Shown piece by piece: positions 1 through 64,000 of a DNA stretch of 64,000 nucleotides; within the stretch, counting starts at the first letter, position 1, and each line of letters opens with the position of its first letter. The stretch covers positions 26,040,001 through 26,104,000 of the forward strand of contig OZ320316.1 of assembly GCA_976226885.1 (NCBI GenBank), read 5' to 3'. Source of the DNA: Iphione sp. A-MEVVRFRX5. Lineage: Eukaryota. A program made the position numbers and the translations under genes. Below the pieces are notes generated by a model. It searched no databases and was not told where the DNA came from. It saw only the letters and a list, made by a program, of their open reading frames with translations.

Positions 1-589
1 AGAATGCTCATCCAGGCAGAACTAAATTACTTCCACTTGATTGAATGGCTTGTGGGGGACAATAGGCCTCATTGGTCCCCTTCTTGGGTCTACGTGGATT
101 ACGTTAAATGCATCATTACATCAACTGAGGACGCCGGACCCTAACGTCCGATGGTGTAAAAGTTAATACCTAACCCAGGTTAACACCTAGGTTATGTGTG
201 AAGCACTTCTCAGGAGAGTAAGGAAGGGTATTGCAAGGTACCACTGGATGTGGCAGAGTACCATAGTATGGTGCACGGTGCGGCAACTCCTTTTCTCATT
301 GTTTTTTTTATGCAAGTATATATATATATATAGGTTTCTGTTTTAGATTATAGAGGAAGGCATGCTGTAGCTAGGTGTTTTGTAGGGAAACCGAGAGGAC
401 TGGAATACCCACGTGACGGATTAATAACGGGCTACTCTATGTTTTTGTTGCCGGTGGTATGTTTTGGCAAGGTAGTTTTTGTTATGTTCCCGTGCAGCAG
501 GAGGTAGCAGTACTCCTCTAAGACCTCTTCTTTATTTTATTGGTTAACACTGATACGGTGCATCGTGGAGGTAGGAGGGCATCATGCAG

Positions 590-591
<2 letters not shown>

Positions 592-662
<71 letters not shown>
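592..662. repeat. (GA)n microsatellite
   Basis: Pure GA dinucleotide run of about 70 bp. Confidence 0.98.
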
Positions 663-665
<3 letters not shown>

Positions 666-2099
666 GAAAGAGAATTTGTGTATACATATGCGCATGTGCA
701 TAGGTGCATACATGGGTACAGTATTCTGTGTACATGGGTTTGTGTAATAATTTGTGTGTGTGAATGTGAATGCATATCGTCATGAAAACCTTTAGTTCCT
801 ACGTTGAGTGACAGGTGGCTACCTGAGATACTTCGCCGTGCAAACGAGCGGCCCACATGCAGAATCAGTTGTCTGCCGATGCCTTGACAGCTCGCGTCAT
901 CTTGTCAGTCTCCAGGTATTTGTACTTGGCTATATTCTCCTTACTATTTTAACTATGATCATTGTTGCAGGGTGGCTTTTAGTCCTTCCTGCTTTCTGCT
1001 TTCTGTATTTTCTCTACGTTTTCCTGTATATAGTTCATGAAATTATACTGCTTACCCCAGACGCTTCAGCCTCGACAAAATTTTGATTGACAATGGTAGG
1101 AAGTGATGTATCACAAATGGTGGTATTCATTGCCAGTCTGTGTGGAAAAGTGACGCCCTTCAAATGGACTTAAAGTCAAATGAAGAGGGAAGCATCCAGC
1201 TCTGCCACGGTGCCGGCATTGTCTCCCTCCAGAAGGTGTTGTTGCAAGGACAGATTCCAATGTCCATGCATTTTACTGACTTGCAGTCTGGCATGTGGTG
1301 GTAAATGCAAACATCAGAACCCAGGGGTAGAATGGTGTCGATAGAATAAATTTGGTTCTGGACTCCCTGTCAGCCCATTGCCTCTTATCAGTCGATCTCC
1401 CGACTGACGCTGTTATTAATATTGGGCATCCGTCCCCTGTCACTCGCTATGACACACATCAGTTTTCTTTTGTTGGCAAATAATTCTGCTGTGCCAGACT
1501 TGTCTGCTGAGGAGGAGGACTTCATTTGGTCAGCCATCTTACAGATGAAGTCTGTCTACTTCAGTAAGCCTAGACATGGAGTCAGACATTGTTGACCTGG
1601 CCGAACAATGTGTGCACAGTGAGTATCAGGCTCACACAGCCACAACTTCAGTTCAATTCAAAAATAATTTATTTCCCCACTGTCACTGCGAAGTAGCGGT
1701 TTTTACAGAAAGGAAGATATACTTACACCACTTGCACGGGCCATCTACCTCTTCAAATGGGATGATATATGAAATGAATTAGAGAAATTATAATTATACA
1801 TAGATAGTAGATAATTGTAGTAATGCATACTATTATTGACCTGATTCTCAGTGAGGTTTTAACTGTTTCAAATAAGTATTATTCTGCACATGGACAGTAA
1901 ATCACCCTGTCATTTCTATGAATGGCATGAAGGTAACTCAAAACATAAGCACCTTGATAAGCAATGGATCTCTTCGTTTCAGTTGATTTTGGCAGTGGTA
2001 GACAGAAAGCTGGTCCATCGTCAAGCATTGTTACATTGTTAGAGCCTTCCTTCCTCTGTATAATACTCTAGGGGATTGACCTAAACATAAGATTAGTTA

Positions 2100-4400
2100 A
2101 GAAAATTTCTCTTCTAAGGCCAATTTTGGGGATTCTATAAAACATATATGGATAATCTATTGAAGTAGATATATTTTAATGATATGTTTTCTGTATTAAA
2201 TCTTAAGTTCTGGTTTGTATCCTTTGTATTCTCTCTTGAATTGATAGAGGAGCGCAGGTAATGAAAAAACTACAGTAATCTATCAAAGGTAACATTAAAG
2301 TTTTGTAAATTGTAACATACACAAACTCAGTCAACTGATATCTGACTTTGAGTAAAATGAACAGTTCTACTGATTAATTTTTAATAATTTGTTCCAAGTG
2401 AGATTTCATTGTCAAAGCACTGCCTATAATCAACCCTAGATACCTGTATTGACTAACAAACTCAATTCTCATTTCATTTATTCTGCAAATTAACAAATGC
2501 ATATCAATATCTTTTGTAGTTGGAGTCATTGACATATATTTGATTTTACTTGTATTCACTATCAGTTGACTACCCTACACTAGGACTCAAATTCTTTACA
2601 GTCTTCTAGCATTTTTAAATGCAAATTCATCAGATTTCTCTCACTTGAAATAATAATGGTGTCATCTGCAAACAGAGGTGGTTCACCAGATAAAGACAAA
2701 GCAAGGTCATTAATATACATCGAAAATAAGAGGGGGCCGAGTGATGAACCTTGTAGAACTCCTTATGATATTTCAGCTATTGTTGACGAGTAGCTATTTA
2801 TGTAGCAATATTGTTTCCGTTTTGTACAAAATGAGTTAAACCACAATAAAGTTTTATAAGAAAAATTTAAGTCATGTTCAAGTTTAAATAGTAGTAAATA
2901 AAGGCCTTGCACAGGTCAACAAAGAGCACTGCACTATATTAAGTACAGTTGTATTGAGTCTATAAATAATTAAGAACTTTCTGAATTGCTTTATGGGTAC
3001 TTCTCTTTTTCCTAAAACCAAAGTTGGTTTGTACAGAGCAGTGAATTCTCCTCCAAATGTCGATATAACCGATTGTAAATCACCTTTTCAAGTATTTTTG
3101 ACATCAATAGTAGTAAAGATCTGGGATTGTAGTTATTGCGTTGGCTTTTGTCCCCTCCCTTATGAAGTGGAAACACACATTCTCGAAAACATAGATTTAT
3201 TAGACGTTGTGTTTTTCATGATAGCAATTAACCAGTCCAAGCAAGTTTAATAATGCTGTCATCTTTTGATTATCAACTTTTTGGTTTCGAAATACTTGTC
3301 TGTTACATACAAAAGGTTCCTGTAGTATCCCAATTCCGCAACAGTCATCAACATTACGGATGTGATAAAATTCATACCGATTTATTGCTTGAATATCTTC
3401 TTTTATGTCATTATCATCCTTATCTGGTATTAATTGGGTTCTAGTTATATATGTAGGGTCCCATGCTAATCGGGAATATTCCAGTCTACTGTTCTGCTCT
3501 GCGGTGTATGCTTGTTATTGGTAGCTATTATACCAATTAGTAACGAGGTTGATGTGATGATTCTAGTTAATGTTGCAGTATGATTTATATTACTAAACTT
3601 AGATACCATTAGTTTCAAATTCTCAGCTGATTTTTGCTCTTGTAGCATATTAATATTTACATTTCCTAGTATTACTTTATCACCGAGTTGGACTCCTCGC
3701 CACGTTTTTTATAGTGTTACTATATATCCCTTCTCAAATTAAGGCAAATGCAGTCACTGAGCCATTGGGGGCCTGTAAACTTTTAATAATATTGTTGTCT
3801 TCCAATAAGTTGGCTTGACCACTATACCATGTAACTTAATATATTGATTAGAACAGTTCAGCTCTTTGTATAGTTTATCATCATATTGAAAAGTATAACT
3901 TATGTACATCATAAGTCCTCCTAGAGATTTAGAAGAATTAAATTAGAAACGTTGCAATTGTCAATAGTCAGTTTACTCATGTTTTGATCAACCTGCTTGC
4001 ATAAATCAGAACATAAATCATCTTTGATTTTCTGTTCGATCTCCTTGGTCTTGTCATAATGTGATGTTCAATAATGACAGTCATACTAGCATATGTTTAT
4101 ACGTATGGTATCAGCAAATGCTTAGCTTTGATTGCAAATGGCTCCTACGGTAAGAATATCCTGCTTGGTTCTCTTCAACATTGCAGATGTATTTTATCAT
4201 CGATTCAGCCCTATACACATTTGACCAGATATATTTGCATATGTTCATATATAAATCCTATCCCTACAACAAGCCTAGATCGTATGTATATTAGCCATAC
4301 AATCATATGTTTCCGGTCCGCTCACAAAAAGCGTGCTACCAGGGCGCCATCTTGGATATCATGTGCAATCTGTGATGCTTGATTCTTTCGTTTGTGAATA
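2100..4400 (-). pseudogene. Decayed CR1/L2-type non-LTR retrotransposon ORF2 (reverse transcriptase), many stops and frameshifts; limits approximate
   Basis: Minus-strand motifs in correct order: LFVDLCKAF (~2900-2925), GVLQGSSLGPLLFSMYIND (~2708-2765), LFADDTII (~2652-2675), NTSKIKYM...VSQYRYLGLII (ORF 2374-2559). Confidence 0.85.
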
Positions 4401-4992
4401 AGACCATATGGTCTCAAATGCCCAAAGAGGCCTAATGTCAGGTAGAGGGTGTGGCAGAGAATTCTCGTTGACCTATGTCATGGCCTAACTCCTTTGCTTT
4501 GAGGGCATATTATTCTCTACAACTGCAGAAAGTTTCCGTTTGGGTGCCCTAAGTTGGCCAAGTTTTTAACAGACTCCCGTCCTCTACTTGCTCTTGAAAG
4601 TCAGGGCCTCACCGAGTTGAGGCACTAGGAGATAAGGTCATGCCTGACACATGATTTCCAGAAGGTGATGTCAGACAAGGTTTCTCTGTTAACCATCCGA
4701 TTTTTCCGGGACATTCTGTCAGATTCTCTATGAAATATGGAAATCCTTAATAAACTGTATTGGAAGATTGGTGGTGCTGAATAGAAGCCGGTGCCAAAAA
4801 GCTTACAGGCTGCCAGTAACCAGACCAGGGGTCTTGGGTCCAGGAAGTGCCAAGGGCAGAGATGCTACTTCCATCCCTGTCCCTATACATCTTGTCAGGG
4901 CTATTAGGCATACCAGGGCGAACCACAGCCGCAACCCCAGATTCACCCAACTGCAGAAGCGACAGCCTCCTCAGCTGAGGAAATAGTGTATA

Positions 4993-7209
4993 CAGGGGAC
5001 TCCCTCCCCGCGTCTCCAATGCGGACGCGTCTCAAATCCGGACGATTTGACGCAGAACGAACTGCTTTCCTATAGTTAAGCATTATGAGCTGACGTCTCC
5101 AATGCGGACGCAAAATTTAGGGGAGCGCCTCCCTCCGGACGCTCGGTGTCGCGCGACAATTCTTAAGAAATACAGCTAAAATCACTTCAAACGGGGGCCG
5201 CCGGACCCCCAGAAGCCCGTGTTGTCGCTGTTGCTTTGATATTCGCTCAGCGAAACGGTTAAAATCGTCACCTAGAGGTGCTCAGACCAGCTCAAAGGCC
5301 CTGTCTGCGTCTCATCTACTCACACTTCGCTAATTGCAATTAACACCCTGGGCTTTTGGCGGGCTGGAGATGCATACATAAGGGGGTGGCTAGGGGTCCG
5401 AAAAATCAATTCGCCTCCTGACACGAACAAGACAACATGCCTGTGGCCAAGAGCACCTCAAAGCGCAGAGACCTTACTCTGAGGGAGAAGGTGGACATCA
5501 TAAAGCATAGTCCCAATAGAAGTCTGCAACAGCTCGCTGAGCAATTCGGAGTGGGCAAGACCCAAGTGGGCTGCATCTTGAAGCGCAAGGCCGAGATTAT
5601 GATAGACTACGAGGGATCCACAGACCCTACCGCCAAGCGAAAATGTCTCTCAGCTGTATCGTCTACACTTGATGAGAAAGTCTTCGCATGGTTTTCGAGG
5701 ATACGTTCCACCCACGTCTCAGTCTCTGGTCCAATGCTATGCACAAGGGCTTTGGCCGTCTCCAAGGAACTTGGAATGCATGATTTCAAGGCCTCCTCAG
5801 GGTGGCTGACTCGCTTCAAGAAACGCCATTGCATTGGGGCATTCAAAGTCTTTGGTGAACGTGCTGGCGTGGATGAAGCTGCAGTGGAGACGTGGCTCGA
5901 AAAACTCCCAGACATCCTGAAGGGTTATTCACCAAGGGATATTTTCAACGTCGATGAATCCGGCTTGTTTTACCGTGCTCTCCCCGATCGTACCCTTAGT
6001 GTGAGGGGGTCCGACGTCTCCGCCCACAAGAAATCCAAGGAACGCATTACAGCCATGTTCTGCGTGAATGCACTGGGCGAATTCCAGAAGACCCTGGTGA
6101 TAGGCAAAGCTGCCCGTCCAAGGTGTTGGCGGAACGTAAAGGACCTCAATGCACTCCCTGTTGTGTGGCGCAACAATAGGCGTGCATGGATGACGACTCT
6201 CCTATTCGAAGAGTGGCTGCATTCATTCAACCGAAAAATGCGTGCTCAGGGTCGTCAGGTCATCCTCCTCATGGACAACGCCCCCTCTCACCCAGGAGGC
6301 CTCAAGCTCAGCAACGTCAAGGTCGTCTTCCTCCCACCTAACGCTACCTCTGTCCTGCAACCACTAGACCAGGGTATCATCCAAGCCATCAAGCTTCAGT
6401 ACAGAAAAGCACTCCTGGAGTATGTGGTCACCAGGCTTGATGAGGCAGACCCCAAGGCAGCAGTGGCCTCAGTGGACATGCAGCTGGTGGTCAACTGGCT
6501 GAATACTGCAGTCAAGTCAGTCAAGGCCACCACTGTGGAGGGGTGTTTCATCCGGTCAGGCATCAGGCCAGTGCCTGATGATGAAGAGAGGCTGACCTCC
6601 CCACCCCAGCTGGATGATGAACCACTGCTGACCCTGCTGCAGAAGATCCAAGAGGGCATCCCTGATGAGTCCAGGATGACTCCAGAGGAATACAAGGCCT
6701 TGGATGAGGATGAACCCACTGAGAGTCCTGAAGAAGAAGACTGGGCAAAGGATGATGAGGAGGAGGAAGAAGAGGTGGAGGTGGAGGTGGAAGTAGAGAA
6801 GTCTGACATGACAGACTCTCAAGTCCAGGAAATGCTCCAGAAACTGAAAAAGCATTTCCTGGCAAAGGGAGACATGGACTGTGTAGACCTATTGGATCCC
6901 TTGCAGCAATGCCATGCCACCAGATCAAATGCAAGGAAGGTTATCCAGCCCACCATTTCTAGCTTTTTTAAGAAATAAATTGCCTCTTATCATGTACATT
7001 ATGTCTATTTATTGATGAATAAAATGTCTAAACTAATGTTATTGTCTTTGTTCAGTGTATATCATTTGTAGAGAGAGAGGGAGAAAGGGAGTTCATTTTC
7101 TAGTTAGACCCCCGGTCTGTATGTACCCCACGTCTCCAATGCGGCCGCGTCTCAAATGCGGACGGTTTGGGGGAGAACCAAGGGTGTCCGGAATCGAGGG
7201 AGTCTACTG
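4993..7209 (+). mobile_element. Tigger/pogo-family DNA transposon, full length
   Basis: TA at 4991-4992 and 7210-7211. Ends CAGGGGACTCCCTC / (rc) CAGTAGACTCCCTC. Subterminal CGTCTCCAATGCGG motifs at both ends. Contains transposase ORF. Confidence 0.93.
5437..6978 (+). CDS. Tigger/pogo transposase (HTH_psq, CENP-B-type HTH, DDE_1), 513 aa, uninterrupted
   Basis: LTLREKVDIIK...QLAEQFGVGKTQV; FKASSGWLTRFKKRH; catalytic FNVDESGL, LLMDNAPSH, QPLDQGII; acidic tail. Confidence 0.96.
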   Translation: MPVAKSTSKRRDLTLREKVDIIKHSPNRSLQQLAEQFGVGKTQVGCILKRKAEIMIDYEGSTDPTAKRKCLSAVSSTLDEKVFAWFSRIRSTHVSVSGPMLCTRALAVSKELGMHDFKASSGWLTRFKKRHCIGAFKVFGERAGVDEAAVETWLEKLPDILKGYSPRDIFNVDESGLFYRALPDRTLSVRGSDVSAHKKSKERITAMFCVNALGEFQKTLVIGKAARPRCWRNVKDLNALPVVWRNNRRAWMTTLLFEEWLHSFNRKMRAQGRQVILLMDNAPSHPGGLKLSNVKVVFLPPNATSVLQPLDQGIIQAIKLQYRKALLEYVVTRLDEADPKAAVASVDMQLVVNWLNTAVKSVKATTVEGCFIRSGIRPVPDDEERLTSPPQLDDEPLLTLLQKIQEGIPDESRMTPEEYKALDEDEPTESPEEEDWAKDDEEEEEEVEVEVEVEKSDMTDSQVQEMLQKLKKHFLAKGDMDCVDLLDPLQQCHATRSNARKVIQPTISSFFKK

Positions 7210-8791
7210 TACATTGCTTTTCATTGCTGGAAACCTGGTGTCTACGTAGAGAGCAAAGACAGTCCCTGACATCTGATCCAGAGGTCCTGCAGGCAATGGT
7301 AGGGTATAATTGGTATTTGGCCGTGACATATTTTAGATGGTACACTGGAGCCCAGTTAATCTTGGGTCTCTGGAGGTAACTTTCATTGATGATGAACTTT
7401 GAAATCATCTCTGAGGTGGTGGAGGTTCCTCTGAATGTCTATTCATCTGACATCTTTGATCTGGAATGATTTTGGTTGTATAAGCTTAGTAAGCCCATTT
7501 ATAATAGGCATTTCACGATTGGGACTCTAGAATCTGTTACATCCCTTTATTTTCTGGGTTGTTTATGGTCTCTGGGGACCTTTAAAAATGTCTTACCATA
7601 CCATACCTACTTGGCATCATAACAGGTAGTACAGTCGAATGCTGATTTCCAACCATAATGTTAAGCAACCAAAACCTTAAACATGACCATTTGAGCTCCG
7701 AATGGAACTATTTGCCTCTATTAACATATCTATCAAAATACCACTATTCAGGCAGACCGGTTTGCGACCATACCAGTCTTATGACGACACGTCTTAGGGT
7801 CAGATATCCTGCAACTACATGTGCTAGGGTCATTTCTATTGGATTTGAGTATCACTTTAATTGTGTAAGATGCAACCAAAGATGTTAGTATGACTTGTCT
7901 GATGTCCTAGCTCAGAAATTCAGCCACAAATGTTTAAATTCATGCAAATTCATCTGGAAAACAGCAAAATTGCTGAAAACCGCAAAATTCATGCAAATGC
8001 AGCGAAACCATGGTGGACTAATGCAAATTCGGCCAAGAAACTGAAATTCATGCAAATCCAGGTAAAAAAAAGGCCAAGTTCACGCAAATTCTGTCAAAAA
8101 CCAGTGTTTGCAGCCTTATTCCTATTATATCTTACCTCAGACTGGTATGGGACGAAAAACCACTAATATGACCAGTTGAGCTCGGAATAGAAGGGTGGTT
8201 ACAAAGCAGTATTTGACTCTATCGGGTTTTCCCTCGGCAGACCTATGCATATTTTTCATGAAATACTTCTTACACGAGGGTCTTCGTCAGATGAATGTTA
8301 TTCAAATAGAGATCTCAGATGTTTTGCAGTATTTAAAACATTTAGTACTAGTTACTGATATGTGTGTTTGTGAAAACTTTGTTGAAGTTAAGGTGATGAA
8401 AACTGAGAAAAAGAGTGTGCTTGAAAGAAAAGTATATATAAAAAATATTGAGCAAAAACATGTTATCAATTCAAAACGAAACAGTCAGGCACAGAACATA
8501 AAGAACAAAACTAAGTCAGACACACACAAAACAGTTAACCAGCAAGGATGCATCTCTGAGCTGCAACAAAAGTAAAGCTATAGGCGAATTGAAATTGTAG
8601 GATTGACATAGGACAAATGAACAAATACTACTGATGACCAATAAAGTGAAGGCAGCTCTAACTTCAAAATGTTGAAGTCATAACTAATTGTCACCTAATT
8701 ATATGAATTCTTGTTTTTATATGCTGATTAACATTCCAGTATTAGTTGGCTTGTTTTTTTCACTGTTGTGGTATTGCTTTTGCACTTGCAG

Positions 8792-8914
8792 GTAAATGTC
8801 TATAAGCAGCCGGTAACTGACGCTGGCAAAAAGTCCAAAAAGGGTCGTTTGTCCCTTGAACAGGAAGATGGAAAATATGTAACAAAGGAAGAAGGCACTG
8901 GGGATCCAAACAAG
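8792..8914 (+). CDS. NAMPT: NAMPT penultimate coding exon
   Basis: ttgcag|...|gtacgt, phase 0/0. Encodes VNVYKQPVTDAGKKSKKGRLSLEQEDGKYVTKEEGTGDPNK, matching the NAMPT C-terminal motif NVFKDP...KSKKGRLSL...VTLEEG.GD. Confidence 0.95.
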
Positions 8915-11230
8915 GTACGTTTATCTAGATATCAGACTGCTTTCTGCCCAAACCAGCCTGAGACCACATGTCTTAGGGTTATTTCTATTGGATTTGAGTA
9001 TCACTTAGTGGGCAGATGTGTTAGTGCAGCCCCTCAGATGTCCAAACTCAAGTTGTTGAAGGGATATTCATTGTCCATGTGTGACCAGAGATGTTAGCAC
9101 GACCCTTCAGAAGTCCATTACTCAGCATCGAAAGGATGTTCATTGTATACCTGCAAACAAAGGAGTTAGCACGACTTTTAAATTCATACAAATTTGGCTG
9201 AAAACTGCAAAATTCATTAGGTAAGATGTCTAAGGAAAGATGAGAAGAACCAGAGAGAAGGGAGGAGAAAAACAATAGAAAGGATGATGATGAGATAAAA
9301 GGGAAGGAGAAGGAATATTTATAGGTGGAATCAGAAAGAGAGCAGTTCTAGGTTGTAGGGCTATCCAAAATAATATTGGGCATTAATATCAGTTGAGTTT
9401 ATTCTTAAAGTGTGTATTAGTAATTAGTACATGTACATGTATTTTGTTTTAGATATTTTTGTGAGATGTGCGTTCTTGATTGTTCTTTCTTGTGCTAGTT
9501 ACAGTTTCTAAATTTATTGATGTGCTAGCTGATATATGCCCTGTTTTGTGTCACAATGTGCAAAATATATACAGTGTACAAGTGGATGGCTAGGTTGTTA
9601 CATGTATATGCAATCACATTGTGTAGTATGGTCTTGATTTAGGAAAAAGTGGCTCATAGTTGCTGATTACTGTGATGCAGCTGATTCACATTAGGTGGTT
9701 GCTAAATTTCAGTACGGTTCTATTCATTTCAGTTTTTTTCTTCGCTTGAATGAGTTGGTCACGCTCGTTCGCATTCAGTTGCTGAGCATTCCATTTCTCT
9801 ATATTTCTATAATATACAGAGTTTCTTACATAAGTGCTCTTGGAGGTGGGTGCCAGTCCATCTTGAAATGTGTTTCAAAGTTTGTGGTACACGTTTTTTA
9901 TCTGTTGTACTTGTGGTGTAACTACTCCGATATTGCCTTGGTTCTAGCTGTTACCCCTAACAACCGCGTGGAGTGTTATTCTGTCTTTGATAGTGGGTGC
10001 AGCAGTACCAAGTCACCCTGTGGGCAGCTTGACTGAATTACGGAAAAGTTCGGCTGGTCCCAATAGATTATTGGTGACCCGCCTCATGGAGGTGGAGGGG
10101 AGGCCATAGTAATGCTACTGTCCAACCATCCGACCATCCCTCGTGATCTTGTTGGTGTATTTGCTTTTAAACCAGTGTATCAAAGGCTCAGATTTGTTAA
10201 TTTGATGTTCGCTTATGTGGATGCTTGATTGTGGTGTATTTTGATATCATTTGAAGTGATTTAAGCGCCAGAACAAAGGGATGTTGGACCTTTTCGTACA
10301 TACGTACACACATGCTCTATCTACCGTTATAGCCTCATTGCATCAGAGAAACACGTAGTGAATGATATGGGGGGGGGGGCGGGAGAGTGCTTGATGGCCC
10401 TTTGTTAACAGTTATGAGTGCTAAAGAATCGCGGGCTGGGGGACCATAGACCCCATAGGTGTCCTTTCCGTTTTGTATAATATATTCCACTCAAGAAGGA
10501 ATGCGACGCACAGATAAGAAACTGCGCGACCCCATTGGTGGTCGTCATTCTGGGTCTTTACTGAACTGCTTTTTGTCTGTACGTTGTATTGCTATGTAAT
10601 CTGTAGACGAGTGGTTTCCTATCAAATCTTCCAGTTTCATTGTTGTTTGTTTAATGGGTTTATACTATCTTTATTGATTTCATAATCGAACCCATGTCTA
10701 TATATTTTTTTCAATTAAAGATGAACATATCCAAACACTGAGAGATTCACGCCTAACCATGTAGTTCCCAACGCTTGATTATTCCCTACAAGATTATAGA
10801 CAACCATAAGAGATGTGTCCATTCCATGACTATGCGACAAAAAGAAATCTACAAATATTGAACCCCTATTCAGTTTCGTGCCATCAAATTGGCATATCCA
10901 CAAAATTATACCAACGTTGATAATGTATTCTCCACGCCATGACAGCTTGGTTTCATCTGGTGGCCTGACACATTTCAAATCAGACCCCAAACACCCAATT
11001 CCTTAAGAACGTATACGTTTAAAATGTTGGTGCGTGTGCATGAGTGTCCGTTGTAGCAGGGTGTTAAATGATCAGAAAATGTTATCGAGCACCTGGCGGT
11101 TTCAGTTGGTCTTGAAACTTGGGACAACTTTTGTCTCCGACCGAATCAATCAGAAATTATATATGTGCACGACGAAACATATCTCTGTCTGCATATTGTT
11201 GTATGATACTAATGCCAGCATTTCTTTCAG

Positions 11231-11341
11231 GACCTATTGGTCACCGTGTTTGAGAATGGGAAGCTGCTGAAGGATTACGACTTCGAAGAAATTCGTGCCA
11301 GAGCCGAGATTCCCCTCGTCAAATACCACCACAAACGATAG
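11231..11341 (+). CDS. NAMPT: NAMPT last coding exon
   Basis: tttctttcag acceptor. Encodes DLLVTVFENGKLLKDYDFEEIRARAEIPLVKYHHKR*, matching NAMPT DLL.TVF.NG.....F.EIR. Confidence 0.95.
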   Translation, partial: DLLVTVFENGKLLKDYDFEEIRARAEIPLVKYHHKR

Positions 11342-13489
11342 AGACAGCATCCAACAGCAGGAAGAGTATGGGCGTACGAAAAGCCTGACTAGACATCATC
11401 TATACAGCTTTTTTTTTATAAGCTCATTTCAAACTATGGTCTCATGTTTTCAGTGCGAGCAAATACATGTATTTCATTTTGCGCCTGAACTAATAATTCC
11501 ATCAAGGTCTTCACCAAGAGACGAGCGCTTACATTAACATGCATCTATTAGAGGTACATATCGACTACTCGTGTTTATGTTGCGCACAAAGCTAGAAGTG
11601 GCGCATTTTGCAATCTGTGCTCCAGAATCTCTAGATTATGTCATTGATCATGTGGCAGAATTATGTGATACTATGGGACTTAATTAATGCAGGGCTTGGG
11701 AGGAAGGGAAAGATTGCATAAACAAGCGTCCTACACTTTTTTTCGCTTGTGGGTTTAGCCCATTGAAACCCTCCCTTTTGAATGGGCTAAATCTAGAAAT
11801 AAAGTCTTCCTGCTCTCGACGTATGGAGTTTGCGTCTTACCAGCGAGGCACAAAAGCAGCTGAGATAGATTTATGTGAATAGGTATGTACTATGAGAGGT
11901 TACAAAGTTTCCACAGAGACTTCCCAACGACGGCCCCCATGGGACCATGCCACGTATGGCCCCATACTCGAATTCTGTTAATAGTACGAGTGCCTTGTGG
12001 GCGCTCACACACTGGGCTTTCCACTACCTGTGTGTGAGTCTGCTTCTCTCTGTCCCTCCTTTCAGTCTGCTCGTCCACTCACCCTCAATTGTAAGTTCTT
12101 GCCTGAGACCACCATCACTGCTGACGTCATTCAGGAGCCTCTGTATTCATGCACGATCGTGGGGCACACATGCGAAATCATGCCTTTTTATATACATGTA
12201 TATGTAAATAAAAGTTTGTATATATGCAATCATATGTTGTGCCTCTGGATTTGTACATGTACGTGAATGGGTCCAACTAGATGTCACTATTCCTGTTCTT
12301 TCTCCTCCTCTTTTTCCTCCTCCTTTGACTCATCTATAAGTGGAGCTCTTACACCTCGCAAAGGGTGTCTTCTGGACATGTTATCAGATTTTCGTTTACT
12401 CCTACGTTTCCTCGTACGCTTAGTACTAATGCTTTATGGTCTGACCGTATCAGCCCCTTTCCCCACCATCTTGAGTGAGCTAGCGGTGTCCTATCTCTCT
12501 TACTCATACTCCTTCGTTTCTCTGCTCCTACTCCTTTTCATCTTCCTGTTCTATTTTCTTACTGTGTTGCTTCTACGTTTTCTGCTACTCTCGTTGCCTA
12601 AACATTCCACTCTTTCCTCCTACTACCACCTATTATCCTCCTGCTACCTAAACTGCTCGTTTTATATATCTACTTGCAATCTCTCCATATACCTGAGCAT
12701 TGTGCAACTGGCAGCTACATTTCAGCAGCTACTTTATAGTTTGTCAGACTGGCTAGTGATTCGAGAATGGTCAGTTCGTACTCTGCAATGAGCAAAATGC
12801 GCACTTTCTGCTTTGGCATACCAAAACTTACATATCACAGGTCTTTACTCACACATGAAGTCTAAAAAGTAGGGGTCGGTAACAGTGTTTAACTTACTTA
12901 GATGTAAACTTTTCCTCTTACTATATTTAACCCATGTAGCACGTGCAATATCATGTGATGAATTACGAGGATAAACTTTATACACAAAAACACAGTACAT
13001 TCCGTCCTATAGAACCATATATTAAGATAACGTCTGCATGATTTGCTTAATAAAGTGGATTAGATAATAAAGAGACTTTCTTGTTTCTGTCCTCCAACTG
13101 TAAAATGAGAATGATCAAGTCAGAACACGTGAAATATACATTGCATAAATTGGTATTATGGTGAGCCACGACATGGTGACGAAGGGAGACGCCAGTGGTG
13201 CCACCTGGGGCGGAGTCGGTGCAAGCGTTTCCCCTTGTTTTCGGTAATCGGCAGGGTTTTTTTTCTCTTCTAAAATCTGGTGTGTGCGCTTTGAATGGCC
13301 ACCTTTGGGCAAGATGTTGAGAAAGCAGAAACCGGATGCATCAAGTAATCGGTATGATTTTCGATTTTCAATCTATTCCAGAAAATGAAACTATGTAAAA
13401 CTCTTCTTCTTACAACCCACATATGAGATCCATTGCTTACCGCTATTATTTACATGCCCCAAAACTCCGTTCCGATTGAACTGTAGGAT

Positions 13490-14230
13490 TGCCTGCGAGC
13501 CAAGTTGGCATCTCAGCTGCCCAGCGCTTTTGGATCAAAGTGTGGGGAGGGGATGAATTAATTTGCCACACAGAAGGGAGTGAGTCAACCTCATCAATCA
13601 GACCTGAAGAAAAAAGTGTGTATGACCAATGTCTTTCCGAGGAAGAAGACCAACCAGACTTCTATGACGAACTATGTAATGCACTCAAGGATGACAAAAC
13701 GATGGGGTGGGATGCGGGCCCCAAAGTGACGCCTTATGTGGGTTGCTGAATCAAGAAAGCTAGGGGAAGGAGATACTTTGAAGACACTCACCAAGGACTA
13801 TAAACATCTTACGAATCTGCCATAGCTGACCCCTCCAAAATTAAATGGATCCCTATGGCAACCCATGAAACAATGTAGGAGACTGCAAGACCAGGCTTAC
13901 TAAAGGAGAAACATGTACGCGTTAGCCTCAGTAACAAATGTGATCGTCCAACTCATCGAATTGCTTATTGCGCACAAGAAAGGCATACTTTGGGTTCTCC
14001 AGGCCTTGGAGAAGACAACCTATAGGATGTAATCACTATACAGGTTGTCATCATAGAAGAGGTGCTTAAACCCCATAGGAGCAAGGTCAAGGCAATATGT
14101 CCCACAGACAAAGAACAACCTCATGCTTAATGCCTATTTTGGGGACGGTCTTTTACAACAATGTAAGAACCTGGAAGACCCAGGGTTGGAGGCGAGAAGA
14201 AAAGAGAGACTGGCATGGGATGAGGCAGTG
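13490..14230 (+). pseudogene. Degenerate DIRS-type gag/ORF1 relic
   Basis: Broken frames read LTNLP*LTPPKLNGSLW and ...FGDGLLQQCKNLE, resembling the P.N...L..P.VN..IW and LFG..L motifs of DIRS ORF1 proteins. Confidence 0.5.
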
Positions 14231-17200
14231 GGTATTGTGTGATTAAAGTTGTGAGAGGGGCACATTGGTGATATGTGGTTATGGATTTATGGGTAGGATA
14301 TTTGAGCAGGCTTGAGGTTTTTAGGGAGGATGGTGAGAGTTAGGTGCGTGAGAGTTAGGTCTATGAGAACCTAAATTCCCTTTCTCCTATGTTTTGTGGT
14401 TGATAACTCAGGATGTATGATCAATGACTTTTTAACGTCGAATAAAAAGATTATACCCCTCGTCCAGCAGTGTCGTACTTACACATATTGCATATCTGTC
14501 TGCAATCCACAGCAAGTGAAGTCTGCAATCGGTAAGACTGCGAGTCGACGTGACTTGATGGCTTGATCCTGCGTGCGCCTATTGCGGACAAACCTACGTT
14601 CTCCTCTGTTTTCGGCTTCCCACAAACTGGCACATTCTTAATTTTGCTGACTGAGCTTATAAGCAACCAGGAATCATTCCTGGGTAAATTCCTTAGACTA
14701 GAACGATATTAAAGACGATGTTTTGAGTAGAAGTCTTTTAACCTTACCTGTGTGGGCAATAACTGGGGGATGAGAAGGTGACATACAGCAAGTATAGGTC
14801 GATTGCTGCACTCCAAACGAATATGTAATTATTTAATCCAGATCGCAATGAACTCGTCAAGTAGTCATCTTCAGTATCACACAAGATTCATATACTCTGC
14901 TCCAAATAGGATGAAGATCAAAAGGGAATAATACATGTATTAACAGAAACCCCTTCAGATCAGTAATTTCGATTATATTTGCAAATTACCCCCATACCCT
15001 CACACCAACCGTGCCCTTCATATTAGATTGAAAACAGACCCCTTCTCCTGTGTCCCTACACGTTCATGGGGAAAGGCCTGGATAGTAACTTGCGAAATCA
15101 TGCAAGCCCATATAAATATGCATTCAAATGTGAATTCGAATATTAACGACAAGGTTATTAGATGATATGATTGAATGTTTCCTCGATAGCCCATCCGATA
15201 CACACTAATGGATATTTATCCAGGTTGTTGTCTTCATGCTTTTCATTAAAGAAGAACTTACTTACTCTATTTCCCCCGATGGGGCCACCTGCCAAATACA
15301 TACATGTACATGTACCACCATCAGATCTAAGACAAAAATGACCAAATCAAACTACGTATAGCATGTGTCATGCCTCACTTCCAGCCTGAGATAGTGTCGT
15401 ATTCATTTGTTCCTTTGCGGTTCTTCAGAGATTAATGTTGCAGAAATAATTTAAGACTGGGCATAGCATATAATAATATCTACATGGATATCGACCATTG
15501 TCATATGAAAATATAATGTACGTGTATGTGAATGTTATATCATTATGGTAAAGTTACAAGGCTCTGAATGGCATAATACGACGGTGGTACACATGTCTGG
15601 CTGCTGGCTTACGACCTTGACATGGTAATAACCGCCAGGATTTTCGAGGAAGTTGCTTTGCACTTTATGCAGGTAAAACATGTGTCATTATCAGTCCAAA
15701 ATATTAAGCAAATCTAAGTGGTACAGTTTAGTGAGATAGTTGGTTGTAATATGGATTGAGAACAGAACTTGCTGAATCATGTAATCGAACCGATTGAAAA
15801 GCTAGAAATAACAGGTAGATGCCTTTATTAGTAAGTTCATTGGACATCAGAACTTACTTTTAGAACATAATTATCTTTATTATATCTGTAAAAATATATG
15901 TATTATACCATAACAATTGTAAATATATATGCATTACATGTGAGTATATATGTAAGACATGTTTCTATATATATAGGACATACAGTATACGTTAAAATAT
16001 GCATACATATTGGACGGAGTAAAACCGGAATTTCTGTGTTTAGGGTAATGTTTTTCGGGGCTATGCAGTTTTACAAACCGCATACATCTACTGCATGATC
16101 TTTACAGTGCTATAAATATGTCTTTTAAAACCTTTGATATGGTTACACTGGAACTGCTCCCACTTAAAATATAATCTATACATATCCCCTGTTAAGTACA
16201 ATGATACATGTATATATACAGAAAACGCCGCTTCCGGAACCAAGGGATAGGTTTTATACTGTATTCTAATAGTTATATGAGTAGTACGTGATCGGGTCAT
16301 GAAACAATAGGCAACAATGAGATTTTCCGCGGAGAGATCACAGCAAGCAGGGGGCGTTGTTTAACGTTTCATGTTGAGACGTACTACAGAGGATACGAAC
16401 GTCACAGACAGTAGTGCTACCCTCCACTCCCCTTGCCCCAGCGTCTAACTGATTCAGGATTCTGTATCATACCTTTGTGCGCGCCCACCATGTGAATTTT
16501 TTTTGCATTTATATTCTACCTAATGTATTTTGCCCCCCATCCCCAAGAGTAATGGTGGACCTTAGCATCACTGCTGTCTGAGCATCTGACCTTCAGTCAC
16601 AACCCTATGAGTCTAATAAGTTCAGTTCCCTTAGGTCAAATGAACTGAAAGTTGGATATAATACGCATCCGTATAGACATATGCCATTGGCTTTTCATTT
16701 GAAGTAATTTAAGGGTGATATTGCATTTCAAAATATTCTGTACACCAACACACACAATCACTGTGTAGGGTGCAACACTGTGTGGGTCAAGTGTGTGCAC
16801 TCATAATATAATTCATTATGCAAGTGTGTTGATACGTGGTAGAGGTGGGGGACAGGTCTTATCATATGATAATATGATGTGTCCAGACACAGAGGTGGAC
16901 ATAGGAGGGTGCGCCTACTCTCAATAGCGAACCCGTGCGTCGACACTGAATACATTCCATCACCAATTTGCACCCTCCTATCTGAAGATGTCATCTCCAA
17001 CTTCCCTTTCTTCAGAAATTCCATTATTCATGCAAACATAGCAGGCATATTGACAATTATTATTTTACAAAAGCTAACCAAATCCATTGACCAATCCACG
17101 GTGATTGTGAGATTTGCTTATGGCACGAGTCAGCAAAGGTAGGCGTTTGGTATGGTATCCTTTTCCCGGTAGGGATATTATTTCCACTGTTGTTTTAGTT

Positions 17201-17939
17201 TGTTGGTAATCACGAATAGGTTAAAAGTATTTTTCATTCAAAAACAAGAGACAGCTCATTATGTCATTACTGACATAAAAGTCAGGAATTCAGTCCCAGT
17301 ATTGTACAGCAATATTCTCAAAAGAATGTTGGAACTGAAATGCGCCATTTGTTGTCGTTTTGGAAGAGCGTCGACGAAATGTACCCAGTGGCGCCTCCAG
17401 TGGGAACGTCTTGCATCAGTGACGGGTGCCGTCAATGTTCTGAACATAGAATAATAAAAAGTCAAGTAGTAAAATGGGAGAATATATATACAACACATAA
17501 TTCAATATCACACATGCATACATACATGTATGCATTTACAGTTAGCCCCACTGCTTTGAACCATGTACATGTATGTTTGTTTCTTGTAAAGTGGGGAAGT
17601 GGAACTGGCACTTCCGTTTCCTCAACAATTATCCAAATGAGTGGCAAATCCAGGAAGGCTGACTGTAAGTATTAAATACAATACTGAAACACTGTACAGA
17701 TTTGATAAACATAGGTAAGTAAGGCCAAGATGTGTGACCACACACTGCTTTTTATAACGGCCATATAAACAAAAACTACAAGAAAGTGTACCTTAAATGA
17801 ACAAGGAGGATACTCCTGAAGGGTTCCATTGCTAATCTGGTCACATAGCTTGTGCCATCACTGTTAGCTTAGTTAAAATTGTTGTAAGCACCATGTACAT
17901 ATTCTATATTCAATATTATGCATGGTATATGTCCTATTA

Positions 17940-18118
17940 CAGTAGAGTCTCTATTTCCGACCACATCGATTTCCAACCATTTTTGCTATTCCAACCAGGT
18001 GAAGTGGAAACTAAAGTATTTTTTTCTATAATTAACAATTACCAATTTCCGACCATTCTTGCTATTATGACCATTTTGGGCCAGACCCGACAACTGGTCA
18101 GAAATTAAGACATCACTG
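17940..18118. mobile_element. Tigger/pogo-type MITE
   Basis: TA-flanked; imperfect TIR CAGTAGAGTCTCTATTTCCGACC / CAGTGATGTCTTAATTTCTGACC. Confidence 0.75.
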
Positions 18119-18443
18119 TACATGGTACAAAATATAATACCACCACACATTAAGCTACCCATATAAAAAAAACAAATATAAGTATTCTAATTGAAAACCA
18201 TGGATGTTTTGTAGTGGACAGTAGCATATATATTATCACGAAGCATCCTTATGCCATGATGACATCAAATACATCTCTCCTCGAAATCAATAATAGGGGA
18301 GATATTCAACTACTATTGGATCTTTCCATTTCCATTCAAGAAATGGCACATGTTCCTGTGTCAAATTATTCGAACTATTATCGATCGTCTATTTCTAATT
18401 TAGTCAGAAGGGCAATTCATTTTTATAAAATCGGCACTTTTAC

Positions 18444-18632
18444 CTTGAGGCCAATCAATGATACAGCTTTATTCAATGCTGCACGCGTTTGCATCAACTT
18501 TGAGTTGTACGAGCTAAGGTCCATCTCGATTTCTGCTGCATCTGATGCGCTGGATTTCTGCATGAGGTACACCCCCACAATGTTCACATGTTCCAACGCA
18601 TACTGATTTGATTGGAATGTTGACAGGATAGC
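18444..18632 (-). CDS. SYNE1: Nesprin-like exon, C-terminal spectrin repeat (last exon I can place)
   Basis: catttcag|GCT...AAG|gtaaaa. AILSTFQSNQYALEHVNIVGVYLMQKSSASDAAEIEMDL resembles nesprin-1 ...GEQLIEKSEPLDAAIIEEEL. Confidence 0.85.
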
Positions 18633-19521
18633 CTGAAATGCAGAAAGAAACGTTTGAACGGTATCGAGCGCCAGCAGCCTTTAACTCTACACTGTAGATC
18701 CCAACCAAAATGGGACGGAATATTTGCTCTCGGAAATGTCTGATCGTTGTCGTAATAAAGTACCTTCAGAAAGAAAAGCTCTTTCAAAGATGTTTTATTT
18801 CTGCACAACGGAGCACTTAATCAAATAAAGTCTTGCAGCCATATTTTTCTACACTGAATGCAAAGACGTTTGAAAACATTCTGATAAACCACCCATCGGC
18901 GTCCTATTTTCAGTCGTTCCCCAGGTAGAATATATTTCAACAACTTTATGTAAACGGCGTAGTTGAGTTTTTGTGGAATTAAGATTGTTGCAATGTTGTT
19001 GGGTTACAGAAGAAAATAATATTATGGCATCAGTGCAGTAATACTGCATTATTGGTATCATCCCTCCAAAACTACCTCACTTTGTTTTAATTTTGTTCCC
19101 ATTTGACTATTTTTTGTCGTACCATTTTTACTACTTTTGCGTCTTTTCCAACACCGTCCTCAATAATGTTTTATATAATTATTAGTATGAAAGTTCTCTG
19201 TACAAAAATACCCCTCCTTCAGTACAAATATTCTAAACGTTCATTGTTTCTGTAAAAAAAAATTGAATTTATTTTGAATCACGGAAAGAACAGCTGGCAC
19301 ATTGAAAGATAATGTTAAATTATTAGCATCCGCTTTTAGCATAGGCAGGTGTATAATAGTTCAGGGGTCGTTAATGCCTACCGGCGTGAACAGGTTCTTT
19401 ACGAATCACCCAGCGAATCCTGATTAAGAATTTTAAATCTAGCCTCAAAACATTTATTTTGCACATTTTTCATGTCCTCATAGTACTTATAATGTCTACA
19501 GAATGAAACAATGAGACGTAC

Positions 19522-19836
19522 TTGTAACATTTCCTTCTGTCCGACAAAGAAACAGTCTGCAGCCATGTCATTCAGGGCCGACTGAATGTCTTGAAGCCAA
19601 CCTGTCATTTTGCCTCTGACAACATCGAAATCATTCTTCACACTGACAGTGTGTCGTAGCCGCCGGAGAATTGCAGAGATGGTCTTAATGAGCGTTTCTG
19701 AACGACAGTTTACATATTGCAGTTGATTTTTCTGCATTTCTCTCGTGTCAGTTTTCCCCTCGCGGACCAGTTTGCGGTATAAGCGATTTAGTTGCTCCAA
19801 GCAAGGAACCTGGTTGTAAAAGTCTCGATGGAAAAT
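19522..19836 (-). CDS. SYNE1: Nesprin-like exon, C-terminal spectrin repeat
   Basis: Phase 0/0. LEQLNRLYRKLVREGKTD...ISAILRRLRH...F resembles nesprin-1 LELINKQYRRLARENRTD...VTSILRRLKH. Confidence 0.92.
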
Positions 19837-19984
19837 CTGAAATATAATCAGATGCTATAATATAATAAAAAAACAATTGTATTCCACAATTGCGTGAGCT
19901 TTATGAAATGCAATTAAATACATAACAGAATTTTATGTGAAGGTCCATTCAATGTAGCGCACAAAGTAAATGGGAATAATTTAC

Positions 19985-20135
19985 CTCCATTTTGCTTAAT
20001 TCTTTCAGAGCCGTCCGGTAAGTAGGTCCATATGATACTGATGTTCTTACTGTACTTTCCATATGGCTTAACCATGCATCTAACTGTCCTTTAGTCGCTT
20101 CAAATTGCTGCCATTGTTTCAGTGTATCCTCAATT
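19985..20135 (-). CDS. SYNE1: Nesprin-like exon
   Basis: Phase 2/0. (R)IEDTLKQWQQFEATKGQLDAWLSHMES...ALKELSKME resembles IEETWRLWQKF...FEDWL...AKEELKKFE. Confidence 0.92.
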
Positions 20136-22408
20136 CTGGAAAACGTGATGATGAAGTCTGTTCATGCAAGTGCAAAAAGTGTGAGCTTCACAGTTCACAA
20201 TGAGGATATACCAATCCCAATAATGTCAATTCACATTAAGGCCTACGAATCTGTGTTTCTGGGAACCCCACCGACCCTGATTTTCCTCCTTATGAAACTT
20301 GAAAAAGAAAATTGTTTTGCCAATATCTTTGGAATGAAGAAAGCTAAAGACCTGTGCTTATACCACTGTGTTTCTTCCTTAGGTCCTTGGCTTTCATGTG
20401 ATATCAGTTCCAAGCAGTAGAAGTGGTGGTGGCTTCGAAGGTACTGTCTAGCATATTCAGGTTCCGGCAACAATTAACAAAAAACAAACCTACGTACTGA
20501 TCCTTTATTTTTCACCTCATTACTTGAAACAGATTTTATTAGGCCTACTTAATAACATGATCGTGAAGTCTTTTTTTGCCAATATGAACAAAGCAGTTTT
20601 ATAGTTCGCTATTCAGAAATTAGTAGCCGCTGCATGCTGTTTGTGCCCGTGTTACATTATACGGATTGACATTAGTGTAATGCTTTCATCTGTTTTGTTG
20701 CCACATTTACATTTAGTATCGTGAGCAGTTACCAAAAATACCTAGGCCAAATTTATGACAAGAGCTATTCAAATTTGAATGCACTAAACGCTCGCAAACA
20801 ATAGCAAGAAGAACAAGGCGTGAATATTGGAAAGGGTTAGATAAGCAAAGAATAGATACAGTTAGGCCTCTGAGGAACTAAAGGTCCAAATATATAAAAA
20901 TTATGGATCCTCTCCTATAGGAAAGTATGCATGAAATTATTGAGAAGACAATGTATAAATCCACACGGGAGACACACGCTAGTGTTTCGTGTGAACGAAT
21001 GTAAATCTAGGACGTAAACATTGGGGCCAGCACATGAAGAATCTATCAGGAATAATTGGACCAGCTTGCTGCCAGGTTCCTACACAAGGGGTTTTTAACG
21101 CGGTGTTTGCCTAAGCTGCGGACAAGCTTCTGGCAGGAAGTTCACCAGGAACAAAGGGTTGCTGCGGGGTAAGCACTAGCCGGTGTCAAATATTTGGCCG
21201 ATGGAGTCCAGCCTATTCACCGATCATTTTTGAGGCGATAACCACGCCCACCCAGAGTCACCCCTGACACATGCATTCGGCATAGACAAGCTGTAGGTTC
21301 CTAGAGCCTCTCCAGTATTAAAAGACTCATCTTTGACTGCTTATAACTCACAATTTATTTGATGGAAAAATACCAAAGTTGGTGTGAATCACTGTTCATA
21401 TACATTCTTTTTTCATGTGAAAGCAAATAATTCTATCTGCAATAGTAACAGATATTTAGCCTTCCTATTGACTCCAATGTTAGACAGCTTTGTCTGTCTA
21501 TGCTTGAATTTGCCATGCTTTTGCCAGGATGTTCTGTGATTGATCCAGCTCAACTGTCATTCAAAAAAAGTGATCGGTCAATAGGAGTTCTAGCTGCCAT
21601 GCAAAGATTATTACTGCTGTCACATCCTCATATCTAAGTCGGTCTCTGCTTAGATCCGGCGTGACTCTGATTTTGTCCAACAGCTCATCTTCACTAACTG
21701 TAAGATAAATATTTTTGTACGAGGCTTCTATTGGGTCGACATGGACGTTAGCTCCTAAGCGTGCTTTGCATCCATTGCGCTGAGAAAGATATTTTGCTTT
21801 TTTTCCCGCCAGGATGCATGAAGAAATTGTCACAAATGATAGACATCTTTCGTTTTGGGGTTACGTTGCCAATTAAACTGCCTTTTGGAATCAGTCCTTC
21901 AACCGCGTTTTCGTCTGGTCGACATATTACCTTCAGTGTTCTGGGCACACTATGCAGTATACAGACATGTCTATCAGAATGACCATATTTATCAAAAATG
22001 TATTTCCATTATCAAAGATGTCACCTTACTGAGGCAGACTTCAATAGCCATTATATAACTCGTTTTAGAAGTGTTGTTATGATAAGTAATGGTGGTCATT
22101 ATAATCATTCTTGATTGTTTAAGATCCAACATATATCTCGTTGATAACTCCTGAGGGCGGCATTCACATTTTCCTATGGGAAATGCTCAGTTATTTACCT
22201 TATAGGGTTAAGAAGTAAGGTATTACCCTCTATGTTAATGAACCAAGGAATGCCATCAATACAGTAAATCATACATGTACAGTATTTAATCAGAATGCTA
22301 AAAAAATACCAAAGAAAGGGAAAATATCAAAAACAATAACCACCAGAAGTGTAATAATATTCTTTGCCTCAACAAGTTAAATTGGTAAAATGAAATAGGA
22401 TATCATAC

Positions 22409-22596
22409 CTGAGTTTTCGCTCGGCTAACAGAGTATATATAAGTTTCCATCGTTTTCTTAGAGAATCACTGACGTTCATAACCTTTTGGTATTCATACAC
22501 AGACGGGCAGGCATCTTGGTCTTGAAGGAGCATTTCACAGAGTCTGACCACAGACACCATATCTGGTGTTCTTTTCTCAATTTCGTCCTGAATGCT
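22409..22596 (-). CDS. SYNE1: Nesprin-like exon
   Basis: Phase 0/2. SIQDEIEKRTPDMVSVVRLCEMLLQDQDACP...RKRWKLI...ERKLR matches the nesprin-1 VLNLCEVLLHDCDAC...RRW...ERRLK motif. Confidence 0.95.
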
Positions 22597-22777
22597 CTGT
22601 TAAATAAGACAAGAATTTGCTTCATTCATTGTGGATAAAATGACAAATCAGTGGCGGTCCAAAAGGGGAATCCAGAAGATGGTACTGTGCGGGTTCGATA
22701 AGAACAGGCTGTCATTTAGTGTTCTTAATTATTTTGTAATCCGATATGGCACCCTGATTAAATTATGAAGGTCTAAC

Positions 22778-22940
22778 CTGTGTATTCAGGCGATGTTTTC
22801 TTATTTCTGATACGTCTGGACGACTGAAATGCGGACCCGAGCGCAAGGTGCGCTCCACTCTATCCAGCCACTCACGGAGGTCAGACATGCGCAGTTCAAG
22901 TCGTTTCATAGCAACTGCAGTTGTTTGTGATCTTGTTACT
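22778..22940 (-). CDS. SYNE1: Nesprin-like exon
   Basis: Phase 2/0. KRLELRMSDLREWLDRVERTL spectrin helix A; ccttag acceptor, gttaga donor. Confidence 0.88.
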
Positions 22941-23171
22941 CTAAGGAAAAATATTTATCATAAGGATAACTTTTTCGTTCTTAGTATACGTATATATTTC
23001 CAATTTCGAAACAGACCTACGTTATCACATATATACATACTTGAATATGTGGAATGTTGGGGTGCATCTGTTTTTATCTTTAATATTATTGTATCCTTTT
23101 CAATGACTGGATGGGTCTAATAAAATACTTGCAGGAAGTTTAGCTTTATCAACTGCTTTGATGTGAAATAC

Positions 23172-23305
23172 CTGATGGTCATGCCTTCTTGGATCAATTC
23201 CCAGTTCTCGAGAACTCGCTGTATTTTGACGTCGTTATTTGTTCCTGTCATGACAATACCCTTTCCTTTGATAAGAATGTCACCTCCACCAGAACTAGCT
23301 CTTTT
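23172..23305 (-). CDS. SYNE1: Nesprin-like exon
   Basis: Phase 0/2, fits both neighbours. KRASSGGGDILIKGKGIV...VLENWELIQ. Confidence 0.78.
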
Positions 23306-23612
23306 CTGAAGAGAAAATGTATGCTTTAGTGATCGATGTTGTTTAAAGGACCGCAAATCAAACGTACACCCTCCCTACCACCGCATTCAATTATTTACGT
23401 ACCCATATGGATACACGGACTCACTGACCACCAGAGTGAATGCTGGGTATGATCAGATTTCATGTCCATACACACATGGCCCTGTAGGATTTAGCATATC
23501 ATATGGAGGAATCCAAAGCACGAGGACACCAGACTGCCTCAGCACATTGTCTATCTGCTCTAATGATTAGCATTTCACTGCCTTTGACCAAGTAAAGGTA
23601 CACGTACGTATA

Positions 23613-23790
23613 CAGTAGCAATTCACGCTATGGCCAGCTCAACTAGAAGGGCAGCACGGAATCAAGGGCATTTTTTTCAGTCCCTACACTATATGATGAA
23701 TAAGAAAATCAACCCTCTGATAAGGGAAACTCTCGGATGAAGGCAGAGGTAGCTGGTCCCTGCAGTGACTACATTAGAGGATTTCTACTG
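23613..23790. mobile_element. Tigger/pogo-type MITE
   Basis: TA|CAGTAG...CTACTG|TA ends. Confidence 0.65.
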
Positions 23791-24043
23791 TATACGGTTA
23801 GCCTCTGCTAAGCCCAAAAAATATAGCAGCTATTACATTGTATAGACATGATCTACATTGGGCAAAGTGCCAATACATATTCCTAGACAGTATTTCAGTG
23901 AGCATATCGAAGCAAACCTGATAACTAAAAAGGAGAGCAGTCAGACAGGATTGCACAAATACTTTGAAATTTTACCTAATCACCTAACTGAACCTCTTTC
24001 TACGTGACGGGTACAGGTAAGGTAAACAAATACTGAATATTAC

Positions 24044-24319
24044 CCTATTTGGCTTCTCTGCGCCGTCGGTACCATTGCCAGATGTTTGCACTCCTGGGAA
24101 AGCCAGACTTGCATTTTCATCCCATGTGAGAGTAGACTGATCGGCAGGGAGGGCTCTCTTCAATGGAATCTCCATTTCTTGTTTCATTTTCATCAGGTGT
24201 TCGCAAATTAGTTGAAGTCGCTGTGGGTACGTATTGAGATCATCCGGTAGAACTAGTTGCGACCAGTAGTTCCTTAACATCGACATTAACTCATGCGACT
24301 TCAAAATTGTCTGCTGTAA
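24044..24319 (-). CDS. SYNE1: Nesprin-like exon (donor position less certain)
   Basis: cttttcag acceptor; open frame LQQTILKSHELMSMLRNYWSQL...; donor AGG|gtaata gives phase 0/0. Confidence 0.65.
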
Positions 24320-25023
24320 CTGAAAAGGGGAGCAGTAACTTAATGGAATAATCAGAACCTTTCATTATATCGCTGGGTAAATAGATCGATTCTTGAAGCA
24401 TAAAAAAATACCAGTATTTCCGGTAACAAGCTGAAAAATAAAGAATTCATAGGTAAGTGGTATTTTTCCCCAAAGGGTAATTGAAAGTATATGGTTATGT
24501 TACTTCTACTGCTTAGATTTTAATGAAACTGGTAACATGAAAGGTAATGGTTGGTCTAAGAAACAGTTTGGTGTATTGTATGTATCTGTAACTTTTTCCA
24601 GTCCAGAGTTATGGGAAAAAGAATGATAAAGTAGAAAACTCGAGAATAAAGACTGTGAAAGGCAGATGCATGAGTAGGTAAGTACAGACAGACCGACATC
24701 GTTTTGAGAACGGATTAATCTGATTCGAGCCAGTACGTATTAAACGACAATTTTTGTTATGTTAGTGGCTGCCAATTTCCTATGTTTAAATTTCATCCTA
24801 TCTTCTCATTTTGTTGGTCATGAGACAAGCACAGTTTTCTAGTCGATATCAGAAACTGATACTTTCTGAAATTAAAATATCTAGACAACCGTATAGACAA
24901 CTCCAGTTATGCGTATCAACTTGGTTTTCTCATGTCTACATGTATATTCTACAGCGCTTGGAAATGTTTGTCGAATATTTTCCTTCAGTTAATCAAATCA
25001 ACATGCATAGCATTAGTACATAC

Positions 25024-27081
25024 CATTGGTCGATCATCCACTCCCGATTGAAGAGTCTGTCTGTCGTAGAATCCTTCGACAAGTTGGGCTTTCAGTCGTG
25101 TTAACTCCTGTCCCGACTTTTCTTCCATTGAAGAAAGAAGACCGAGACCTGCCGACCTTTCATCTGGTGTTCCGACAAGCTGCACCCGACGGGACTGCTG
25201 CAGTGTCGTGCTGTCAGGGTTCCCCGTGTTTTTCAGGGAGTATTTTTCGCACATCTGTTCGTGTCCTTGCACAGTTGTCAAAGAAGCATTGTGGCTTGGT
25301 TTTGCCCCAAGCTCGACACTCTGATCTTTCTTTATTGGTTCACCGATTTGGTCCAAACATTCGTCAGGAACTTTTGTTAACTCAAGTTTCACATCATCGT
25401 TGTCCTCACCAACATGTTCATCCCTTGAGCTTTGAGTCATGTTATCTTCTTGCTGTAAATTGGAATCATGTATTTGGACCTGCACATTTTCATGCTGCGC
25501 ATACTCGTTAGAAGAAACGGTGTTCGTCTGCTCCCACTCGGCTAGACGATGTGTCGGTTTGCAACTATCATCTTCTTTAAAATTCTGTCGTAGGGGATGC
25601 GATTCTAATTGTATAATCGTCTCTGACTCCTCTCTTTCCATGTCAAGATGTGGGATTTTGGAATCCTCTCTATGAACTTCGTCTGCAGTGCCGTGAATTC
25701 CTTGTAGAGTACGTGCAGGAAATTGGGACGATCGGTAATCATCGCTGACCCACTGTGAAACTCTCAAGGCCTGGCTTTCCCTTACCGTTATGATAGCTGC
25801 CTCGTTCTCATCCTCTTCGTCGAATTTACCTAATTGCTGTTGAGGCCGAATGCGACTTGTCACTTCAAATTTGATCACAAAAAGACCTGTATTCAGGTCA
25901 TAAATCTTCTTGTCTTCTTCGATTTCCAGGGGCGACATTATGTATGAATTTTTGTCTTTCGTTTCAGAATGGTTTGCATCAGCTGGCAACGCACTGTGAA
26001 ACGAATGCTTTTGTGACAAAGGAACGTATGCCTCTATCCCATTTTTATCATCTTCACGATTATCTGCGGAAGGTCCTTGCCTATTTTCATTTTCTTGTTC
26101 GAAACCTTTAGTGCTATGGCTGATCGGTAAGCTTATTTCCTCGCTGGCATTTTCATTTCCAAGTTTCACAAAGACTCTTTCCAACGATGTCTCTAATTGG
26201 AGAGGTATTATTTGGTCTGTAATTCGCTTATCTAGGGAGGAACCTATATCCTCTTCCATTTCTGGAGTTTCCATACGTCTGCAACTAGCATGTGTAGGTG
26301 TCTCATGGAGGGCGTTTATATCTTTTACTTCGACCGTTCTTTGTGTTTTCCTCTTCAGTCTCTGTCCTTCACTCAGAGTATTGTCACAGATTTCAATTTC
26401 AGCATGACAATACGTAGCGGACGTGACCAGGTTTTCTGTTACAGAGTCGTTATCTATTGCTGTCTGCAGTGACATAATATGGTGCGGAGGGTCCTTTTGA
26501 TGGTTGGGTGAGCTTTCGTCTGACCTATGAAAGTCAAAGACATCCACGTGTTTTACCTCTGAGTAAGGCCGTTCGCTTGACACTATTTGAGACTCAAAAC
26601 CTAAGGCTCTCCTCTCTTCTTTTTCCTTTATAGACATTGTTATGTCTTTGAGGGGGTCCACAGAATCCTCTGGTAGGAGAATCACCTTTACCTCTGAAAC
26701 CGGTTTTGCCGCGTACAGAGTAAACTCGGTATGCTCTCTACTCTCTTGTGTTGCGGGTGCGATGTGCTCCAGCACCGCATAGGTTTGTTCCCCAATAGTG
26801 CAGTTGGGCGTGACTTGCAACCTATTCGCATCGCATTGCTCAGAATTCAGCAAACGTCCAGCATGACCTTCTATTTGTCCTGATAGCCACGTTTCCTTCG
26901 AAATTTCGATACACTCCTGGGTATTTGGAGCAGGATTCAAAGACTTGGGATAATATTGACCCGGGTCTAGTTCAGCAATGCCGTCGCCTTCAACGGTGGT
27001 AATGGATTTTTCATTCTTTGTGTGGAGATGCATATATGTTCTAGTTCCATGACAGGGCGCAACTGCATCTTTTCTTACAGT
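25024..27081 (-). CDS. SYNE1: Large 2058-bp nesprin-like exon, acidic low-complexity region (686 codons)
   Basis: Lies within ORF 24985-27162. Acceptor ttgtttcag|ACT, donor ATG|gtatgt, phase 0/0; E/D/S/T/Q-rich. Confidence 0.82.
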
Positions 27082-27195
27082 CTGAAACAAATCAAACAAC
27101 ATATATAATGGGTATAAAACTCTATCACCTTGTTCTGCAACAACCCGAATAACAGTAGACATACATTTGACAGGATGCTAATTCAGCAGAAATAC

Positions 27196-30100
27196 CTCTT
27201 GGGAATTCTCATCGTTGGAATCTTGTAGGGTATTGGTCACTTCAACAGTGACAATCGTGTCTTCCAAAGTGGAGATTATGTCATCCTTTAACAGAGCTTC
27301 CTTTTTATCAGCAGTATGTGTCTTCACTGTTTCGTACGCCTTGCGCATGGACTCCTGGGAAAAGGTAATAAATCGATTCCACAGATTTACAAAAGATTGG
27401 GTGTCTCGAGACCTTCCATTTTAAAAGATTATTTTCACAATCTTCCTGACACCATTGCAGTGAACAAATTTACTTGGCATGATGCTAATTTCAACAGAAA
27501 TACCTCTTGCTTATCTTCATTGTAAGAATCTTCTTTGGTATTAGTAAGTTCAAAATTGCTGATTGTGTCTCCCAATGTGGATGTTTCATCATCCTCTAAC
27601 AGAATGACCTTTGTGTCAGTAGGTTGTGTTTTTATGGTTTTGTGCATAGACACCTAAGAAAATGAAACAAGTACAGGAGAACCCCTCTTTACGGACGCCT
27701 GGACACAGCAGACGCCCCTTACAACGGACACTCTGGCATCAGTCCCATACAAAATTCCTCTATATCTAGTTTATTACAGCCCGGACACAGTGGACACTCA
27801 GTGACAGTGGACACCCCGCCTCTGGACACTTCTTTTCTAGTCCCAAATGCTCATTTTCCAAGGTTTACAGTGAACACCCAACCCTGAAGGAAATGCTACC
27901 GCCTCTGCTTTGATGGCGTCTCACCTCTGGGAGAGGTGCGAACCTGTCCTTCTCACCCCGGAGGAAATGCTACTTCCTCTGCTTTGATGGCGTTAACCTG
28001 TCCTTCTAACCCTGGAGGAACCTTTCTTTGATGGTGTCTCACCACCGTGGTTATTCCTCTACCACAGCCAACCTCCACTCTACCACAGCCAACCTTCACT
28101 CTACCATTACCAACCTCCACTCTACCACCTTGAACATACCCTCTACCACAGCAGATCTTTCCTCTACCACTACCAACCTCCACTCTACCACCTGGAAGAT
28201 TCCCTCTACAACTGCTCGGCAACAGCAGACACACCCGACAATGGACGCTTTGGCTTCAGTCCCATCAATGTCCATTGTGGCGGGGTTTTACTGTATATAC
28301 ACCAATAATTTTAGAGTACCACAAAATGTCAAGTATCTCAAAACCTTCAATTTTAATATATTTGCATCACAGTCTTCATGATATTACTGTCCCTTACTTT
28401 TGAGTTGGAGTATACATTATATTTGACATTGTGCTAATTTCAACAGAAATACCTCTTGCTTATCCTCATCGTAAGAATCTTCTTTGGTATCAGCCACTTC
28501 AAAATTGCTGATTGTGTCTTCCAATGTGGATGTTACATCATCCTCTAACAGAGGGACCCTTGTGTCAGCAGGTTGTGTTTTTATAGTTTCAAAAGCCTTG
28601 TGCACAGACACCTAAGAAGATGAAATAAATAGACACCATTAAACAGAGTACTACAAAAGGTCAAATGTCTCAAAATCTTAGATTTTAAAAGAATATTTTC
28701 ATCACAATTTGCATGATATTACTGTCCATTATTTCTGAATTGCAGTACACATATATATTTGGTATGATGCTAGTTTCAATAGAAATACCTCTTGATAATC
28801 CTTGTTGATTGAATCCTGATGTGTATTCGTCAATTCAACATTAATGTTTGTGTCATCCAATGTAGACATGTCATCCGTTAACAGAGCTACTCTTTTATCA
28901 GCAGTAGCTCTTTTCATGGTTTCAAAAACCTCCATGGAATCTTGCTGGCTATCAGTCACTTCACAATTGATGATTATGTCTTTTGGTATGGACCTTACAC
29001 CATCCTCTAACAGAGTAACACTTCTGTCAGTAGCATGTGTCTTTACTGTTTCTAAAGCCTTGTATACACACTCCTAAGAAAAGGAAATATGTGGATAGAT
29101 AAATGATTCATGAGCAGTACAAAAGGTTGAATGTCTTATTACCTTTCATTTTTAAAAGAACATTTTCATCAAAATCTTAATGAAATCATTGCAACCAATG
29201 TACGCATTACAATACACATATATATTTGACATGATGTTGATTTCAGTACAAATACCTCCTGGTAGTCCTTACTGGGACCTTCTTGGGTACTAGTCACTTC
29301 AAAATTGTCTATTGTGTCATCCAATGTAGACATTATGTCATCCTTTAACAGAGCCAAAATGAACATTCTGTCACAGTCTTCATAATATCATTACACCTAA
29401 CTCATGAATTACAGTATGGATATATATTTTGCATAACGTTGATTTAAACAGACATACCTCTTGGAAATCATTACTGGGATCTTCTTGGGAACTAGTCCTT
29501 CCAAAACTGTCCATTGTGTCATTCAATGTAGACTTTATATCATCCGTGAACAGGTCTACCCTTTTATTAACAGTAGCTCTTTCCATGGTTTCGAAAACCT
29601 CCATAGAATCTTGCTGGATATTAGTCACTTTACAATTGATGATTTTGTCTTCTGATATAGACCTGACACCATCCTCCAATAGAGCAACATTTGTGTCAGT
29701 AGCATGTGTCTCATCCTTTTGAAAAGCCTGGTGCACAGACTCCTATGAAAATGAAATATATCAGTTTAACCATGATTCTAGAGTAATACAAAAGGTTAAG
29801 TGTCTCAATATCTTTCATCCTTAAATGAATATCTCTGTCACAGTCTTCATGAAATCATGACACCTAACTTATGAATTACAGTTCATGTATACATTTGACA
29901 CATTGTTGGTTTAAGCAGAAATACCTCTTGGTTCTCCTTGTTGGGATCTTGTTTGAAACTAGTCACTTCAATATTGTCAGTTGTGTCATCCAATGTAGAC
30001 ATTATGTCATCTGTTAACAGGGCTACCCTTTCATCAGCAGTAGCTCTTTCCATGGTTTCGAAAACCTCCATAGAATCTTGCTGGATATTAGTCACTTCAC

Positions 30101-33100
30101 AATTGATGATTGTGTCTTCTGATAAGGACCTGACACCATCCTCCAATAGAGCAACACTTGTGTCAGTAGCATCTGCCTCCACCTTTTCGAAAGCCTTCTG
30201 CACAGACTCCAATGAAAATGAAATATGTCAGTACAACCATGATTCTAGAGTATTACAAAAGGTTAAGTGCCTCAATATCATTCATCCCTAAATAAATAAT
30301 TCTGTCACAGTCTTCAGAATATCATTACACCTAACTTGTCAATTACAGTACATGTATACATTTTACATGAGGTTGATTTTAGCAGAAATACCTCTTGGTT
30401 CTCCTTGTATGGCTCTTGTTTGGTACTAGTCACTTCAAAATTGTCTGTTGTGTCATCCAATGTAGACAGTATGTCATCTGTGAACAGGGCTACCCTTCTA
30501 TTAGCAGTGGCTCTTTTCATGGTTTCAAAAACCTCCATAGAATCTTGCTGGATATTAGTCACTTCACAATTGATGATTGTGTCTTCTGGTATAGACCTGA
30601 CACCATCCTCCAATGAAGCAACACTTATGTCAGTAGCATGTGTCTCCACCTTTCCCATAGCCTGGTGCACAGACTCCTGTGAAAATGAAATATATCAGTA
30701 TAACCATGATTCTACAGTACTACAAAAGGTTCAGTGTCTCAAAATCTTTAACCAATAAATGAATATCTCTGTCATAGTCTTCATAATATCATTACACCTA
30801 ACTCATGAATTACAGTACATGTTTACATGTACATTTGACATGATGTTGATTTTAGCATAAATACCTCTTGGTTACCCTTGTTGGGATCTTGTTTGGTACT
30901 AGTCACTTCAAAATTGTCTGTTGTGTCATCCAATGTAGACATTATGTCATCTGTGAACAGGGCTACCCTTCTATTAGCAGTAGCTCTATTCATGGTTTCA
31001 AAAACCTCCATAGAATCTTGCTGGATATTAGTCACTTTACAATTGATGATTTTGTCTTCTAATATAGACCTGACACCATCCTCCAATAGAGCAACATTTG
31101 TGTCAGTAGCATGTGTCTCATCCTTTTGAAAAGCCTGGTGCACAGACCCCTGTGAAAATGAAATATATCAGTATAACCATGATTCTACAGTACTACAAAG
31201 GTTCAGTGTCTCAAAATCTTTAACCAATAAATGAATATCTCTGTCATAGTCTTCATAATATCATTACACCTAACTCATGAATTACAGTACATGTTTACAT
31301 GTACATTTGACATGATGTTGATTTTAGCATAAATACCTCTTGGTTATCCTTGTTGGGATCTTGTTTGGTACTAGTCACTTCAAAATTGTCTGTTGTGTCA
31401 TCCAATGTAGACATTATGTCATCTGTGAACAGGGCTACCCTTCTATTAGCAGTAGCTCTTTCCATGGTTTCAAAAACCTCCATAGAATCTTGCTGGATAT
31501 TAGTCACTTCACAATTGATGACTGTATCTTCTGGTATGGACCTGACACCATCCTCCAATAGAGCAACATTTGTGTCAGCAGCATGTGTCTCGGTCTCTTC
31601 CAAATCCTCCTGCACAGACTCCTATAAAAATGAAATATTTATTAGTATAACAATGATTTTCGTGTACTATAAAACGTTGAATGTCTTAATGTTTTTCATC
31701 TTGAAATGAATATCTCTTTCACAGTCTTGATATCATTGTACCTAACTTATGAATTACAGTATATATACATTTTGCATAATATTAATTTCAATCTAAATAC
31801 CACTTGGTAATCCTCTTTTTTATCTTGTTGGGTATTAGCCAGTTCAAAATTTACAATAGTATCTTCCAGTGTGGACGTTACATGGGAAAAGCTTTGTCAA
31901 TATGTACGATGATCCTATGAAAATAAATCAATCGAAATTACAATTATAATTACATCATCCATTAAGAGTGTGTCCTTTGTATCAGTGGAATGGGTTTTCA
32001 TAGTTTCCAAGGCCTTCACAGACTCCTGTGAAAATGAAATAAATGGGTTCACCTATGATTTTAGAGTACTACAAAAGATTGAGTGTCTCAGTATCTTTCA
32101 TTGTTAAAAGAATATTTTTATCACAGTGTTCATCATATCATGCACCTAACTTAAAAGTTATGGTGTACATATATATTTTAAATTATGCTAATTTTGAATA
32201 GAAATACTATTTCATAATTCTCATTATTTGAATCATCTTGAGTACTAGTCACTTCAATATTCTTGATTTTGTCTTTCACTGTGGACATTAAGTCATCCTT
32301 TATCAGAGCTACCTTTGTATCAACAGCATCTGTTTTCATGGTTTCTAAAGCCTCAATGGAATCTTGTTGAGTATTAGTCATTTCACAATTGATGAACATG
32401 TCTTCGGGTATGGACCTGACACCATCCTCTGGCACAGCAACACTTGTGTCAGTAGCATATGACTTCACCATTTCCAAAGCCTTGTTCACAGACTCCTATG
32501 AAAATGAAGCAAATGAACTGGTCAGGTGGCTCGATACCTTTCATTTGGAAACAAATACTTTCATTACAGTCTTCATGATATCATTCCACTCAACCTTTAT
32601 GAATTACAGTACAGTGGAACCCCTATTTACGACCATCATTGGGTCCCACCAAAAGAGGTCTTACTAGTGAGTTTGGTTGCAAATTGAACACAATTCCTGC
32701 AGAATTGCTAAGTATGGTTGCAGGAGTGGTCTCAAATAGGGTTTCCACTGTATACATATTTATTTAACATAATCTCAGAAGAAATACCTCTTGGTAATCC
32801 TTATTATTTGGATCTTGTTGGGTGTTAGTCACTTCACAATTGATGATTGTGTCTTCTGGTATGGACCTTACACTATCCATTAACAGAGCAACATTTGTTT
32901 TAGCAGCATTTGTCTCCACTGTTTCCAAAGCCTGGTGCACAGACTCCTATGAAAAGGAAATATGTGGGCACAAGAATGATTCCAGGACAGTACAAAAGGT
33001 GAATTTTATCAATGCCTTTTGTTGTTAGATGAATATTTTTATCACAATCTTCAGGATATCATTGCACCCATCTTTATAATTTAGAGTATACATGTATATT

Positions 33101-34430
33101 TGACATGATGTTAATTTCAATAAAAATAAATCTTGGTAATCCTAATTGTTGGGACCTTGTTGGATATCAGTCACTTTAAAATTGACAATAGTATCTCGCA
33201 ATGTCAATGTTACATTATTCTCTAACAGAGTGACCCTTGTATCAGCACAAATGATTTCCATGATTTCCAAACCCTTGTGCACAGACATCTGAGAATATGA
33301 AATAAATAGGCATACCAATGATTCCAGAGTGCTACAAAGGTTAAGTGTCTGAATACCTTCATTGTCAAATAATAGTTCCATCACATTCTTCATATTATTA
33401 GTGCAGCTAACTTATGGAGTAAGTATAAATATATATTTGGCATATTGTTAATTTCAATATAAATACCTCTTGGTCATCCGTGTTGTTTGAATCTTGATGA
33501 GTATCAGTTACTTCAGCATTGATGTTTGTATCTTCCAATGTGGACATCATGTCATCCTTTAACACAGCTACCCTTTTATTAGCAGTAGCTCCTTTCATGG
33601 TTTTAAAAACTTTGATGGAATCTTGCTGGATATTAGTCACTTCACAATTGATGACTCTGTTCTCTGGTATGGATGTTACACCATTTTCTGACAGGACAAC
33701 ATTTGTTTTAGCAGCATTTGTCTCCACTGTTTCCAAAGCCTGGTGCACAGACTCCTATGAAAAGGAAATATGTGGGCACAAGAATGATTCCAGAACCCTA
33801 CAAAAGGTGAATAATATAAATGCCTTTTGTTTTTAAATGAATATTTTCATTACAATCTTCATGATATCAATGTACCTAACCTTTATAATTTAGAGTATAT
33901 TTATATATTTAACATGATGTTAATTTCAGCAGAAATACCTCTTGATAGGCTTCATTGTTGGGATCTTGTTGGATATTAGTCACTTCACAATTGATTGTTG
34001 TGTCTTCTGATATGGTCCTCACATCATCCTCAAACAGAAAATTACTTGTGTCAGCAGCATTTGTCTGCACTCTTTCCAAAGTCATGTGCACAGACTCCTA
34101 AGAAAAATAGATATGCAAGTATGCCAGTGATTTCAGAGTACTACAAACATAATATGTTTCATTTATAAAAGAACATTTTCATCACAGTTTTATCACAGTC
34201 TCCTTGATATGATGGCATCTAACTTACAAAATACAGAATGCATACATTTGACATGATGTTATTTTGAATAGAATTACCTCTTGGTAATCCTTGTTGTTTG
34301 AATCTTGTTGGGTACTAGTCATCTCAAAATTGTTGATTGTGTCTTCAATTGTGGATTCATCCTTTAACAGATCTATCTTTGTGTTAGCAGGATCTATTTT
34401 TATGATTTCCAAAGCTGTGTGCACAGACAC
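27196..34430 (-). CDS. SYNE1: 13 apparently intact phase-0/0 repeat exons: 34278-34430, 33939-34097, 33467-33754, 32788-32946, 32208-32495, 31337-31621, 30865-31149, 30392-30676, 29458-29742, 28789-29073, 28453-28611, 27504-27653, 27196-27354
   Basis: Each is bounded by AG/GT, has a length divisible by 3 (150-159 or 285-288 nt) and is open. Peptide type ESVHKALET..THA.DT.VALLEDGVRSIPEDTIINCEVTNIQQD...NKDYQE. Confidence 0.75.
27674..28293. mobile_element. TA-flanked pogo/Tigger-like non-autonomous element with internal ~21-bp tandem repeats (CTCTACCAC-based, ~28057-28215)
   Basis: TA|CAGGAGAACCCC...GGGGTTTTACTG|TA; GGACAC subterminal motifs; interrupts the array periodicity. Confidence 0.7.
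32612..32750. mobile_element. Tigger/pogo-type MITE inserted in a repeat-unit intron
   Basis: TA|CAGTGGAACCCCTATTT...AAATAGGGTTTCCACTG|TA; related to 49721-49896. Confidence 0.85.
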
Positions 34431-36732
34431 CTAGACAAATGAAATCAATAGGTGCACTAGTGATTCCAGAATAATACAAAACGTCAAGTGCCTCAATTCT
34501 TTTCATTTGTAAAAGAATATTTTCATCATAATCTTCACAATATCATTTCAGCCAACTTACAAATTACAGTATGCATATATTTGACATGGTGCTAGTTTTA
34601 ATAGAAATATCTCTTGGTAATCCTTGTTGGTTGAACATTGTTGGGTACTCTTTACTTCAAAATTGCTGATTGTGTCTTCCATTGTGGAAATTATATCATC
34701 CTTGAACAGAGGTACCTTTGTATCAGGAGCATCTGTTTTCTTGGTTTCTAAAGCCTCAATGGAATCTTGTTGAGTATTAGTCACTTCACAATTGATCATG
34801 GTTTCTTCTGGTATAGCCCTTCCACAATCCTCTAAGAGAGCAGCACTTGTGTTAGCAGCATGTTTCTTCTCCATTTCCAAAGCCTTGTGCACAGACTCCT
34901 ATGAAAATGAAATATATAAGTATAACAAGGATTCAAGAATACTACTAAATGTTGAGTGTTTTTATACTTTTCATTTTCATATGAATATTTTCATCACAGT
35001 CTTCATGATATAATTGCATCCAACCTATGAGAAAAGAATGTTTATCTAATCACAATGTAAACACTACAGCCTCAGTCATATTGATCTCAATATTTAAAGG
35101 GAACAATCGTTTTTCAGAGAAATAAAACCATGCCTCTCAGATGACATTATACTGCCAGTTTTTAAATATTACTATGTGCACATAGACCTTATAATGCAAA
35201 ATTATGAGCAGAGACTTGTCCAGATATGGATGCACACGTTCAATATGGATAATCTTTGCCTGTGTTACTAAACCTTAGCAGGGTTGTTTGAAAACTATGT
35301 AATGCATTTCAACTTACACAAGATTGGCAGGAATTGGATATTGAGAAAATTCGTTTACAGAATATTTGGTATAGGAACACAACTCTACCTGAAACTCTTA
35401 ATCCATTTTAAGTGAACTACTACTAATCCTTATAAGTGACGAGGAATATAAATCAATCTCAGGGGAATAACATAATTGATAATGTACAATATGGGAAAAT
35501 ACAGCTGTCAAATAAATTAGGCCATTTGAGAGTCAAACAGTGTCCTGTAGTAAATATGCAGTACTCCTAAAAAAATCCCAAAGTTATAAACCAAAGTTCA
35601 ATTAATATCTTAAGAGGCAAATGTTGTTGGCAGTGCTATGTGAATATGCTTGTCAAAGATATTTACACAAATACATCATAGACTGTTGATATTACTTGAA
35701 AGTGATCAGTTTCTTCTGAATGCATTTTCTTTCAAAGTCCTAAAGCATCCTTTACAAAGATATAATACTTTAAGAATAATATAAGTATACTTGTCCGGTG
35801 TCAATGCCTATTGATCAATACACTTTAAAAAATAATAATTACATTAATTAAGAATATAAGGTTTTATGGTTTATGTCATAGTTAATTATATAAAAGCGAA
35901 CCACCCACGATCTTGTAGAGAGATGGAGAGTTTCCTTTTTTATTAAAAAATATATGATCTTTGAAAATCCAAGTGTGTTCTTGAATGATCAATCTCAGAT
36001 GTTATTTCTATTGTATAAGTTTTCTTTGTTTTCCTATTTTCTTTCTCATTGGTAATTGCATGGCTTATATTCTGATATAGATGTAACTTTGGGAGTAAAC
36101 TATACTTATTCGCTTTCGAAGAGGACCATTGGCAGCCTTATGATTGTAACAATTATGTGAATATCAACAATACCCATAGTTGTGTGAGAAATACACGTCT
36201 CTTGGTAGACCGTAGATTACTCTACTTATACACAAGTATCAGGTGCCAGCATTTATCGTTCTCTTTATACTAAAGAAAACCCCAAGATTTATTCTGACGA
36301 TACACTTGTGGGACTTAACAACTGGAATCTTAGAGGCAACATTAAAGGAATTCTTGGTGATCGATTATCCAAGGGGGTTGACCCTCCCTGTTTCAATGTT
36401 GTCAAGCAGGACGCACAGGCGTTTGGTCATGCCTTGTAACCGTTGTCAGGATACAATCCCCTACTTCTTTTTTTTGGCATTATGTAGCGCACTTTTCATT
36501 CACATATTACGTTTCGTTGCATTTTGAAAATTTTACCTAATTGGCTTCCCACTTCCATTCAAGCTCTGTGACAACAATACCACCATATCCAGTGGAGACC
36601 CGGTTAAAAACCAGCAGATCATAGGGAAGACAAAATCCCGGGGAGAGACCAAGATGTCTCAGACCAAATGATTTGTTTCTCTCTATGTAGATTGTGTCTA
36701 ATGAAGAAAAAATGTGCGAGAGACCACATTAC

Positions 36733-36885
36733 CTCCACCGTAGAGAGAAGACTTTGATATCTGGAGGCAGTATTGGTAATGAAGGACATCACATCTTCAT
36801 TGCCCGAGAAATCTACAACAGCATGGGCCCTGTCAAGGGCACTGTCCACTCTGTCGCCTTGGAATTTGAGGTCTTCATGGATTTC
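36733..36885 (-). CDS. SYNE1: Nesprin-like spectrin-rod exon
   Basis: Phase 0/0. EIHEDLKFQGDRVDSALDRAHAVV...ASRYQSLLSTVE. Confidence 0.88.
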
Positions 36886-37290
36886 CTGAAGCAGAAAGAC
36901 AAAAATCATCATTTGCATTACTTTTTAACTATGGTACTTTGTATTCTTAAATCAACATCATAACAACAATGTTACCTATTTTGAAGGGAACCATGACTTT
37001 AAGTGAGATACAGGCCTCATAGGGTGTTTACTTGATGTATTACTTCTGTGTTATATCCTCAGCTGCACCACAACTATAATACAGAAGTAATATTTGGTGT
37101 ACAGCGCTCTACTCGTGCTGTATCTATCACGTATGATAATAATTACAGCCGGAAGAATATAATTATTCTCATCTCCCCTGCAGTTAACGTACGTCGACTT
37201 GTATAAAAACAATACCTTTTTTCACCTCTCCGCACATAACGCTCTAATGCAGGCCATAAATTATCTGTAAGAATAAAATAAACGACTTGC

Positions 37291-37617
37291 CTGCAGTCTT
37301 TGTAATTGTGACCAATTTTCCTGAAAAGCAGCACCTTGTTTCACGCACATGTTCATTTCGGATTCTGTTTTCGTCAGCCATGTCTCCACAATTCGTTTGC
37401 AATCGAGGTAGGCAGACCACTTTGCGTTCACAGTATTACATTCTTCCTGCACCTGGCTTATGTCTCTGTGTAGATTGTCCCAGACCGCGCCTGCTGTTTC
37501 GAGCTGGCGTTTGATTCGTTCTCTCCCCTCCACTGATGAACTTTTATAAAGTCTTTCACCAGCTGTCATAGTTTTGTTCAGGTTTCCTTTGCCAGATTCA
37601 CAGCGATCCAAAATTCT
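37291..37617 (-). CDS. SYNE1: Nesprin-like spectrin-rod exon (GC donor)
   Basis: ttttcatag|AGA...CAG|gcaagt. GERLYKSSSVEGRERIKRQLETAGAVWDNL...WSAY...ETWL. Confidence 0.88.
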
Positions 37618-38874
37618 CTATGAAAATGATGAATCAGGAAATACGTGCAAGAATGAGTAAATACGAATTTGTATGTTGTACTACAGAGAGGAAATGATAA
37701 ACTTATGTTGAATCTTTATACATATCAATATTCATAAAGATGTATATTTTTAGCAGAACCCTATGCTACAAAGGTGCACAACAAAATCATCAATGTAGGG
37801 TAGCCAATTAGATGAGAAGTCAGGGAAGGGCATAACATCATTGCCATGTCCAATTATCTATATATAGTCTCGTTTAAGTAAAATGCTCAAAGTATTTCAT
37901 TCATTTTAATGCCTTTTTTGAATTCCTGGCTCAGCGTACTAGTCTTTTATCTTAGTGAGATCTGACTTCTCACTGCATGATTTTAACCCACTTATCTAAT
38001 TCAAAGTGCAAGTTCGGTGCTATTCTTGACTTTCAATTAAATCATATCAGAATTCTTTATTGCCATAGTCCAATATAACCAAACAATAATGTTCTAGAAA
38101 CATGACAAACCAAACTTCAATGTCAAAGGAAGTTTCCCTCTAATGTGACCCGAATGTTATAAACTAACATTTTCAGAATGTTGCCTGAACATTATATTCT
38201 TTTACCTAAATGTTTTGATATGAAGTTTATACAACATCACCTGAATGTGTTTGTAACTGAACCACACCGCAATGATGTCTGAATGTTATATTTCAGTGTT
38301 ACTTGAAATAGTAATTTAATGTTTATACATTGCCTGAATATTCTTTAATAAGGAAACCAAACCAGAATTTCCTTGATGGCTGATCCAAACGTAGATTATT
38401 GAGTTTACCAGGAACAAAGGAGTAAGAAACCGTACTATCAGAATTGGTGTCAAACAGGTTGGAACTGGTATGCCCTAGCCATGCCAAGTGTTCCGAATAC
38501 TTACCAAGCACTCTAAACGTGATATTGATGACGATTCATGAATATAAATTTGGCAAGCACGTCTAAGGTGATTTACTCTATGCTCTGAAACGGCCTGCGG
38601 CACGAGTGAACACCAAACTCGACAGTAATCCATAATTTATGGCTTAAGTAGATAGCGAACGGAACTTAAACAGTTCGTTGTAGTGTCTGAGCAATGGCAC
38701 AACGATTTTGTGCTTGCATTCCCTATGCGTATGCATGGCTAGACTACAGAGCAGATTCTCAGCTTGTAAAGCTGACATCGAGAACGTCATCGAGCAGGAC
38801 CAGACGGCAAACCAGTAAAACACCAGCGAACACACTTGCCAAAACTATTGAATCTCCCTGAGCTCACTACTGAC

Positions 38875-39039
38875 CTGGATGTTGAATCTGTTGTTCTGAA
38901 TATGGTCCGGTTGTTGGAATGAAATTCTTATTTTGTCGATGCACTGTTTTGTGTCGGACATCCATCTTGTCAACTTGTTATATTGTATTTTATATTCCTC
39001 GTGTTCACGCACAAACCGTGTCCATTCAAAGACAAGATC
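38875..39039 (-). CDS. SYNE1: Nesprin-like spectrin-rod exon
   Basis: ttttacag|GAT...CAG|gtcagt. DLVFEWTRFVREHEEYKIQYNKLTRWMSDT. Confidence 0.88.
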
Positions 39040-39684
39040 CTGTAAAACAAAAACGTATAGAAGTAACGGGTCTTTACCGATATTACTTTGTAGCGGTTTA
39101 GTTCGGGTGGGAGTTTTAATGAGTCTTCAGAGAGTAAATTGCTATATCCCTCACAATGCCGTTACGGCGATCTGACCTGTTCATAACTCGTCTTTGTAGT
39201 GTTAGTTCAAAATTACTGTTGTAGCAGTTAAGTAGAGTTAAGAATCCAACTTTGTAACAATTATCAGATATGTGTAGATACTCTGCTGGCTATCTCTTGC
39301 TATCTCTCTTGCTTTCAACACCATAGAGTGTACCCCGGAAGTGCAATGGACGTCAAAATTGCACATACGGTAGCTAGACTTGAAAAGTACCTCTGTTATA
39401 AGCAATTACTAGGTATAACAAGGAACAAAAGGAGGGTTATGTGCATGCATAGAGAGAGGAAGCTTGGAGCTTGGATATTTCATCAGGATCCAATGAGGAC
39501 CCAAAGAAATGGACATGTACTTCATGTCCAATTTAGGATCATTACAAAGTTGATGATGTTGCCGATCATGCATGGAGACAAAGGCTCTCCGAACAAAAAA
39601 CAATTGTGGAGGGAAAGTTTTACAACAAGAAGGCTATCAGCATTACCTCCGACATTCAAATACTTATCTGACGATGTGTCGTAC

Positions 39685-39837
39685 CTCCACTGTTTTCTTC
39701 ATACACAAGTATTTAGTTTGAAGTGTTTGTGGATGCCGTCTTCTGTGTTGCGCAAATACCCTCATTGGTACTCCCTTTGCTTCAAGCAGAATATCATGTA
39801 GGTTTGTGTGATGGTTTTGAACATCTTGAAGTATATC
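39685..39837 (-). CDS. SYNE1: Nesprin-like spectrin-rod exon
   Basis: ctatag|GAT...GAG|gtacga. DILQDVQNHHTNLHDILLEAKG. Confidence 0.82.
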
Positions 39838-40165
39838 CTATAGATATAACGAAAAGATCACAATGTGACACACATAGATTAATAGCATGTACATGTTTTC
39901 ATCTAATGTCTATATCCCTTCACAAAGCAGGCGTCTTCAATGAATCATTCAATCCAATACGATACACTTGCATCGATTTGATGTTATAACAGTCTAGTTA
40001 AAGCATACAGAATTATACGAAGTTTCTTTTGTCGAAGTTTTACATAATATCCCTGTTACATCAAGATGAGTAGAGTGAAAGGTGAATAGAAACATACCGA
40101 TATGAATGAATGCAAAATCTTCCATAAATCACACACCATATCCAAACATATCCTCATTGATACTA

Positions 40166-40864
40166 CAGTGCGCTCCCTGCCTGCGGACACGTCTCCAATG
40201 CGGACGCGTCTCCAATGCGGACGATTTGACGCAGAACGAAATCTTTTCCCATACATAACCATTATGACCAGACGTCTCCAATCAGGACAGCTAATTTTAC
40301 AGAGCGTCTCCATGTGGACACCTCCCAGACCCCTCTCAGAAGTCATTTTCAAAGGTTGTTGTGCAAATTTGGGGCCTCCCAGACCCCCTGACACCCTCAA
40401 AGAGTAGGATTTCACACCTATGTATGTGTTGTCGCGCGACTTTGGTGCCCCTGAGAGGCCCAGAAGTCAGTACTTTTTCATCAATGTGTCAATGGCGACC
40501 TCTCTGATGTCTCTCACACCCTGGAGGGACTGTATCTCACACCTCTATTAGTCATCAAATTCAGCATTTTTTGGACTTTAAGTCATCAAATTCAGCACTT
40601 TTTGGACTTTTAGTCATCAAATTCAGCACTTTTTGGACTTCAAGTCATCAAATTCAGCACTTTTTGGACGTTTCAGAGAGTATACACCTGTTACTAGAGA
40701 TGCCTTGTATTTGGTATGTACATATCAGTTGTAGAGAGAGAGGGAGAAAGGGATTTCATTTTCTAGTTAGACCCCCACTGTACCCCGTCTCCAATGCGGA
40801 CGCCTCTCAAATGCGGACGGTTTCGGCCAGAACAGAGGGTGTCCGGAATGGAGAGAGTGTACTG
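40166..40864 (+). mobile_element. Non-autonomous derivative of the Tigger at 4993-7209 (about 700 bp)
   Basis: TA-flanked. Shares 5' CGTCTCCAATGCGGACG...GACGATTTGACGCAGAACGAA and 3' GTAGAGAGAGAGGGAGAAAGGG...TTTTCTAGTTAGACCCCC blocks; no transposase. Four ~30-bp tandem repeats at 40549-40669. Confidence 0.9.
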
Positions 40865-41402
40865 TATATGTAAAGGCAAAGATGTAAAACTCGACTGAAT
40901 GAGATCCTAGGATCCCAAAGATGTTGTAACAGAACTGACCATACGATTCAAGATGCATATGTCGCAACCTATTAGAAGTATCAGAATCTATATGCATTTT
41001 ACAATGGCAAGAACTCCTGTGGGAAAGACGTGTGAGTTGGTCATGGTGCGATTTGGTCGTGGCACGGACCTCCAAGAATCCATTGGAAAGTATCTCCACT
41101 TAAGGGGTTAAGGATTTTTTCAGCATGTGGATGATGGGCAATGTAGTCAGTGTTTACTTTAAGCAATGATTTGTAGACGAAGGCAAGGTCGCTTACTCGC
41201 AATGCTTACCTTAAGCAAGCAACTGAGAATTCAATAGACCTAAATATTTCATAAATGAAGACAGATCTGTTGAGATAATACATCTATGTTGTTACAGCTC
41301 TATTACTGTAAGCTCCCCCTGATTTTCAAGAACTATTCTTATGGCATACCGAATGTGTACACACAAATATTAAGCATTAATTCCTGTTCAAATTCCGTTT
41401 AC

Positions 41403-41601
41403 CTCTAGTTCCTTTAACTGGGAGACTTTACTTGTCCCGTCGTATTGAAGTCGTGACCCCTTTTCAATAGCAGCGTTTGTGCGGTTTATCCAGCAGTCAA
41501 ATTCGCTTAATTTCATATCCAGAGCGGTCGCTCGTTCCATACTATGTTGCATGTTAACTCTGAAACGAATTTTGACATCTTTGTACACCACAGTCAGAGA
41601 A
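41403..41601 (-). CDS. SYNE1: Nesprin-like spectrin-rod exon
   Basis: Phase 2/0, fits exon 45160-45476. SLTVVYKDVK...LSEFDCWINRT. Confidence 0.85.
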
Positions 41602-42779
41602 CTGACACGAACGCAGTAAACATCATAGTATTTATTTTACCGCGGCACATATAAGAGTGTTATATTTAGACAGAGGGAGGTTTTGGTGTGTGGAAAGAGA
41701 TAATCATTACAAACACATTATCACAGATATAGCCCTACTTCCCTTCAGGTAGAGTAGGAACACAGTTCTGAAGTGTCGGCGCATGCACCATATACAGAGG
41801 CCGGGTTTGTTTACTTCCTGCACCTTCAAGTGTTACTACCAGTGCAAGGTGCTTGTCAGATGAATTCAATCAAGTACTACCTTGCAGTCTGGACTTTTTT
41901 TTATTCCACATGAACCACAAAAGCACACACTGATAAGTAAAGCTTGACATCATCACATACATGGCTTCATGAATAAACCATAAAGTAATCCCATTATAAG
42001 TTAGATAATAATGCTCGAATTTTCATGTAACAAAACACCGATCAAAAGGAAATGATGTCAGGATTAACATTATTCACAAAGCTATCATGTGGAAACCTTT
42101 GGAACCATATATCGTGAATGGTAGTGAATTGCAAGTGCATGGTAGCTAAGCTTACCAACATGTGCTAAATTGGTGAAATGTAGATTACATTACATTAAGT
42201 TATGATGTGCATTATATCGTTGATTAAGCACATGTTTAGGACATTCGGGGCATGATGACTAGGAGGCAGAATATCATGACTAGAATGCAGAACATCGCAA
42301 CCACCAGATATAATGACTATAGTTTAGCTACTGTACCAGTAGTCACTTGATATTGTCCATGCAGTACTGTCCCCTGGTATCTTATTCAGTTACTACCATA
42401 CTATGCTCGGCTCCCTCAGTCGGCTGGCCTTTGAATGCTTGATGAGAGTTCGGGTGGAAATTTCTGGACTATGCTGGACACACTGAACCCTGATGGAATT
42501 GGCAAACCAGGGCAACATAGACGATGCCTGCAGAACCAGCCGACTCAGACGTCTAAGCAAACAACTCAACACGCCAATTATCGATGTTCCAGCAGGAATC
42601 TGACCGGCAGACAAGGCCAATCTTATGATCATGATTTATGAAGCGACCTCCTTGACTAACCTTGTGTGATATTTCCCTATCAATTGATCACATTCAGATG
42701 TTTCATTTGGCCAACTCCCCGCTGATATTGCCTCCATACTTAACAGAAAATTTACCTTATTGTTAGACATTTCTGACTG

Positions 42780-43410
42780 CCAAATCATTTGGAATCCCGA
42801 GTACTATTGCCCTTCCAGTTAAATCTGCCTAACTGCCATAAGCTACTAGATGGCTTAATCCCTGACGAGGCACATGTCTTGGAGTTTCTCACCTATTGCT
42901 TCCAGCCGGGAATTGCTGCTGATAGCATCCTCATCCCCACCGATTAACTCCACCCTCTCTTCCAACACTGATGTCCCACATGTAGAGAAGTGCACAGAAC
43001 ATGGACAGAACTTGTCTCTAATGTAATTACAGGCCCATTCACACATGATCCATTCACCATCTACTAAACCATAAGCCCAACCATGACAAGGAGCAAGAAA
43101 CAGTCGTCAGATAGACGCATTATGGTCGACCTGAGTCGCAGCGGAGTTAATCATTTAATCCCCGAGAACAATAACTACACCATGCGCACCACGATTAACG
43201 TCCCGACACCCCAACCCCTTGCCGACCTCATTATGACTTCCCCCTCCCCTTCTATACCTCACGGCCATCGATCTGAGGAGGGTCTATCGTTATTTCCCGA
43301 GCGACTCCCTCGATTGGCTCTCGTTCAAATTCGCCCACGCACGCTATACTGACCTAGAACTCCCATTTCTTGCGCTCGTTTCTCCTCTGTGCTTCTTCAA
43401 ACCCTTCCCA
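42780..43410 (+). pseudogene. Degenerate DIRS-order RT fragment
   Basis: ITGPF..DPF...SPTMTRSKKQSSDRRIMVDLSRSGVNHLIP aligns by eye with LVGPFTSPPF...SPIMSRPKNNSAERRIIVDLSHSGINSYIP of ORF 54954-56672. Confidence 0.8.
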
Positions 43411-44099
43411 GATATTTGTGCCCTCTCCTACCTGCAGCCGGCCTATATACACACTCCAAGACGCTAACCAAGCAGTTTAATAGGCATTCACCTGCATCAT
43501 GAAAAATTCACTCCCTCAACCTCGATCTAATTGCGGATATGGTGGGTTAGGTTCCAAACGGGTAGAGGGGTAGGTCTTTGAAAGCCAGATCTGACGTCGA
43601 TGACATGGAAGATGATGACGGAGAGGGGCAGGTGGGTGACGACGAGATGACGGAGATAATATGATAGATGATAAAGAGGGAAAGTTTAGGACACAATTTA
43701 AGGATGGCGATTGATATCGTCAGTAACTATATCCTTAAACAACTGATCCCTAACCCTTTGCCCGACATTTAAAAAAAAAGTTACAAAGCAATGTTTTGCA
43801 TGTTTTTCTCGCACTGTGTCGTGACTTTACATGAAATGATCGGTGGAATCTCTATGATGACATCGCAAAACTAAAATAAATATTGCACTGTAGCATGTTG
43901 GTTGAAACTCAAGGGATAATTAAGTGACTATAAATGACAGCAGTTACCGGTGGTAGTACACAGAGCTCTCAGTACAATACAAGTTGTGCTTGGCACTTTA
44001 CAGAAGCCAGAGGGTCTGAAGGTGAGTGCTGCAGACTGGCTTGATTGCATTGTCATTATGTAGACAAAGTTTCGAAGTCTGCAGGTGAGTGCCTATATA

Positions 44100-44275
44100 C
44101 AGTGGTCATTAACTGACACTTTTGGTTCCATTATATCTCATTGGATATATGAGTATTGTCAGTTGTGGGAGCAACACTGATTTTTCCACTGATTTTTCAT
44201 ATTTGGTCCCCCCCTGAGTGTGTCAGTCCAGCAGTATATGTCGGTTATCATGTCATTAGATACGGGGGACCACTG
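44100..44275. mobile_element. Tigger/pogo-type MITE
   Basis: TA|CAGTGGTC...GACCACTG|TA. Confidence 0.7.
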
Positions 44276-45159
44276 TATTAGTTCAGTGTGCTATAATGTT
44301 TGTAGTTCACTTATATTATTGTAGACTGTATTTAGCTTTTCTTTGACTGTATGATTTGGTCCCTAAGCTATGATTTCACTTAACCTAAAACCAGGTTCAA
44401 TCATGGTATATAGGTGAAACGTTCTGCAAAGTCTTCTGGACTGAATAGATATTGGTTTGTATATATTTTGTGGTCACTCACATTACGTATTGACATGAAA
44501 AACTCTGTACATCCATGATGGAGATTGTCAATGAAATGTCAATTCAATTCATTTCAATATGTTGGCCTATTGTTATATGTTTGTCATCATATTAAATATG
44601 ACGGGGGGCGGGGAGACGGTGTTCTGAGGCAAGGTCATTAACTGGTTGTTAAGGATTTCCTCATCAGATATGTAGATGAAGACCTGAATAGAACTGGATT
44701 GCCAAAGGTCTTTTTTCAAGGTTTTTGTTTCAAGGGAGTTTGGCATTGCCTGTATCAGTTATATTCCGGAATCCTTTTGAACCATATTATAAATATTAAC
44801 CACAGGTATATGTAAATTATCCATAGTTTACATACTAATGAGGGTAAAATTAAACATGAATGTTTCTTGAGATCCAAAATCTGACAAATACAGTGACATG
44901 TGTATTACTTCACAAAGTAAGTTAACAAATAGATATACTTTGGTTAGTGGACAACGAATTAGTGATAAGAAACATACTAAAAGGTTTTGAAGAAGAATAC
45001 GAATGGATTGCAGACACGTTATCCTAAATATAATGAAGTCTCATACCGCCTTAAAAGTGTATTTGTGGTTTACTTTATATAAACAGAAAGATAACCCATT
45101 CGGTGCACAATACAGTTGAAAATTGCTTGTTGTTGGTGCTATAAAGAACACATACTTAC

Positions 45160-45476
45160 TCAGCATGTATTACGTCTTCGAAGGATGATTTCCATTCATA
45201 CAGTGCCTTTGCTTTCGATTCTGTTGCAAGATTTGATTCTCCCATTGCGTCTAAAATATTCAATCGCTCCAATACCCGGCCGAGCCGATCGTTTCCGTCG
45301 TCAAAGGAACGTCGAAGTTCAGCCATTGCTGACAGCTTTGATGGGGCAGTGTTCATGTCATCGCTGAAACCTGAATATGTCTCGAACCTCTCCCTGACAG
45401 AGCCAAGCCAGATGAGATAGTTTCTGACATGTTCCTCTGTGTCTTCTTTTATTGCCAGAAACGTGCTGTCTTGCGC
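45160..45476 (-). CDS. SYNE1: Nesprin-like spectrin-rod exon
   Basis: ttcttttag|GCG...GA|gtaagt, phase 0/2. EEHVRNYLIWLGSVRERF. Confidence 0.85.
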
Positions 45477-46255
45477 CTAAAAGAAAGCAGCGAAGGTATA
45501 CGTTTGATCAGATATGAACTACAGCTGGTATGACGAAACGTCATATCAGCAAGCTGGCACAATTCTGAATACTACAAACGTGGATCGATCCTATATTCAA
45601 AATATAAACATTTGTGGCCCAATCATTAGCCCAAAGCAGTAAACGCCACAGTATCGAACATTAAGTAGAAGCTGGCGTACAAAGCGCTGGTTCGTGGGCT
45701 TGGTCCCAATTTACTTTCTCTGACTGCAACAGTGTTTCTTAAGATCTAATCAAACTGTAATGTTGCCACATTAATGTCATCACACCCCAAAAAGCATTGT
45801 CACAACAGTAGGTGTAACATGAGCAAACTATTAACTGTGCAAGAACGTTTTGACTTTATCGATGAAAAACGGGTGTGGCGCTAAGGAACGGGCCTCTGCC
45901 ACATCATTGCACACTCAGTTATTTTCAACTACGCTGTTGATAGAGTTCCCGGCTAGAGTTTCAGTGTACCCACTCTGCCACAGGAGAAACGTTATCTTGA
46001 TCAATTACCGTCATTTACCTGAAGTACAAATATATACATTTTGCAAGATTTATCTCTGTGTTAAACCCTGGTATGATCACATAAAGTCTCCGACGTGATT
46101 ATTCCTTGCCCTTGTATTCATCAAAGTGCTCGGGATGATGCGTTGACCTAGTGACGAGGGCCGACATGTACTACGGATGTGATTTGTTAGTTAGGTGCCT
46201 ACATTTGTCTTACTTCCTTTCGTATTTGAGTTCCTGGGCGAATTGATATTATATA

Positions 46256-46433
46256 CAGTGGAACATCTCTACTGCGGACAGCAAAGAGACTGACCAAAAA
46301 GTGTCCATAAAGAGGGATGTCCTTTATATCAGGGTTATTTAAACATGCTCATATAGATTGGGTTCTGTTTCCATCCTGTCCATAATATGAGGTGTCATTT
46401 ATAGAGGGTGTCCTTAGTAGAGCGGTTCCACTC
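46256..46433. mobile_element. Tigger/pogo-type MITE
   Basis: TA|CAGTGGAACATCTCTACT...AGTAGAGCGGTTCCACTC|TA. Confidence 0.78.
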
Positions 46434-46896
46434 TAACTCTAATCTTATCGTTTTGTCACGCAGGCATCGGCCATGGCCCACAGAGATGACTGTAGGCCAT
46501 TTAATTGCAAAGACACTATACAAACCTTATAGGTTCCTCGTGGTCTAACGACGTCCCAGTCCTGTAGTACACACTCTTAATCTGGGGAAGCCACTTGCAG
46601 AGAAGGGGAAGATTACTGTGGTTTTAACTTTGATAGGTCCGTATGGTAAAGTGGATTTCTATTTTACTTTGGTGGAAAACTTACAGTGGAGAATCGTGTA
46701 AGGACCAGATCATAGCCGAGACCAAAACGAGATAGAGGCCACGATGCTTCATAATGTGATTAAACCCTGAGAGGGACCAACATTGTCCTGTCCCAACAAT
46801 GGTCACCTACATGGATCCATCATGTATATGCTGATCAAACCTTAGCTCTGATTTCATGCATGAGTTACCAGTCGTGACGATATGAGGCAGAGTTAC

Positions 46897-47037
46897 CTTT
46901 TGATTTATCCTATACTGATCTTGAACACTGGTGGCGTACATTTCTTCTTCGATTGCAAAAGGACGATGCTTGGCATCAGGGGTCGAAATGATTTTTCGTG
47001 ATCTGTCTCGGCATACGGCGGTTAGCTCGAACAGTTC
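46897..47037 (-). CDS. SYNE1: Nesprin-like exon
   Basis: ccgttttag|GAA...AAG|gtaact; 47 codons, open. Confidence 0.75.
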
Positions 47038-47293
47038 CTAAAACGGTAACGTAAAGATTGAAAGGTCACCCCCTAAAGGATACAGTCGTGACAGACCTTA
47101 TGTTAAACCTACGTCCTTCAAGCGATTTGACCTCTTGACATTATTGTTTTTTGTACACTCTTAAGGTGCATAAGTGCATATATACGTGAATGATACCTGC
47201 TTTGAATACGAGTACATTTATCAATTTAACGTCTAGTGTCGTGAAGTACAATTGTGATAAACATATGTAACCTACTCTAACATAATGTCATAC

Positions 47294-47443
47294 CTGGAGA
47301 CGTGTGTCTAGACCTTGCATTATTTCATCTACTTGGTCGACATCAAAATGACATTGCCCGTCTAACTTCACTGATATGCTCTGAAGAAGTTCGCCCTTAC
47401 TCTCCAGAAAAGGTCGATAATATTCCACTTCCTTGGAGAACTC
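47294..47443 (-). CDS. SYNE1: Nesprin-like spectrin-rod exon
   Basis: ttacttag|GAG...CAG|gtatga. EFSKEVEYYRPFLESKGELLQS. Confidence 0.85.
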
Positions 47444-47702
47444 CTAAGTAAATATGAATATTTTATAATACGGCGGTAAGGTTATCAATAACATATTCTA
47501 TGATAATAGCGAGAGCTTGGGATTTTAGGTTGAAGTATTCTGTTGTATGTCTGAATAAAAGAAGCCATATGATGCGCCTTAACTGACAGCAAATGGCCGA
47601 ATTCAAACCGTACAATGCATTGAATGGACATTTGGCGTAGAATGTTGTGTAGTGTTGAATTGATTGTGGGAATGATAAACTGATTATTTATAAACAACGT
47701 AC

Positions 47703-48026
47703 CTCAACTTTTTGCAAACATTCTTTACTTTTACTAGCATCGCTGAACATCTTATACTCTCCAAATTGGTATTCCCAAGAACGGAGCCATTCTTCTGAAC
47801 TATGAACCTGTTCTTCAAATGTCTTTATTTCAGGGAGTGTTCCAGAGAGGGTGCCTGTCTTTTGATCGATGCATTCGTGTATTGACTCCAGACGTGACTT
47901 CATCATCTTCAAATCGTGTAACATGGTATTTACGTCAACTTCCAAACCGTCTTGGACCAAAGATTGGGCAAGTTCTGAGATGTGCTCGAAATCCCTTTCG
48001 ATTTGGACTTCCTGTTGTAAAGTACC
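47703..48026 (-). CDS. SYNE1: Nesprin-like spectrin-rod exon
   Basis: Phase 0/0. FEHISELAQSLV...FEEQVHSSEEWLRSWE. Confidence 0.88.
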
Positions 48027-48182
48027 CTGGCGTTCGTAAAAAATAGGGTAAATAGTTTTCGTAAGGAATGATTTGCAGACCAACAGTAACTAGAAAAAAC
48101 ACACAGCAAAGATTGACATGCTATACGACGTGTAAAAGTATAAAGAATGTGAAACAACTTATGTTAACATAACTTCTCTTAC

Positions 48183-48500
48183 TGTGAGTCTCTGCAGATG
48201 ATTCTCCACGTTGAACGAACAATAGAAAAGTTTTGAATCAAGAAGCTCCTCAGTTTCCTTAATCCAAACGTAAATTCGGTTCAAGCGCGAATAAAACGCT
48301 TGCTTCTTCTCGTTAGTCGCTCTGAGATTACTTTGGAGTTGCATTGTAGCAGTCACATCTTTCCAACGTCTGTTGATGTGTAATAACTGTTGCTTGATCC
48401 CAGCCGCAATGTCATCCTGAACCACCTCGATTAGAAAGTTGCCACTTTTGTTTAGGATAGCATGTTTTAAATCCCCTTCGCCGATTAACTCATTGATATC
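48183..48500 (-). CDS. SYNE1: Nesprin-like spectrin-rod exon
   Basis: Phase 0/0. GNFLIEVVQDDIAAGIKQQLLHINRRWKDV...LNRIYVWIKETEELL. Confidence 0.9.
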
Positions 48501-49720
48501 CTGAAATGAAACATGAGGCAGCGATGAAGCATATATAAAATAGTGTCATATATGTAAACATACATATGGAAAAAGATGTCAAGTCAGTCCTCAGGTGTAT
48601 GAACAATAGCGATGACCTTTGCTGATACATCAAGATGTCCACACTAAACCAATGACAGTCCTCTGTGAGGGATTTTGGCAGTCTATGGTTCCCAACTCTT
48701 GTATACTTGAAAAGATTGTTTCGCACACGAATGTATTTACATATGGATCGGTTATACTGTGAGAAATGATCTCCAGAATTTGTAATGCAAAATGAGCAAC
48801 ACTTCGTCCTGCAGGTTACTGACAAGAGCTCTATTTTGTTCATCACACAGCTGCATTCATTACACTACACATATAAAACGTTGCCCAAAAGTAGTCTTGC
48901 AATGGACCTGTGCTCTCATGGTGATGTGGTTTTAAAGATATACCTTATTTTTTATACTGATAGGTCTAAGGGGACATTTTAATGAAAGATAGAAGTGATT
49001 ATTCATCTTTTATGTGGTTAAAATGCCTATTACTTAAAACATATGACATATGTGGCCCTGCTTTCTATACACAGTGGAATATTCCTACCCCCTCTGTGCA
49101 GTCAAGCAGAACCGAGGGTTGTAAAAGGCCAGATAAGTCTGTACTTTGACCCCCCCCCCCAGTCTCTGACATCCCACACACACACTCTCACCAACCAGTG
49201 CAGGCGCTGAAGGCGCTTGTTACACTACCTATATAAAACGTTGCCTGAAAGTAGTCCGGCCATGGAGGCTGACATATATGGCCCTCATGGGGAGGACATC
49301 TTATGAGTGTGAGACAGTTTTAAAGTGATATAATTTGCATTCTTTCATATGTTTATGGGAATAAATTTTAAATTTATGGACAACTACATATATTTTCTGT
49401 CAAAAAAAGAGAACACAAAGGAAAACACACAAAAAACATAGCCCTACTTTTTCAGAGCTGAGTAGGAATATCTCTATATTACATAACACACAGCTCCCTG
49501 ATGTACTTTGACCCCTGCCCAGAACCAAGGGTTGTAAACCATGAGGTAGGAGGGGGTGGTATATGAGCGAGGTGGCCAAAGGTGCTTGTATACTAAAAAA
49601 TGGTCTCGGAGTAGGAATGCACTGACACTGACCTATAGCCAGTTTGTGGCGTACCCTTAACCTAAAAAGAAACATAATTCCCATAGGGCTTCTCTTACAG
49701 CAGTAGCATTTATTTAGATC

Positions 49721-49896
49721 CAGTAGAAACCCTATTTAAGAACACCCCTTGGGTCCAACCAAAAGTTATCTTATTAGTGAGTTTGGTCTTAAATAGGTAA
49801 TCATTAATGTAGAAATCAATACTTCTGTTCCCCACTAAATGGTTGTAAATTGAATTTGGTCTTAAATCGATGTGGTCTTAAATAGGGTTTCGACTG
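49721..49896. mobile_element. Tigger/pogo-type MITE
   Basis: CAGTAGAAACCCTATTTAAG / CTTAAATAGGGTTTCGACTG inverted ends (TA flanks not intact); internal sequence similar to 32612-32750. Confidence 0.75.
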
Positions 49897-49972
49897 CACA
49901 TCTTTTCTCTTCAGTTTGTAAAAGTATGCATCGTGATGCAGATCGCATCGTTATTATAATCACTGGGTGTAC

Positions 49973-50178
49973 CTCATTATCGTGGAGTTGTGTGAAAAGG
50001 CCTTGTTCAGCACTCTCCAGCCAGACGGTGAAAATATCTGCACATGAGGAGTATCGCACCCAGTTGACTACCACTTGCTCTAGCATGGTCATCGTGCTAT
50101 TTATTTCCATCTTGATGGCAGCTAACGATGTTGATGCTTCGGTTAAAAAGTCCTCGACCCCATGTTGTAAATCTCCAT
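49973..50178 (-). CDS. SYNE1: Nesprin-like spectrin-rod exon
   Basis: Phase 1/0. TMLEQVVVNWVRYSSCADIFTVWLESAEQ resembles nesprin-1 SMLEEVI.NW.RY...V..L..WLEDAEK. Confidence 0.9.
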
Positions 50179-51393
50179 CTGCAAACAGAAACCAACATAT
50201 AGAAGTCATTACCAACTCACAGTGCAGAACTATATGCCAGTTACTTTAAAGATACATACTTTGCTTAGTATTAGTGCTATTATTACAAGTTCAGTGACTC
50301 ATCACTGGGAGGTTAGGAAAGCTTGATATGTCTTTGATTGCTGGTACTATTAAGACTGTACATTTCATAGCTTAGCGAATGTATTAACTGCCAGGAAGCA
50401 AGGGTTTTGTTTGTGCCAGCAGTCAAAGGAAGTAACCATGGACAATCATTGAAGTTTAATTAGATAATGTAGAAAGTAAAGAGTATTAGGGGAATGACGT
50501 TTTAAAATATATAGCAAAAGGCATATCTTGGTTTTCTATGCACAAATTACCTGGGACGTGACACTATAATATCAAAGGACCTGAGTTAAAATATGTACCC
50601 GGGCAGTGTAGTGAGGCAATTTCTTACGGTGACAGAAAGCTCATACTCCTATACCGATAGGTGGTATGGCGAAATATTGGTGCTTTGCCTTTACATATAC
50701 ATGTATAGGCTGTTAATTCGACCACACGACTATATTCAGCTATCTCTGCATCAATGGACAATGAAAAATATATTCAAATGATTTATACATGGCGAATGAA
50801 ATGAAGCTGAGATGGGACAAGAACAAGCTGAAAATGCTCGTCGGAGTGTCTAACGTTGACATGCAGACAGAGGAAGAGAGAGTATGTGAGTTCAGATGTA
50901 AACCAAAAATAAAGACGTCCAGTATAATGCCATGGTGGAGAAGGTTCATTCATCCCCTAGTCAATGTGGCCTCTTTGAATACACATATTAACAAATATGG
51001 CCTGGGATTGGGGTGGGGGGGTGGGGGTAAGGCTAGTGTTGAACACACACCAGTAATGTTTGTCCGTAACTGCTCCACCACCTCCGTGTTAAATAGCAAC
51101 TACAGCTCTCCCTTTTCCGTGCTACAGAGGTAGCCCGCCTTTATATTAAGGTGGCAAAAACCTTTACAGCTGAGACATCATGCTTCTGCTACATTGAGTT
51201 CCCAGGTAGCTCTCTTTAGTTGAAAAGCCAACTGTTTTCTTCCTCTGGCAGCGATTAAAAGCGGTTTAAATATTCAAGCTTTCATAAATGTATGTTGAAG
51301 AGTGAAGTAAATATCGGAGAGTTTGTCAATTTAGCACTGTTCTTATTTGTTCTGTTAATACAAATAGGACATGGCTGCAGATCTATGTTTCAC

Positions 51394-51490
51394 CTTTTTT
51401 AGATTGCTGTAGGAGTATTTCCGCAGTTCTGGTAAGAATGTTGAAACAGTCGTCGTACTTCTCAACCAGCATTCCATTTTGAATGAATGC
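51394..51490 (-). CDS. SYNE1: Nesprin-like exon
   Basis: Phase 0/1 links both neighbours. AFIQNGMLVEKYDDCFNIL. Confidence 0.83.
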
Positions 51491-51651
51491 CTAAAATTTC
51501 GGAAACGAAACAGTAATGACTTGGGGTAAGAAAGAGGCATATAAATATTGTTGTCACTACAATATTATAATAAAAAGTATATTTAAGAGTTAAACTAAGA
51601 TAATGCAAGTGTTACACACATACAAGTATACGCAATAAGTAAAACACAAAC

Positions 51652-51912
51652 CTTACAGTGATCCAGCACTTTTTCAACCTCCGCTTTCGTCCCATATTTT
51701 GAGGTCCACTCCTCAATCTTTTCAAGACCCTCTTTCATCATTGACAGAAATCGGTGTTTATGCTGTTCATACTCGAGATGGCATGATATAGTTGACATCG
51801 ATTGATGTAAGACTTGTGTCTGACGTAAGGCATCCAATATATTCTCGCAGTTGGACGAGATGTCATGTGGGGATAATCCGTCGAGATTCCTTCTGATAGC
51901 ATTGATGACAAG
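51652..51912 (-). CDS. SYNE1: Nesprin-like exon
   Basis: Phase 0/0. HLEYEQHKHRFLSMMKEGLEKIEEWTSKYG..AEVE. Confidence 0.88.
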
Positions 51913-52127
51913 CTATAAACATCATTTTAGTGATTATAGGCAGGGATGCTGAATATCTTGGTAACAAAATTGGTTTGGAATATCGGTTGAAAGCCTTTGT
52001 TTAAATAAATGAGGATAATTGTAGTAATGTATACATCCCACTAAATAAGAGGAAAGTGAACCAAAACTTTGTTTTCTAAAATAAAAAAAACAAATCGAGA
52101 CATACACTAGATTGAGGCACGATCTAC

Positions 52128-52427
52128 CTTTAGGTCATATACGTCTTTGCCCAACATTTCTAGAGTTAATCCACTCTCGAATTCATCGTGTAGATTAGAG
52201 ATCCGTTGCCCTGCTTCGCCGAGCAAGCTCTCGATGTCATCAATGTTGTCCGTCAAACCTCTGAGAACAGCTCGTTGCCATTGTACTGCGCGAGTGGAAA
52301 CGAAGTTCCACTGTTCTTGGACCGCCTTGAATTTTGTACTTTCCATGGCCCCGAGCCGTACTTGACTTTCCAAAGTGCTGTACAGATTTGCCATCTCACT
52401 GTATTCCCTCTGAAAATGTTCAAATTC
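52128..52427 (-). CDS. SYNE1: Nesprin-like spectrin-rod exon
   Basis: Phase 0/0. VQEQWNFVSTRAVQWQRAVLRGL...IESLLGEA. Confidence 0.9.
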
Positions 52428-53374
52428 CTGAAAGACAGCAAATGTTATTTTTTTAAAGATGTTTATTTACCCTGGATAAATATATAATTGTACTTTTATC
52501 CAGCCGCTGTTTTTTGCTGATTGAATATTATTCTCAGTTCTAACCAGATCACATCTGGAAAAGTTATTCGTTTCATAAGAATTTGAGTGCATCATAGTTG
52601 GCTTTCATGATTAAGATATTTGAGCCTGTTCATCTAGATAATATCCAGTGATAATTGTAAATGTTAAATAATGTGACAGTAGGCTTGATGTATAACTGTG
52701 TTATATTCTTCCTTTATTCTTTCTTTCTTCTCCATGCATGGTTGAGGGTGTGGAATTGTATAAGCAGTTGTATGGCAAATATGATCACATGTTATTACCG
52801 GTTAACTATAACTATATGGCAATTATAATCACATTATATTGCCCCGTTGGGTATAACATGTAACCACTACTGTTACATTATTATTATCAACCACACTACA
52901 TACGATTACATCATAGTAGTACATTTTGCAACATAAAATAATCAAAATATTGTTATTGTTCCATGACACGGCATGTCAGAGGCAATGAACTAGATTATTT
53001 TCTAGTGCCATACTTATCCTCTAGTTGGACTTGTTTGTGCTTTTTCAATACATTAAAGAAACACTACCATGATTGCTTTAGGTTTTGTGTCACATCAATG
53101 AAAAATAAATGTGACACATATAACACAGATTTTGGTTTTGTAAAGTTCGGCTTACAAAACAGGGCTGCCAAAAATATCAATGCATGTGGCACATGATTAT
53201 GTGGGTGGGTGTCTCTATTTGAATGAATAGCAGGTAAGAGTGAATCGGGTGTGTGATTATCCTGATGAGAAGAATGAAATGCGGGTGTCACCGGCAGATT
53301 TCTTGGCAGTCGGTAGCTCTGATAAAGTCGCAGTCGTGTCACATTCTCAGTTGTGTCACATACAAATAACGTAC

Positions 53375-53503
53375 CTGATAGTTCCGTTGATGGTCAACTG
53401 CATTGGAAAATACGTTTTCTAGGTAAGAATTGAAACTGTCCAGCCATAGCGACAGTCTTTCGACTTCTTGTGCCATCTCCGCAGGAAGTTCTCTGGTTGA
53501 TAC
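53375..53503 (-). CDS. SYNE1: Nesprin-like exon
   Basis: gattgcag|GTA...CAG|gtacgt; 43 codons. EVERLSLWLDSFNSYL. Confidence 0.82.
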
Positions 53504-53810
53504 CTGCAATCATGAAAACAACAGGTTAAAACCATTCAGTAATTTACTTATTCCACTTACATAACATACACACACAGACACAACACAAAGAATAAGGTAT
53601 ACATAAAGCATTTATTTTGGCATAACAGAGCTAAGTTGAACTCAGTGTCTTGTAGGCCAGTACACACAAACTGGCCTTATCAGAGGCATGTTGAGCACAA
53701 TAACCATATACAAGTGCAAACAGTGATGCGCCTTGGCAGCAAAAATTGCAATATATATATTTTTGTACCAGAGGGGACATCCTACCAAATAACCACAGGA
53801 ATCAGCCCAC

Positions 53811-54785
53811 TCAAACGAGAGAGGAGAAGCGAGCAGCGGCCCGCCTAGATGCTATGTTCCTTGAGGTGTAAGTTAAATAAGAAGGAAAGCTCTTCCAAGT
53901 ACCTTGAGCCATAATCTCATAAATTTGAGCGCCCATTTCTTGGAGAGAAGTAGCCCCACCCCTTCTAAAACTATGGAGGGAGTATTGATCTGACGGGAGA
54001 CCTAATTTCTTAATGATGACACTAAGGGACTTGGACACCCTTGTAACTGATAGAGGAAGGGTCAACAGGGGGTCGACGAACATAGGTTGAAGTGGGGAAA
54101 AGGTAGGGGAAAGGGCCAGCATGTGTCTGAGGGCTTTCACAGGGCAGAGTTCAGAAGAGGGGAGAGCCGGGACGGTAATCTGAGGTCTGTCATTGCGTGA
54201 CAAAGTCTTCGACCACTTTACAGTAATAATTAAACCGTCGTCAGTAATTTCAACATCTCCCCTGGTAACTTGCCTTGAGGGATCAAAGGAGAATGGAGTC
54301 TTAGGGAGTACGTTGGACTGCCGCACCATGCTATAGAATAAGAAAAGAAAGAGTGCCTTAAGGGTGGCGCCTAAAGGGCCCATATGCGCCAACACAGCAA
54401 CAACGTTCGTGAGGTGAGACGTGGTAATAGGCAACTTCTGCTTAACTATATGAGACGACATTTTCTCAACAGCCCTGAGGGCTATGGTAACCCTCGGGGA
54501 ATTCAAAAAGGTAACGTCATGTTCCCCGGCCAGCAAAAACTGCCTCAGGGCGGTGATATGCTGACTGACCACCTTGGGGCTCGTATACATCACATCCAGA
54601 TACTCAATAAACACCAGAATTTCGTCGGTAGATATGTTTTGTAGATCTATGGAGAAAAACACTGCGAAACCAATAAACAACGAGACCATCCTATGTCTAG
54701 CCATAAAGGAATCCTTGGTGATTGCATGCTTCTGTCTCTCGGTGGCGGCTGTAGCCAGGGGAAGCAATCGGGGGTCTGAAATCAA
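53811..54785 (-). CDS. Tyrosine recombinase (YR) of the DIRS-order element
   Basis: FLFYSMVRQSN (Arg I), VKWSKT, LCPVKAL, YSLHSFRRGGAT, GTWKS...YLTY. Confidence 0.95.
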   Translation of the reverse strand: MISDPRLLPLATAATERQKHAITKDSFMARHRMVSLFIGFAVFFSIDLQNISTDEILVFIEYLDVMYTSPKVVSQHITALRQFLLAGEHDVTFLNSPRVTIALRAVEKMSSHIVKQKLPITTSHLTNVVAVLAHMGPLGATLKALFLFLFYSMVRQSNVLPKTPFSFDPSRQVTRGDVEITDDGLIITVKWSKTLSRNDRPQITVPALPSSELCPVKALRHMLALSPTFSPLQPMFVDPLLTLPLSVTRVSKSLSVIIKKLGLPSDQYSLHSFRRGGATSLQEMGAQIYEIMAQGTWKSFPSYLTYTSRNIASRRAAARFSSLV

Positions 54786-54953
54786 AACGACAAAATCTTG
54801 TCAATTTGTGTGTTGGAAGGCGTTACTCTGAACATGTTAGGGTGTGCAGCGAGCAATCTCCTAAGAACACCTTGAAATCTACGTGACGTATCCAATCATG
54901 ACAACGCATCAGCATAAACCATATGTTTGCCTGGGAGGTGACAATAATGTAAT

Positions 54954-56672
54954 TCAAGGTAATTCAAAGCTAGCTTGATGAAACCAAAGGCTCCTAGCTA
55001 TGGCTAAGAGAGTGTCATTTCGAGCTCGGCCACTGGTGAGAGTGGCAACGGTTACTTGATTGTCACAATACACTTTAACATTAGCGCCCCTAGGCAATGA
55101 CCTGGTGAGAGTTCTGACCGCTAACGCTGTGTTAGCTGCTTCAAGGAGATTAATGTGAAAACCTGCCCAAGCTGTGGGGACGGGGAGGGCGTAATAGCAA
55201 TCAGGTGAATACGCCCCGATACCACAGTAGGAGGCGTCGCAATGTAAAACCATGTCTACCCTGTTATTCTTAATTATAGAAACACCATTGGCTCGGGCGA
55301 GGAATCTGACAAACCAATTAAGATCAGCACACACAGGGGCGGTGACTGAAAAGGCTTGAGAGTTACACGGTAATTGCCTTCTGTACTCAGCGAGTATGCG
55401 TCCAACGAAGAGCCTTGCAGGTTTGCATGTTTTGGATACAAAGTTAATGAGTCCTAACAATGAATACATCGAGGTAAAGGGCACATGTTCTTTTGTGAGA
55501 AGGGACCTCGCGGCAGCCAGTGTCTTGAATATCTTCTCTTTGGGTATAGAAATAACGTAATTCACACAGTCGAAACGAACGCCCAGCCATGTGAGCACCT
55601 TGGTGGGGGGCACACACTTAGATTTGGCTAAACAGAGGCCCAAATCTGAAATCATTGTACATACAAAGTCATATGCGGCACTTGCAGTAGACTCATCGTT
55701 CGCAAGGAATACATAATCATCTAGATATGGAACAGCAAATACATTAGGATAATGCTTACGAACGGTATGAATGATACACTCAGAAACACACTGTAAGAAA
55801 AGCGAACTGTATCTGGTGCCGAACGGCAAACGACAATCAAAATACAGCTTATCCTCCACAGCCATAGCGAGGAGGGGCCATGATAGTGGATCTACCACGA
55901 AATTTCTATAGGCACGGGAAAGGTCTATAGCAAACAGGTATGGGTCATTGAACTGTTGGATAGCCCTAACAAGTACCTCCGTAGTGGGGAGGGAGAGATT
56001 AACTGTAGTACCATAGTATGAATTGGGTGGAATATAAGAATTAATTCCACTGTGTGACAAATCAACTATGATCCTCCTTTCTGCGGAGTTGTTCTTGGGG
56101 CGGGACATAATTGGAGAAAGCGTCAGGTCGGAGAAGGGGGGTGAGGTGAACGGGCCCACGAGGGCTTCAAGGGATGTTTCTTTGTCTATATACTGGGTCA
56201 GGTGTGGCATAAACTCTTGCTGAAAAGAATATGGTTGATAGTCTGGTAATCTGGGCAAGTCGAAATGCATATAACCGAGAGGAAAACCGTAAATGATACA
56301 ATCTAATATGAACGAGGAATTTGGAATCTTGGATAATAGACTAGTCCACGTGGGAACGTGAAGCTGTGAATTTAGGGGAATCCTTGCTTCCATAAGATTA
56401 GGACGACCCGTCATTCTCACTGTATCATAGACACTCTTGAGATTAGGGGGGAGACTTTGAGTAGAAGTCGGCCAATGTAGCAGTCTTTGCACCGTGTGAT
56501 AGTCAATGCAAGGCGGCCTCTCGGCCAGGAAGGGGGTGTTATGTAAAGAGTTCAATGTAGAATATTCATGACTGTACTCAGCGGCCCACACAAGGTAGGG
56601 GGAACCGTTGTGATCTACCAGTCGGTGTTGTCCCTCAACCGCTTCTGCGATGGGTCGTTCTGCTTTTGCCAT
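54954..56672 (-). CDS. Reverse transcriptase + RNase H of the DIRS-order element (C-terminus disrupted)
   Basis: RRIIVDLS, IDLSRAYRN, LPFG, YLDDY, WLG; RNase H DASYCGIGA, HINLLE, CDNQVTV. Confidence 0.96.
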   Translation of the reverse strand: MAKAERPIAEAVEGQHRLVDHNGSPYLVWAAEYSHEYSTLNSLHNTPFLAERPPCIDYHTVQRLLHWPTSTQSLPPNLKSVYDTVRMTGRPNLMEARIPLNSQLHVPTWTSLLSKIPNSSFILDCIIYGFPLGYMHFDLPRLPDYQPYSFQQEFMPHLTQYIDKETSLEALVGPFTSPPFSDLTLSPIMSRPKNNSAERRIIVDLSHSGINSYIPPNSYYGTTVNLSLPTTEVLVRAIQQFNDPYLFAIDLSRAYRNFVVDPLSWPLLAMAVEDKLYFDCRLPFGTRYSSLFLQCVSECIIHTVRKHYPNVFAVPYLDDYVFLANDESTASAAYDFVCTMISDLGLCLAKSKCVPPTKVLTWLGVRFDCVNYVISIPKEKIFKTLAAARSLLTKEHVPFTSMYSLLGLINFVSKTCKPARLFVGRILAEYRRQLPCNSQAFSVTAPVCADLNWFVRFLARANGVSIIKNNRVDMVLHCDASYCGIGAYSPDCYYALPVPTAWAGFHINLLEAANTALAVRTLTRSLPRGANVKVYCDNQVTVATLTSGRARNDTLLAIARSLWFHQASFELP

Positions 56673-57540
56673 AGTGGGTTGGAGCTCGCGTAGCCCTGAG
56701 CGTTGATTTTCTTCTTTGTTTGGCAGGCGTCCTGCTTGTGATCCAGGAGTTTACCCATAGAATAAAAACAGACAGGGCACACATGAGCACAGGATAGAAG
56801 GCCGCTGGGGTGGGTGGACTTGTGCTTACAGGAACCTGCAAGCCATTCTGGACAAATAACAGTATTGTCTCTTTGTTTAGACCCTTGATTTGAATGACTG
56901 TGGGCTTGAGGGCTCTTTGCTTGTACTGTTGAATGGCTGCTGTATCATCGAGGGTGACCCTAGCGAAGTTAAAGGCGTCCCAGAGCTCGCCTACCCAGTC
57001 CGAGAGCGGGGCCCAAGGGACTGAATGGGCCTCTGCCGTCAGATCCTTCATATGATCGATCAGGGCGAGCTTGTCCAATGACCTAGGGGCATCTTCATCG
57101 GTTAACATGTGCAGGCAGCCATTGATATACTGGAAGGGGCTAACTGCACTCAGATCAAACTTGTCTTTGGAACGGGTGTAAACGTACACAGCGGGAGAAT
57201 ACCGTGTCCTCCTACCTTTCACCTCCAGAGAATCAGCATAGGTAGATTCCAAGATTTCTTTCATGGTGTCCTTGGCCAATCCTCTGAGTTCCTCGGGGGA
57301 AGGGAGGGAATGGGACGGATTCGTCTCGGTGTCCAGATCGCCATCGTTATGTTGAGCTGACCCGCCTGAAGCACCCTCGTCGGTGATCTTGGTCGATTGT
57401 GAACGAGTGAGAACACCAAGTGTCCCCCTTGTAGTCTTCTTTTTGTCCTTCTCTAGGGACTCGATTCTGGAATTCATGCGTTTAACGTCTGTGGAAAGAT
57501 CTTTAAAAGCAGCTAGGACTTCATTGATTTTGTCCTCCAT
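56615..57540 (-). CDS. Gag-like ORF1 of the DIRS-order element; C-terminal Cys/His finger lies in the -1 frame
   Basis: N-terminal coiled coil in ORF 56635-57540. The -1 frame reads CPEWLAGSCKHKSTH...HVCPVC...DHKQDAC and stops at 56615-56617. Confidence 0.8.
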
Positions 57541-59372
57541 AACGCTTGTATGTATAAGATCACGTCTTGGCGCCGCAGGAATTCAAAGTCAACTGGCAGT
57601 TGAGCCCAGCGTTGGCATGCTCGTGAGGCCCCACCGCAGAGACGTCTGGTGTATATTGATGGAATACAACGTTACCGCCGCCTGCGGTACCCACCCTATT
57701 TATTCCAATCGCTAACCTAACTTGCCCTTCCGTTCTTTCACCCCTGTTGTATTATAGAGCCTTGTAAGGTTCTTGAGAGAACTAGGCAGCTTTGCATTCA
57801 GTAAGAGGAAGTGATTCTTGACGGACCACATTAACAGTATGTATGGGTTGATTTGTTACTGGCTGTTGGGTATTCTTATGCGGTGAATTATTCAAGGGGT
57901 AAATCAAGGGAAGGGACAATACTGTGAATTTGAGTCGTCATTTTGTTGTCGGAAAGGTAGTCGTTTATTTAAGATGTTAGTAAAACATTAATGTGGTGAA
58001 TGGCTCCATCACGATCTTGTGTATTGCGAGTTCAGTCGCAGACTTCTAGAATGTACTAGGTAATGCTCTGTCTGTCTGTCTAGGTAAAGCTCTGGTTTTT
58101 CTTTCCTTCTCTGTCCGTTTCTTTCTCTGTCACTCCACAACCAGATACATGTACATCCATGTAGTCACCATTATCAAACGATTATGCTTCATAGTATATC
58201 TTATGTACCTCAGATGTGTAACGTGCGAGTTTGCCAGCTTTAAGTCTTTAAGTACATGTATTAAGCACGTTGATAAATATGGCATGAGCCTAATGATTGT
58301 ATGAGTCGACGGTGGCACTATTCGGTGATGGCATGAAGCATCCTGGTTTTCTAATGTGATTAGAAAAGACAACGGTTGTTTGGGTTACATGAGCAACTGC
58401 TGGAAAAAAAACAAAATATACGTTGAAGATAGCAGAAAGTAACTAACAGTTAACAAATCATATGGTGCTCCCTAGATTGACGTTAATGATGAACCTAAAG
58501 TAGGTGTAGGGGTCAAGTAAATTTTAGTTTGTGCTGCAGGATCTTAGTGGCAATTTTATAAACTAATATGCTGACAGATATTGTTTGCTCATAACTCAGG
58601 CACTTTTAATCACAGAAACTTGTATTATACCTCATTCTCTTTCTTATGGCATAGGCTTTCATTTGATGTGTTTGATATTAAAATCTGATGATAGGAATTG
58701 CTATGTTTTTATTTGTCTTTAATTGTTCTATAAGAATAACATTACAGTATATTTCTATGGATTACATTTTCAAATTCAGCTATTATATGATTTTGTGGAG
58801 AAAGTAGCACTGAAACTGTATATTTTTGTTTTTATCTTGATCAATACATATATTTAAGCTGAAATATGATTTTGGACAATAATTTTTTGTCAGGTTTTGA
58901 ACTTATAACATGAATTGTCTCCAAGATGACTTCTTCAATGTTGAAAGGAGCCTCTATGAGCATTCTTTTGATGCTCACTGCTGGATAAATGAGCATCAAT
59001 ACCCTAAATTTTCTCCATATTTGAATTACAAATGATGCATAGAATATATCTGTGAAGTTAGAAGAAAATTCATTGCCTACTTATTTTTTAAGCCACCGAG
59101 CTCTTGGTCTTAAACGTTATTGTTAATTGAAATTGTGATTTTGTATCATTAAGCATCGATTCGAGGTGAACATGGTTTTAAAAAAACAGAATATTCTTCA
59201 TGAAGAGAAAATCGAGTGGAACACAATCAACAATATAAGCTCACCACATATTTCCTGATAACAACACGAGATTATGGTATTAAATGATCACACATATCAG
59301 AAAGAAATGTGAGGCGATATCACTGAAAGAAATATAAGCGCAGAGTCAGATGAAAATGTCACACACATTTAC

Positions 59373-59482
59373 CTTAATGCGTTTAGTGTGCGGTGAATCG
59401 GTGAAGGTATCCTTGTATGCCTGTATCAAGCTCACCACATATTTCCTAATAATCCTCTCATCCGGCTTCGGGGTGTCAACAT
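59373..59482 (-). CDS. SYNE1: Nesprin-like exon completing CH2
   Basis: Phase 1/0. DVDTPKPDERIIRKYV matches the consensus DVDV.KPDEKSIMTYV. Confidence 0.93.
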
Positions 59483-60180
59483 CTAAAATGGCATACCTGG
59501 AGAGCTTTAGAATATCCTGAACACATGATTATGGTCGGGTGTAATGTATGCAGACGCAGTACATAAATGAAATAAATGAAAACGCAACCTATCCAATAGG
59601 ATGTAGCCTTGATACAATCTCAGTTTCAAAAAGTATTTGAAATCGACGACTGCAAACTTGCATTAAATTTGCATTAAGATTCATCGACTCACTACACCAA
59701 TAATTGTAATCATTTTTTGACAATGATGAGATGTTGCTTTATCTACCTAACGCCACATCTCCCACAAATCTGTTGGTGACTTTCGATCTTATCTATTTAG
59801 AGTGGAAAATAACGTCTTAAATATACAACTTCTATTATAAAGCTGTGAAGCATCATGCAAATTAAATATACAACGCAATATCTTGTCATACAACACAATA
59901 TCTTGTGCAGGAGTAAGCTGAAACTCAGAGGAAAGTCTCACTGGAGACAATCCCCCGCCTGCATTCACCAGGATATACATGTTTGTGCAAAATAGCTAAG
60001 ATACAACTACATCAGTGTACAAAGAAGACCAGCATATTACTACTTAAGCAATGATCTGGAAATGTAAGGCCTTCGGGCCTCCCCAAACTCCAGAAATAAA
60101 GAAATGTATTTTTAAAAAAAATATGGTTTACATATATGAACGCACAGCACCAGCAGGTAGGTCTATAAAATTCTCCTAAC

Positions 60181-60377
60181 CTTTAGGATCGAGTATCCTC
60201 GGAACTCCAAGGTATCTCTCTGCTATCGAGAAAGCATTTTCCAAATTGGCCGCATTTGATTTCGTCTCCACCCCATCCACAGTTACCAGATGTGGAATAA
60301 TCTTCTGAAGGATAGCATGAAACGTGGAGCCATCCCGCCAACTGACACCGAAGTCTTTGAAGTCGAGTCCAAAAAGT
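60181..60377 (-). CDS. SYNE1: Second calponin-homology domain exon
   Basis: Phase 2/1. KDFGVSWRDGSTFHAIL...NLENAFSIAERYLGVPRILDP is typical nesprin/dystrophin CH2. Confidence 0.95.
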
Positions 60378-60855
60378 CTGCGAGAGTAGAAAGTTATTGT
60401 TTTAGAGGTTAAATGCTCTGCCAGAATACTGATGTATACCAGTCTACAAGGCTAAGCAAGGATTTCAGCATAGTACGTTAAGCAATTCATTGTACTGAGT
60501 GCATTGTCTTCCTATTTCAAGAGTATAACAATTTGAACTAAATAGAATGAGGCCAGCCATCATAAATATCTGGTTTACACGATTTAACAAAATTAAACTG
60601 TTTCTCTTGTTGATATTCTATCAAAGCAGTGAATAGCCAAGGTATGTTAACTCTTACATCTGTCAGGCGTCGGGTATATGTGAATTCCTTCTACTTGCTT
60701 AAATTTAGATTGCGGTAACTTCCCGCTTGATATCGAAGCACGATGAAGTCCCTCCTTCAAATATTTCTTCAGTTTACACATAGCAACCTGGTCAATATTT
60801 CATCTTATATGGCTTTGTGTACCACATGTAGAGGTCAGTTCTGTCAAATATGTGG

Positions 60856-61847
60856 TGTAACACAGTTTGGTAATTCACTATGTTATTTAAAGTGTAAAGT
60901 GTATAGATATATATGTGCTGTGTATAAGCCTCTATGAGCAGTATGTGTGGGGACGCCCTTCGTCCTATCGGTCGGCCTCACAGTGGTGGGGCGCATCGCA
61001 GTCACCGTGGGTTCTTTGTGGGGTGCTAGGCCACACCGGCGGTCAATGCTGAAGGTCCCACCTTCTCTACTTACACTTACATAATAATGGGGGGTTTCCC
61101 CAATAACTTCACACAACAAGTTAGTGCATTTCAGGCGAGCCTCAGTCCTTGGTCTTTCTGTCTTGTCTCTGGTTCAGCAGCCACTCGCGTTGGTACGTCT
61201 GGGAGACCCTCTCCCCGGAGTGTCTGTCCAGTGTCAGTCTGCTCTCTTTTTATTGCGATTTTGCTCATTACATAAAGATCACACCACCACTTATTATTCA
61301 TCATCCCATCCTCATGCCATATTGTCATTGGTTCACAAACATCGGATGACCATGAGCTGATACACCAAGCTCCGCCCTCATACCTCATTGCTGTCGTTTC
61401 ACAATCATTGGATGACCATGGGCTGACACATCACATTTTGTACCAGGATACAATTTCGTCGTGTCATGCTGAACTAATCGATGCTCCCCTCGTTATGTTA
61501 TCAATACTGGGCCTAAACACCCAATGAACCCCCTCTTTATGCTGGTCAAACCCTCGTATCCTGTTTCTGATATGTAGCTCTGCCCCTCCAACGATTGTTC
61601 ACTGATTGCCCTTGATTATGACGGATTGGTCTATAATTATCTAAGCCACTGGTCGAACCCTCGTATCCTGTTTCTAATGTGTAGCTCTGCTCCTCCAATG
61701 ATTGTTCACTGATTATGATTGCCCTTGATTATGACGGATCAGTCTATAATTATCTAAGCCTGCCTATGTGGGTATGATCGGCTACCTTAAACTCTATTCA
61801 TACATTTCTTACCATAAAACTCAATATTCTAGTCCCCATACTTTACA
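60856..61847 (-). mobile_element. 3' LTR (992 bp) of an env-bearing LTR retroelement
   Basis: TGTAA...TTACA termini. Immediately preceded on the minus strand by a G-rich tract. AATAAA at 61249-61254. Internal ~107-bp duplication. Confidence 0.85.
61542..61760. repeat. Two-copy ~107-112 bp tandem duplication in the putative U3
   Basis: CTGGTC(A/G)AACCCTCGTATCCTGTTTCT...TATAATTATCTAAGCC twice. Confidence 0.95.
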
Positions 61848-61864
61848 TACCCCCCCCACTTAAG
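61848..61864 (-). promoter_or_regulatory. Polypurine tract (plus-strand primer)
   Basis: AAGTGGGGGGGGTA abutting the LTR-initial TG. Confidence 0.8.
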
Positions 61865-61895
61865 ATTTTGGAATCGGTATTCCAATATCTACAAC

Positions 61896-62753
61896 CTATT
61901 CTCGAGGTGGCGGCGGAATTGTTGCTCCCTGAGGTATGCCCTCGGCTCCGCGGCGTTCAGACCGTATAGCTTCTCTTCTGAGCGTTTCTCGGGTTAGTAT
62001 GTGGTGGACGCTTAGGCTGACACGAGGAGTCATAGTGCCATCATCCTCAAACATGGCGTCGCATTTAGGACATCCATCCCAAGCATCCACCACGCTCCAG
62101 AAACATCGCCCATGTATTATTGCACCACAGCATGGCATGCGGCTTGCCTGCCCAACATGCCACCCGGAGTTTTGCACATACACTATTTCCTTTCTACAGA
62201 TACAGCACACTGTGGTCTTATGCCTGTTTTTGTAGAGCCTACTTCGTTCAACACTCCGCAGCACCGATCGAATCTTGCTTTTCGAGAATGCCCTATGGGC
62301 TTGATGATTTTTGATCTTTTGGATAAGGTTCTCCACCGAGTACCCCGCGTGTGTTGCTAGTAGACTAAGGGTAAGGGAGCCGCGAGGACTCTCCGTACCA
62401 TATAGCTCGAGGACTTCTCCCAGGAAGTCATGGGCCTGCGTTGGTTGGTGGGTTATGCCATACTCCAATAAGTGTTCGAACAATTTATCGCATGCAAAAT
62501 AGTTAAGGAACTCTACGTATTTGCTAGCTTGGGAGTCCCACATGCGAGCCCATATTCTCGCCGTCACCTCTTGATCGCTAGTATCTGATCCCAATATCTC
62601 TAGGACCTTGGTGTACTCTCCTTCGTCTAATATTGGGGGCAACCCACAGATACTCGTTTCCTTGATGTTATCATAATGCAGCAAGGCTTCGAAGTACTTA
62701 CTTCGTTGCGCTAACTGCTGGACATCAGTCTCACCCAATTTTACTTCCCCCAT
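61896..62753 (-). CDS. Intronless BTB/POZ-like + RING-finger protein (285 aa), accessory gene inside the LTR element
   Basis: QLAQRSKYFEALL...IKET resembles the BTB LAARS.YF..LF...KES motif. C-terminal C-x2-C...PCC-x4-H-x2-C-x10-CPKC. Lies between env and the PPT. Confidence 0.75.
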   Translation of the reverse strand: MGEVKLGETDVQQLAQRSKYFEALLHYDNIKETSICGLPPILDEGEYTKVLEILGSDTSDQEVTARIWARMWDSQASKYVEFLNYFACDKLFEHLLEYGITHQPTQAHDFLGEVLELYGTESPRGSLTLSLLATHAGYSVENLIQKIKNHQAHRAFSKSKIRSVLRSVERSRLYKNRHKTTVCCICRKEIVYVQNSGWHVGQASRMPCCGAIIHGRCFWSVVDAWDGCPKCDAMFEDDGTMTPRVSLSVHHILTRETLRREAIRSERRGAEGIPQGATIPPPPRE

Positions 62754-63110
62754 GATATATGGTGCTTAACTAAATTGGTTACACACAGGTTAAACTAAAA
62801 AAAAAGGAACGAGTAAATACCGTTATGAATACACTTGCTGCAGTGTGCTAACAACAATAGGAGGACAACCACTATTTGTATATAACACGTCACAGACTTA
62901 ACCCAAACAATCAATAGACAGTGAGATCAACGACCTTCAATCCTTAGTAATAATACACTAGGCTTGTGCGGTTTTGAACTGAATAGGCGCTATCCTATTC
63001 TTCACGGAAATGAACCTGTAACCTCTCAATAGTGCATCCAGACACAAATGTACTACAGGTAACTGAATAGGCGCTATCCTATTCTTCGCGGGGATGTAAA
63101 CTAGTTACAC

Positions 63111-64000
63111 CTACCAAACATGCGTGTGGGACGTGTCCTCGTCCCCATCTTCTGACATCAAATACTCACTGGGGATAACACCTACTGTTGACACACTTCC
63201 GCTCTTAGGTGGTAGCGGGATCGGCAAGCTACCTTTACCTTTGGATTCGGACAGCAGGGAGACTTGCGTGGATCGGACGGAATCTTCTCGTGAGACTGTG
63301 CTACACCCAGTTTTAGGGGTAGGAGGCAAGGGTCTCTTTACTCCTGAAGCGGCCAAATCCCGGAGTTCCATTGTAGACCTTTGCCTGCCTACTACCCGTC
63401 CAACTGGCTTAGTCCATTGACTTGTTAACCATCGTTTCTTCTTACATACACAACATAACACAATCGCGGTCAGAACACCAAGGATGGAAAAACTTGAGCC
63501 CACGGAAGAGCCTATTGTTAACTTTTTCTTTTCAAATGTTGGTGGTTTTACCCATAATGCCTGCGGGTCCCCAGCCTTTAATGTGAGCGGTGCATGCTCC
63601 ACTAGCCTTTTTACCTTTTTGAAGTCCTTCAACTGTTCAATTTTGAAGCCAAAATCAATGGTTTCCGCAGGTTTCGTTTCCTCAACGTTATCTAATGCAA
63701 TCTGTCGAATATACTCCCCAGCAACCCGCCATGAATCTGCTTCCGCTAGGCACCCAGGCCCTAGCTGAAGGATTCTTACTCTTCCGATCTTCTCACGTTT
63801 TTCCTGTTGACCCAAGCAATGTATAGAAAACTCTGAACCATTTCTTCCAGATAGTAAGTATGTGTTCCGTCTTAATTTATAGGCCACATTGGCCCGAGGG
63901 TCCGAAAATAGCCTAATTGTACAGGCTTTTAATTTCTCCTGTTGTCCAGTAATAATACCCGTCACACATTGCTCATGTTGGTGGTGGACCGCTGGTGGGC
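63111..64000 (-). CDS. Envelope/fusion glycoprotein C-terminal part (5' end beyond window) of a Gypsy/ERV-like element
   Basis: Frame open to the window edge. Cys spacing C...C.I...V.Y.L..N.Y...C...L.L.PGC.A resembles invertebrate env/F-type proteins. Single TM SFSILGVLTAIVLCCVC followed by KKKR and a cytoplasmic tail. Confidence 0.82.
   Translation of the reverse strand, partial: PPAVHHQHEQCVTGIITGQQEKLKACTIRLFSDPRANVAYKLRRNTYLLSGRNGSEFSIHCLGQQEKREKIGRVRILQLGPGCLAEADSWRVAGEYIRQIALDNVEETKPAETIDFGFKIEQLKDFKKVKRLVEHAPLTLKAGDPQALWVKPPTFEKKKLTIGSSVGSSFSILGVLTAIVLCCVCKKKRWLTSQWTKPVGRVVGRQRSTMELRDLAASGVKRPLPPTPKTGCSTVSREDSVRSTQVSLLSESKGKGSLPIPLPPKSGSVSTVGVIPSEYLMSEDGDEDTSHTHVW

What the first reader, a model, noticed from the sequence alone, without database searches (positions are those of the whole stretch)
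27196..34898. Nesprin with a tunable linker built from 18 tandemly duplicated symmetric exons
Seen: the whole exon+intron unit has been duplicated. Each exon holds one (50-53 codons) or two (95-96 codons) copies of an acidic ~43-aa module plus a ..NKDYQE tail. All are phase 0/0, so any subset keeps frame. The 13 intact exons would add ~990 aa between the N-terminal rod and the C-terminal spectrin repeats. Known: giant nesprins such as ANC-1 and Msp300 have lineage-specific repeat regions, and symmetric exon arrays allow combinatorial splicing, as in titin PEVK. Inference: a lineage-specific, splice-adjustable spring or spacer in a nucleus-cytoskeleton linker. I do not recognise this repeat as a described domain.
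Basis: partly seen in the sequence, partly recalled or inferred. Interest (0 to 1): 0.8.

Follow-up and report, generated by a model that had tools for sequence, protein, structure and literature searches.

The report
Acidic tandem-exon array in nesprin-like gene
A nesprin-like cytoskeletal linker gene holds 18 tandem copies of an exon-plus-intron unit, 13 still spliceable in frame, which encode an acidic, probably floppy repeat seen in no other protein searched; whether cells use or vary them is untested.

Summary
On the minus strand, 27196-34898 carries 18 homologous exon+intron units. Thirteen keep an AG acceptor, an open frame and a GT donor (980 codons). One more (U12) has lost its AG but keeps an in-frame AG 3 nt downstream. 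Four are dead. Every unit and both flanking exons are phase 0/0, so any subset stays in frame.

The unit occurs nowhere else in the 1.18-Gb genome. The 43-49-aa module has no credible relative in Pfam, PDB, the ESM Atlas or 1.84 billion protein representatives. However, those libraries do not seem to hold this species or close kin.

Coding constraint is real but weak:
- exon indels are all multiples of 3;
- exons are more alike than introns;
- dN/dS is 0.4-0.55 between old units and about 1 between the youngest;
- 9 of 13 old units are intact, against 3-22% expected neutrally.

The host gene has a CH domain and Spectrin_SYNE1-type exons, so it is nesprin-like. No KASH domain was found within 108 kb downstream.

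The "splice-tunable spring" reading is untested, because no RNA run was listed. This is a new variant of a known kind (titin PEVK, obscurin, ANC-1 repeats).

The parts
36733..36885 (-). Constitutive-looking upstream exon. 153 nt, phase 0/0, acceptor ttcag, donor GAG|GTAATG. Helical, spectrin-like sequence.
   Evidence: Read directly from the sequence. Open frame.
34611..34898 (-). U1, a double-module unit (96 codons, frame open). Donor mutated GT>AT, so probably dead.
34278..34430 (-). U2, a single-module exon (51 codons), AG/GT intact.
33939..34097 (-). U3, a single-module exon (53 codons), intact.
33467..33754 (-). U4, a double-module exon (96 codons), intact.
33130..33288 (-). U5, a dead unit. 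In-frame TAG at 33145-33143 and donor G>T.
32788..32946 (-). U6, a single-module exon (53 codons), intact.
32208..32495 (-). U7, a double-module exon (96 codons), intact. Donor ATA|GTATTT.
31801..32025 (-). U8, a disrupted unit. An insertion brings stops, while AG and GT are kept (225 nt). It could act as a poison exon.
29458..31621 (-). Young cluster U9-U13: five 285-nt double exons with a 467-472-bp period, 85-95% alike. U9 31621-31337, U10 31149-30865, U11 30676-30392 and U13 29742-29458 are intact. U12 30209-29925 has TG for AG but keeps an in-frame AG 3 nt downstream.
29256..29366 (-). U14, a 5'-truncated unit with no usable in-frame acceptor.
28789..29073 (-). U15, a double-module exon (95 codons), intact.
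28453..28611 (-). U16, a single-module exon (53 codons), intact.
27504..27653 (-). U17, a single-module exon (50 codons), intact.
27196..27354 (-). U18, a single-module exon (53 codons), intact. A 114-nt intron leads to the next exon.
25024..27081 (-). Large downstream exon of 2058 nt (686 codons), phase 0/0, donor ATG|GTATGT. Acidic, with no Pfam family and no relatives found. It lies on the disordered side of the charge-hydropathy plot.
60179..60451 (-). Exon encoding the CH2 part of an actin-binding domain.
   Evidence: Pfam CH 6.3e-9. Best PDB matches are the second CH domains of plectin and beta-spectrin.
37264..51912 (-). Upstream rod exons. Pfam Spectrin_SYNE1 matches at 51598-51912 (weak), 49865-50245, 48162-48545 and 37264-37617.

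Best explanation
The array is a block of real, symmetric (phase 0/0) coding exons in a nesprin-like gene (CH domain plus SYNE1-type spectrin repeats). It grew, and is still turning over, by unequal crossing-over of whole exon+intron units. Each exon carries one or two copies of a 43-49-aa acidic module rich in Thr, Asp and Glu. The 13 spliceable exons, together with the adjoining 686-codon acidic exon, would insert up to about 1,670 residues of non-spectrin, net-negative, probably disordered chain into the rod.

Shown here: the anatomy, the confinement to one locus, the frame and splice-site retention, and the lack of detectable relatives of the module.

Inferred: the exons are spliced into mRNA, and the segment works as a flexible charged spacer whose length depends on how many units are present in the genome or included in the transcript.

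Any subset of units stays in frame. U8 keeps its splice sites but carries stops, which fits units being skippable. No transcript evidence could be obtained.
For: - 18 homologous units on the gene's strand. Thirteen have AG, an open frame and GT, and all lengths are multiples of 3.
- The flanking exons are phase 0/0.
- The three indel events among the nine double exons are each 3 nt long. In the adjoining 175 nt of intron, 5 of 9 events are not multiples of 3.
- The double-to-single exon length differences are 126-135 nt, again multiples of 3.
- Old units are 75-82% alike in their exons but mostly about 60-76% alike in their introns.
- dN/dS is 0.42-0.55 between old intact double exons, Fisher p 0.006-0.04 per pair.
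- In a crude neutral simulation an old unit stays intact in 3-22% of runs. Nine of 13 old units are intact, P about 2e-4 at p=0.2.
- The unit is absent elsewhere in the genome at DNA and protein level.
- Introns between adjacent intact units are short, 149-190 nt, with pyrimidine-rich acceptors.
- Composition: D+E 21.9%, K+R 8.6%, net charge -131 over 980 aa. Mean hydropathy is 0.417, below the 0.461 folding boundary.
- AlphaFold2 gives mean pLDDT 45.
- Self-alignment shows nested duplications of 467-bp and about 1,144-bp units at 72-95% identity.
Against: - There is no RNA evidence at all, because no RNA run was listed.
- dN/dS is about 1.0-1.5 among the youngest units U9-U13. Third codon positions are barely more variable than first and second: 42 against 37 and 30 of 94.
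- Four or five of the 18 units have decayed.
- All but two intact-unit donors read GTATTT, without G at +5, so they are weak by the usual consensus.
- No relative of the module or of the large exon was found. The searched libraries did not return the window's own proteins either, so conservation in other species is unknown.
- The neutral model is crude. Gene conversion between units could also keep frames open.
Confidence: 0.6

Rival explanations
1. The array is an intronic relic. One ancestral exon was amplified as a tandem repeat inside an intron, and transcripts now splice from 36733 straight to 27081. The open frames survive through youth, gene conversion and the stop-poor composition of acidic codons.
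For: dN/dS is about 1 among U9-U13. Four or five units are dead. Donors are weak, GTATTT. No transcript support could be obtained. No homologue is known.
Against: Old units at 18-30% divergence still keep frame and both splice sites far more often than the neutral simulation allows, 9 of 13 against 3-22%. Exon indels are all in frame, unlike intron indels. Exons are more conserved than introns, and dN/dS is 0.4-0.55 between old units.
Confidence: 0.25
2. The array is a mutually exclusive exon cluster of the Dscam type. Only one unit, or very few, enters each transcript, so it provides alternative versions of one segment and not a long repeat.
For: Tandemly duplicated homologous exons are the classic source of mutually exclusive splicing (PMC9013439, PMC6071210).
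Against: Exon lengths differ widely, 150-288 nt. No conserved docking or selector pairing was found: RNAalifold predicts 0 pairs on the 17 aligned upstream introns, and the best inverted-repeat candidate pairs at only 0-12 of 12 positions across units. Introns of 149-190 nt are long enough for neighbouring units to be joined. All combinations stay in frame, so there is no NMD safeguard. The sequence looks disordered, so there is no structural reason for one-only choice.
Confidence: 0.07
3. All spliceable units are included constitutively. The result is a fixed acidic repeat region of about 980 aa, with no regulated variation. Length changes only over evolutionary time, through copy number.
For: The intact units have near-identical splice signals and short uniform introns. 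Nothing in the sequence marks any unit as regulated.
Against: U8 keeps AG and GT but carries in-frame stops, so it must be skipped for a full-length protein. Uniformly weak donors are typical of skippable exons; this rests on general knowledge and was not tested here.
Confidence: 0.25

Closest known systems
ANC-1 (C. elegans nesprin-1/2 orthologue) tandem repeats
   Same: A species- or lineage-restricted tandem repeat region inside the rod of a protein of the CH...KASH linker family. The repeats are required for nuclear anchorage (PMC8139857).
   Different: ANC-1 has six 903-residue repeats, nearly 100% identical at the nucleotide level and predicted to form spectrin-like helical bundles. Here the module is 43-49 aa, with one or two per exon and 70-95% identity. 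It is acidic, with a low-confidence fold, and no KASH end was located.
Titin PEVK exon array
   Same: Many short, tandemly duplicated, frame-symmetric exons encode a low-complexity elastic or entropic segment (PEVK as an entropic spring: PMC7274174 abstract). Differential inclusion of PEVK exons is from my own knowledge.
   Different: The composition differs: Thr, Asp, Glu, Val and Asn with 1.7% Pro, against the Pro/Glu/Val/Lys of PEVK. The gene family differs. Differential splicing is documented for titin and untested here.
Obscurin and other giant-protein tandem exon duplications
   Same: [quoted passage not shown]
   Different: Obscurin units encode folded Ig domains that are conserved across vertebrates. 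This module has no detectable relatives and no confident fold.
Dscam-type mutually exclusive exon clusters
   Same: A tandem array of homologous exons within one gene.
   Different: There is no docking or selector complementarity, exon lengths are unequal, and every combination stays in frame.

Membership tests
Nesprin / SYNE1-2 / ANC-1 / MSP300 (giant KASH proteins) | N-terminal actin-binding domain made of two CH domains | tested here: inconclusive
   A CH2-type exon lies at 60179-60451 (Pfam CH 6.3e-9; PDB matches to second CH domains). CH1 was not found. It is expected upstream of an LTR element that fills 60.86 kb of the window to about 6.1 kb of L014.
Nesprin / SYNE1-2 / ANC-1 / MSP300 (giant KASH proteins) | Rod of nesprin-type spectrin repeats | tested here: met
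   Pfam Spectrin_SYNE1 matches exons 49865-50245 (4.8e-12), 48162-48545 (7.5e-12) and 37264-37617 (8.4e-9), with a weak hit at 51598-51912. In a whole-genome scan, the only Spectrin_SYNE1 matches over the Pfam cut-off (two) lie in this gene, which also holds a third just under it.
Nesprin / SYNE1-2 / ANC-1 / MSP300 (giant KASH proteins) | C-terminal KASH domain (transmembrane helix plus a luminal tail ending in PPPX) | tested here: inconclusive
   The whole-genome Pfam KASH scan gives one clear hit, on another contig (C1:19610502). It sits in an unrelated intronless 2008-aa ORF. Nothing credible was found on this contig or in the 108 kb downstream. The 3' end of the gene was not defined, and a KASH domain split by an intron could be missed.
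Splice-tunable symmetric exon array (titin PEVK type) | Tandem homologous exons, all of the same phase and a multiple of 3 in length | tested here: met
   flanking exons
Splice-tunable symmetric exon array (titin PEVK type) | Differential inclusion of units in transcripts | not testable with these tools
   No RNA run was listed for this sequence, so read laying could not be used.
Mutually exclusive exon cluster with competing RNA structures | A docking site complementary to a selector sequence next to each variable exon | tested here: not met
   Inverted-repeat scan, RNAalifold with 0 pairs, and candidate helix pairing of 0-12 of 12 positions across units.

The most novel reading that the evidence does not exclude
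The nesprin-like protein carries a combinatorially spliced acidic spacer. Thirteen or fourteen independent, frame-neutral cassette exons, built from an orphan 43-49-aa module, let cells set the length and negative charge of a disordered segment in a nucleus- or organelle-to-cytoskeleton linker. Ongoing unequal crossing-over would make the copy number vary between individuals.
Probability: 0.25. Interest if true: 0.65.

Novelty: new variant of a known kind. Interest (0 to 1): 0.42.

Why it matters
Giant linker proteins set how nuclei and organelles are tethered and how the cytoplasm behaves mechanically. In C. elegans the lineage-specific repeats of ANC-1 matter more for anchorage than its CH or KASH domains (PMC8139857).

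If this array is expressed, it would be a second, independent case of a nesprin-type rod extended by a young repeat that is not a spectrin repeat. It would be built from frame-neutral exons, so its length could be changed both by splicing and by recombination. That would make it a natural system for asking how linker length and charge affect tethering.

If it is not expressed, it is an ordinary decaying intronic exon amplification.

Tried and rejected
- RNA evidence: the look-up of sequencing runs listed no RNA holder.
- Relatives of the module: the word search, ESM Atlas, Pfam and PDB gave nothing. The profile search of 1.84 billion representatives gave one hit, P0001, at E 3.5e-5. It is a bacterial leucine-rich-repeat protein that matches on 'ITIPDSVTSIG'-type repeats, and I reject it as spurious.
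- Relatives of the large exon and of a Spectrin_SYNE1 exon: none were found within the tool's length limits. These blanks do not show absence, because not even the window's own proteins came back.
- Dispersed-repeat idea: rejected. All DNA and protein matches in the genome lie inside the array.
- Docking/selector or 3'-splice-site hairpin: there is an AT-rich complementarity between an intron segment and the acceptor tract. It is not conserved and has no consensus structure.
- KASH search downstream: one PP-ended hydrophobic ORF and one tblastn match at 26013098-26013163. The latter has no transmembrane helix and no stop after the match, and I reject both.
- Plus-strand ORFs across the array: they are mirror ORFs of stop-poor acidic codons. 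They run across exon-intron borders, lack splice signals, and lie antisense to a supported gene.
- Fold search: not run, because the model's pLDDT of 45 would give meaningless matches.
- Joined exon model: not built.
- Organism: it could not be identified with these tools.
Full report
**What is there**

The window is G000:C10:26040001-26104000 of a 1.18-Gb animal genome. Tandem Repeats Finder reports a 467-bp period with 5.3 copies at 29357-31851 (87% matches, score 3515).

Translating the minus strand shows a run of open pieces that all carry the same acidic sequence. A profile built from 15 of them (A1) finds 19 pieces, which make 18 units. All lie on the minus strand between 27181 and 34898, and none lies elsewhere in the window. 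Upstream introns of 17 units were aligned (U14 was left out); 16 align well and U17 only partly.

**Exon anatomy**

I read the borders directly. Thirteen units have a pyrimidine-rich tract ending in AG, an open frame and a GT donor: U2, U3, U4, U6, U7, U9, U10, U11, U13, U15, U16, U17 and U18. Their lengths are 150, 153, 159, 285 or 288 nt, which gives 980 codons.

- U12 has TG where the others have AG. Most units carry a tandem acceptor (YAG|GAG), so U12 still has an in-frame AG 3 nt downstream.
- U1 lost its donor (G>A).
- U5 has a TAG stop and a G>T donor.
- U8 has an insertion with stops but keeps AG and GT.
- U14 lacks its 5' half.

A double exon is two copies of one module: its halves are 41% identical over 39 aa, E 9e-8. 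Single exons are either the first module plus the tail, or the head plus the second module.

The upstream exon 36885-36733 (153 nt) and the large downstream exon 27081-25024 (2058 nt) are also phase 0/0. Any subset of units, including none, therefore keeps the frame. Introns between adjacent intact units are 149-190 nt.

**How it arose**

Self-alignment shows nested duplications:
- a young 464-472-bp ladder (U9-U13, 85-95% identity);
- an older three-exon super-unit of about 1,144 bp (U1-U3 against U4-U6, 72.6%);
- a 1,051-bp match between the U3-U5 and U14-U16 regions (75.7%).

Among the young units, stretches of 100% identity in introns sit next to exons that are 92% identical. This mosaic points to repeated unequal exchange or gene conversion. 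Together with the four dead units, it looks like birth-and-death turnover.

**Is it coding?**

No RNA run was listed, so I used intrinsic tests.

1. The three indel events among the nine double exons are each 3 nt long. The 175 nt of intron upstream carry nine events, and five of those are not multiples of 3. The double-to-single length differences are also multiples of 3.
2. Old units are more alike in exons (75-82%) than in flanking intron (mostly about 60-76%).
3. dN/dS is 0.42-0.55 between the old intact double exons (U4, U15 and the young cluster), with Fisher p of 0.006-0.04 per pair. It is about 1.0-1.5 within the young cluster and 0.65-1.1 for U1 and U7. Third codon positions are only slightly more variable than the others.
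4. I ran a crude neutral simulation with 10-16% substitutions per lineage and indels at the intron rate. It leaves an old double exon fully intact in 3-11% of runs, and a single exon in 9-22%. In fact 9 of the 13 older units are intact, P about 2e-4 at p=0.2.

Together these tests show purifying selection on frame and splice sites, but only weak selection on the residues. That pattern is what a disordered spacer would show. Gene conversion could contribute, and the simulation is rough.

**What the module is**

The 980 residues are 21.9% Asp+Glu, 8.6% Lys+Arg (net charge -131), 19.6% Thr+Ser and 1.7% Pro. Mean hydropathy is 0.417, below the charge-hydropathy boundary of 0.461. The adjoining 686-codon exon behaves the same way (0.403 against 0.441). 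AlphaFold2 with the 15-exon alignment gives mean pLDDT 45, with two low-confidence helices.

No Pfam family, PDB chain, ESM Atlas cluster or word-search hit matches the module. The profile search of 1.84 billion representatives returned one protein at E 3.5e-5. It is a bacterial leucine-rich-repeat protein, and I take the match to be spurious.

These blanks have limited weight. The libraries did not return the window's own products, and searches with the large exon and with a spectrin exon were also blank. So this species and its close kin appear to be missing from them.

Within its own genome the unit is confined to this locus at both DNA and protein level.

**The host gene**

On the same strand, exon 60179-60451 is a CH2-type calponin-homology exon. 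Exons 51598-51912, 49865-50245 and 48162-48545 together cover the Pfam Spectrin_SYNE1 model once, and 37264-37617 matches it again. In a whole-genome scan, the only Spectrin_SYNE1 matches over the Pfam cut-off (two) lie in this gene, which also holds a third just under it. The N-terminal architecture is therefore nesprin-like.

I could not find the defining KASH end. The genome's only clear KASH match is on contig C1, in an unrelated intronless 2008-aa ORF rich in Gly, Ser and Asp. Nothing credible lies in the 108 kb downstream, where an F-box/LRR-like gene and a dynein-like gene begin.

Downstream of the large exon, open pieces at 24361-18426 look helical. One has a weak Spectrin hit at E 0.037, so the "C-terminal spectrin repeats" are plausible but not shown. 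I call the gene nesprin-like and leave membership open.

**Rivals**

- A Dscam-like mutually exclusive cluster is unlikely. Exon lengths differ, all combinations are in frame, and the only inverted-repeat candidate is not conserved, with no consensus structure.
- An intronic relic remains possible, at about 0.25. It is favoured by the neutral-looking young copies, the weak GTATTT donors and the lack of transcripts.
- Constitutive inclusion and variable inclusion cannot be separated here. U8 keeps its splice signals and carries stops, so full-length protein requires at least one unit to be skipped.

**Comparison with known systems**

The pattern is familiar from giant cytoskeletal proteins:
- titin's PEVK exons;
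- obscurin, where exons and intervening introns were duplicated together (PMC9013439);
- the six 903-residue repeats of the nesprin orthologue ANC-1, which are required for nuclear anchorage (PMC8139857).

What is new here is the module itself, which is an orphan, acidic and not spectrin-like, and its place in a nesprin-type rod.

**Limits**

The organism was not identified. An earlier agent's note on this genome calls it an invertebrate, and I did not verify that.

**Verdict**

This is a new variant of a known kind. Interest is 0.42, and a single long-read cDNA experiment would move that figure sharply either way.

Noticed in passing
window 28057-28209: A 21/63-bp minisatellite (consensus CTCTACCACAGCCAACCTCCA, about 6 copies) sits in the unusually long 799-nt gap between units U16 and U17.
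   Followed up: no
window 53814-57582, minus strand: A DIRS-like retroelement lies in an intron of the gene. Its ORFs carry a reverse transcriptase (RVT_1 1.6e-12) and a weak tyrosine-recombinase match (Phage_integrase 4e-4).
   Followed up: partly
window 60856-64000, continuing to about 6130 of L014 (G000:C10:26104001-26114000): An LTR-type retroelement lies on the minus strand, with an 1151-aa pol-like ORF and a gag-like ORF. It sits in the intron upstream of the CH2 exon and separates that exon from the expected CH1 exons.
   Followed up: partly
window 5422-6975, plus strand: An intact-looking 518-aa Tigger/pogo-type transposase ORF (CENP-B_N, HTH_Tnp_Tc5, DDE_1 2e-38).
   Followed up: partly
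L021 (G000:C1:19610001-19620000), 502-6525, minus strand: An intronless 2008-aa ORF rich in Gly, Ser, Asp, Thr and Glu ends in a canonical KASH domain (...GGPPPT; Pfam KASH 2.5e-14). It is the only clear KASH match in the genome and is unrelated to the window's gene.
   Followed up: partly
window 27354-34898, unit acceptors: Most units have a tandem NAGNAG-type acceptor (YAG|GAG). This could add or drop one Glu codon at each exon start.
   Followed up: no
G000:C10:76954449-77063532, minus strand: A second gene on the same contig has a CH exon, many Spectrin exons and one weak Spectrin_SYNE1 hit. It could be another spectrin-superfamily linker.
   Followed up: no

Follow-up and report, generated by a model that had tools for sequence, protein, structure and literature searches.

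Complex vertebrate retroviruses and large DNA viruses characteristically use accessory genes to hijack host cullins. Env-carrying Ty3/gypsy elements of non-insect animals have been described as 'ancient errantiviruses' (PMC13524379), and like the element reported here they are multi-copy gag-pol-env elements with LTRs, a tRNA primer site and an F-type env. Our element differs from them in having a fourth gene, ORF4, behind env. In the portions of that report available to us, the main text contains 0 occurrences of RING, BTB, ubiquitin or accessory, the 7 supplements contain 0 occurrences of ORF4, RING or BTB, and the Ser-GCU rows are from insects and one ctenophore. Ubiquitin-related domains are known from the giant planarian gypsy element Burro/GYPSM1, which encodes an AIR1-like RING zinc finger together with MATH, BIR and ubiquitin-like domains, which have been suggested to interfere with ubiquitination in the host (PMC6431247). 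Burro resembles our element in being a gypsy element with env homology and domains of this type; most of its domains, however, belong to a polyprotein of 4,873 aa, the element is 30 kb long, and the available text does not mention BTB, whereas here one compact separate gene sits on a 9.6-kb element (PMC6431247). An annelid LTR survey holds no RING or BTB in its accessible part (PMC8220671). As Burro, the rotifer ORF3s and CERV illustrate in the accounts available to us (PMC6431247, PMC5408684, PMC10309623), the statement of the first-pass annotation that invertebrate gypsy elements normally have gag-pol-env only was too strong.

Anatomy and classification of the element

The window, by which we mean the whole 64,000-nucleotide stretch analyzed (G000:C10:26040001-26104000, from a 1.18 Gb genome), ends inside a Ty3/gypsy element of recent insertion that has a fourth gene besides gag, pol and env. 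When neighboring contig DNA was added the element measured 9,603 bp, with the gene order LTR, tRNA-Ser primer site, gag, pol, F-type env, ORF4, polypurine tract, LTR. All element parts lie on the minus strand of the window, as follows.

60182..60376, minus strand: host exon of a spectrin/plectin-family gene, with a calponin-homology domain; same strand as the element, 570 bp downstream
60942..60945, minus strand: target-site duplication CATA, 4 bp; the same four bases precede the 5' LTR
60946..61847, minus strand: 3' LTR, TGTAAAG...CCCCACA, 902 bp, same sequence as the 5' LTR
61850..61861, minus strand: G-rich polypurine tract; the same tract stands ahead of the 3' LTR in other subfamilies
61896..62753, minus strand: ORF4, 285 aa, intact and intronless, the accessory gene
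63111..64000, minus strand: 3' part of the F-type env, with its stop at 63111, open up to the window end
about 63435-63515, minus strand: transmembrane anchor of env, followed by a cytoplasmic tail
G000:C10:26109647-26110548, minus strand: 5' LTR, beyond the window

The two LTRs are identical, and 4-bp target duplications likewise flank other copies. All four frames are uninterrupted: gag encodes 324 aa from its ATG, pol is a 1151-codon frame, env encodes 646 aa from an ATG beyond the window, and ORF4 follows the env stop after a 357-bp spacer. The first-pass annotation had described the open env-like frame with its anchor, this spacer, the intact ORF and the polypurine tract, and each was found in the sequence as described. 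It had also placed ORF4 inside the element, which is borne out by the matching 5' LTR, gag and pol beyond the window. Its LTR began correctly with TGTAAAG at 61847 and was carried too far at the other end: the repeat closes with CCCCACA at 60946 and not with TTACA at 60856, making it 902 bp long instead of 992 bp, and 60856-60945 consists of the target duplication and host flank. The duplication is CATA and not the CCAC(A) that had been expected at 60851-60855.

The first-pass annotation had taken the element for a complex invertebrate retrovirus. The predicted proteins point instead to a Ty3/gypsy (Metaviridae) errantivirus with an F-type env rather than to Retroviridae, since gag matches Ty3_capsid/Retrotrans_gag (Pfam Retrotrans_gag, E 6e-10) and env matches the F family, the latter at E 8.3e-5 and 21.8 bits against Pfam Baculo_F, just below the cut-off of 24.1. 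Env further carries a furin site (RPKR) and hydrophobic segments at the N-terminus (signal peptide) and C-terminus (transmembrane anchor). In pol, Pfam domains follow the order protease (20-109), RVT_1 (222-381), RNase H (445-573) and integrase (680-847). By these coordinates the RNase H-integrase bridge is about 85 aa, which fits the 'mini domain' of the elements in PMC13524379 by length only, going by the available text. The primer site is complementary to tRNA-Ser(GCT), with 11 matches in the genome, and ARAGORN called tRNA-Ser(gct) genes at two of the three matches that were checked.

ORF4 across genomic copies and homologues

Searching the genome at the protein level with ORF4 yielded 75 matches, and the flanks of 30 loci, picked from the better matches, were taken for comparison. 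Env was directly upstream of ORF4 in 27 of these and absent at the other three. The 27 env-linked loci form subfamilies whose ORF4 is 60-64% identical to that of the window and which have in common the gene order, primer site, polypurine tract and 4-bp target duplications; LTR pairs are 99-100% identical in several of the loci. Trees of ORF4, env and pol grouped the same subfamilies. Three different protein queries turned up no cellular parent of ORF4 in the genome, and one fragment with env and the spacer hairpin described below had no ORF4.

The dN/dS ratio of ORF4 was 0.107-0.184 in the 8 of 10 pairs with finite dS (the remaining 2 were saturated), and pN/pS had an upper bound of 0.46 in 10/10 pairs. 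The dN/dS of env is similar (0.09-0.11) and that of pol lower (0.05), and the constraint on ORF4 is present in all four quarters of the gene. Because ORF4 follows env across diverged subfamilies at dN/dS 0.11-0.18, it is a maintained gene of the element family under purifying selection. We conclude that this young errantivirus family carries a real accessory gene, under selection and hitherto without a name. The points on which the first-pass annotation had made its proposal depend came out in its favor here: 5' LTR and pol exist, and ORF4 is no neutral one-off, as it travels with env under selection.

Three near-identical ORF4 copies lacking LTR, env and hairpin are located in a duplicated block that spans at least 70 kb and were counted as one event. 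They were considered as non-autonomous LTR elements and rejected as such, having no LTR pair and all lying in one long duplicated block. The integrase remnant beside the orphan ORF4 has stops and 37% divergence, and ORF4 there is still open. In simulations, a frame of this length evolving neutrally was still open in 3% of cases at 10% divergence and in 0.6% at 15%. Survival of the frame beside a dead integrase, taken with its rarity under neutrality, suggests selection on the orphan ORF4 after the element died, and this is possibly a case of host co-option.

Outside the genome, a profile search of 1.84 billion representatives returned 37 homologues with E up to 0.001, mostly of 250-350 aa. Thirty of these were aligned with four in-genome members (n=34; the 7 shorter ones were left out), and in this alignment the Cys/His ligands of the putative zinc finger are invariant or almost so. 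When 30 homologue clusters were looked up, one member had a name ('hypothetical protein'). In four clusters there were multiple variants or fragments located on long contigs, as expected of multi-copy mobile genes. A word-indexed search gave no match with the single protein and 3 proteins with the family alignment, JGI metagenome contigs gave no loci for relatives, and leads in the ESM Atlas were all below 0.9 (a fungal RING cluster at 0.88, and at 0.76 a cluster with BTB in 36% of its members).

Predicted fold and candidate functions of ORF4

ORF4 is predicted to be a minimal BTB domain with a 3-box followed by a RING-type finger; each line of evidence is moderate, and the lines agree. The predicted layout is BTB, 3-box helices, a basic helix, a C4HC3 RING-type finger and a conserved basic/proline-rich tail.

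62313..62753, minus strand: minimal BTB core, aa 1-~105, followed by 3-box/BACK-like helices, aa ~105-147 (both predicted)
62061..62207, minus strand: putative RING-type zinc finger with ligands C183 C186 C208 C209 H214 C217 C228 C231

Pfam had no significant match for the single protein (zf-RING_2 at E 0.73, BTB none). The AlphaFold2 model reached a pLDDT of 63.5 with 16 close sequences and of 93.4, with pTM 0.80, with the 34. In a wide fold search with residues 1-167 (48,161 chains) the top 28 rows were all BTB/SKP1/ElonginC-fold entries, the best at Z 7.0 and rmsd 3.1 over 88 aligned residues, a Z that is middling by the tool's own note. Foldseek, in which no match reached E 0.001, ranked the SPOP BTB-BACK first (E 0.15) and also listed A55, KBTBD2 and KLHL11; its viral matches were weak and mostly to BTB or RING proteins. 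HHalign against 20 host BTB-BACK proteins gave a probability of 87.7% (E 3.4e-6) over 114 columns extending through the 3-box, and a cullin alignment run as control gave 0.14%. The RING fold rests on the family profile, which matches RING-H2 ligases (HRD1 best at E 1e-6, also PIRH2 and gp78), and on Foldseek, where the HRD1 RING came first with probability 0.97. The model has an additional helix (aa 60-73) within the BTB core. The BTB-like and RING-like calls of the first-pass annotation are thus upheld by structure model, fold searches and profile comparisons despite the Pfam result, and structure prediction backs both folds.

We favor, at a rough probability of 0.45, the reading that ORF4 is a Cullin-3 adaptor mimic which would redirect host ubiquitination to proteins restricting the element. 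The protein would be expressed from a spliced subgenomic RNA joining a leader donor to an acceptor in the spacer, would dock on Cullin-3 through its BTB, phi-x-E loop and 3-box, and would use the atypical RING and basic tail to hold a substrate instead of an E2. In a variant of this mechanism Cullin-3 would be sequestered without any substrate. The spacer contains the following features.

62838..62868, minus strand: conserved candidate splice acceptor, 84 nt ahead of the ORF4 ATG, proposed from sequence
62795..62812, minus strand: second acceptor-like poly-T/AG, 41 nt ahead of the ATG
63061..63096, minus strand: conserved hairpin motif, copy 1
62977..63012, minus strand: conserved hairpin motif, copy 2, with a 7-bp stem and 6-nt loop

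The acceptor block occurs in 28/28 copies (YAG in 25/28) and the leader donor CAA/GTAAGT in 11/11. No ATG stands between acceptor and ORF4 start in 19/28 copies, and an upstream ATG is present in 9/28. The poly-T acceptor was rejected as a family-wide signal, being found in 6/23 copies, all of subfamily A.

In BTB proteins the phi-x-E motif and the 3-box are Cul3 contacts (PMC6484134, from the text available). The candidate motif in ORF4 is I30-K31-E32, and hydrophobic-x-E is found at 30-32 in 15/16 in-genome members. In distant homologues it is not column-conserved (position 32 is E in 7/34 and D in 6/34); a loose match in the loop occurs in 22/34, a figure that has no chance control. HHalign aligned the 3-box of ORF4 with that of host BTB-BACK proteins and set the phi-x-E one residue away from the host motif. 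The first residue of the model corresponds to about residue 36 of long-form BTBs, and ORF4 is without the N-terminal helix that dimerises A55, so that it would suit a cullin adaptor better than an oligomer. Since the 3-box is also kept and the expected loop has a hydrophobic-x-E, the simplest reading of the model is docking on Cullin-3. A host Cullin-3 is present, about 90% identical to the human protein over the first repeat; of its named matches, those from an annelid and a lancelet scored nearly alike (92 and 93%), so that they say little about the affinity of the host. SKP1 and ElonginC score equal to Cul3-type BTBs in the fold search, so the cullin partner could be another or none, and a RING in the same chain, which an adaptor does not require, counts against the adaptor reading.

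The spacer hairpin bears on a second explanation, which we regard as doubtful, namely that ORF4 controls expression of the element itself by non-proteolytic means, acting in RNA export as in Rev or CERV or in transactivation as in Tas or IE-0. Its basic helices and zinc finger would grip the hairpin and the BTB would be a protein-interaction scaffold. The 24-nt hairpin motif is identical between subfamilies with saturated synonymous sites, and of the 43 places in the genome that match the 24-mer exactly, 42 are no more than 600 bp away from an ORF4 start, as would suit such a target. The conserved basic helix S157-R166 and R268 are also in keeping with a regulator, as are baculovirus IE-0/EXON0 RING proteins among the weak viral fold matches (E 0.04-0.08), and CERV is a precedent as a spliced, cysteine-containing regulator of a gypsy element, on the text accessible to us (PMC10309623). 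Against this reading, Rfam gave no match, and the orphan ORF4 is still intact although hairpin and LTR are lost. An LTR/internal-promoter circuit was rejected, since 9-mers shared by spacer and LTR were absent in subfamily A and did not exceed shuffles in subfamily B. The 3-box behind the BTB is, moreover, typical of cullin adaptors. Folding of the whole spacer was ordinary (z -1.05).

In canonical RING E3s the E2-binding face normally has a linchpin Arg after the last Cys, plus a helix Trp. These residues weigh on the proposal that ORF4 is a stand-alone RING ligase which recruits an E2 itself and binds substrate or partners through its BTB, a reading that we hold to be unlikely. The HRD1, PIRH2 and gp78 profile matches and the HRD1 fold match speak for it, and the eight-ligand C4HC3 motif is complete in 33/34 sequences, with a hydrophobic residue ahead of the second Cys and often a Pro after the seventh ligand. 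Against this, the linchpin position is R in 1/33 and K in 2/33 sequences (D in the window copy), Trp occupies the canonical helix position in 1/33, and the cysteines that form ligands 3 and 4 stand side by side, a departure from canonical RING spacing. Loss of both residues would weaken E2 recruitment and lowers our estimate for a stand-alone ligase; on the same grounds the Cullin-3 adaptor mimic is the likelier of the two. The further step in the first-pass annotation, to a dedicated ubiquitin ligase, was an inference that these substitutions would also weaken. Its suggestion that the gene perhaps counters antiviral or piRNA silencing drew no support from the results, none of which pointed to piRNA factors as a target.

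Neutral carriage of a captured host retrocopy, to which an intronless ORF4 with element sequence on both sides and a known case of ORF capture downstream of env (PMC6431247, in the part available) might have pointed, is refuted by the selection test (dN/dS 0.11-0.18, all four quarters constrained) and is further opposed by the concordant ORF4, env and pol trees and by the three protein queries that found no cellular parent in the genome.

Comparison with other accessory and viral proteins

Two invertebrate systems have in common with ORF4 that they are accessory genes of gypsy elements and are expressed from a spliced message, which for ORF4 is proposed. On the parts of the reports available to us, the CERV of C. 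elegans Cer1 is helical, with M and G domains (PMC10309623), and the rotifer ORF3s encode a GDSL esterase and a DEDDy exonuclease (PMC5408684); neither is BTB-RING. Vaccinia A55 and the poxviral BTB-BACK-Kelch proteins are viral proteins that bind Cullin-3 through BTB and 3-box/BACK (available text of PMC6484134), and ORF4 matches the A55 fold with Z 5.9 over 125 residues. ORF4 is without the dimerising N-terminal helix and the Kelch propeller of A55 (PMC6484134); it has in turn a RING-type finger, is carried by a retroelement, and would bind Cullin-3 on the reading favored here. Rotavirus NSP1, from an unrelated virus, builds a ligase around CUL3 by which defence factors of the host are degraded; it has no BTB and borrows Elongin C, as stated in the available portion of PMC13769053.

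No gene of this kind, a separate BTB-RING gene following env, came up in a search of the openly accessible literature (outside Repbase entries, subscription journals and bioRxiv supplements). The ORF4 family has no Pfam entry or name, a confident fold and a size that suits direct biochemistry, and the ORF4 substrate, once found, would name host factors that restrict such elements. As doubtful as the regulator reading is a wider one, in which ORF4 would found a widespread BTB-3box-RING counter-defence family that degrades a germline silencing or restriction factor and of which the host has co-opted one member; such a family, if real, would be an invertebrate counterpart of the Vif/Vpx-type cullin hijackers. 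If the adaptor reading is true, the BTB-RING gene that selection maintains on this young, env-carrying gypsy family would be an instance, among invertebrate retroelements, of the same strategy that complex vertebrate retroviruses and large DNA viruses use.

Candidate expression signals and noncoding motifs

The slippery heptamer GGGAAAC was found shortly 5' of the gag stop in three subfamilies of the elements that carry ORF4, the 285-aa accessory gene behind env (fetched locus L011:8416-8430, with equivalents in loci L040 and L033), which suggests that pol is reached from gag by -1 frameshifting. The env ATG overlaps the 3' end of pol (L011:4988-5051), and no obvious splice acceptor was observed within the 110 nt preceding this ATG in any of the five copies viewed. 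A 24-nt hairpin motif (window 62977-63096) is present in one or two copies 3' of the env stop in four subfamilies, across which it is exactly conserved. The U3 of the LTR contains three pairs of internal direct repeats of 45-66 nt (window 61310-61760).

Related copies and BTB genes in the host genome

An unrelated, second env-carrying gypsy element is nested in pol of one ORF4-family copy (loci L017-L018, contig C2, 123.83 Mb); between its protease and RT lies a stretch that weakly matches dUTPase. Elsewhere on C2 (124.80-124.81 Mb) three progressively more decayed ORF4 copies were found within 10 kb. On contig C17 (6.66-7.67 Mb) there are dozens of clustered single-exon BTB-domain genes, many of which sit in open frames of approx. 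600-700 aa.

Orphan ORF4 copies

Three orphan ORF4 copies were located in a duplicated block of at least 70 kb, the copies of which are 99.5-99.9% identical.

Orphan ORF4 copies in the host genome
C22:32998373-32999224, orphan ORF4 (locus L025)
C22:48003176-48004027, orphan ORF4 (locus L046)
C2:18302413-18303264, orphan ORF4 (locus L028)

The LTR, env and hairpin are all absent at these loci. Also within this block, a 551-aa frame contains a NADAR domain (E 6.9e-17; locus L057:5338-6990) and is followed by LINE-like frames. An integrase remnant adjoining the orphan ORF4 contains stops and has diverged by 37% at the DNA level, whereas the matching integrase stretch differs by 20% between two live subfamilies. 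The orphan frame is fully open, is 74% identical to the window ORF4 and keeps all eight C4HC3 zinc ligands of the RING-type finger, with SKE in place of the hydrophobic-x-E of the candidate Cullin-3 motif (residues 30-32). Its branch carries 41 synonymous and 40 non-synonymous changes. Host co-option of the orphan ORF4 is possible.
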